A stretch of DNA of 32,000 nucleotides from Myxococcales bacterium (GTDB lineage Bacteria > Myxococcota_A > Polyangia > Haliangiales > Haliangiaceae). Made by a program: the position numbers and the translations under genes. Numbering within the stretch: the stretch's first letter is position 1; every line of letters starts with the position of its first letter. Positions 1-32,000 of this stretch are shown here, piece by piece. The notes beneath the pieces were generated by a model. The model had not been told where the DNA came from and ran no database searches. It saw only the letters and a list, made by a program, of their open reading frames with translations. The stretch lies in contig JADJJK010000032.1 in the NCBI GenBank assembly GCA_016706545.1, positions 3,117 through 35,116 of the forward strand, given 5' to 3'.

Positions 1-844
1 GGCGGCTGCCAGGGCCCGTGCGCCTTGACGTAGTACGTGTTGGGAAAGGGCCAGCCGTAGTACCAGAGCCGCCAGAGCTGATGCGGCCCCCACAGCGCGA
101 TGAACCCAAGCAACGCCAGCCGCTGCGCGCGCGGCACCAGCGCCGCCGCGACGCCGCGCAGCGTCGCTCGCTCGACAGAGGGCACCACAGAGGGCGCAGC
201 AGTCGGCACCGCAGCGCGCGCCCCCCGACGCCAGGCCGCCAGGTTTGCCACGGTGAGACAGAGCGCCAGCACCGCCGCCAGCAAGAGGCCCTCTGGGCGG
301 GTCAGCGCCGCGGCCCCCACCAGGCCGCCGAGCGAAAGCCAGCTTCGGGCGGCGCGCCGGTCCTGCGCCGCGGAGCGCTCCGCCGCCACCGCGAGCTGAG
401 AGAAGGCCCCCAGGCACAGCAGGCAGAAGAGCTGGGTCTCGAGCCCGCCTGAGCTCCAGCACGCGAACCCTGACGACAGCGCCAAAAAGACCGGCGGCAG
501 CGCGGCCCACGCCGTGCTCCGCGGGACCATCCGCGCGGTCAACCGGTACACCACCACCAGCGTGCCGACGCCACACGCGGTGCCAAGCACTCGCGAGGCC
601 AGCTCCGGGCTGATCCCCAGCGCGTGCAGCGCGGCCAAAAGCACGGTCCACGAGAAGTTGCTGTAGCCCTCGACGCGGTCGCCGAGGTTGTAGGTCAGCT
701 CGCCGTGCTCGGCGAGGTTGCGCGAATACACGAACGAGATGAAGGCATCGTCGGTGACGAAGTTGTAGCGCAGCGAGTGCCAGATCAAGAGCACGACCGC
801 GCCCACCAGCGCGCCCGCCGCGAGGTTGCGCCGAAGGGCTTCAT
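1..844 (-). CDS. GT-C-fold polytopic membrane glycosyltransferase (arabinofuranosyl/mannosyl-transferase-like). The C-terminal part lies beyond the window start and the N-terminus is uncertain.
   Basis: Not in the ORF track because it has no stop inside the window. My reverse-strand translation reads ...RRNLAAGALVGAVVLLIWHSLRYNFVTDDAFISFVYSRNLAEHGELTYNLGDRVEGYSNFSWTVLLAALHALGISPELASRVLGTACGVGTLVVVY...LWGPHQLWRLWYYGWPFPNTYYVKAHGPWQ. Third positions are G/C-saturated. The first TM helix is followed by an acidic DD loop motif, as in GT-C enzymes. ATG 844-842 (MKPF) is 1 nt out of frame with the body (junction ~831-835, at a C/G run). In-frame alternative starts are TTG 1004, GTG 1040 and GTG 1073. 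Confidence 0.7.
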
Positions 845-1189
845 GGAGAGGGCGCGACCGCAGACCAGGGGCTGCGCCCGCCGATGACGGCGCCGATGAC
901 GGCGCTGGCGGACCTGACGGCGGCGCGCAGCCGACGCGGACGGCGCGGACGGCGCGGACGCCTCGGACGCCGCGGCCGAGGTCACGACCGCCAAGCCAAG
1001 CCAACGCATCGCGAGACGCACCACGGCCGCACCTTACCACCGCGCTGCGCGGCCCAGCCGCCGCGGGCGCCACGGCCGCCGCGGGCTCCGCGGGCGCCGC
1101 GGACGCCGCGGGCGCACGGCCAGGCTAGCTGCGCTGTGGCGGCCACGCCAGGGTGAGTCGGCCACGCAAGTGCGCTACCCTGGCAACGA

Positions 1190-2292
1190 ATGGATCCCGA
1201 GCCCGGCACGCCGCCGCCTGAGCCCGCGCTCGCGCCGACCGACCGCGACTCCCCGCGGCTCGCGCACGTGCTCGCGCTGGGGGCCATCGCCGGCCTCTTG
1301 GGCGGCGCCGCTGCTGGCGCCATCGACGCGCTGTGGTCGTGGCGCGCAGCGGCGCAGTTCTTGGCGGGGGGCACGGCGCGCCTGCGGCTCGTGGTCTTCT
1401 GCGCCAGCGCTTACGCCGCGGTCGGCGCCGTGTCCGCGGCTGGACTTGCTCTCACGTCGACGGCGTTCTTGCGCGGCACGCGGCTGGAGCGCTGCTACAG
1501 TTTGCGCGCGCGGCGCACGAGGCCCGGCGGGCCCGAGCGCCAGAGCTGGCGGTCACCGGGCTTTCGCTGGTGCTCGCCGGCGCGCCGGCGCTGGCGCTGG
1601 CGCTCGCCGCCGCCCATCGGCTCGCCGTGCCCATGCTGGCGCGGCGCAATCCAGAGCTTCTGGTGGCCACCATCTTGCTCATCGCGCTGGGCGCCGTGCT
1701 TTGCGCCGCGGTGGTGGCGCTGCTGGCCGGCCGCGCCCTGGAGTTGCCGCTCGCGGCGCTGGCGCGACGACCGTGGCTTGGCCGCGCGATCACCGCCTCC
1801 TCGGCGCCGCTGTGGGCGGCGGCGGCGTTGACCGCAGCGGGCGGCGCGCTGCTCCTGTGGCGGCGCTGGGAGACCGCCCGCCTGTTGCCGCTGCGCCCGG
1901 CCGCGGCGGTGCTCCTCCTGGCGGTGCTGACCCTCTCCGCCGCGCCGCTGGCGCGCGGGCTACTCTCGTGGGCGCGCGGGCGCAGGCGCTGGTGGCTGCT
2001 GCTGTTCGCCGCGCTGCCGCTGGTGGGGATCTGGCGCTGCGGCGACTCCCCCGCGGTCATCAAGGCGGCCACCGCGTACAGTGGCCTGGGTGGGCCGATC
2101 GCGCGCGGGCTGCGCTGGGCGCTGGACCGCGACCGCGATGGCTACTCGCCGCTCCTGGGCGGCGGCGATTGCGACGATGGCGATGCCAGGGTCTTCCCCG
2201 GGGCCCAGGAGGTCTCGGGAGACGGCATCGATCAGAACTGTCTGGCCGGAGACGCCGCTCGGCGAGTCCGCCCCACGAGCTGCGCTGGGTGA
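1190..2292 (+). CDS. Polytopic membrane protein or domain ending in an Asp/Cys-rich MopE-like putative metal-binding motif. The reading frame breaks once near 1485-1492.
   Basis: The ATG 1190 frame gives MDPEPGTPPPEP...HVLALGAIAGLLGGAAAGAIDALWSW...VVFCASAYAAVGAVSAAGLALTSTAFLRGTRL with GC3 bias, then becomes Arg-rich nonsense. The hydrophobic, GC3-biased reading continues one frame over in ORF 1333..2292 (...ALLQFARAAHEA...LVATILLIALGAVLCAAVVALLAG...WWLLLFAALPLVGIW). The motif DRDRDGYSPLLGGGDCDDGDARVFPGAQEVSGDGIDQNC lies at 2125-2241. Stop TGA is at 2290-2292. Confidence 0.55.
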
Positions 2293-3926
2293 CGTCACCA
2301 GCGACGGTCCCCGCGGACGCCAACGTGCTGCTCTTGACCATCGACACCTTGCGCGCCGATCACCTGGGCGCCTACGGCTATGGGCGCGCCACCTCTCCCG
2401 CCATCGACCGCGTGGCGGCTGACGGCACGGTGTTCGAGAACGCCTGGGCGCACGCCCCCTCCACCCGCTATTCGATGCCCGCGATCTTGACCGGGCGGCT
2501 GCCGCTTCAGGTCGCGTACGACACCTCGATCGAGGGCTGGCCTGGCCTGGCGCCCGAGGCGATCACGATCGCCGAGGTCCTGCGCACCGCGGGCCTGGTC
2601 ACCGGCGCCATCACCAACTACTGGTACTTCGACGCGCACAGAGGCATGGACCAGGGCGTTGACGAGTACGACAACGACAACGCGCGCCTGCACGCCGCCG
2701 TCGCCGGGCAAGGGCCGGCCGCCACCCGCGGCAGCTCGTCTCGCGAGCAGACGGACAAGGCGCTGGCCTTCGTCGACAGGCACGCGCAGAAGCGCTGGTT
2801 CCTCTGGGTTCACTACTATGACCCGCACTACGAGTACGAGCCCCACCCTGACAGCGTCGGCTTTGGTAGCTCGCGCGTGGACCGCTACGACGGCGAGATC
2901 CGCTTCACCGACGATCACGTGGGGCGCCTCATCGAGGACCTGCGCCGCCGCGGCCTGTACGACCGGACGATCATCGCCATCACCGGCGATCACGGCGAGG
3001 GCTTCGGCGAGCACGGCGTGGATCTGCACGGCTATCACCTGTACGCGCCGCAGACCAAGGTGCCGCTCATCGTGCGAGTGCCAGGGCTGCCGGCGCGCCG
3101 CAGCACCACGGTCGCAGGCCACGTCGATCTGCTGCCCACGCTCGCCAACCTGACCGGCGCCGCCGCGCCCACCGCGAGCGGCGCGCCGCACGAGCTCTTG
3201 GCCGCGGCCATGGGCCAGTCGCTGGTGGAGATCTTGGCCGGCGGCCCGGAGCGCGACCGCACGCTCTGGCAGCAGCTCTCCTACGAGGGCAACCATGAGC
3301 TGCGCGGCGCGGTCACCCGCGAGTGTCACGTGCTCTACCAGGCCAGCCCCGCCACGAGCTGGGAGGCCTACCGCCTGGATCGCGACCCGCAGGAGGAGGA
3401 GCGAGACGTGGCGGGCAGCGACGAGTGCAGGCAGGTGAGGCAGGAGCTGGCGCGCTGGTACGACGCCAGCGGCGGGCCGGCGGCGGAGGCGAAGGTGGAG
3501 ATCTTGCCAGCGCGGCCGGACCTGACCGCCCCGCTCCTCCTGGAGCTAGGGAGCGGCGTGCGGCTCCTGGAGCTGCGCGCGCCCGCCAAGGTGCGAGCCA
3601 AGGACGTGGTGGAGCTGCGCTGGACGTTCGAGTCGCTGGCGCCGATGCCCGCTGGCTGGAAGGTCTTCGTCCACGTCGAGGGCCCGAGCCGCTTCACCGG
3701 AGATCACGCGCCGCCGCGACCGCTCGAGTGGTGGCAGCCCGGGCAGTTCGTGCAGTACTCCACCACGTTGCGGGTGCCGGCGAGCGCGCCCGCCGGGAGC
3801 TACACGGTGTGGGTGGGCCTCTGGAAAGGCGCGGCGCGGCAGCCGGTACGACGATCGCCCGGCGCGCCGACGCTGCGCATCGAGCAAGATCGAGCGGCGG
3901 TGGCGACGCTGGAGCTGACGCCGTGA
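2289..3926 (+). CDS. Sulfatase-like hydrolase/transferase (alkaline-phosphatase superfamily)
   Basis: Only the part of ORF 1170..3926 from ~2289 onward is protein-like: ANVLLLTIDTLRADHLGAYGYGRATSPAIDRVAADGTVFENAWAHAPSTRYSMPAILTGRLP...WFLWVHYYDPHYEYEPH...IIAITGDHGEGFGEHGVDLHGYHLY. These are Sulfatase-family (PF00884) hallmarks. GTG 2289 overlaps the upstream stop (GTGA). This start gives no signal peptide, so the region may instead be the C-terminal domain of a 1190..3926 fusion. Confidence 0.85.
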   Translation: MTSPATVPADANVLLLTIDTLRADHLGAYGYGRATSPAIDRVAADGTVFENAWAHAPSTRYSMPAILTGRLPLQVAYDTSIEGWPGLAPEAITIAEVLRTAGLVTGAITNYWYFDAHRGMDQGVDEYDNDNARLHAAVAGQGPAATRGSSSREQTDKALAFVDRHAQKRWFLWVHYYDPHYEYEPHPDSVGFGSSRVDRYDGEIRFTDDHVGRLIEDLRRRGLYDRTIIAITGDHGEGFGEHGVDLHGYHLYAPQTKVPLIVRVPGLPARRSTTVAGHVDLLPTLANLTGAAAPTASGAPHELLAAAMGQSLVEILAGGPERDRTLWQQLSYEGNHELRGAVTRECHVLYQASPATSWEAYRLDRDPQEEERDVAGSDECRQVRQELARWYDASGGPAAEAKVEILPARPDLTAPLLLELGSGVRLLELRAPAKVRAKDVVELRWTFESLAPMPAGWKVFVHVEGPSRFTGDHAPPRPLEWWQPGQFVQYSTTLRVPASAPAGSYTVWVGLWKGAARQPVRRSPGAPTLRIEQDRAAVATLELTP

Positions 3927-4113
3927 CGACCGCGCCGACGACCGAGGCGACGACCGAGGCGACGAACGAGGCGACGACCGCGCCAGGCACGCCGACGACG
4001 ACGCCGACGGCGCCGTCGACCGCGCCGTCGACCGCGCGCTCGGCCTGGGCGCGATCGCGCTGGCGGCGCTGGCGGCGTGGGCGGCGTGGCGCAGCGCTGG
4101 CGCGGCGGCCGGC

Positions 4114-4824
4114 GTGCCCGACGACGCCACCTGGCGCCGCGCCGCCGCCTTCGTGCGCGAGCGCGCGCGGCCGGGCGACCTCATCACCTTCGCGCCGTCG
4201 TGGATCGACCCCGTGGGCCGCCTGCACCTGGGCGAGCACCTCTCGCTCGAGGACGCCGGGCGCGCCGACGCCGCCCGCTACGCCCGCGTCTGGGTGCTGT
4301 CGATCCGCGACGCCAGCTCTGCCGACGTGGCGGGGGAGCGGCCAGCCCTGACCTCTCGTCTCGACGGGATCTTGGTGCGACGCTACGACCGCACCGCCGC
4401 CGTGATCGTCGAGGACGCAGCGCGCTCCCTGCCCACGGCGCAGGTCACCGGCGACGTGGCGAGCGGCCCGCAGGTGGTGCTGGCCGAGGTCGGGTTCACG
4501 CCGCGGCGCTGCGTCCAGGTCGTCCCCGCCGCCGGCGGCGCGGTGCGCATCACCTTCCCGCGCTTCGCGCTGGGCTCCCAGCTCGTGGCGTACGCCGGGC
4601 TCGCGGACGTCTTCACCCGTCGAGACATCCGCGAGCCGGGGCGGCTGGAGCTTGAGCTCGCAGGTCAGGTCATCGCAGCGCGCGAGCTGGGCGTGGACGA
4701 TGGCTGGGTCCGGCTCCAGGCCAGGACCACGCCCGGCGTCGCCGAGCTCACGGTGATCGCCCGGGCGCCCTCGCCGCGCGCGCACCGCCGCCAGATCTGC
4801 TTCGCGGTGGAGAGCCGCCGATGA
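4114..4824 (+). CDS. Hypothetical protein of the glycosyltransferase operon (no family recognised); may extend upstream to 3923
   Basis: Present in the ORF track and GC3-biased. It has an ATGA stop/start overlap with the next gene (4821-4824). The same frame upstream has no ATG/GTG/TTG but encodes a TM-like helix LGLGAIALAALAAWAAW (4039-4089). GTG 3923 overlaps the sulfatase stop (GTGA) and opens a Thr/Pro-rich frame that is 1 nt off. Confidence 0.65.
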   Translation: MPDDATWRRAAAFVRERARPGDLITFAPSWIDPVGRLHLGEHLSLEDAGRADAARYARVWVLSIRDASSADVAGERPALTSRLDGILVRRYDRTAAVIVEDAARSLPTAQVTGDVASGPQVVLAEVGFTPRRCVQVVPAAGGAVRITFPRFALGSQLVAYAGLADVFTRRDIREPGRLELELAGQVIAARELGVDDGWVRLQARTTPGVAELTVIARAPSPRAHRRQICFAVESRR

Positions 4825-6626
4825 GCCCGGCCCCTCGGCGACCACCCGCCACGCCCCTGCAAGTGCGGCTCTGCTGCCTGGCGCTCGGGCTGGTGGCCAC
4901 GTTCACCGTCTTGCACAACCAGCGCCAGGTGGGCATCGCGCGCGACGAGACCGTGTACTTCGCGCACGGCTCGCAGTACGCGGCGTGGTGGCGCGGGGTG
5001 ATGAGCGGACAGCGCGAGCTTGGCGAGGCGTCGATCACCGCGACCTTCGGCGGCCCGGGCGCCACGGACAACAACCGAGAGCATCCGCCGCTCATCAAGA
5101 CGGCGAGCGGGATGAGCGAGCACTGGCTGCATGATCGGCTCGGCCTGCTCGATGAGCTCACCGCGTACCGGCTGCCGTCCGCCGTGCTGCACGGCCTGCT
5201 GGTGGCGCTGGTCGCCGCGTTCGCCAGCGGCGCGTGGGGGCTCCTCGCTGGTGTGGTGTCCGCGCTGGCCATGTTGCTGATGCCGCGCGCGCTGTTTCAC
5301 GCCGGCCTGGCCTGCTTCGACGGCCCCATCACCGCCTTGTGGTTCGCCACGCTGTGGGCCTATCACCGCGCGCTGACCTCGCCCCGGGTCGCGTGGCTCG
5401 CCGGCGCGCTGTTTGGCCTGGCGCTCGCCACCAAGCACAACGCGCTGCTGTTGCCGCTGGCGCTGGCCCCCCACTACCTCGCGGTGAGCTGGCGCGCCGG
5501 GCTGCGCCGCCGCTTGTACCTGCCGCTGTCGTTTGCCGTGCTGGGACCGCTGGTGCTGGTGGCGCTGTGGCCCTGGCTGTGGTTCGAGCCGCTGCCCCAC
5601 CTCTGGCAGTGGATCTCGTTTCACGCCCACCACGTCCACTACAACTTCGAGTACCTGGGGCAAAACTTCAACGCGCCGCCCTTCCCGTGGCACGTGGCGC
5701 TGGTGACCACCGCCCTGACCGTGCCGGTGGCCACGCTCGGCGCGGCCACCGCGGGGGTCCTGGTCCTTGCATCGCGCACGCTGAGCGCCCGCGCCGCGCG
5801 CAGCGCCGAGGCGGTGGCGGAGCGGCCAGCCTTGTTGCTGCTGCTGTCGGCCGCCGCCGCGATGGGCCCCTTCTTCTTGCGCACCACGCCGATCTTTGGC
5901 GCCGAGAAGCACTGGGAGCCCGCGATGCCCAGTCTGTGCATCGCCGCCGGGGTCGGGCTGGTCGCGCTGGCGCGTGGCGCGGCGCGCGCGCTCGTGGCGT
6001 GGTGGCCCGCGCGCTGGCCCGCGCTACCGCGCTCACGGACCGAGACCGTCCTCTGCGCGGCGCTGGCGGCGGTAGTGCTCGGCTCGGCCGCGGTGGAGAC
6101 GTTCCACCCGCAGCCCTATGGGCTCACCGCGTACAACGCGCTGGCTGGCGGAGCCCCCGGCGCCGCCGACCTGGGCATGAACCGCCAGTTCTGGGGCGTG
6201 GCCGCGCGCGGCGCGCTGCCGGAGCTCGCGCGCCTGGCTGCGGCGCCGGACCGCACCACCGCGGTCTACAGTCACGACGCTTCTCCGGCCTGGCGCCGCT
6301 ATCAGGCGCTGGGCCTCGTGCCGGCGAACCTGCCCGACGCAGGCCCGGAGCTGTCGGGCATCGAGCGCAGCGAGCTGGCGCTGGTGGTGCATGAACGCCA
6401 CTTCGCGCGCCACGACTTCATGATCTGGCAGGCGTACGGCACGGTGGCGCCGGTGTTCGTGCTGCGCCTGGACGGCGTGCCGCTGGTCTCGGTGTATCGC
6501 CGGCCGCGACCCGCCCAGGCGCCGCCGCAGCCGGCCTCCCCGCCGCCGCAGCAGCAGCCGCCGGCCTCCCCGCAGCCGCAGCCGGCCTCCCCGCAGCAGC
6601 CGCAGCCGGCCTCCTCGCCACGGTAG
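4821..6626 (+). CDS. GT-C glycosyltransferase of the PMT/ArnT type (GT39/GT83-like, dolichyl/polyprenyl-phosphate-sugar dependent)
   Basis: 601-aa ORF with about 12 hydrophobic segments. An acidic loop motif follows TM1: IARDETVYFAHG (RDE at 4941-4949), similar to the DE motif of protein O-mannosyltransferases. Also ...EHPPLIK...LAGVVSALAMLLMPRALFH...ALATKHNALLLPLAL. The C-terminal tail is Pro/Gln-rich and repetitive. Confidence 0.85.
   Translation: MSPAPRRPPATPLQVRLCCLALGLVATFTVLHNQRQVGIARDETVYFAHGSQYAAWWRGVMSGQRELGEASITATFGGPGATDNNREHPPLIKTASGMSEHWLHDRLGLLDELTAYRLPSAVLHGLLVALVAAFASGAWGLLAGVVSALAMLLMPRALFHAGLACFDGPITALWFATLWAYHRALTSPRVAWLAGALFGLALATKHNALLLPLALAPHYLAVSWRAGLRRRLYLPLSFAVLGPLVLVALWPWLWFEPLPHLWQWISFHAHHVHYNFEYLGQNFNAPPFPWHVALVTTALTVPVATLGAATAGVLVLASRTLSARAARSAEAVAERPALLLLLSAAAAMGPFFLRTTPIFGAEKHWEPAMPSLCIAAGVGLVALARGAARALVAWWPARWPALPRSRTETVLCAALAAVVLGSAAVETFHPQPYGLTAYNALAGGAPGAADLGMNRQFWGVAARGALPELARLAAAPDRTTAVYSHDASPAWRRYQALGLVPANLPDAGPELSGIERSELALVVHERHFARHDFMIWQAYGTVAPVFVLRLDGVPLVSVYRRPRPAQAPPQPASPPPQQQPPASPQPQPASPQQPQPASSPR
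6513..6623 (+). repeat. In-frame Pro/Gln/Ala/Ser low-complexity repeat at the C-terminus of the GT39-like protein
   Basis: The motif CAGCCGGCCTCC (QPAS) or close variants recurs at ~6528, ~6558, 6579 and 6603. Translation: AQAPPQPASPPPQQQPPASPQPQPASPQQPQPASSPR. Confidence 0.7.
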
Positions 6627-6703
6627 CGTTTGGGCGCCGCGCGGCTGACACCTTCCGCCGCCGCCGTGCTCCTGGGTCCCCGGCGTCCGGCAACTGCGGT
6701 ATC

Positions 6704-8110
6704 GTGCGCCCGTCGGTGCGTTCCCGAGCCACTTTGCTGCTGCTGTTTCTCGCCGGCCTGCTCGTCTATGGCGCGCTGGCCGGAGCTCGCCTGTGGCGCC
6801 CCTCCGCCGCGCCGCACTTCGTGGTGCAGGCGGATGCGTGGCTGCACGGTCGCAGCGAGATCGCTCCGCCGTGGCCCGGCGATGACTGGGCCAAGGTGGA
6901 GACCGTGCAGGTGCAAGGCGCGCAGGGCGCCGCCAACCGGATAGTGCGTGGCCGGCGCTTGCAGACCCGCTCGGTGTTCCGGACCACCGACGGTGAGCTA
7001 GTCCCGCTCGCGCAGCTCGGGCCAAGCCTCGGCGTCTCCACCTATGTCTCCTTTCCACCAGCGCCCACCCTGCTCATGCTGCCCTCGGCCCTGGTGTCCG
7101 GACGCCACGGCAACGACGTCATCCCCACCGTGATCATCGCCGCGCTGATCTTGCCGCTGGCGTTCTCCATGCTGCGCCGCCTGGCCGCCGCCGGCCTGTC
7201 GCAGCGCACGCCCGGCGAAGATCTGTGGTGGGTGGCGACCCTTGGGTTTGGCTCGGTGCTGCTGTTCTCCGCGGTGGGCGGCAAGGTCTGGTACACCGCC
7301 CACGTCCTTGGCGTGGCGCTGGCGCTGCTCTACGTCCGCGCCGCCATCGAGGCCAAGCACCCCTTGCTCGCGGGCCTGGCGCTGGGCGCCGCGGCGCTCA
7401 CCCGCACGCCCATGGCCTTCCTGGCGCCGCTGTTTCTGCTCGAGCTGTGGCGTCAGGGTGGCGGCGGCGCCCGCTTCGCGCAGGGCCAAGCGCAGCGCGT
7501 CGCGATGCTACGTGAGCTCGCGCCAGCGCTGGCGCGCTTCGCCGCCCCGGTGATCGCGCTCGCCGTCCTCGCCATGGCGTACAACCAGGCGCGCTTCGAC
7601 GCGCCGCTGGAGTTTGGCCACTCGTACCTCGACGTTCGGCAGCAACAGCAGATCGAGACCTTTGGCCTGTTCAGCTATCACTACCTGGCGAGAAACCTCG
7701 CGGTGGCGCTGACCCTGCTCCCGGAGCTGCGGGGGACGGCGCCCTGGGTGCAGATCGGAGGCCATGGCCTGGCGCTCTGGGTCACCACCCCCGTCCTCTT
7801 GCTGGCGCTGTGGCCGCGGCGAAAGACCGCCATCGACCGCGGCCTGCGGTGGACCGTGGCGGCAGTGGCGGTGCCGTCGCTGTTCTATCAGAACTCCGGC
7901 TGGGTCCAGTTTGGCTATCGCTTCAGCCTGGATTACCTCGTCTTGCTGATCGCGCTGCTGGCGGTTGGAGGACGGCCGCTGACCCGCCTGGCAAGAACTC
8001 TGATCCTCGTGGGCGTGGCCATCAACTTGTTCGGCGCCATCACCTTCGAGCGCATGCCGCAGTTCTACCGCTGGCACGGCGACGCTTACGGTGTGGTGGT
8101 CGCGCACTGA
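6704..8110 (+). CDS. Second GT-C-like polytopic membrane glycosyltransferase (ArnT/PMT-related; family not resolved)
   Basis: 468-aa ORF starting at GTG. TM1 is LLLLFLAGLLVYGALAGA, followed by an acidic loop HFVVQADAWLHG. Further motifs: ...YVSFPPAPTLLMLP...VIIAALILPLAF...WWVATLGFGSVLLFSAV...ALTRTPMAF...GYRFSLDYLVLLIALLAV. GC3 bias is strong. Confidence 0.75.
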   Translation: MRPSVRSRATLLLLFLAGLLVYGALAGARLWRPSAAPHFVVQADAWLHGRSEIAPPWPGDDWAKVETVQVQGAQGAANRIVRGRRLQTRSVFRTTDGELVPLAQLGPSLGVSTYVSFPPAPTLLMLPSALVSGRHGNDVIPTVIIAALILPLAFSMLRRLAAAGLSQRTPGEDLWWVATLGFGSVLLFSAVGGKVWYTAHVLGVALALLYVRAAIEAKHPLLAGLALGAAALTRTPMAFLAPLFLLELWRQGGGGARFAQGQAQRVAMLRELAPALARFAAPVIALAVLAMAYNQARFDAPLEFGHSYLDVRQQQQIETFGLFSYHYLARNLAVALTLLPELRGTAPWVQIGGHGLALWVTTPVLLLALWPRRKTAIDRGLRWTVAAVAVPSLFYQNSGWVQFGYRFSLDYLVLLIALLAVGGRPLTRLARTLILVGVAINLFGAITFERMPQFYRWHGDAYGVVVAH

Positions 8111-8197
8111 CCGGCCACCACGGCCGCTGCCGCCTTCCGCCGCCGGTGCCGAAACGGCGTGGCCAAGCCGCGCCGGGCGCGATAGGGTGAGCCCGAT

Positions 8198-8494
8198 ATG
8201 ACAGCGACCGAGCGCATCACGCTGGTGGTGATCAACGAAGACATGAGCCGCGACAAGTACACGCTCAGCTCCTGGGTGGGGATCCCCCGCAAGAACGAGC
8301 TGATGTGGATCCAGGAGCAGCCCTATCTCATCGTCGAGGTGGAGTACGCGGTGTCGGATGGCTTCTTCGGCGCGCGCAGCATCGACGCTGCCGGGATCTA
8401 CGTGCGCAAGCTCAACAAGGAAGAGCAAGACGCGGTGGCCCGGCGGCTCGAGCCGCCAGTGCGAGGCAAGGACGAGCAGCCGTTCAGACCGTAG
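8198..8494 (+). CDS. Small hypothetical protein (98 aa)
   Basis: ORF with ATG start, a normal non-Arg-rich composition (MTATERITLVVINEDMSRDKYTLSSWVGIPRKNELMWIQEQPYLIVEVEY...) and GC3-biased codons. No family recognised. Confidence 0.6.
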   Translation: MTATERITLVVINEDMSRDKYTLSSWVGIPRKNELMWIQEQPYLIVEVEYAVSDGFFGARSIDAAGIYVRKLNKEEQDAVARRLEPPVRGKDEQPFRP

Positions 8495-8534
8495 CGACAC
8501 GCGGCCGACGAAGATGCCCGCGTCGCGTCGACTC

Positions 8535-8600
8535 GACTCCAGGTCGCGTCGGGCCAGGTCGACTCGGGCCAGGTCGCGTCAGGCCACTCCGGGTCGCGTC
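8535..8600. repeat. Degenerate ~15-bp tandem repeat in a convergent intergenic region
   Basis: GGTCGCGTC recurs at 8542-8550, 8572-8580 and 8592-8600. GGGCCAGGTCG occurs twice (8551 and 8566). Confidence 0.5.
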
Positions 8601-9396
8601 AGCGCAAGCCGAGCACGTCGAGCATGTCGTAGCGACCAGGCGGCTTCCCCACCACCCACGCCGTGGCGCGGAGCGCCCCCGCCGCGAAGATGGTACGGGA
8701 GGTAGCGCGGTGCGACAGCTCGAGCCGCTCCCCGGCGCCAAACAGCGACACAGTGTGCTCGCCGACGACGTCGCCGCCGCGCACGGCATGCACGCCGATC
8801 TCGCCCTGCGGCCGGGCGCCCACGTCGCCATCGCGCCCATGGCGCTTGACCGCGTCATAGGCCACGCCGTGACCGGCGGCCGCCGCCTGCGCCAGGGTCA
8901 AGGCCGTGCCGGACGGCGCGTCGCGCTTGGCGCGGTGATGCGTCTCGACGATCTCCACGTCCCAGGTGGGCCCCAGCGCCTGCGCCGCCTTGCGCACCAG
9001 CCCAGCGAGCAGGTTGACCCCTAGCGAGAAGTTGGAGGCCACCACGATGGGCGCCACGCGCGCCAGCTCGGCGAGCACCGCTTCGTCCGCGGCGGACAGG
9101 CCGGTGGTGCCGATCACCGCCGGCGTGCCAAGCTCCCGCGCTAGCTGCGCCGCGCTGACCGTGGCGGCGACCGAGGTGAAGTCCACGTACACCGCGGCGG
9201 CGGCCAGCCCCGCGCGCAGGTCCGAGCCCACCACCACCTGGCCCGCGACGGTCTGCCCGAGCCCCGGAGCGTCCGGGCGATCCACCGCGGCGGAGATCTT
9301 CACGTCAGACCGCCCGGCCGCGGCGTCGATCACCGCGCGGCCCATGCGACCGGACGGCCCGAGCACGCACACCCGGACGGCGCCGTCCTTGGTCAC
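8599..9396 (-). CDS. dapB: 4-hydroxy-tetrahydrodipicolinate reductase
   Basis: Within ORF 8599..9618. The DapB N-terminus is VRVCVLGPSGRMGRAVIDAA (GxxGxxG NAD fold), followed by ...EIVETHHRAKRDAPSGTAL...IGVHAVRGGDVVGEHTV. GTG 9396 overlaps the dapA stop (GTGA) and gives 265 aa, a typical DapB length. Confidence 0.9.
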   Translation of the reverse strand: MTKDGAVRVCVLGPSGRMGRAVIDAAAGRSDVKISAAVDRPDAPGLGQTVAGQVVVGSDLRAGLAAAAVYVDFTSVAATVSAAQLARELGTPAVIGTTGLSAADEAVLAELARVAPIVVASNFSLGVNLLAGLVRKAAQALGPTWDVEIVETHHRAKRDAPSGTALTLAQAAAAGHGVAYDAVKRHGRDGDVGARPQGEIGVHAVRGGDVVGEHTVSLFGAGERLELSHRATSRTIFAAGALRATAWVVGKPPGRYDMLDVLGLR

Positions 9397-10280
9397 AGCA
9401 ACCCGACGGTCGCCAGCTCGGCGCCGAGCTGCTTGGCGAGCCCCGCGCTGCACGGCACCAGCGGCAAGCGCACCTCCGAGGTGCAGCGGCCCATCGCCGC
9501 GAGCGCCGCCTTGACCGGGATCGGATTTGACTCCACGAACAGGAGCTGGTTGAGCACGCGCAGCCGGTGATGCAGCGCCCGCGCCGCGTCCCACTGTCCC
9601 TCGCGCGCCAGGTCCCACATCTGCGCCATCTCGCGCGGCGCGATGTTCGAGACCACCGAGATGACGCCGCGCCCGCCCACCGCGTACGTCGGAAACGTGG
9701 TCGCGTCGTCCCCGCTTATCACCGCCATGCGCTGCCCCACCCTGGCCACCAGCTCGGTGATGCGCGGCAGCGAGCCGGAGGCCTCCTTGATGCCGACGAT
9801 GTTGGGGATCTCCGCCAGCCGCTCCACCGTGTCGGGCAAAAGGTCGCAGGAGGTCCGGCTCGGCACGTTGTAGAGCAGGATGGGCAACGTGGTGGACGCC
9901 GCGATCGCGGAGTAGTGACGGAACAGCCCCTCCTGCGTGGGCTTGTTGTAGTACGGCGTGACGTGCAAGAGCGCCTGCGCCCCCGCCTTCTGGGAGGCCG
10001 CGGTCAACGCCAGCGCCTCCGCGGTGGCGTTGCCGCCAGCGCCCGCCACCACCGGGACTCGGCCGCGCGCCACGCGCACCACGTGCGAGATCACCGCGAC
10101 GTGCTCGTCGACGTCGAGCGTCGCGGACTCCCCGGTGGTGCCGACCGCCACCAGCCCATCAATGCCGCAATCGATCTGCCAGTCGACCAGGCGGGTCAGG
10201 GCGTCGTAGTCCACCGCGCCATCGCGAAACGGCGTGACGAGAGCGGTGAGACATCCTTCGATCGGGGGCAGCTTCGCCAT
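9393..10280 (-). CDS. dapA: 4-hydroxy-tetrahydrodipicolinate synthase
   Basis: C-terminal 295 aa of the over-extended ORF 9393..11345: MAKLPPIEGCLTALVTPFRDGAVDYDALTRLVDWQIDCGIDGLVAVGTTGESATLDVDEH...LLYNVPSRT...GIKEASGS. AGAGGA lies 5 nt upstream of ATG 10280. Confidence 0.93.
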   Translation of the reverse strand: MAKLPPIEGCLTALVTPFRDGAVDYDALTRLVDWQIDCGIDGLVAVGTTGESATLDVDEHVAVISHVVRVARGRVPVVAGAGGNATAEALALTAASQKAGAQALLHVTPYYNKPTQEGLFRHYSAIAASTTLPILLYNVPSRTSCDLLPDTVERLAEIPNIVGIKEASGSLPRITELVARVGQRMAVISGDDATTFPTYAVGGRGVISVVSNIAPREMAQMWDLAREGQWDAARALHHRLRVLNQLLFVESNPIPVKAALAAMGRCTSEVRLPLVPCSAGLAKQLGAELATVGLL

Positions 10281-10400
10281 GGGATCCTCTTGCGGTTTCT
10301 TTCGCGTCATATCAACAAACGCCTGGGCAAGGCCAGGGATTCCGCGCCACGAGATCCTCGCGATTGGCGGTGAGGCGAGGTTGTGTCGTAAGGTCGCCCA

Positions 10401-11360
10401 ATGGAAGTCGTCCGTGGACTCGCCGCCAAGCCACGCTGGGACAAAGCGGCGATCGCCCTGGGCAACTTCGATGGGGTCCACCTCGGCCACCGCGCGCTCC
10501 TGGATCGCGCCATCGCGCGCGCCAGGGAGCTGTCCGGCAAGAGCGTGGCGGTCACCTTCGATCCGCACCCCACTGCCGTGCTCGCGCCGCAGCACGCCCC
10601 CGCGTTGCTGACCACGGTGGCGCGCCGCCTGGAGTGGCTGGAGCACACCGGCGTCGACGCGGCGGTGGTGATCCCGTTCTCCGCGGAGCTGGCCGCGATG
10701 ACCGCCGAGGACTTCGTGGAGCAGGTCTTGCGCCAGCACCTGGCGGCCGCGCACGTCGTCGTCGGCTATGACTTTGGCTACGGTCGCGGCCGCGCCGGCT
10801 CCGCCGCCACGCTCTCGGCGCACGGCGCCAGGGCCGGCTTCGGCGTCGACGTGATCGCGCCGGTGACGCTCGCCGGGCAGGCCGCGTCGTCGACCGCGAT
10901 CCGCGGCCACCTGCGCCTGGGCGATCTCGCGAGCGCGCGCCGCTTGCTCGGACACGCCTACGATCTGGACGGCGTGGTGGTGCATGGCGAAAAGCGCGGC
11001 CGGACGCTGGGCTTTCCCACCGCCAACGTGGAGCCGGACCTCCCGCTGGTCCTTGGCTCCGGGATCTACGCCTGCCGGCTCGCCGTGTTCGAGGACGCGC
11101 GCCCCACCACGCTCGGCCCTGCGCTGCCGGCGGTGGCGAGCCTCGGCACCAACCCGACGTTCGTCGATGGCACGCGGCGCACGCTCGAGGTGTTCGTCCT
11201 CGATTTCACCGGCGATCTGTACGACCGGCGAGTGCGGGTGGAGCTGGTGACCAAGCTGCGCGACGAAGCTCGCTATCCGTCCATCGACGCGCTGGTCGCG
11301 CAGATCACGCGCGACGTGCAAGACGCGCGACGCGCGCTCGCCCAAGACTCGCCGCCCTGA
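10401..11360 (+). CDS. ribF: Bifunctional riboflavin kinase / FMN adenylyltransferase
   Basis: AIALGNFDGVHLGHRALL...VAVTFDPHP...VVVGYDFGYGRGRAGS...SSTAIR...GVVVHGEKRGRTLGFPTAN...GTNPTF...LEVFVLDF.GDLY. Length 319 aa. Confidence 0.93.
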   Translation: MEVVRGLAAKPRWDKAAIALGNFDGVHLGHRALLDRAIARARELSGKSVAVTFDPHPTAVLAPQHAPALLTTVARRLEWLEHTGVDAAVVIPFSAELAAMTAEDFVEQVLRQHLAAAHVVVGYDFGYGRGRAGSAATLSAHGARAGFGVDVIAPVTLAGQAASSTAIRGHLRLGDLASARRLLGHAYDLDGVVVHGEKRGRTLGFPTANVEPDLPLVLGSGIYACRLAVFEDARPTTLGPALPAVASLGTNPTFVDGTRRTLEVFVLDFTGDLYDRRVRVELVTKLRDEARYPSIDALVAQITRDVQDARRALAQDSPP

Positions 11361-11402
11361 CCCGCCCCACTCTGAGACGCGCGAGGGCGCGCTCCCGAGC
11401 GG

Positions 11403-12575
11403 TCACAGCAACGACGGCACCAGCACGAGAAAGCCGGCGGCGAACGCCAAGAGGCCCGCGCCCGCGAGCAAGACCCGGGGCGCTGGCCCGGCGGCGCCAG
11501 GCGCAGCCAGCAGCGCCGCGACCGGCGCAGGCGCCGACGACGCCGACGCCGACGCGAAACCGAGCGCCGGCGCGGAGCTCACCATCGCGCCGAGGCGCTG
11601 GATGGCGAAGCCCGCCGCCAGGGCCGCCGCCAGGAGCGCCGGCACGCCGAGCTGATGGCGGCGCCCGTCGACGACGAGGCCGCCCACCGCGAGCGCCGTC
11701 AAGCACCCGGCGAGCCAGCGATCTGCTGGCGACCAGGCACGCGCCGCGAGCGACGTGGCGGCGCTGGCAGCCTCTTCCTTGCGGGCGGACAGGGCGAGCG
11801 CCAGCACGCCGGCGATCGCCGCCACCACCGCGGTCGGCCCCAGCCGCTCCGCCAGCGCCTGCGCGGCGGCCAGCGGCGAACTCGCCGCCCCCGGCCCGGC
11901 GGCAGCGCCCGCCGCGGCCACCGCGCTGGAAGCGAGCACGCCGCGCAGCCACAGCGCCGCGGCGGCCAGGAGCAGCGCTGGCGTCACGCCCAGCGCGGCC
12001 ACGCGAACCTCCCGCCGACCGCGCAGGTCGCCGCGGCGCCGCCCCACGCTCGACCACCACAGCAGCAACGCCGGCCCCGCCAGCGCGCCATACCCAGGCT
12101 CGAGCGCTGCCGCCACCACCACCGCCAGCGCGGCGCCCAGCGCCTCGCGCGCCGGCACCTCGGCGCCAGCGCTAGCGACCCGACGACAGCCCGAGATCGC
12201 GACCAGCGCCGCGCCCACCGCGACCGCGCCGGCCGCGCCCGCGAGCCAGTACGTCGGCGCGCCCACCAGCAACACCGCGCTGACCACGCCGGCGATCGCG
12301 CCCACCGCACCTTCGGAGGTCACCGCGCTCCCCGACGAGGCCGGCATCGCCGACGATGAGACGATCTTGGCCACCGCCCAGGCCGTGATGGCGGCCACCA
12401 GCGCCAGCGCCAGGCGGCTCCGCAGGGCGGCGTCGCCCAGCGGCAACCACAGGGCCAGCGCGTCGACCAGCCGCGATCCGGCGCCCATGGAGCCGCGTGA
12501 CAGCGTCGCGTACGCCGCGAATACCAGCGCCGCGACCCACAGCGGCGCGAAGCGATGGAGCTTCATGGGCGGCAT
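11403..12575 (-). CDS. Ala/Leu-rich polytopic integral membrane protein, function unknown
   Basis: 390-aa ORF: MPPMKLHRFAPLWVAALVFAAYATL...LALALVAAITAWAVAKIV... It has many hydrophobic segments and GC3 bias. The alternative start is ATG 12566. No family motif that I can name. Confidence 0.6.
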   Translation of the reverse strand: MPPMKLHRFAPLWVAALVFAAYATLSRGSMGAGSRLVDALALWLPLGDAALRSRLALALVAAITAWAVAKIVSSSAMPASSGSAVTSEGAVGAIAGVVSAVLLVGAPTYWLAGAAGAVAVGAALVAISGCRRVASAGAEVPAREALGAALAVVVAAALEPGYGALAGPALLLWWSSVGRRRGDLRGRREVRVAALGVTPALLLAAAALWLRGVLASSAVAAAGAAAGPGAASSPLAAAQALAERLGPTAVVAAIAGVLALALSARKEEAASAATSLAARAWSPADRWLAGCLTALAVGGLVVDGRRHQLGVPALLAAALAAGFAIQRLGAMVSSAPALGFASASASSAPAPVAALLAAPGAAGPAPRVLLAGAGLLAFAAGFLVLVPSLL

Positions 12576-12657
12576 CGTGACGCAGGTCTTGGTCGCGCGC
12601 GACTTTTCACCTCACGGTCTCAAAGAACGTGGCAGGCGCCGCGTGTCGCGCGAGAAC

Positions 12658-13146
12658 TCACGGAATTCGCTCGTGTTGCATCACCCAGTTGGACTCCCAG
12701 GTCTGGCCGCCATCATCGGAGAACGCCTGCTCCCAGCGCGCCCGCGTCGGGCCCTGGCGCGTCCACGTGAAGCGCACGCGGATCGGCTTGCCGTCCAGCA
12801 CATCGCCCCCTTCGAACGTCCCCACGTCTCGCGAGAAGGCGCCGATCACCGGCGGCTCGAAGACGCCACGCTGGTTGCTCGCCCAGTAGATCGACCACAG
12901 CCTGGTGGCCGGGTCGTAGAGCCGCACCGTCATCCCCACGAACCCCGGCCGCCAGTCGGTGCGGAAATCATCCTCGTTCCCCATCCCGGAGAGCAGCGGC
13001 CGAGCCTGGGACACGGCCTCGAACTCCTCCCACTCCGTACAACCCTTGAGGCGCTCCATGAGGCGCCGGTTGTGGATGCGCCACCTGCCGGTCAGAAAGT
13101 CGAAGTCCCGTGCGCCATCTGTCTCCGATCCGAGCTGCGCTTGCAT
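12658..13146 (-). CDS. Conserved hypothetical small soluble protein (DUF1579-/lipocalin-like beta-barrel; family name tentative)
   Basis: MQAQLGSETDGARDFDFLTGRWRIHNRRLMERLKGCTEWEEFEAVSQ...LWSIYWASNQRGVFEPPVIGAF...GKPIRVRFTWTR...ARWEQAFSDDGGQTWESNWVM. The ORF track starts at 13209, but internal ATG 13146 removes a non-protein-like leader. Confidence 0.7.
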   Translation of the reverse strand: MQAQLGSETDGARDFDFLTGRWRIHNRRLMERLKGCTEWEEFEAVSQARPLLSGMGNEDDFRTDWRPGFVGMTVRLYDPATRLWSIYWASNQRGVFEPPVIGAFSRDVGTFEGGDVLDGKPIRVRFTWTRQGPTRARWEQAFSDDGGQTWESNWVMQHERIP

Positions 13147-13198
13147 AGCCAACGTTCCTTTCGAGTGTGAAGGCCTCGTGCCCACGGCTATCGCACTC

Positions 13199-13223
13199 AA
13201 ATAGGACACTTTCGGTCCTATTT
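13199..13223. promoter_or_regulatory. Perfect 9-bp inverted repeat (AAATAGGAC-N7-GTCCTATTT), a candidate operator in the divergent promoter region
   Basis: Arms at 13199-13207 and 13215-13223. It is an AT-rich island in GC-rich DNA, 18 nt upstream of the yafY-like ATG and 53 nt from the divergent gene's ATG. Confidence 0.4.
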
Positions 13224-13240
13224 CGATCTACCCTCGGCGC

Positions 13241-14221
13241 ATGGCCCGGTCGACGCCTCGGATCTTGTCGGCGCTGGAGCTGCTGCAGGCGAGGGAGCGC
13301 ATGACCGGCGCCGAGCTGGCCGCGCAGCTCGGCGTGGACCGGCGGACGGTGCGGCGCTACATGACCGCGCTCGAGGAGCTGGGCGTCCCCATCGGCGCCG
13401 AGCGCGGGCGCGACGGCGCCTACTTCCTGGTCGCCGGCTACAAGGTGCCGCCGATGATGTTCTCCGAGGAGGAGGCGCTGGTGCTGTCGCTGGGCCTCTT
13501 GGCCGCGCGCAGCCTGGGACTCACCTCGGCCAGCGCGGCCACCGCCACCGCACAGGCCAAGCTCGAGCGGGTCATGCCGGCGCGGCTCAAGCGACGCGCG
13601 CGCGCCATCCACGAGACGGTGGCGCTGGAGCCCGCACGCCAGCGGCCCGAGCCGCTGATCGATGGCTCGGTGCTTGAGCACCTGAGCCAGGCGGCGCAGC
13701 AACGGACGCGGGTCCGCGTGCGCTACCAGCCCGCGTCAGGCCAGGGGTCCGAGCGGGAGCTCGATCCATACGGCCTCGGTTTTCGCGGCGGTCGCTGGTA
13801 TGTCGTCGGGTGGTGTCACCAGCGCGCGGCCCTGCGCTCCTTCCGGGTGGACCGGATCCGGCACCTCGAGCCGCTGCAGGCTAGCTTCGAGCGCCCGGCG
13901 GGGTTCGATGTGATGCGGCACCTCACCACGTCCATCGCCAGCCTGCCGCGCGCCCAGACCATCGAGGTGTGGCTGGACACATCGGAGGACGTCGCGCGGC
14001 AGGAGCTGTTCCCGGCCGCGGGCGTGCTGGAGCAGACCGCGGCGGGCCTGGTGCTGCACAGCCAGGCGGACGATCTCGCGTGGTTCGCGCGCGAGCTCGC
14101 GCGCCTGCCGTTCCGCTTCCAGATCCTGCGGCCGGTCGCGCTGACCCGCGCGCTGGTCGCGCACGCGCGCCGGCTCACCGCAGCGCCTCGTCGTCGCGCA
14201 GCCCGCAAGTCCTTGACGTGA
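13241..14221 (+). CDS. YafY-family transcriptional regulator (N-terminal HTH, WYL domain, C-terminal WCX-like)
   Basis: RILSALELLQARERMTGAELAAQLGVDRRTVRRYMTALEELGVPI is the HTH_11/DeoR-type part. ELDPYGLGFRGGRWYVVGWCHQRAALRSFRVDRI is the WYL core. Confidence 0.88.
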   Translation: MARSTPRILSALELLQARERMTGAELAAQLGVDRRTVRRYMTALEELGVPIGAERGRDGAYFLVAGYKVPPMMFSEEEALVLSLGLLAARSLGLTSASAATATAQAKLERVMPARLKRRARAIHETVALEPARQRPEPLIDGSVLEHLSQAAQQRTRVRVRYQPASGQGSERELDPYGLGFRGGRWYVVGWCHQRAALRSFRVDRIRHLEPLQASFERPAGFDVMRHLTTSIASLPRAQTIEVWLDTSEDVARQELFPAAGVLEQTAAGLVLHSQADDLAWFARELARLPFRFQILRPVALTRALVAHARRLTAAPRRRAARKSLT

Positions 14222-14459
14222 CAACGATTCAGGGCTGCAAGCCCGCGCTCCTCGCCCGTCGAGGCCCAAGGCCTTGGCTGCAGAATACGGGTCTTGGGCC
14301 GTCTTGGGCCCCGCCACTTGAATCCGCGCCTGGCCTGGGCGTCGAATCGCCACAACCGCAGCCGCAAAGGTTGCACGTCCCGCGACAAGCAGGTCGGCGA
14401 CGCCGACGTCAAGCCTCCTCGCGTCACGTGGTAGCCTTGGTCGCTCTGCAGGAGAACTT

Positions 14460-16059
14460 ATGAAGAACCGTACCAAGCTCACTATCCTTCTCGGGCTGGC
14501 GCTGGGCCAGCCCGCGCTGGCACAGGTGGTGGTCGCTCCGCCGCCGCCCACCAGCGCTCCGTCTGCGCCCGTCGGGCCAACCGTCGCGCCACCCTCGGCT
14601 CCCGCCGCCACCACCGCGATGACCGCGCAAGCTCGCCCCGGCTTCCTCTGGGTGCAGGGGCGCTGGCAGTGGACCAACGGCCAGTACCAGTGGATCGACG
14701 GCCACTGGGAGCGCGAGCGCGCCAACCAGGTGTGGCAGGACGGCTACTGGGAGCTCCGCGGCAACACCTACGTCTGGGTCGAGGGCCGCTGGCAAACTCC
14801 TGGCCGATACCCCACCACCGAGCCGCCGCCGCCGTCTGCCGAGACTCCCGCCGCGAGCCCAGGTCACCGCTGGGTGGCCGGCCGCTGGGACTGGCGTCGA
14901 GGGCGCTGGGTCTGGCTACCCGGCCGCCTCATGCGCGAGCGCCCGGGCTATCGCTTCACCCCAGGCCGCTGGGAGCGACGCGGCGATCGCTACGAGTGGA
15001 TAAGCGAGGTGTGGGAAGAGATCCGCTTCCCGTCCGATCCGCCGCCCCCCTCGCGCCCGGAGAACCCGGGGATGCGCAACGGCTGGGTGTGGGTCGCCGG
15101 CCACTATGAGTGGAAGGCCGGCCAGTACCGCTGGGTCGATGGGCGCTGGGAGCGCGAGCGCACCGGCAAGCGCTGGGTCCCCGGACGCTGGGAGAAGCGC
15201 GGCGATCGCTACGAGTGGATCCCGGAGCTGCTCGCCGATGTCCCGGTCCTGCCCTACCCCAACGAGGCGCCGCCGCCGGTCGTCACCGAGACGCCGGGCG
15301 CCCGCGCCGACTACGTCTGGGTGGCGGGCCGCTGGGACTGGCACCAGGGGCAGTGGCGCTGGATCAAGGGGCGCTGGGAGCGCGAGCGCGTCGGCAAGCG
15401 CTGGCAAGCTGGCCGCTGGGAGCGGCGCGGTGATCGCTACGAGTGGATCCGACACCTGGATCGATGTCCCGGTGGCGCAGTTCCCCACCGAGCCCCCGCC
15501 GCCCAATCGGCCGGAGATCCTGAGCGCTCGGGATAGCTACATCTGGATCCCGGGGCGCTGGGACTGGCGCCAGGGCAAGTACGTCTGGGTCAACGGCCGC
15601 TACGAGCGCGAGCGCGCGGGCAAGCGCCTCCAGATGGGCCGCTGGGAGAAGCGCGGCGACCACTACGAGTGGATCGCGGAGCTCTGGGTGGACGTGGCGC
15701 CCGTGCCGGCGCCCACGCCGATGCCGGCGCCGCCCCCGCCGCCAGCGCCGCGCGCCGAGACGCCGCCGTCCCCGCCGCAGCAGGGTGGCCCGTACCTGTG
15801 GATCCCGGGCAGCTACGAGTGGCGAAACAGCGCCTATGTCTGGGTGGATGGACGCTGGGAGCGTCCGCGCAACAACGAGCGCTGGGTCCCCGGGCACTGG
15901 GAGATGGTCAACAACCAGTGGCAGTGGCTCCCCGGCCAGTGGGAGCGAACGCGCCGCGACCGCGACGGCCGAGGCCGAGGCCGGGACGACGACGACCGCG
16001 GCAGGGGCCGAGGCGGCGACCGCGACGACGACCGCGGCAAGGGCCGCCGCAACGACTGA
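14460..16059 (+). CDS. Secreted WXXGXW-repeat protein with six ~55-aa modules and an Arg/Asp/Gly-rich tail. The reading frame breaks at ~15447-15452.
   Basis: AGGAG lies 7 nt upstream of ATG. Signal peptide: MKNRTKLTILLGLALGQPALAQ. Modules such as WVAGRWDWHQGQWRWIKGRWERERVGKRWQAGRWERRGDRYEWI are separated by Pro-rich linkers. After module 4 the ORF 14460..15536 becomes non-repeat sequence, while ORF 15106..16059 in the next frame continues with ...TWIDVPVAQFPTEPPPP...YIWIPGRWDWRQGKYVWVNGRYERERAGKR..., i.e. modules 5 and 6. Confidence 0.8.
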
Positions 16060-16098
16060 CCTGCGGTAGCCACCGACGACCACCGACGAGGATCGGGC

Positions 16099-16127
16099 AG
16101 AGGGGATGGCACACCGCCATCCCCTCT
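16099..16127 (+). terminator. Hairpin with a perfect 12-bp stem and 5-nt loop, 40 nt after the WXXGXW gene stop
   Basis: AGAGGGGATGGC-acacc-GCCATCCCCTCT. There is no T-tract, which is common in high-GC genomes. Confidence 0.5.
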
Positions 16128-16133
16128 CGTCGT

Positions 16134-16231
16134 TCCAGCGCGCGGCTCCAGCGCGCGGCCGCGCCGCTCGGCCGCAGCACCCGACCGCAGCGCGCAGCTT
16201 CAGCGCTCGGCCGCAGCACCCGGCCGCAGCG
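16134..16231. repeat. Two short intergenic duplications
   Basis: TCCAGCGCGCGGC is perfectly duplicated in tandem (16134-16146 and 16147-16159). The 27-mer GCTCGGCCGCAGCACCCG(A/G)CCGCAGCG occurs at 16166-16192 and 16205-16231, differing at 1 nt. Confidence 0.8.
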
Positions 16232-16247
16232 GTGATACGGTGGGCGT

Positions 16248-17225
16248 ATGCGAGCCGTCCGCTGCCACGAACTCACCGGCCCCTCCGCGCTGCGCGTCGA
16301 CGACGACGTCCCCGATCCTTCGCCCGGTCCCGGACAGATCCTCCTCGAGGTGCAAGCGGCGGGCGTCAACTTCCCCGACGTGCTGCTCACCCGCGGCAAG
16401 TATCAGTTCAAGCCGACGCTGCCGTTCTCGCCCGGCGGCGAAGCGGCCGGAGTGGTGCGCGCGCTTGGCCCCGGCGTCACCACGCTGGCGGTCGGCGACC
16501 GCGTCGCCACCACCGTCCTGCACGGCGCCTTCGCCGAGCTGCTCGTGGCCCCGGAGCTGGCCACCGTCAAGCTGCCAGCGGCGGTGTCCGCCCACGTCGG
16601 CGCCGCCACGCTCCTGACCTACGCCACCACGTACCACGCGCTGGTTGACCGCGCCCAGCTCACCGCCGGGGAGAGCCTCCTGGTGCTCGGAGCAGCCGGC
16701 GGAGTCGGCCTGGCCGCGGTGGAGCTGGGCAAGCTGCTCGGCGCGCGCGTGATCGCCGCCGCCTCCAGCGAGGACAAGCTGGCGCTGTGCCGCCAGCACG
16801 GCGCCGACGACACCATCGACTACAGCCGCGAGGACCTCAAGGAGCGAGTGAAGGAGCTCACGCGAGGCAACGGCGTGGACGTGATCTACGATCCGGTGGG
16901 CGGGGCGTACGCCGAGCCGGCGCTGCGCTCGATCGCGTGGCAAGGGCGATACCTCGTGGTCGGGTTCGCGGCGGGGGAGATCCCGCGCATCCCGCTGAAC
17001 CTGACGTTGCTCAAGGGCTGTCAGATCGTCGGCGTGTTCTGGGGCCAGTTCGCGATGCGCCAGCCGGCGCAGAACCGCGCCAACGGCGAGCGCCTGCTCG
17101 GCTGGGTCGCCGAGGGCAAGCTCGCCCCCCACGTCGATGACGTCTTGCCGTTTGCGCGCGCCGGCGAGGCGCTCGAGCGGCTCGAGGGGCGCACGGTCAA
17201 AGGCAAGCTCGTGCTGACGCCGTGA
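16248..17225 (+). CDS. NADPH:quinone oxidoreductase / zeta-crystallin-type medium-chain dehydrogenase-reductase
   Basis: ILLEVQAAGVNFPDVLLTRGKYQFKPTLPFSPGGEAAGVV...GESLLVLGAAGGVGLAAVELGKLLGARVIAAASS...GVDVIYDPVGG...GKLVL. Length 325 aa. Confidence 0.9.
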   Translation: MRAVRCHELTGPSALRVDDDVPDPSPGPGQILLEVQAAGVNFPDVLLTRGKYQFKPTLPFSPGGEAAGVVRALGPGVTTLAVGDRVATTVLHGAFAELLVAPELATVKLPAAVSAHVGAATLLTYATTYHALVDRAQLTAGESLLVLGAAGGVGLAAVELGKLLGARVIAAASSEDKLALCRQHGADDTIDYSREDLKERVKELTRGNGVDVIYDPVGGAYAEPALRSIAWQGRYLVVGFAAGEIPRIPLNLTLLKGCQIVGVFWGQFAMRQPAQNRANGERLLGWVAEGKLAPHVDDVLPFARAGEALERLEGRTVKGKLVLTP

Positions 17226-17290
17226 CGCTTGAGGCCAGCGCGTGGTGCCGCGGGATTGCGAGCGGCCCGACCCACGGCGATACTCCCACC

Positions 17291-17953
17291 ATGCGCTCCT
17301 CTCCGACGCCGGCGTCGCCGGCCCTGCTCGCCGCGCTGGCCCTGCTCTCACTCTCCGCCACCGCGTGCAAGCGCAGCGAGTCAGCGCGCGAGGCGCTGGG
17401 CCAGGTGCCCGCCGCTGGCGCCGCGGCCGAGCCCCCGGCGCCGGTCCAGACCACCGCGGGCCTGGCCGCGCAGACCTGGTCGGACGCGGCGTGTGAGCCG
17501 TCCAAGGACCCCGCGGTCAAGCAGCGCGCTGGCTACGCGAAGCTCACCCTGGACGGCGATGGCCTCGGCGAGATGCACGACAACATCCCGGCGCTGTGCG
17601 GCGCCCTGCACACCGCCGCCACCAAGCGCTTCGCCGTCGGGGACGGCACGCTGTTTCGCGTCTGCATCCCAGGCGGCGGTCGCTTTCAGATCTCGTCGGA
17701 CGTCGTGCTTTCGGGGCCCTTGTCCACCGAGTTCACCTACGAGAACTACAAGAAGACCGGCCCGCTCATCGAGCTGTATCGCCCCGAGGTTGGCACCTAC
17801 AACCAGCGCGACACCCCGGCGGAGCACGACAAGCTCGACGTCGCCTTCGACTGGAGCACGGTCGCTGCGGAGCTTGACCTGGTGTGGCCCTCGAAGAAGG
17901 ACCGGGTGGTCCGTGTCAAGGCGCACATCGACTGCGGTGGCGCCCTGCGCTGA
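17291..17953 (+). CDS. Putative lipoprotein, function unknown
   Basis: MRSSPTPASPALLAALALLSLSATAC has a lipobox-like LSATAC. The mature part carries several further Cys. The ORF track start GTG 17222 overlaps the upstream stop but would add a 23-aa leader. Confidence 0.7.
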   Translation: MRSSPTPASPALLAALALLSLSATACKRSESAREALGQVPAAGAAAEPPAPVQTTAGLAAQTWSDAACEPSKDPAVKQRAGYAKLTLDGDGLGEMHDNIPALCGALHTAATKRFAVGDGTLFRVCIPGGGRFQISSDVVLSGPLSTEFTYENYKKTGPLIELYRPEVGTYNQRDTPAEHDKLDVAFDWSTVAAELDLVWPSKKDRVVRVKAHIDCGGALR

Positions 17954-18121
17954 CCGCCAGGACCGGCAAAAACAGCTAGCAACTCGCGGTGTCACCCGGC
18001 CGTTGCAGAGCTGCAACATTTGCCCGGTAGTTGTGCCTTATACGGTGTTTCACGGTGACAGGTTTGTCGCTATCGGCACCGGGCTGGCCGCCTGGACCAG
18101 CGTTCTGCGAAGGAGAGCCTC

Positions 18122-19480
18122 ATGATGAACATCCGTCGTTTTGTCCCCTGCGCGCTTCGCGGCGCGCTCCTGGCGACCTTGGCCCTTACCCTGACCGCGA
18201 CCGCAAGTCACGCCCAGGTCGGCCCCGCCGCTCCGCCGGTGGCGCCCACGCCCGAGCTCTCGTCGTCGCAGCCCGCGCCCGAGACCCCGACCGCCGAGCC
18301 GCCCCCGGTGGTGGCCGAGCCCGCCCCCGTCGTGGAGGCCCAGCCGGAGCCGGTGGCCACCGTCAAGGACGCCCAGGCCTCGAAGGACCAAAAGCCCGCC
18401 GTCCACGTCACCTACGACAAGGGCTTTGTCCTCGCCAGCGAAGATGACAAGTTCGAGACCCGCATCGCGCTGCGCACGCAGTTTCGCTTCGAGTCCTCCC
18501 GCCCCACCGAGGACGGCTCGGAGTTCTTGTCGCGCACGTACATCGCGCGCGCGCGCCTGCAGCTCGAGGGCCACGTCTACGGCAAGGACAACCGCTACAA
18601 GCTCGAGACCTCGCTTGGCGACCGCGGCAGCTTCACCTTCGTGCGCGATGCGTACCTGGAGCACAAGTTCTCGTCGGTGTGGCTGCGCGTCGGTCAGTGG
18701 AAGCGCCCCCACAACCGGCAGGAGCTGGTGTCGGACTTCTCGTCCGTGTTCAACGAGCGCGCGGTGACCGCTGACTTCGTCGGCGGTGGACGCGACATGG
18801 GCCTGGCCCTGCACAACGACTACGAGAAGTCTCCCGAGGGGCTCGAGTGGGTGGTGGGCGTGTTCAACGGGTTCTCCGGCGGCGCTGATCGCCCAGCCTT
18901 GACCACGACGTGTACCGCCAACGCGACGACCGGCGCCATCACCTGCCGCAACGCCACCCCCCCGCCATCCACCCTGGTGGCGCGCGCTGGCTGGAACGTC
19001 GGCAAGATCAAGGGCTACTCCGAAGGTGACCTGGAGGGCGGCCCGCTGCGCGTGGCCGTCGGCGCCAGCTACAAGCTCAACCTCGCCAACTTCGACAAGG
19101 GCGCCCAGTCCTCGGTGAGCAAGAACTTCTCCCACAGCGCCCAGGCCGATGTCCTGCTCAAGAGCAACGGCCTCGACGTGCTGGCGGCGGTCTACGTGCA
19201 GAAGCTCGCCGGCGGCGACACCGAGCTGGGCGCGCTCCTGCAAGGTGGCTACTTCGTGACGCCCAAGCAGCTTCAGCTCGCCGGCCGGTTTGCGTTCCAC
19301 CAGGCTCCTGGCGATCGCAACCAGCTCGAGGGCCGCGTGGCGGTCAACTACTACCTCGCGGGTCATTCGTACAAGCTGGCCAGCGACGCCGGCTTTCTGC
19401 AGCTCACCGGAGAGGACGCCATGGGCGTCAAGGACAAGGCGGATCTGCAGGCGCGCGTGATGGCGCAGATGACGTTCTGA
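18122..19480 (+). CDS. Phosphate-selective porin O/P family outer-membrane beta-barrel
   Basis: GAAGGAG lies upstream of ATG. Signal peptide: MMNIRRFVPCALRGALLATLALTLTATASHA. A Pro-rich linker follows, then VTYDKGFVLASEDDKFETRIALRTQFRFE...ARARLQLEGHV...FVRDAYLEHKF...LRVGQWKRPHNRQEL. The protein ends in the aromatic sequence ...AQMTF. Confidence 0.85.
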   Translation: MMNIRRFVPCALRGALLATLALTLTATASHAQVGPAAPPVAPTPELSSSQPAPETPTAEPPPVVAEPAPVVEAQPEPVATVKDAQASKDQKPAVHVTYDKGFVLASEDDKFETRIALRTQFRFESSRPTEDGSEFLSRTYIARARLQLEGHVYGKDNRYKLETSLGDRGSFTFVRDAYLEHKFSSVWLRVGQWKRPHNRQELVSDFSSVFNERAVTADFVGGGRDMGLALHNDYEKSPEGLEWVVGVFNGFSGGADRPALTTTCTANATTGAITCRNATPPPSTLVARAGWNVGKIKGYSEGDLEGGPLRVAVGASYKLNLANFDKGAQSSVSKNFSHSAQADVLLKSNGLDVLAAVYVQKLAGGDTELGALLQGGYFVTPKQLQLAGRFAFHQAPGDRNQLEGRVAVNYYLAGHSYKLASDAGFLQLTGEDAMGVKDKADLQARVMAQMTF

Positions 19481-19604
19481 TCGGATGGTCGCCTCCAGCT
19501 CCTGAGCGTCGGCGCTGGCGCAGGATTGCGCGGCCCTTCACCAGGGCCTGCGTTCGTATCGGAGCATGCTAGGGTCCGCAAAACCGTTAGCTCGAAAGCA
19601 ACGC

Positions 19605-21551
19605 ATGCGAACCCAGTACCTTCTCCGCTCACGTCCGCTGGCCGTGGTCAGCGCTTCTCCGCTCGTGCGTGGGCTCTTGCTCGCGACGTGCCTCTGGTCC
19701 TGCGGCCCAGCGCGACCAGCGCCCCAGCCGGCCAGGCCTGCGGCGCGAGAACAGCCCGCCGGCGCATCCTCTGCTGCCTCTTCTGGCGCGACCGGCGCGA
19801 CCGGCGCCGCCGCCGCGCAACCACCGACGCCGGCCTCGGTGGAGCAGCGCCGCAAGGCGCTCGCCGCGCTCCTGACCGAGCACTGGGAGTACACGCTGCG
19901 CGTGAGCCCTGAGCTCGCCAGCATCCTGGCGGACCGCCGCTACAACGACCAGTGGACGGATCTGTCCTCGGCGGCGATCCAGAAGCGGATCGCGGACACC
20001 CGGACCTTCCTCCAGCGCTTCGAGGCCATCGACCCCACCGACCTGCCGGAGCAAGAGGCGCTGAGCCACCGGCTGATGCTGCGCGACCTGCGCCAGTCGC
20101 TCGACAACGTCCGCTTCGAAGACTGGCTGATGCCGGTCAACCAGTTTGGCGGCGTCCACCTGGGCATCGCCAGCCTGCCGCCGATGCTGGCGTTCGGGAC
20201 CGTCAAGGACTACGAAGACTACCTGGCCCGGCTCGACAAGCTGCCGCTGGTGCTCGAGCAGGTGACCGCGCTCATGCGCGAGGGCATGGCCAAGAAGCTG
20301 ATGCCGCCGCGCATCCTCCTGGTGCAGTGCGTGGAGCAAGCCGCTGCGCTGGCCCGCGGCAAGCCGGAGCGCAGCCCGTTCTATGGGCCGGCCAAGCGCT
20401 TCGCCAAGGGCATCTCGCGCGCCGAGCAAGCGCGCCTGCGAGGACAGATCCTGGCGGCGGTGCGCGGCAAGGTGCAGCCGGCGTACGCCGCGTTCGCGAC
20501 GTTCTTGCAGGACACCTATGTGCCGCAGGGACGAGAAGATCCGGGGCTGTGGGCGCTCCCCGACGGCGCCGAGCGCTACGCCGCGCGCGTCAAGGAGGTC
20601 ACCACCACCAACTTGAGCCCCGTGCAGATCCACGAGCTGGGCCGCGCCGAGGTGGCGCGGATCGAAGACGAGCAAGCGGAGATCGGCAAGAAGCTCGGCT
20701 TCGCCACGCTGGAGGCGTTCCGCAAGCACGTGCGCGGCAATCGCAAGCTGCGCTCCAAGAGCGCCGGCGAGATCCTCGCCCGCTATCGCAGGCACACCGC
20801 GCAGATGACCAGCAAGCTACCCGAGCTCTTTGGCCGGCTGCCCAAGCAGCGCATGGAGATCCAGAAGACCGAGGCGTTTCGAGAGAAGCAGGCGGCCGGC
20901 GCGGAGTACCAGCAAGGCGCACCGGATGGCTCGCGCCCGGGCATGGTGAGGGTCAACACCTACCAGCCCCAGACGCGCCTGTGGATCGACATGGAGTCCA
21001 CCGCGTATCACGAGGGCGTGCCCGGCCATCACTTGCAGAACGCCATCCAGCAAGAGCTGACGGAGCTGCCGCCGTTTCGCCAGCAGGCAAACTACGTGGC
21101 CTACGGTGAGGGCTGGGCGCTGTACTCGGAGCGGCTGGGCAAGGAGCTTGGCTTCTACCAGGACCCCTACAGCGACTACGGGCGGCTACAAGACGAGATG
21201 CTGCGCGCCATCCGGCTCGTCGTGGACACCGGGTTCCACGCCAAGAAGTGGCAGCGCGACAAGGTGGTGCAGTTCTTCCGCGAGCACTCCACGATCGATG
21301 AGGTCTCCATCCAGGCGGAGACAGATCGCTACATCGCCATCCCAGGCCAGGCGCTGGGATACAAGGTCGGCCAGCTCACCATCCTGCGCTTGCGCGAGCA
21401 GGCGCAGCGCGAGCTCGGCAAGGCCTTTGACCTGCGCGCCTTCCACGACACGATCCTCGGCGCTGGCGCCTTGCCGCTCGAGATCCTCGAGGAGCGCATC
21501 GCCGCCTGGATCGCCGCCCAGCAGGCGGCGACCGCGCCTGGCGGAGACTGA
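19605..21551 (+). CDS. DUF885-family protein (putative exported metallopeptidase-like)
   Basis: EHWEYTLRVSPELASILADRRYNDQWTDLS...FEDWLMPVNQFGG...STAYHEGVPGHHLQ (HExxGHH-like)...DRYIAIPGQALGYKVGQL. The N-terminus RGLLLATCLWSC looks like a signal or lipoprotein sequence. The alternative start is ATG 19566. Confidence 0.85.
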   Translation: MRTQYLLRSRPLAVVSASPLVRGLLLATCLWSCGPARPAPQPARPAAREQPAGASSAASSGATGATGAAAAQPPTPASVEQRRKALAALLTEHWEYTLRVSPELASILADRRYNDQWTDLSSAAIQKRIADTRTFLQRFEAIDPTDLPEQEALSHRLMLRDLRQSLDNVRFEDWLMPVNQFGGVHLGIASLPPMLAFGTVKDYEDYLARLDKLPLVLEQVTALMREGMAKKLMPPRILLVQCVEQAAALARGKPERSPFYGPAKRFAKGISRAEQARLRGQILAAVRGKVQPAYAAFATFLQDTYVPQGREDPGLWALPDGAERYAARVKEVTTTNLSPVQIHELGRAEVARIEDEQAEIGKKLGFATLEAFRKHVRGNRKLRSKSAGEILARYRRHTAQMTSKLPELFGRLPKQRMEIQKTEAFREKQAAGAEYQQGAPDGSRPGMVRVNTYQPQTRLWIDMESTAYHEGVPGHHLQNAIQQELTELPPFRQQANYVAYGEGWALYSERLGKELGFYQDPYSDYGRLQDEMLRAIRLVVDTGFHAKKWQRDKVVQFFREHSTIDEVSIQAETDRYIAIPGQALGYKVGQLTILRLREQAQRELGKAFDLRAFHDTILGAGALPLEILEERIAAWIAAQQAATAPGGD

Positions 21552-21578
21552 GCGCTGGCAGCTCGGCGCTGCTAGCGC
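21552..21578. terminator. Candidate bidirectional terminator hairpin between convergent genes
   Basis: GCGCTGGCAGC-tcggc-GCTGCTAGCGC forms an 11-bp stem with one G-U pair. It starts right after the DUF885 stop and overlaps the solA-like stop codon. Confidence 0.4.
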
Positions 21579-22741
21579 GCCGGGCTCTCGCCAAAGCGCG
21601 CGAGCCGCAGAAAGTCGATCGGCAGCGCGGTCTTGCGCTCGCAAGAGAGGTCTGCCAGGACCTCGCCGATCACGGTGGCGAACTTGAAGCCGTGTCCAGA
21701 GAAGCCAGCCGCCAGGCACACGTGGGGGTGCCGTGGGTGCAGGTCCACGACGAAGTCTTCGTCGGGCGTCATGGTGTAGAGGCAGCGCTTGGCATGCACC
21801 AGGCGCGGCGAGACCTCGGGCAGGTACGCGGAGATCGCCGCGGCGACCGCCTGGGGCACCTGCACCTGCGCACCTGCGTCCTTGGCGCCGTCTGCGTCAG
21901 GGCTGACCTCGGGGCCGGGCGCGTGCTCGCAGATCTTGGCGCCCCACGCGCCCCAGCGCGGAAAGCCGTACACGAAGTGCCCGTCCACATCGAACGCATA
22001 CGCCGGCATGCCACGCTCCGCGGCCATCGCGTCGCCGGCGGAGAACCAGAGCTGATGAACCAGGTGCACGCGCAAAGGCAACGCCAGCTCTGACAGCGCG
22101 GCAGCCGCCCATGGCCCTGCGGTCACCACCAGGCGCGCCGCCAGGAAGCGGCCGTGTTCGGTGGTCACCGCAACGCCGTGCGCGTCGGCGCTCCACGACA
22201 GCACGCGCTCCCCAAAGCGCAGGGTCGCCCCGTGCCGGGTCGCCACCTCGGCGTGCGAGCGGACGCAGCGATCCACCTCCAGAAAGCCGGCGCCCGGCTC
22301 GAACATGCACACCATGTCGTCGGGCAGCGCCAGGGCCGGCCAGCGAGCGCGCACCTGCGCCGCAGACAGCTCCTGCACCGGCACCGCGAGCTGACGGGCG
22401 GTGGCGAGGGCGCGAGCAAACGACGTGCCCGCGCCAGCGTCTTGCGCCGCGTCCGCCGTGGTGCAGAGCGCCAGCCCGCTTCGGTGCAAGAGCGAGGCGC
22501 CGACCTCCTCGCTCAGCTCGTCCCAGAGCTGGTACGCGCGCTCGAGCAGCGGCCCGTAGCGCGGGCTCTCGAAGTACGCCTTGCGGATGAGCCGGGTCTC
22601 GCCGTGCGAGGCGCCGCGGTCGTGGCCCTGCGCAAACTGCTCGAGGCCGAGCACGCGCTGGCCACGGCGCGCCAGGTGCGCCGCAGCCGCGGTGCCCATC
22701 CCACCAAGCCCGAGCACGATGACGTCGTACGAAGCTGTCAT
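21572..22741 (-). CDS. solA: N-methyl-L-tryptophan oxidase / monomeric sarcosine oxidase-type FAD oxidoreductase
   Basis: MTASYDVIVLGLGGMGTAAAAHLARRG is the dinucleotide fold. Also GASHGETRLIRKAYFE, and ...RCLYTMTPDEDFVVD...GFSGHGFKFATVIGEVLADL with a Cys at the position of the covalent-FAD Cys. GGAGG lies 6 nt before ATG 22741. Confidence 0.85.
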   Translation of the reverse strand: MTASYDVIVLGLGGMGTAAAAHLARRGQRVLGLEQFAQGHDRGASHGETRLIRKAYFESPRYGPLLERAYQLWDELSEEVGASLLHRSGLALCTTADAAQDAGAGTSFARALATARQLAVPVQELSAAQVRARWPALALPDDMVCMFEPGAGFLEVDRCVRSHAEVATRHGATLRFGERVLSWSADAHGVAVTTEHGRFLAARLVVTAGPWAAAALSELALPLRVHLVHQLWFSAGDAMAAERGMPAYAFDVDGHFVYGFPRWGAWGAKICEHAPGPEVSPDADGAKDAGAQVQVPQAVAAAISAYLPEVSPRLVHAKRCLYTMTPDEDFVVDLHPRHPHVCLAAGFSGHGFKFATVIGEVLADLSCERKTALPIDFLRLARFGESPAR

Positions 22742-22873
22742 GAGTGCCTCCACTTTCCCCCGCAGGCCCCGGCTTTTGAACCCGCCAGCGAGGCTTTCTC
22801 GCGGCGGTCAGGACCGCGCTTCTGCCGTGGCCATCTCGCGCTTGCCCAGTGTACTCTCCAGAGCCAGACCGAC

Positions 22874-25800
22874 GTGACCTCCGGGACCCTGCCGGCAAGG
22901 CCAACCGATATCGACGAGTTTCGACTGATCCGGATCCTCGGCAGCGGCGGCATGGGCGCGGTGTACCTGGCGCACGACACGATCCTCGATCGCTCGGTGG
23001 CGCTCAAGCTCATGCGCGTGGGCGCCAGCGAGGAGCACCGCCTGCGGTTTCTCACCGAGGCGCGCGCGCTGGCGCGCCTGGATCACCCCAACGTGGTCTC
23101 CATCTTCCGCGCTGGCGTCGCCGCTGGCGGCGAGCCCTACCTGGTGCAGGAGCTGGTGGCCGGCTCGTCAGTGGACCGCGCCACGTTGCCGGTGTCGCCA
23201 CGGCGCGCGCTGGAGCTAGCGCTCGGTATCGCGCGTGGCCTCGCCGCGGCGCACCGCCGTGGCGTGCTCCACCGCGACATCAAGCCCAGCAACATCATGA
23301 TCGACGACACGGGCACGCCGCGGCTGCTCGACTTTGGGCTGGCCAAGCTCACGGGCGCCGCGCCACCGGCGAGCGCCCGCCCCCATCCCCCGGGCCACCG
23401 AGCCGATGTGGACCACCCAGACGATCGCCCCCCGGCGCGCGTCGCCCCGAAGCCAGCGGCCAGCCCGCTCGCCACCACCCTGCAAACGCGCCTGCCACGC
23501 CCAAGCGACGCCGCTCGCCCAGCAGGGTCCACCGACGCCCCGCGCCTGGCGGCCGAGGAGCGCTCGCCACCGACGCCCCCCAGCGCTCCCGACCTCGCCG
23601 TCACCGCCGACCTGCCTGCCGCGCCTGTCGCGCCCCTCGCCGTCACCGCCGACCTGCCGGCCGCGCCTTCCGCGCTCCTCGCCGTCACCGCCGACCTGCC
23701 TGCCGCGCCTTCCGCGCCCCTCGCCGTCACCGCCGACCTGCCGGCCGCGCCTCCGTCGGCTGCTACCGATCGCCTGCTCGCCGATGGACCCGTGCCGCAG
23801 GGCTCCCCTGAGGATCCCACCAGCGCCGGCGCCATCCTCGGCACCCCGCGCTACATGGCGCCCGAGGTGTGGCGCGGTGAGCCCGCGAGCTTGCGCAGTG
23901 ACCTCTACTCGCTGGGCGCGGTGTTCTACGAGCTGCTCACCGGGGAGCCTCCGTATCTGCAGCCGGACCTGGAGTCGCTGCAGCGCGCGGTCCTCGAGGG
24001 CGCGCCAGCGCCGCCGGTCGCGGCGCGCGTGAGCGGCCTCGACGCAGACTTCGCGGAGCTCGTCACGCGATGCCTGGCGCGACAAGCCAGCGATCGCCCG
24101 CAGTCCGCCGACGAGGTCGTGTTCCAGCTAGAGCGCATCGCCGCTGGCGCACCGCCGATCCCCGAGGGCAGCCCATACCGTGGCCTGTCCCCGTTCGAGG
24201 CCGAGCAGCGTGCGCTGTTCTTCGGCCGCGGCCCGGAGATCAGCGCCATCGTCGATCGCCTGCGCGGCGCCTCGCTGGTGGTGGTCACCGGCGACTCCGG
24301 CATCGGCAAGTCCTCGCTGTGCCGCGCTGGCGTGCTCCCCGCGGTGGCCGCTGGCGCGCTCGAGGTCGGCGGCAGCTCGCGACGATGGCAGACCCGCGTG
24401 ATCTCGCCCGGTCCGCGCCCCGCGTCGGCGCTCCTGGCTGCGCTTGGCCTCGCCGAGTCCGCTGAGCCCAGCGCCCAGGCCGATCCCGCCGCGCCCGCCG
24501 CGCCCGCCGCGCCCGCCGCGCCCGCCGCACCGACCGATCCCGCCGCACCCGCTGCACCCGCCACACCCGCCGAGCTCGCCGGCGACGCGCAGCCCCTGGC
24601 CCAGCGGCTCGCGCGGCGCTTCGCCGGAGGCACGACGGGCGTCCTCTGTCTGATCGATCAGGCCGAGGAGCTGGTGACCCAGAGCCAGCCAGCGCAGGCC
24701 GCGCGCGCCGGCGACCTGCTCGCCAGCATCGCCGAGGGCATCCCCGGCGTGAAGGTGCTCGTCGCCGTCCGCGGCGACTTCCTGACCCGCGTCGCGGCGC
24801 TGCCGGGCGTGCGCGGCTCGCTGACCGACAGCTTGCACCTGGTGCGCGGCCTCTCTCCTGAAGACGCGCGCGCGGTGGTGGTCGAGCCCGCCCGCGCCAA
24901 GGGGGTTCGCTTCGAGACCGAGGCGATGGTGCAGTCGCTGGTGGACTCCATCCTCGAGAGACCGGCGGCCCTGCCCCTCTTGCAGTTCGCGCTGGCCGAG
25001 CTATGGGGCCACCGCGACATCGAGCGCGCGGTGATCCCGGCGCGCGCGCTCACCGAGATCGGGGGCGTCGCTGGCGCGCTGGCGAGCCACGCTGACCGCG
25101 TGTTGACCGCGCTCGGCGGCCCTGAGCGCATCGCCGCCCGCCGGGTGCTGCTGGCCCTGGTGTCCGGAGAGCGCACGCGCCGGAGCTGCGCGCGCGGCGA
25201 GCTCCTGGGCGGCGGCGACAGCTCCGCTTCGGCCCGCGCGCTCGAGGCCCTGGTGCGCGGCCGGCTGGTCGCGGCGCGCGACGTCGCGGATGGAGATCCG
25301 GTGTACGAGCTGGCACACGAGTCGCTGCTGTCGGCCTGGGGCACCTTGCGCGGCTGGCTCGACGACGCGGCCGGCCAGCGCGGCATCCGCACGCGGCTTG
25401 GCGCGGCCGCCGATGAGTGGCATCGGCTCGGCCGGCGGCGAGAGCTCCTGTGGAAGCGCTCACAGCTCACCGAGACCGCGCAGCTCACCGAGCTGACCCA
25501 AGGGGACCGCGCCTTCCTCGACGCCAGCCGCGCGGCCGCCAGGCGCCGCGTCGCGCTGGCGGTGGCGCTGACCGCGGCCATCCCCGCCGCCGCCGCCTTG
25601 ACCTGGTGGAGCGCGTCGTACCGCGAGCGGGAGCGCCGCGAGCTCCTGGTGGACCAGCGCCGCGCCGACGCCGACGCCGCCATGCAGCGCGCCCACGCCG
25701 CGCTCACCGAGGCCCACGGCCTGCGCGCCGAGGCCACCGCCAGGTTCCGAGGCGCCGCGGCCCCCAAGCTGCGCTCCGACGTCCCCGAGGTCGCGCAGGC

Positions 25801-27190
25801 GCTGTCCCGCCACTATCGGGAGCAGCAGGAGGCGCGCAACCGCCAGTGGAGCCAGGGCGAGCGCCGCTTCGAGGACGCGAGGAACGCCATGCGCGAGGCC
25901 GCGCGCATCCTCGAGAGCGCGCGCGAGCTGGGTGCGCGCAGATCCGAGCTCGCCAGCTCGCTGGCCGACGTGATGATGGAGCAGCTCACGCTGGCCGACT
26001 TCTTCGGCGACGCGGCGGCCATCGAGGATCTCGAGCCACGCCTGGCCACCTACGACGACGGCCGGCGCCTCGCCCGCTGGCGCCAGAGGACCGCGTTGCT
26101 GGTGCGCGCCAGCGGCGCCACCAGCATCGAGCTCCAGCGCTACCAGACTGGCGAGGGCGGGCGGCTCGCCGAGGAGCACGTCGCCCAGGAGGGCGGCGAG
26201 GCGCTGCGCGCCGAGGTGCCGCCTGGCTCGTACCGCGCCCGCGTCACCGCCCCCGGGATCGAGCCGGTGCTCTTGCCCTTCGTGGTCCGGCGCGAGCGCC
26301 CGGTCACCCTCGAGATCCAGCTCCCGCAGCCCGGGCAGGTGCCCCCGGGCTTCGTCTATGTCCCCGCGGGCGCCTTCCTGCGCGGGAGCGAAGACCACCA
26401 GCACCCGGATCTGGCCTGGATCCGACGCAGCTTCTTTGACGCTCCGCCGCGCCACGAGGAGGTCACCGGGCCCTATCTCATCGGCCGCTACGAGGTGACC
26501 TTCGCGGACTGGCTCCGCTACCTGCGCACGCTCGACCCTGCCCGCTTGGCGGCGCGCCGGCAGAGCGGCGACATCACCCAGGCGCGCAGCGTGCGACTCG
26601 ACGGCGACGGCCGCGGCCCCTTCACGTTGACCCTGCGCCCGCTGGGCGAGGCGTTCTCGGCCGTCGAGGGGCAGCCGCTGGTGTTCCCGCGGCGCCAGCT
26701 ACGTCAGCGAGTGCGCTGGGAGCTGACCCCGGCCGCGGGTATCAACCGAGAAGACGCCGAGGCCTTCGCTGCGTGGCTCGACCGCACAGGTCAGGTGCCG
26801 GGCGCGCGGCTGTGTACGCCGCTCGAGTGGGAGCGCGCGGCCCGCGGCGCCGATGGGCGTCGCTTTCCGCACGGCAACGACCTGCGGCCCAGCGACGCCA
26901 ACATCGACGAGACCTACAGCCGAGAGGCGCTGAGCCCCGACGAGGTCGGCGCCCACCCAGCCAGCGTCTCGCCGTTTGGCGTGCATGACCTGGCCGGCAA
27001 CGCCTTCGAGCTGGTGACCAACGGCCCGCACGAGATCGAGATGCGCGGTGGTAGCTGGTGGAACGGCTCGCTGACCGCGACGGCCATGAACGTCACCGCC
27101 ATCCAGCCCTCTCGCCGGGACCCGTACATCGGCGTCCGCCTGTGCGCCAGCGTGTCGCCGCGGCCAAAGGCTCGACGCCGCGCGCCATGA
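22874..27190 (+). CDS. Multidomain transmembrane signalling protein: Ser/Thr kinase, STAND-type P-loop NTPase, TM helix, coiled-coil-like region, FGE-sulfatase-fold (non-catalytic) domain
   Basis: This is the protein-like part of ORF 22154..27190 and starts at GTG 22874. Kinase motifs: GSGGMGAVY, VALK, HRDIKPSN, DFG (23330) and APE. NTPase: PYRGLSPFEAEQRALFFGRG, Walker A GDSGIGKSS (24290-24316), Walker B-like LCLIDQAEEL (24644-24673). TM helix VALAVALTAAIPAAAALTWW (25550-25609). FGE-like domain at 26342-27152: TPLEWERAARG, FGVHDLAGNAFELV, RGGSWWNG, IGVRLCAS. Confidence 0.85.
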   Translation: MTSGTLPARPTDIDEFRLIRILGSGGMGAVYLAHDTILDRSVALKLMRVGASEEHRLRFLTEARALARLDHPNVVSIFRAGVAAGGEPYLVQELVAGSSVDRATLPVSPRRALELALGIARGLAAAHRRGVLHRDIKPSNIMIDDTGTPRLLDFGLAKLTGAAPPASARPHPPGHRADVDHPDDRPPARVAPKPAASPLATTLQTRLPRPSDAARPAGSTDAPRLAAEERSPPTPPSAPDLAVTADLPAAPVAPLAVTADLPAAPSALLAVTADLPAAPSAPLAVTADLPAAPPSAATDRLLADGPVPQGSPEDPTSAGAILGTPRYMAPEVWRGEPASLRSDLYSLGAVFYELLTGEPPYLQPDLESLQRAVLEGAPAPPVAARVSGLDADFAELVTRCLARQASDRPQSADEVVFQLERIAAGAPPIPEGSPYRGLSPFEAEQRALFFGRGPEISAIVDRLRGASLVVVTGDSGIGKSSLCRAGVLPAVAAGALEVGGSSRRWQTRVISPGPRPASALLAALGLAESAEPSAQADPAAPAAPAAPAAPAAPTDPAAPAAPATPAELAGDAQPLAQRLARRFAGGTTGVLCLIDQAEELVTQSQPAQAARAGDLLASIAEGIPGVKVLVAVRGDFLTRVAALPGVRGSLTDSLHLVRGLSPEDARAVVVEPARAKGVRFETEAMVQSLVDSILERPAALPLLQFALAELWGHRDIERAVIPARALTEIGGVAGALASHADRVLTALGGPERIAARRVLLALVSGERTRRSCARGELLGGGDSSASARALEALVRGRLVAARDVADGDPVYELAHESLLSAWGTLRGWLDDAAGQRGIRTRLGAAADEWHRLGRRRELLWKRSQLTETAQLTELTQGDRAFLDASRAAARRRVALAVALTAAIPAAAALTWWSASYRERERRELLVDQRRADADAAMQRAHAALTEAHGLRAEATARFRGAAAPKLRSDVPEVAQALSRHYREQQEARNRQWSQGERRFEDARNAMREAARILESARELGARRSELASSLADVMMEQLTLADFFGDAAAIEDLEPRLATYDDGRRLARWRQRTALLVRASGATSIELQRYQTGEGGRLAEEHVAQEGGEALRAEVPPGSYRARVTAPGIEPVLLPFVVRRERPVTLEIQLPQPGQVPPGFVYVPAGAFLRGSEDHQHPDLAWIRRSFFDAPPRHEEVTGPYLIGRYEVTFADWLRYLRTLDPARLAARRQSGDITQARSVRLDGDGRGPFTLTLRPLGEAFSAVEGQPLVFPRRQLRQRVRWELTPAAGINREDAEAFAAWLDRTGQVPGARLCTPLEWERAARGADGRRFPHGNDLRPSDANIDETYSREALSPDEVGAHPASVSPFGVHDLAGNAFELVTNGPHEIEMRGGSWWNGSLTATAMNVTAIQPSRRDPYIGVRLCASVSPRPKARRRAP
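23594..23761 (+). repeat. Four in-frame 42-bp tandem repeats (LAVTADLPAAPxAx) inside the kinase activation loop
   Basis: Units at 23594-23635, 23636-23677, 23678-23719 and 23720-23761. They differ at only a few nucleotides. Confidence 0.95.
24488..24532 (+). repeat. In-frame 9-bp microsatellite, (GCCGCGCCC)x4 plus one imperfect unit, encoding (AAP)n
   Basis: Perfect units at 24488, 24497, 24506 and 24515. They sit in the Ala/Pro-rich stretch ADPAAPAAPAAPAAPAAPTDPAAPAAPATPAE between Walker A and Walker B. Confidence 0.9.
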
Positions 27191-27203
27191 GGCGACCTGC
27201 GCG

Positions 27204-28642
27204 CTACAGCGGCGCGATCCAGCCGATGACGTCGCCGGTCTGCGAGGCTGGCCCGTAGCCAAGCCCGGCCATCGTCGCCAGGTCCGCGGTGGTCGAGGTG
27301 AGATCTGAGGTCGTCGGATGGCGATACAACCGCAGCGGCACCATGTTCGGCATCGCCTGCGTGGCGTACACGTACCCCTCGTCCAGGCGCTCGAACTGCG
27401 GCGCCACGAAGCGCGGATCCTGGCTCTTTGCCAGGAAGTGGTCCTGCGTCTGCAGGTTGGTGTAGAGCGAGACCGCCACCAGCGAACTCAGCGGCACACT
27501 CAAGGGTGGGATCCGCAGCAAGATCCCATCCGTCCCCGCGTACTCGTACCCTGGCTGCGGCGGCTTCTCCTGATCGACGTTGTGATAGCCGCGCACCGTG
27601 GTCACCCGATCGACGCCCCCGATCCAGCGCTCCAGGCGAAGCTGGTTGTACTTGCTGGCGAAGAACATCACCGCGCCGTCCTGCGCGATCAGGTCGTCGA
27701 TCGTGGTGTCCGAGCAATCGGGCAAGTTGACCACGCACGTGTTGGTGATGATCGGCCAGCGCAGCTTGCCGATGCACGACGCACGTCGGTGCCCCGGCGG
27801 AAACGCGGTCTCGAAGTAGTAGTCGGTGGTGTTCGGCGGCCACTCGGCGAGCGTGAGCGTCTTGATCTGCGCGCCCGGCCAGACCTGATTGACCCCCACG
27901 TCGTCGAGAAACGAGATCGAGGTCCCCGTCCGGGTGCTGGTCGCGCCGATGGCGCAGTAGTCCGCGGTGACGCCCTGCATGCAGGCCTGATGCGCGCCCC
28001 ACATCGCGCCGGCGCTCGTTAGCCCTGGCGCGTAGCCCCACCGCAGGCACTTCGCCGCTGCCCCGTCCACGCACGCGAGCGTGATGCGGCCCGGCGTCGC
28101 CAGGTGCGCCCCGGTGCGCGAGATGGCGCCCACCAGCGGCACGGCGTCGTCGCAGACGCGCCGGACCGCGCCGCTGGCGTCCTTGACGTCAACCTTGTAG
28201 TGCGTGGTGTTGAGATCTCCCCAGGCGACCGTGAGGATCGCCCAGTAGGTCCCTACCGCGCTGGGCAGGGTCAAGCCGTTGAACGCCGGGGTCGTCCCGG
28301 AGAAGGTGCCGTCGCCGCCGACGGACTTGAGCGACGCGGTCCCCACCACCGATACCTGCTGGGCGAACTTGCCGCGGGTGCCGGTGGTGCGCACGCTGAA
28401 GTACTCCGTCGCGGCGGTGTCCGTGTACGGCGCCGCGTCGAGCAACTCCCCCAGGACGTAGCGCCCGTTGGGCTGCTCCTCGTTGGTGGCGCACGCTGGC
28501 GAGTTGGCCCGAGAGCGACACCTGTGACGCCAGCGACGGAGGTGGCGCAGCGTGATCCTGGCGGCGGCAACACCTCGTCCTCTCCTGCTACGGGGAAACA
28601 ACCAACAGCTCCGATCCCCGCGAATGCCAAGAAGGCGCGCAT
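27204..28642 (-). CDS. Cys-rich secreted lipoprotein with a TADYC motif (ADYC-domain-like, uncharacterised). The reading frame breaks at ~28500-28515.
   Basis: The body is the C-terminal ~430 aa of ORF 27204..28967: ...NSPACATNEEQPNGRYVLGELLD...ITLACVDGAAAKCLRWGYAPG...HQACMQGVTADYCAIG (ADYC at 27954-27965)...NTCVVNLPDCSD... The only credible N-terminus is in another frame: AAAGAGGA-N5-ATG 28642 gives MRAFLAFAGIGAVGCFPVAGEDE..., a lipoprotein signal with AVGC. That frame is visible at the end of ORF 28271..29728. Confidence 0.7.
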
Positions 28643-28700
28643 AAGTCCTCTTTGTTTGGCCACAGCCACGTATATTGCAATACAAGCGCCATCGTAACCT
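28643..28700 (-). promoter_or_regulatory. AT-rich 5' region of the ADYC-like gene with a strong Shine-Dalgarno sequence and a 10-bp palindrome
   Basis: The minus strand reads ...GCTTGTATTGCAATATACGTGGCTGTGGCCAAACAAAGAGGACTTATG. TATTGCAATA (28673-28682) is a perfect palindrome. GC content is locally much lower than the surroundings. Confidence 0.35.
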
Positions 28701-29008
28701 CTCAATTCCTGGTTCTGGCGAGGAGTCGTCCTCCTCTCGTCGCAAGAACGGCATGCCGAAACGGCATCTCCAGGTGCCAGTGGGGGTCCCTGGAAAGGCC
28801 GAGCCCACGAGTTGGCCACTCGCACCCCCTGCGTTCGCTCCGAAACCACGCGCCGCGCATGCGTCCCTCCTCGTTTCCATCCAAGGCCGGCGCGTAGATG
28901 ACGCCCCGGCTGCCATGCTGTAGGGTTGCCGCCGTGCTCGGCCCCGTGTCCTCGATCCGCGCCACAAGGCCGCGATGCCTCGTCGGAGCCCCCGGCCCTG
29001 GGACCCTC

Positions 29009-29833
29009 ATGACCGATCGCCTGCGGATCAACCGCTTCTTCACCGAGCACGGCGTCTGCTCTCGCCGGGCCGCGGACCGCTACGTCGAAGCCGGCCGGGT
29101 CAGGATCAACGGGGTCCCGGCCAAGCTCGGCGACACCGTCGGCCCAGGCGATGAGGTCACGCTCGATGGCGACCGCATCGGCCAGGACACCAGGCGCCGG
29201 GTGGTGCTGGCGTATCACAAGCCGCCCGGCATCGAGTGTACGAGCGACCCGAGGGTGCCCGACAACATCATCGACGCGGTGAACTACCCCGAGCGCATCT
29301 TCCACATCGGCCGGCTCGACAAGTTCAGCGAGGGCCTCATCCTGCTCACCAACCGCGGCGAGCTGGTCAACCAGATCTTGCGCGCCCGTGGCCACCACGA
29401 GAAAGAGTACGTGGTCGACGTGGACCTGCCGATCTCGAGCGCCACGCTGGGGCGCATGCGCCACGGCATCGAGATCCTCGGCCGGATGACCGCGCCGTGT
29501 CAGGCAGAGCGCCTGGGTCCGCGCACGCTGCGCATGGTCCTCATCGAGGGCCGCAATCGCCAGATCCGGCGCATGTGTGAGGCCGAAGGGCTGCGCGTGC
29601 GGCGGCTGACGCGGGTCCGGGTGATGAACATCGAGCTGGGGCCGCTGCCCAGAGGCCGCTGGCGCGAACTTGCCCCCCGTGAGCTGGCGGACCTTGAGCG
29701 ACGGCTGGCCCGCGCGGAGGCCCGACACGCCGCGCAGGTCCTCAGCCTCCAGGGCGCGGCAGGCCTCGCCAACGGCCCCAACAACGCCCCTCCCGGCGAC
29801 GCCTCTCCCGACGACGACGACGACGACGACTGA
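29009..29833 (+). CDS. rluF: 23S rRNA pseudouridine synthase, RluF type (S4 domain plus RsuA/RluB/RluF catalytic domain)
   Basis: MTDRLRINRFFTEHGVCSRRAADRYVEAGRVRINGV...LAYHKPPGIECT...IFHIGRLDKFSEGLILLTNRGELVNQILRARGHHEKEYVVDVD...EGRNRQIRRMCEAEG. This follows E. coli RluF closely as I recall it. The ORF track start 28898 adds a non-protein-like leader. The protein ends in a (GAC)7 poly-Asp tail. Confidence 0.88.
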   Translation: MTDRLRINRFFTEHGVCSRRAADRYVEAGRVRINGVPAKLGDTVGPGDEVTLDGDRIGQDTRRRVVLAYHKPPGIECTSDPRVPDNIIDAVNYPERIFHIGRLDKFSEGLILLTNRGELVNQILRARGHHEKEYVVDVDLPISSATLGRMRHGIEILGRMTAPCQAERLGPRTLRMVLIEGRNRQIRRMCEAEGLRVRRLTRVRVMNIELGPLPRGRWRELAPRELADLERRLARAEARHAAQVLSLQGAAGLANGPNNAPPGDASPDDDDDDD

Positions 29834-29845
29834 CCCACACTAGCC

Positions 29846-32000
29846 ATGCCCAGCCACGCCCCCGAGCTCCCTTACTGGTCCTTGCCCGCTGCGGAGGTGA
29901 TGCGACACCTGGGGGTCGATGAGCGGGGGCTGTCATCCGCCGAGGCGGCGCGACGCCTGGCGCGGTACGGCAAGAACCAGCTCGATCGGACCGGCACGAC
30001 CTCGCGGCTGGCGGTGCTGGCCGCGCAGTTTCGCAGCCCGCTCATTCTCCTCTTGGTGTTCGCCGCGGCCACCTCGGCCGCCACCGGCGCGTACCTGGAC
30101 GCCGCCATCGTGGTCGTCATCGTCAGCGCCGGCGCCGGCATCGGCTACCGTCGCGAGTACGTGGCGCGCAACGCCGTCGCCGCGCTGGCGGCGAGGATCC
30201 ACGCGCGAGTCAGCGCCCTGCGCGATGGCGTCGCGACCGCGATCCCCAACACCGAGGTCGTGCCCGGCGATGTCCTCTTGCTGTCGGCCGGAAGCCTCAT
30301 CCCGGCCGACCTGCGCCTGCTCCAGGCCACGGATTGCCATGTCAACGAGGCCGTCCTCACCGGGGAGAGCTTCCCGGCCGAGAAGCGAGCAGATCCCGTC
30401 GAGGCCACCGCCCCGCTGGCGGCGCGGAGCTCCTGCGCGTTCCAGGGCTCCAACGTGCGCAGCGGCACCGCGCGTGGCCTGGTGGTCGCCACCGGCGCGA
30501 GCACCCACTACGGCCAGCTCGCCGAGTCCTTGACCCGTCACGTCCCGCTCACCGCCTTCGAGCACGCGCTGCGCCAGTTCGGAGCCTTGCTCACCACCGC
30601 CATGCTGGTGGTGGTGCTGGTGGTGTTCGCGGTCAACGTCATCGTCGGTCGACCGCCGGTGGACACCTTGCTGTTCTCCATCGCGCTCGCCGTCGGCCTG
30701 TCCCCCGAGCTCCTGCCCGCCATCCTCGCCATCAACCTGGGCCGGGGCAGCCAGAACCTGGCGCGCCGCGGCGTGCTGGTGCGCCGGCTCTCGGCCATCG
30801 AGAACCTCGGCAGCATGGACATCCTTTGCACCGACAAGACCGGCACGCTGACCGAGGGCGTGGTGGCGCTCGACGGAGCCTGGGACGCGCGCGGGGAGCG
30901 CTCACCCAGCACCCTGGCGATGGCCCGCGCCAACGCCGCGCTGCAGACCGGGCTCGCCAATCCGCTGGACCAGGCGATCTTGCAGAGCCCCCGGCCCGAA
31001 GCCGGCCGCCAGGCCGAGGCCGAAGCCGAAGCCGATCTGCTGGCCGCGCAGAAGCTCGGCGAGATCCCCTACGACTTCATCCGCAAGCGGCTGAGCGTGG
31101 TCCTGCGCGACCGCAGCGGGATCCGCCTGCTCACCAAGGGCGCCTTCGAGGGCGTGCTGGAGGCGTGCGACTACGATCAAGACGGCAACCAGCTCACCGC
31201 GCAGGCCCGCGCCGAGCTGCGGCAGCGCTACACCGCGTGGACCGCCGCTGGCGTGCGTGTGCTCGCGGTCGCGCAGCGGCGACTGACCGAGGATGAGCCG
31301 CGCGATCGCGGCGCCGAGCGTGGCCTGACGTTCGCCGGCTTTCTCACCTTCATCGATCGGCCCAAGGCCGACGTGGCGGCCACCATCGTGAGCCTGGCCG
31401 CGCTCGGCGTCACCATCAAGCTCATCACCGGGGACAGCGAGCTGGTGGCGCGTCACGTCGCGACCGCCGTCGGGCTGCCGGTGCGCGACGTGCTCACCGG
31501 CCGGGACCTCGACGACCTGCACGACGACGCCCTGCGCGCCGCGGCGGAGACCTGCGACCTCTTCGCCGAGGTCGATCCAAACCAGAAGCAGCGCATCATC
31601 ACCGCCCTGCGGCTGCGCGGCCACGTCGTCGGCTTCCTCGGTGATGGCGTCAACGACGCCCCGGCCATGCACGCAGCCGACACCGGCATCTCTGTCGACT
31701 CCGCGGTGGAGGTCGCCAAGGAGGCGGCGGACTTCGTCCTCCTCGAGCACGACCTCGACGTCATCCGCGGCGGCATCGAGGAGGGTCGCCGCACCTTCGC
31801 CAACACGATGAAGTACGTGCTCACCACCACCAGCGCCAACCTGGGCAACATGATCAGCATGGCCGCGGCGTCCCTGGTGTTGCCATTTCTGCCGCTGACC
31901 GCGGGCCAGATCTTGCTCAACAACCTGCTCTCGGACATCCCCGCGGTCGGCATCGCTGATGATCGCGTCGACCCGGAGGCGGTGGCCAAGCCCCGGCGCT
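29846..32000 (+). CDS. mgtA: Magnesium-translocating P-type ATPase (N-terminal ~718 aa; continues beyond the window)
   Basis: Not in the ORF track because it has no stop in the window. My translation: MPSHAPELPYWSLPAAEVMRHLGVDERGLSSAEAARRLARYGKNQL...VPGDVLLLSAGSLIPADLRLL...VNEAVLTGES...ILCTDKTGTLTEG...KLITGDS...GDGVNDAPAMHAADTGISV...PFLPLTAGQILLNNLLSDI. Confidence 0.9.
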   Translation, partial: MPSHAPELPYWSLPAAEVMRHLGVDERGLSSAEAARRLARYGKNQLDRTGTTSRLAVLAAQFRSPLILLLVFAAATSAATGAYLDAAIVVVIVSAGAGIGYRREYVARNAVAALAARIHARVSALRDGVATAIPNTEVVPGDVLLLSAGSLIPADLRLLQATDCHVNEAVLTGESFPAEKRADPVEATAPLAARSSCAFQGSNVRSGTARGLVVATGASTHYGQLAESLTRHVPLTAFEHALRQFGALLTTAMLVVVLVVFAVNVIVGRPPVDTLLFSIALAVGLSPELLPAILAINLGRGSQNLARRGVLVRRLSAIENLGSMDILCTDKTGTLTEGVVALDGAWDARGERSPSTLAMARANAALQTGLANPLDQAILQSPRPEAGRQAEAEAEADLLAAQKLGEIPYDFIRKRLSVVLRDRSGIRLLTKGAFEGVLEACDYDQDGNQLTAQARAELRQRYTAWTAAGVRVLAVAQRRLTEDEPRDRGAERGLTFAGFLTFIDRPKADVAATIVSLAALGVTIKLITGDSELVARHVATAVGLPVRDVLTGRDLDDLHDDALRAAAETCDLFAEVDPNQKQRIITALRLRGHVVGFLGDGVNDAPAMHAADTGISVDSAVEVAKEAADFVLLEHDLDVIRGGIEEGRRTFANTMKYVLTTTSANLGNMISMAAASLVLPFLPLTAGQILLNNLLSDIPAVGIADDRVDPEAVAKPRR

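Follow-up and report, generated by a model that had tools for sequence, protein, structure and literature searches.

A receptor-kinase gene with an nSTAND1 module and a convergent ADYC lipoprotein neighbor: a proposed periplasm-sensing pair in the Myxococcota

Introduction

What might a bacterial membrane protein do that joins a Hanks-type Ser/Thr kinase and a STAND NTPase to a domain with the fold of formylglycine-generating enzyme (FGE), and is it a new immunity-like module, as was suggested when the DNA was first read? One gene coding for such a protein, referred to here as the receptor, lies in the window analyzed (the whole stretch of 32,000 nucleotides). A sequence-only reading had picked it out as an undescribed signaling or immunity-like system with an extracytoplasmic sensor; we have followed up that proposal by profile and motif searches, structure modeling, and comparison of homologous loci.

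Results

One reading frame codes for the whole receptor

The receptor gene (Table 1) starts with a GTG codon at 22874, the sole in-frame start between the kinase G-loop and the divergent DAO oxidoreductase gene, which itself starts at 22753; the region between these two genes presumably holds the promoter. The GC3 of the ORF is 0.88. Its neighbors in the window code for DUF885, DAO oxidoreductase, ADYC, RluA-like pseudouridine synthase, P-type ATPase, ADH, WYL regulator, and RibF proteins. A Pfam search of the translated ORF matched Pkinase, nSTAND1, and FGE-sulfatase, and every motif quoted in the sequence-only reading lies where it had been placed. There are two apparent frameshifts elsewhere in the window, in the ADYC gene and in a WXXGXW-repeat gene, so indel errors are possible in this assembly, and several genes could in principle have been fused by sequencing or assembly error into one ORF. 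Against this, at least 120 independent full-length homologues of 1117–1588 aa (most of them 1220–1350 aa) have the identical domain set and order, and alignment of Logan contig L168 with the last 1.1 kb of the receptor ORF shows substitutions only. The homologues effectively refute a fusion artifact, the probability of which we regard as negligible.

Table 1. Positions of the receptor gene, its parts, and its neighbors in the window
Feature	Coordinates	Strand	Details
DAO oxidoreductase gene	21572-22753	-	upstream neighbor, divergent from receptor gene
Divergent intergenic region	22754..22873	.	DAO oxidoreductase gene to receptor gene
Receptor gene	22874..27190	+	1438 aa and a stop codon; from N- to C-terminus, kinase, nSTAND1, TM helix, stalk, beta-sandwich, FGE-like domain
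Hanks-type Ser/Thr kinase domain	22913..24133	+	aa 14-420; Pkinase E=3e-41 in two stretches
Kinase G-loop GSGGMG	22940-22963	+	motif search
Kinase Lys45 in VALK	22997-23008	+	motif search
Kinase HRDIKPSN	23270-23293	+	motif search
Kinase DFG	23330-23338	+	motif search
Pro/Ala-rich insert, ~160 aa, in kinase activation segment	23357..23833	+	aa 162-320; 41 Ala, 35 Pro, 22 Ser/Thr
In-frame tandem repeat, 42 nt x 3.8, inside activation-segment insert	23593-23752	+	encodes LAVTADLPAAPSAP; Tandem Repeats Finder and find_repeats (family D7)
Kinase GTPRYMAPE	23840-23866	+	motif search
nSTAND1 STAND NTPase module	24173..25441	+	aa 434-856; PF20703 E=1.6e-90
nSTAND1 N-terminal PYRGL..FFGRG signature PYRGLSPFEAEQRALFFGRG	24173-24232	+	motif search
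Walker A GDSGIGKSS	24290-24316	+	fits GxxxxGK[ST]
(PAA)n low-complexity insert between Walker A and Walker B	24452..24581	+	9-nt repeat, 10.8 copies; lineage-specific
Walker B LCLIDQAEEL	24644-24673	+	fits hhhhD[DQ]xEE
Candidate sensor-1 Arg633 in AVRGDF	24764-24781	+	motif search
LPLLQFAL (nSTAND1 module)	24971-24994	+	motif search
MHD-like His815 in YELAHESL	25304-25327	+	motif search
Single predicted transmembrane helix, preceded by RRR	25550..25609	+	aa 893-912; sequence VALAVALTAAIPAAAALTWW
Predicted extracytoplasmic helical stalk or bundle	25610..26083	+	aa 913 to ~1070; AF2
Ig-like beta-sandwich	26090..26314	+	aa 1073-1147; AF2 strands at model residues 194-268
FGE-sulfatase-fold (C-type-lectin-like) domain	26345..27142	+	aa 1158-1423; PF03781 E=6.9e-22
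Convergent ADYC-domain lipoprotein gene, candidate partner	27204..28642	-	PF20032 E=5e-24
ADYC domain	27756-28211	-	PF20032
Lipoprotein signal peptide MRAFLAFAGIGAVGC of ADYC gene	28598-28642	-	three-frame translation

The kinase and nSTAND1 modules retain their catalytic residues

The Pkinase match (PF00069; 142 bits against a gathering cutoff of 31.7) falls into two stretches, of which the first covers aa 17–161. As had been claimed, the catalytic set is complete, with each motif located (GSGGMG, K45, E62, H133-R134-D135, D153-F154-G155, and A329-P330-E331), and K45, D135, and D153 are kept in 119–120 of 121 homologues. The Pro/Ala-rich insert in the activation segment, which the sequence-only reading missed, splits the kinase domain; the occupancy of its alignment columns is 0.26–0.45 across the family. 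The DFG-to-APE distance has a rough family median of ~80 aa by a regular expression that under-counts (155 here, where the true value is 173).

The STAND NTPase proposed between the kinase and the membrane is present as a full-length nSTAND1 module with both Walker motifs; it matches PF20703 with 305 bits (gathering cutoff, 27.1) over positions 1–378 of the 379 in the profile, and a search by sequence for a relative in the PDB found none. R633 (AVRGDF), LPLLQFAL, and H815 (YELAHESL) occur in the order expected of STAND hallmarks, and by analogy with other STAND proteins they are candidates for the sensor-1 Arg, the LPL/GxP-type motif of the helical domain, and the MHD-like His of the winged helix, respectively. 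K479, D595, E598, E599, R633, and H815 are present in 121 of 121 homologues. With the catalytic residues of kinase and STAND kept in 119–121 of the 121, both modules are probably under selection as active enzymes. The low-complexity (PAA)n insert has a column occupancy of just 0.14, and Walker A and Walker B are 114 aa apart here, compared with a family median of 74.

A single predicted membrane-spanning helix leads to the ectodomain

No 19-mer of the protein is more hydrophobic than the predicted transmembrane segment (Kyte-Doolittle, 1.93). In 115 of 121 family members the aligned segment, which has Pro at its center and is flanked by RRRR, likewise ranks first, which bears out the proposal of one transmembrane helix. 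The net charge of the 15 flanking residues is +3 on the N-terminal side and 0 on the C-terminal side, and AlphaFold2 (AF2) models one unbroken helix (aa 881–961) spanning the segment. The helix is rich in Ala, has Pro at its center, and is only moderately hydrophobic. We infer that the kinase and STAND modules are cytoplasmic and the FGE-like domain extracytoplasmic from five indirect lines: the Arg cluster on the N-terminal side, the conserved position of the helix in the family, the restriction of ectodomain Cys to two near-invariant residues, the secreted lipoprotein encoded by the conserved neighboring gene, and the annotation of the same 'nSTAND1+TM' arrangement by Kaur et al. (2021).

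The AF2 model of the ectodomain has a pLDDT of 93.9 and a pTM of 0.89. Some 240 aa of helical sequence had been expected between the membrane and the FGE-like domain; about 190 aa counted from the transmembrane helix (to ~aa 1069) are indeed helical, but a 75-aa beta-sandwich follows. The modeled helices cover aa 881–961, 971–1018, 1023–1043, 1047–1060, and 1064–1069 with pLDDT mostly above 90, and no Pfam family matches the stalk (aa 913 to ~1070). The beta-sandwich has a weak match to CarboxypepD_reg (aa 1103–1150, E=0.013), and the region matches PEGA (PF08308) in some homologues.

The FGE-like domain scores 78.8 bits to PF03781 against a gathering cutoff of 23.3, and Foldseek aligns it with the PDB structures of CalU17, OvsA, EgtB, FGE, ToxD, pFGE, PvdO, PorK, and TvpA (E-values from 2.5e-16 to 4e-9; ~1e-12 for FGE structures, and 1e-13 to 1e-10 for the set of FGE and EgtB/OvsA). 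Catalytic FGE has a Cu(I)-binding Cys pair in the loop after GGS (C336 and C341 in the human enzyme). Such a pair follows RGGS in none of the 121 family members, in agreement with the sequence-only reading of an FGE fold without it, and the receptor protein is free of Cys from G1393 up to C1424; the ectodomain has exactly two Cys residues, C1314 (kept in 120/121) and C1424 (121/121). In EgtB, OvoA, and OvsA, an N-terminal DinB-like domain carrying an iron-binding His triad is fused to the FGE fold. No DinB-type domain was matched in the receptor by Pfam, and the helical bundle and beta-sandwich precede the fold instead. The family-wide lack of the Cu-binding Cys pair, together with the lack of a DinB-like iron domain, places the receptor outside the FGE, EgtB, and OvsA enzyme families, and we propose that its FGE-like domain is a non-catalytic, C-type-lectin-like binding domain. 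It is as highly conserved as the kinase and is not hypervariable.

The receptor gene belongs to a large family in which nSTAND1 is optional

The receptor gene described here is an ordinary member of a populous family that databases have already named: NCBI uses 'bifunctional serine/threonine-protein kinase/formylglycine-generating enzyme family protein', and UniRef uses 'nSTAND1 domain-containing protein'. The ectodomain matches 518 clusters (50% identity) at E<=1e-30, and all named family members are from Myxococcota, including Stigmatella, Archangium, and Polyangium. We found no experimental study of any family member in the literature, and to that extent the claim of novelty stands; the family, however, is large and named, and its building plan has been published computationally (eLife 2021, PMC8195603). 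What is new is the constant ADYC neighbor and the status of nSTAND1 within the family. Relatives of ~855–870 aa (P0159, P0167, and P0204) lack the STAND module and have the same ectodomain of helical, Ig, and FGE parts, from which it follows that the receptor-kinase axis can do without STAND. At least one of these, P0204, also has an ADYC neighbor (locus L170), which indicates that nSTAND1 is an optional insert in a family of kinase-TM-FGE receptors and that the ADYC pairing tracks the ectodomain.

An ADYC lipoprotein gene lies next to the receptor gene

Whether the convergent ADYC-type lipoprotein gene co-occurs with the receptor gene had been raised as a question, and the answer is a strong yes: an ADYC gene lies directly downstream of the receptor gene in all 16 loci with enough flanking sequence. 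The pair is arranged convergently in the window and in L081, L083, L087, and L173, and co-directionally in L084, L085, L086, L170, L001, L002, L003, L004, L006, L008, and L009. These loci span ~40% sequence divergence and differ in cytoplasmic architecture; because orientation and upstream genes also vary among them, shared synteny alone does not explain the adjacency. There are several receptor paralogues per genome, and each is accompanied by an ADYC gene of its own. The convergent arrangement in the closest relatives means that the two genes are not co-transcribed there.

The ADYC proteins have a lipobox or a signal peptide, such that they are secreted and usually lipoproteins, and share six invariant Cys residues, including that of the ADYC motif. 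A structure model of the monomer is of low confidence (pLDDT 67, below 50 in the core), and nothing in the PDB matched it. In the window, the loss of 4 nt at ~28510–28514 puts the signal peptide and the mature part of the protein in different frames, judging from contig L168, which is 99.26% identical and has an intact ORF; should this frameshift be real, the receptor would be left here as an orphan. The ADYC family extends beyond the pairing. Receptor-like STAND or FGE matches occur in the flanks of 12 of 80 metagenome ADYC loci, one of which (L120) has a separate nSTAND1 protein other than the receptor, and six ADYC loci whose flanks each extend for 2.5 kb or more have no STAND or FGE match. 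From the conserved neighborhood, the ADYC lipoprotein is probably the partner of the receptor. This exported protein is probably anchored in the outer membrane.

Discussion

We give about an even chance to the reading that the gene codes for a periplasm-sensing receptor kinase that acts with a cognate ADYC lipoprotein and is activated by STAND-driven clustering. The receptor would be a single-pass inner-membrane Ser/Thr kinase with its kinase and nSTAND1 modules facing the cytoplasm, and its continuous helix would cross the membrane into the periplasm and bear the helical bundle, the Ig-like beta-sandwich, and the FGE-fold domain. Together with the adjacent ADYC lipoprotein it would form a two-gene module, in which the FGE-like ectodomain may read the state of the lipoprotein or a ligand that the lipoprotein presents. 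The change would travel along the transmembrane helix and reach the STAND module, which would swap ADP for ATP and oligomerize; clustering could then draw the N-terminal kinase domains together, so that they trans-phosphorylate one another on activation segments that are unusually long and contain Ser/Thr, and go on to phosphorylate downstream targets. The latter may include Sigma-54 enhancer-binding proteins, since their genes adjoin in some loci.

A bolder version, which we offer as speculation and think unlikely, is that the pairs are cognate and paralogue-specific, that they monitor the periplasm or outer membrane, that the receptor amounts to a receptor kinase joined in a single chain to an NLR-type STAND switch, that recognition outside drives NLR-like oligomerization across the membrane, and that Sigma-54 enhancer-binding proteins are phosphorylated as a result. 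Because myxobacteria swap outer-membrane lipoproteins between kin, such pairs could in that case signal damage to the envelope, predation or attack, or incoming non-self lipoproteins. Current understanding places STAND/NLR proteins in the cytosol as sensors; a large, conserved family with the STAND switch between a kinase and a transmembrane helix that leads to a sensor outside would show how NLR-type oligomerization can be driven across a membrane. The ADYC neighbor is a concrete candidate ligand or co-receptor, the pairing opens a first way into the function of the uncharacterized ADYC domain family (PF20032), and STAND-less relatives with the same ectodomain and partner offer a natural comparison for what STAND adds.

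Among other explanations, we see an appreciable but minor chance that the locus is an anti-invader system in which the FGS/CLec domain senses a phage, predator, or toxin antigen, STAND assembles in the manner of an apoptosome, and the kinase effector arrests or kills the cell. nSTAND1 was defined within conflict systems, for which Kaur et al. (2021) list STAND-FGS proteins that begin with an S/T/Y kinase, and a 2026 preprint puts STAND proteins whose sensors are FGE-sulfatase domains in defense-associated clades; the multiple ADYC-paired paralogues per genome would also fit, as would a distant Archangium locus (L086) in which tandem receptor paralogues are followed by an ADYC gene and then a CHAT protease gene. 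The predicted extracytoplasmic position of the FGE-like domain, however, is at odds with the intracellular sensing stressed by Kaur et al. (2021) and Dore et al. (2024). Nor does the setting resemble that of a conflict system: we found no DGR, VR/TR repeat, or EAD-linked effector gene in the 32-kb window, no reverse transcriptase among the window ORFs scanned, and, in a repeat search of the window, neither a repeat partner nor a long diverged direct repeat for the FGE region (26345–27190). The domain is not hypervariable, the neighbors are housekeeping genes syntenic with the closest relative rather than a defense island, and the PADLOC matches in the window arise from the kinase domain only, with no non-kinase defense model among the best 25 of 34 families matched. 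We do not favor the 'immunity-like' label on these grounds.

That the ADYC gene is a passenger, and the signal an unrelated glycan of the periplasm or cell wall, sensed by the lectin-like domain of the receptor much as muropeptides are by PASTA kinases, would accommodate the convergent arrangement in the window clade, the many ADYC genes with no receptor nearby, and the frameshift in the window ADYC gene beside an intact receptor ORF. Adjacency in 16 of 16 loci across such divergence and in both orientations is hard to explain without selection, and we judge this account improbable. A smaller chance still attaches to an enzymatic ectodomain acting on Cys, for example an invariant ADYC Cys, with kinase and STAND reporting or regulating the reaction. 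Members of the FGE superfamily (FGE, EgtB, and OvsA) act on Cys or thiol substrates and are among the top structural matches, and the ADYC protein is defined by its invariant motif Cys, but the Cu-binding pair is missing throughout the family, the iron-binding domain of EgtB or OvsA is absent, and the non-catalytic folds pFGE, PorK, and TvpA match about as well.

The periplasm-sensing receptor kinase that we prefer is closest in plan to the systems cataloged by Kaur, Iyer, Burroughs, and Aravind (eLife 2021, PMC8195603), who defined nSTAND1 and described its combinations with TM and sensor (very common, with 412 string occurrences), with kinase effectors, and with FGS sensors, including 'nSTAND1+CarboxypepD-reg-IG+FGS'. 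The receptor has kinase, nSTAND1, and FGE-sulfatase in the STAND-FGS order in a single protein, and shares with those systems the nSTAND1 clade (PF20703), the sequence of N-terminal effector, STAND switch, and C-terminal sensor, and the use of S/T/Y kinases as effectors and FGS (PF03781) as sensor. The string Pkinase+nSTAND1+TM+FGS is absent from their tables, however, and ADYC is never mentioned there; their model is one of intracellular lectin-like sensing with frequent DGR linkage, whereas the sensor here is predicted to be periplasmic and is conserved and DGR-free, and the locus, which is no defense island, includes a conserved candidate lipoprotein partner. The DGR-diversified STAND-CLec 'antigen sensors' of Dore et al. 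(PNAS 2024, PMC10907252) likewise combine nSTAND1 or NACHT at the center with an FGE-type C-lectin fold at the C-terminus, and for some targets the CLec domain is predicted to lie in the periplasm; the receptor differs in its N-terminal kinase, in having no RT among the window ORFs scanned and no template/variable repeat in the window, and in an FGE region that is not hypervariable.

Kinase-FGE-sulfatase receptor organization has been noted in a preprint atlas of bacterial Ser/Thr kinases (bSTK; 10.1101/2025.01.12.632604). Such receptor kinases have the same succession of kinase, TM helix, and extracytoplasmic FGE-sulfatase, and the receptor departs from them by the ~450-aa nSTAND1 module placed between kinase and TM helix. 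With catalytic FGE (SUMF1) and the EgtB/OvsA sulfoxide or selenoxide synthases it has the fold in common. In RcsF-IgaA and NlpE-CpxA, an outer-membrane lipoprotein is read in the periplasm by an inner-membrane signaling protein. The exported ADYC lipoprotein and its predicted inner-membrane reader resemble these pairs by analogy, not homology: there is no relation in sequence or fold, and the predicted output is a STAND-gated Hanks kinase rather than a phosphorelay.

A single-chain receptor kinase gene

The plus-strand frame of the receptor gene is open from 22154 to 27190, and the GTG at 22874 is the sole in-frame ATG, GTG or TTG between the divergent DAO gene and the glycine loop of the kinase, giving a product of 1438 aa. 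Third-position GC is 0.88, which is typical for coding sequence in this window (~72% GC), and Pfam recognizes a kinase, an nSTAND1 NTPase and an FGE-sulfatase domain. The ORF proposed by the sequence-only reading is thus real; all of the motifs quoted there were found where it had placed them, and the STAND-type NTPase that it read between the kinase and the transmembrane (TM) helix is present as a nearly full-length nSTAND1 match. At least 120 homologues, 1117-1588 aa long (mostly 1220-1350 aa, the best 62% identical), share its Pfam set, which rules out an artefactual joining of several genes.

The kinase domain is broken by a Pro/Ala-rich insert of ~160 aa between DFG (aa 153-155) and GTPRYMAPE (aa 323-331). 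The receptor family usually has an insert here, of variable length; the DFG-to-APE distance has a rough median of ~80 aa. The gene also carries two in-frame tandem repeats, both of them lineage-specific expansions in loops.

Features of the window and of related loci (L numbers, genomic or metagenome loci; P numbers, homologous proteins)
Feature	Location	Strand	Remarks
WYL-domain regulator	13205-14221	+	HTH_11 + WYL + WCX; ~9 kb upstream of receptor
WXXGXW-repeat secreted protein (PF12779)	14460-16059	+	two overlapping frames, 14460-15536 and 15106-16059
DAO oxidoreductase gene	21572-22753	-	divergent, upstream of receptor
Receptor gene	22874-27190	+
Pkinase	receptor, two stretches	+	Pfam E=3e-41
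nSTAND1 (PF20703)	aa 434-856	+	Pfam E=1.6e-90; profile positions 1-378 of 379
FGE-sulfatase	aa 1158-1423	+	Pfam E=6.9e-22
Tandem repeat, kinase activation loop	23593-23752	+	42 nt x 3.8 copies, 94% matches, in-frame; encodes LAVTADLPAAPSAP
(PAA)n low-complexity run	24452-24581	+	between Walker A and Walker B; 9 nt x 10.8, in-frame
TM helix	25550-25609	+
ADYC gene	27204-28642	-	convergent with receptor; PF20032 E=5e-24
ADYC, L081/L082 (P0002)		convergent	syntenic DUF885-DAO-receptor-ADYC
ADYC, L083 (P0003)		convergent	upstream genes differ
ADYC, L087 (Kofleriaceae)		convergent
ADYC, L173 (Stigmatella aurantiaca DW4/3-1; receptor ADO76101.1, CP002271.1 at ~10.20 Mb)		convergent
ADYC, L084 and L085 (two Polyangium paralogues)		co-directional	own ADYC gene each
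ADYC, L086 (Archangium)	within 6001-15876	co-directional	two tandem receptors, ADYC, then CHAT-domain gene
ADYC, L001, L002		co-directional	ORF level
ADYC, L003, L004, L006, L008, L009		co-directional	tblastn level only
ADYC, L170 (P0204)			85 bp downstream of receptor
Sigma-54 enhancer-binding protein, FHA or GAF	L087 4319-6004		just upstream of receptor (Kofleriaceae MAG)
Sigma-54 enhancer-binding protein, FHA or GAF	L173 3340-4911		just upstream of receptor (Stigmatella aurantiaca)
Sigma-54 enhancer-binding protein, FHA or GAF	L172 1-344		3.6 kb upstream of receptor

Membrane topology and the extracytoplasmic module

The predicted TM helix is borne out as the most hydrophobic 19-mer of the receptor (Kyte-Doolittle 1.93), and 115 of 121 homologues keep a hydrophobic helix at this position. 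An RRR(R) cluster always precedes the helix, which has a central Pro, and the net charge of the 15 residues on its N-side is +3, against 0 for those on its C-side. Domains using ATP must sit in the cytoplasm. The C-terminal part contains exactly two Cys, C1314 and C1424, both near-invariant, a pattern that would fit an extracytoplasmic disulfide. Kaur, Iyer, Burroughs, and Aravind, who defined nSTAND1 (eLife 2021, PMC8195603), report 'nSTAND1+TM+sensor' as very common (412 string occurrences in the table given there). From the agreement of helix position, flank charge, ATP-using domains, the Cys pair, a conserved exported lipoprotein as neighbour and the report of Kaur et al., we infer that the kinase and STAND module lie inside and the FGE-like domain outside, and the architecture and topology originally read from the sequence are sound.

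An AlphaFold2 model of aa 880-1438 (62 family sequences; pLDDT 93.9, pTM 0.89) has a single unbroken helix that spans aa 881-961 and crosses the membrane; more helices follow as far as ~aa 1069, then a beta-sandwich (aa 1073-1147) and the FGE fold. The 240 aa after the TM helix, described earlier as helical, are so to ~aa 1069, but the beta-sandwich that follows is not. This beta-sandwich region agrees with a weak CarboxypepD_reg match in the window receptor and with PEGA matches in some homologues, and it matches the 'CarboxypepD-reg-IG' element that Kaur et al. (PMC8195603) list ahead of FGS domains. A Foldseek search of the PDB with the ectodomain model matched FGE-fold proteins exclusively, including enzymes (CalU17, OvsA, EgtB, and FGE) and non-catalytic proteins (pFGE, PvdO, PorK, and the DGR target TvpA).

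Conservation of catalytic residues

We counted conservation in an alignment of the receptor and its 120 best homologues (121 sequences). Kinase residues Lys45, Asp135, and Asp153 are kept in 119-120 of the 121, and the STAND residues Lys479 (Walker A) and Asp595, Glu598, and Glu599 (Walker B) are kept in all, as are Arg633 and His815. By analogy with other STAND proteins, Arg633 would be the sensor-1 arginine of the STAND module, and His815 (within YELAHESL) would correspond to the 'MHD' histidine of the winged helix, which keeps ADP bound in the off state; a sequence search of the PDB with the nSTAND1 region found no relative with a solved structure.

The FGE-like domain differs from its enzymatic relatives. 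Whereas true FGE has two copper-binding Cys, both are absent from this domain in 121 of 121 sequences, confirming the loss of the catalytic pair noticed in the sequence-only reading; and whereas EgtB and OvsA have a DinB-type iron domain, Pfam found none in the receptor. These missing residues and domains exclude a catalytic FGE or EgtB role, and the domain is best read as a binding module, the function first suggested for it.

An ADYC gene adjoins the receptor gene

Co-occurrence of the ADYC-type lipoprotein, raised as a question by the initial reading, is consistent: in all 16 loci with sufficient downstream DNA, an ADYC gene directly adjoins the 3' end of the receptor gene. Where genes or ORFs were called, co-directional ADYC genes start ~15-170 bp past the receptor stop codon. 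Because the arrangement holds across ~40% sequence divergence, in either orientation, and between unrelated flanks, it reflects selection for adjacency and not inherited synteny.

ADYC proteins start with a lipobox or signal peptide (for example ...VATGC in L081, ...LLGGC in L083, ...WAGGC in L084, and ...LGAGC in L001) and share six invariant Cys, together with invariant His, Gln, Asp, and Glu around the core ...HQxC..M..ADYCG.G..T..GT.I..D. The short, co-directional forms have N-terminal pentapeptide-type repeats, and the long, convergent forms, the window's among them, have an extra C-terminal domain of ~170 aa. Two homologue searches returned 15 and 17 proteins, few owing to the word prefilter; a mixed alignment of long and short forms (A2) was too divergent for the collection scan, and a short-type alignment (A3) worked. 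An AlphaFold2 model from 21 sequences has a mean pLDDT of 67, falling to <50 over the conserved core, and Foldseek found no PDB match under E=0.5. PDB profile matches were confined to the pentapeptide-repeat N-termini of short forms, NCBIfam gave no match, and our literature search found no mention of the domain. GC content is 0.67-0.69 at window 27001-29000, over the ADYC gene, versus 0.74-0.77 over the receptor gene.

In the window, the ADYC lipoprotein signal peptide, MRAFLAFAGIGAVGC, starts at 28642, in another frame than the mature domain. A Logan contig (L168, from SRR34217589), 99.26% identical over window 26094-28780, has 4 extra nt (3+1) at ~28510-28514 that join signal peptide and mature part into one ORF. 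The window's WXXGXW gene has a second apparent frameshift, its two ORFs carrying the same repeats over DNA repeats of ~225 nt, which suggests assembly indel errors. Since this gene is also split across frames, such an error is a live explanation for the ADYC frameshift, which may instead mark a real pseudogene.

The ADYC link follows the ectodomain and is not exclusive

For the reverse test, we gathered 80 metagenome loci with the ADYC alignment. A STAND or FGE match lies within the flanks in 12, mostly those of closer ADYC relatives. Another 10 have a kinase match only, some being truncated by contig ends and others encoding different kinases (e.g., a kinase with TPR repeats). Six loci flanked by 2.5 kb or more on each side have no receptor-like or kinase match, and the others either have a long flank on one side only, without a match, or flanks too short to judge. 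With 12 of 80 loci receptor-like and six well-flanked loci lacking any match, it is not the case that every ADYC gene has a receptor nearby; ADYC is therefore a broader family, whose tie to membrane kinases is recurrent but not exclusive. More distant ADYC genes (L136, L160, L140, and L120) lie near a kinase with TPR repeats, a 1131-aa kinase without another recognized domain, and a separate nSTAND1 protein, the last in L120, which is counted among the 12.

Three homologues of ~855-870 aa (P0159, P0167, and P0204) have the same helical, Ig, and FGE ectodomain in the order kinase-TM-ectodomain, without nSTAND1. P0204 is followed by an ADYC gene, and for P0159 (L169) and P0167 (L172) the downstream ORF is cut off by the contig end; it opens with a lipoprotein or signal sequence and resembles the N-termini of short ADYC proteins. 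From these STAND-less relatives we conclude that the ADYC link tracks the extracytoplasmic module, and nSTAND1 appears to be an optional insertion into a pre-existing receptor-kinase design.

Signalling or immunity

We give ordinary signalling with an ADYC partner about an even chance of being the role of this receptor, and favour it on several grounds. Conservation of the FGE-like domain equals that of the kinase and the STAND module. The known place of nSTAND1 and FGS in conflict systems and the presence of several receptor paralogues per genome speak for an immune (conflict) system. Dore et al. (PNAS 2024, PMC10907252) describe DGR-diversified STAND-CLec proteins as putative antigen sensors, and in a 2026 preprint the defence-associated STANDs include some with FGE-sulfatase sensors; in the window, neither a VR/TR-like repeat nor, among scanned ORFs, an RT was found, which rules out a DGR explanation here. 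The receptor's neighbours are housekeeping genes (DUF885, DAO, RluA-like, P-type ATPase, ADH, and RibF), and the window's gene arrangement is syntenic in the closest relative.

Sigma-54 enhancer-binding proteins encoded near the receptors of L087, L173, and L172 also favour signalling: they hint at an output pathway and are possible phosphorylation targets, although the window has none. A CHAT-domain (caspase-like) gene in L086 (Archangium minus CP043494.1) fits the immune alternative, which we consider the less likely one on balance; no other locus seen has a classic conflict-system effector as a neighbour. The WYL-domain regulator in the window is of a type often tied to defence or DNA-damage loci, and no link to the receptor was seen.

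A populous family and its relation to known systems

The named sources of the family in the homologue search are all Myxococcota: Polyangium aurulentum (two paralogues), Archangium minus, Stigmatella aurantiaca DW4/3-1, and Kofleriaceae and Myxococcales MAGs. When 1.84 billion cluster representatives were searched with only the ectodomain, 518 clusters matched at E<=1e-30, and the best 150 of them all span the helical, Ig-like, and FGE parts; in a profile search of genome contigs with the family alignment, the generic kinase pattern dominates, leaving at least about 10 useful Myxococcota loci. NCBI names the proteins 'bifunctional serine/threonine-protein kinase/formylglycine-generating enzyme family protein' and UniRef 'nSTAND1 domain-containing protein'.

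The window receptor is one ordinary member of this family. Its supposed status as an undescribed module holds insofar as our literature search found no experimental work on any member, but not otherwise, the family being large, named in databases, and computationally catalogued; its building plan is known computationally, and it is populous and experimentally unstudied. Two findings are new, the invariant ADYC lipoprotein neighbour and the optional character of the STAND insert; from a list of domains they lead to a two-component receptor hypothesis that can be tested. The exact domain string of the window receptor is absent from the tables of Kaur et al. (PMC8195603); the STAND NTPase-FGS proteins described there bear N-terminal effectors, S/T/Y kinases among them, and so share with the window receptor the combination of an N-terminal effector, a STAND module, and an FGS domain.
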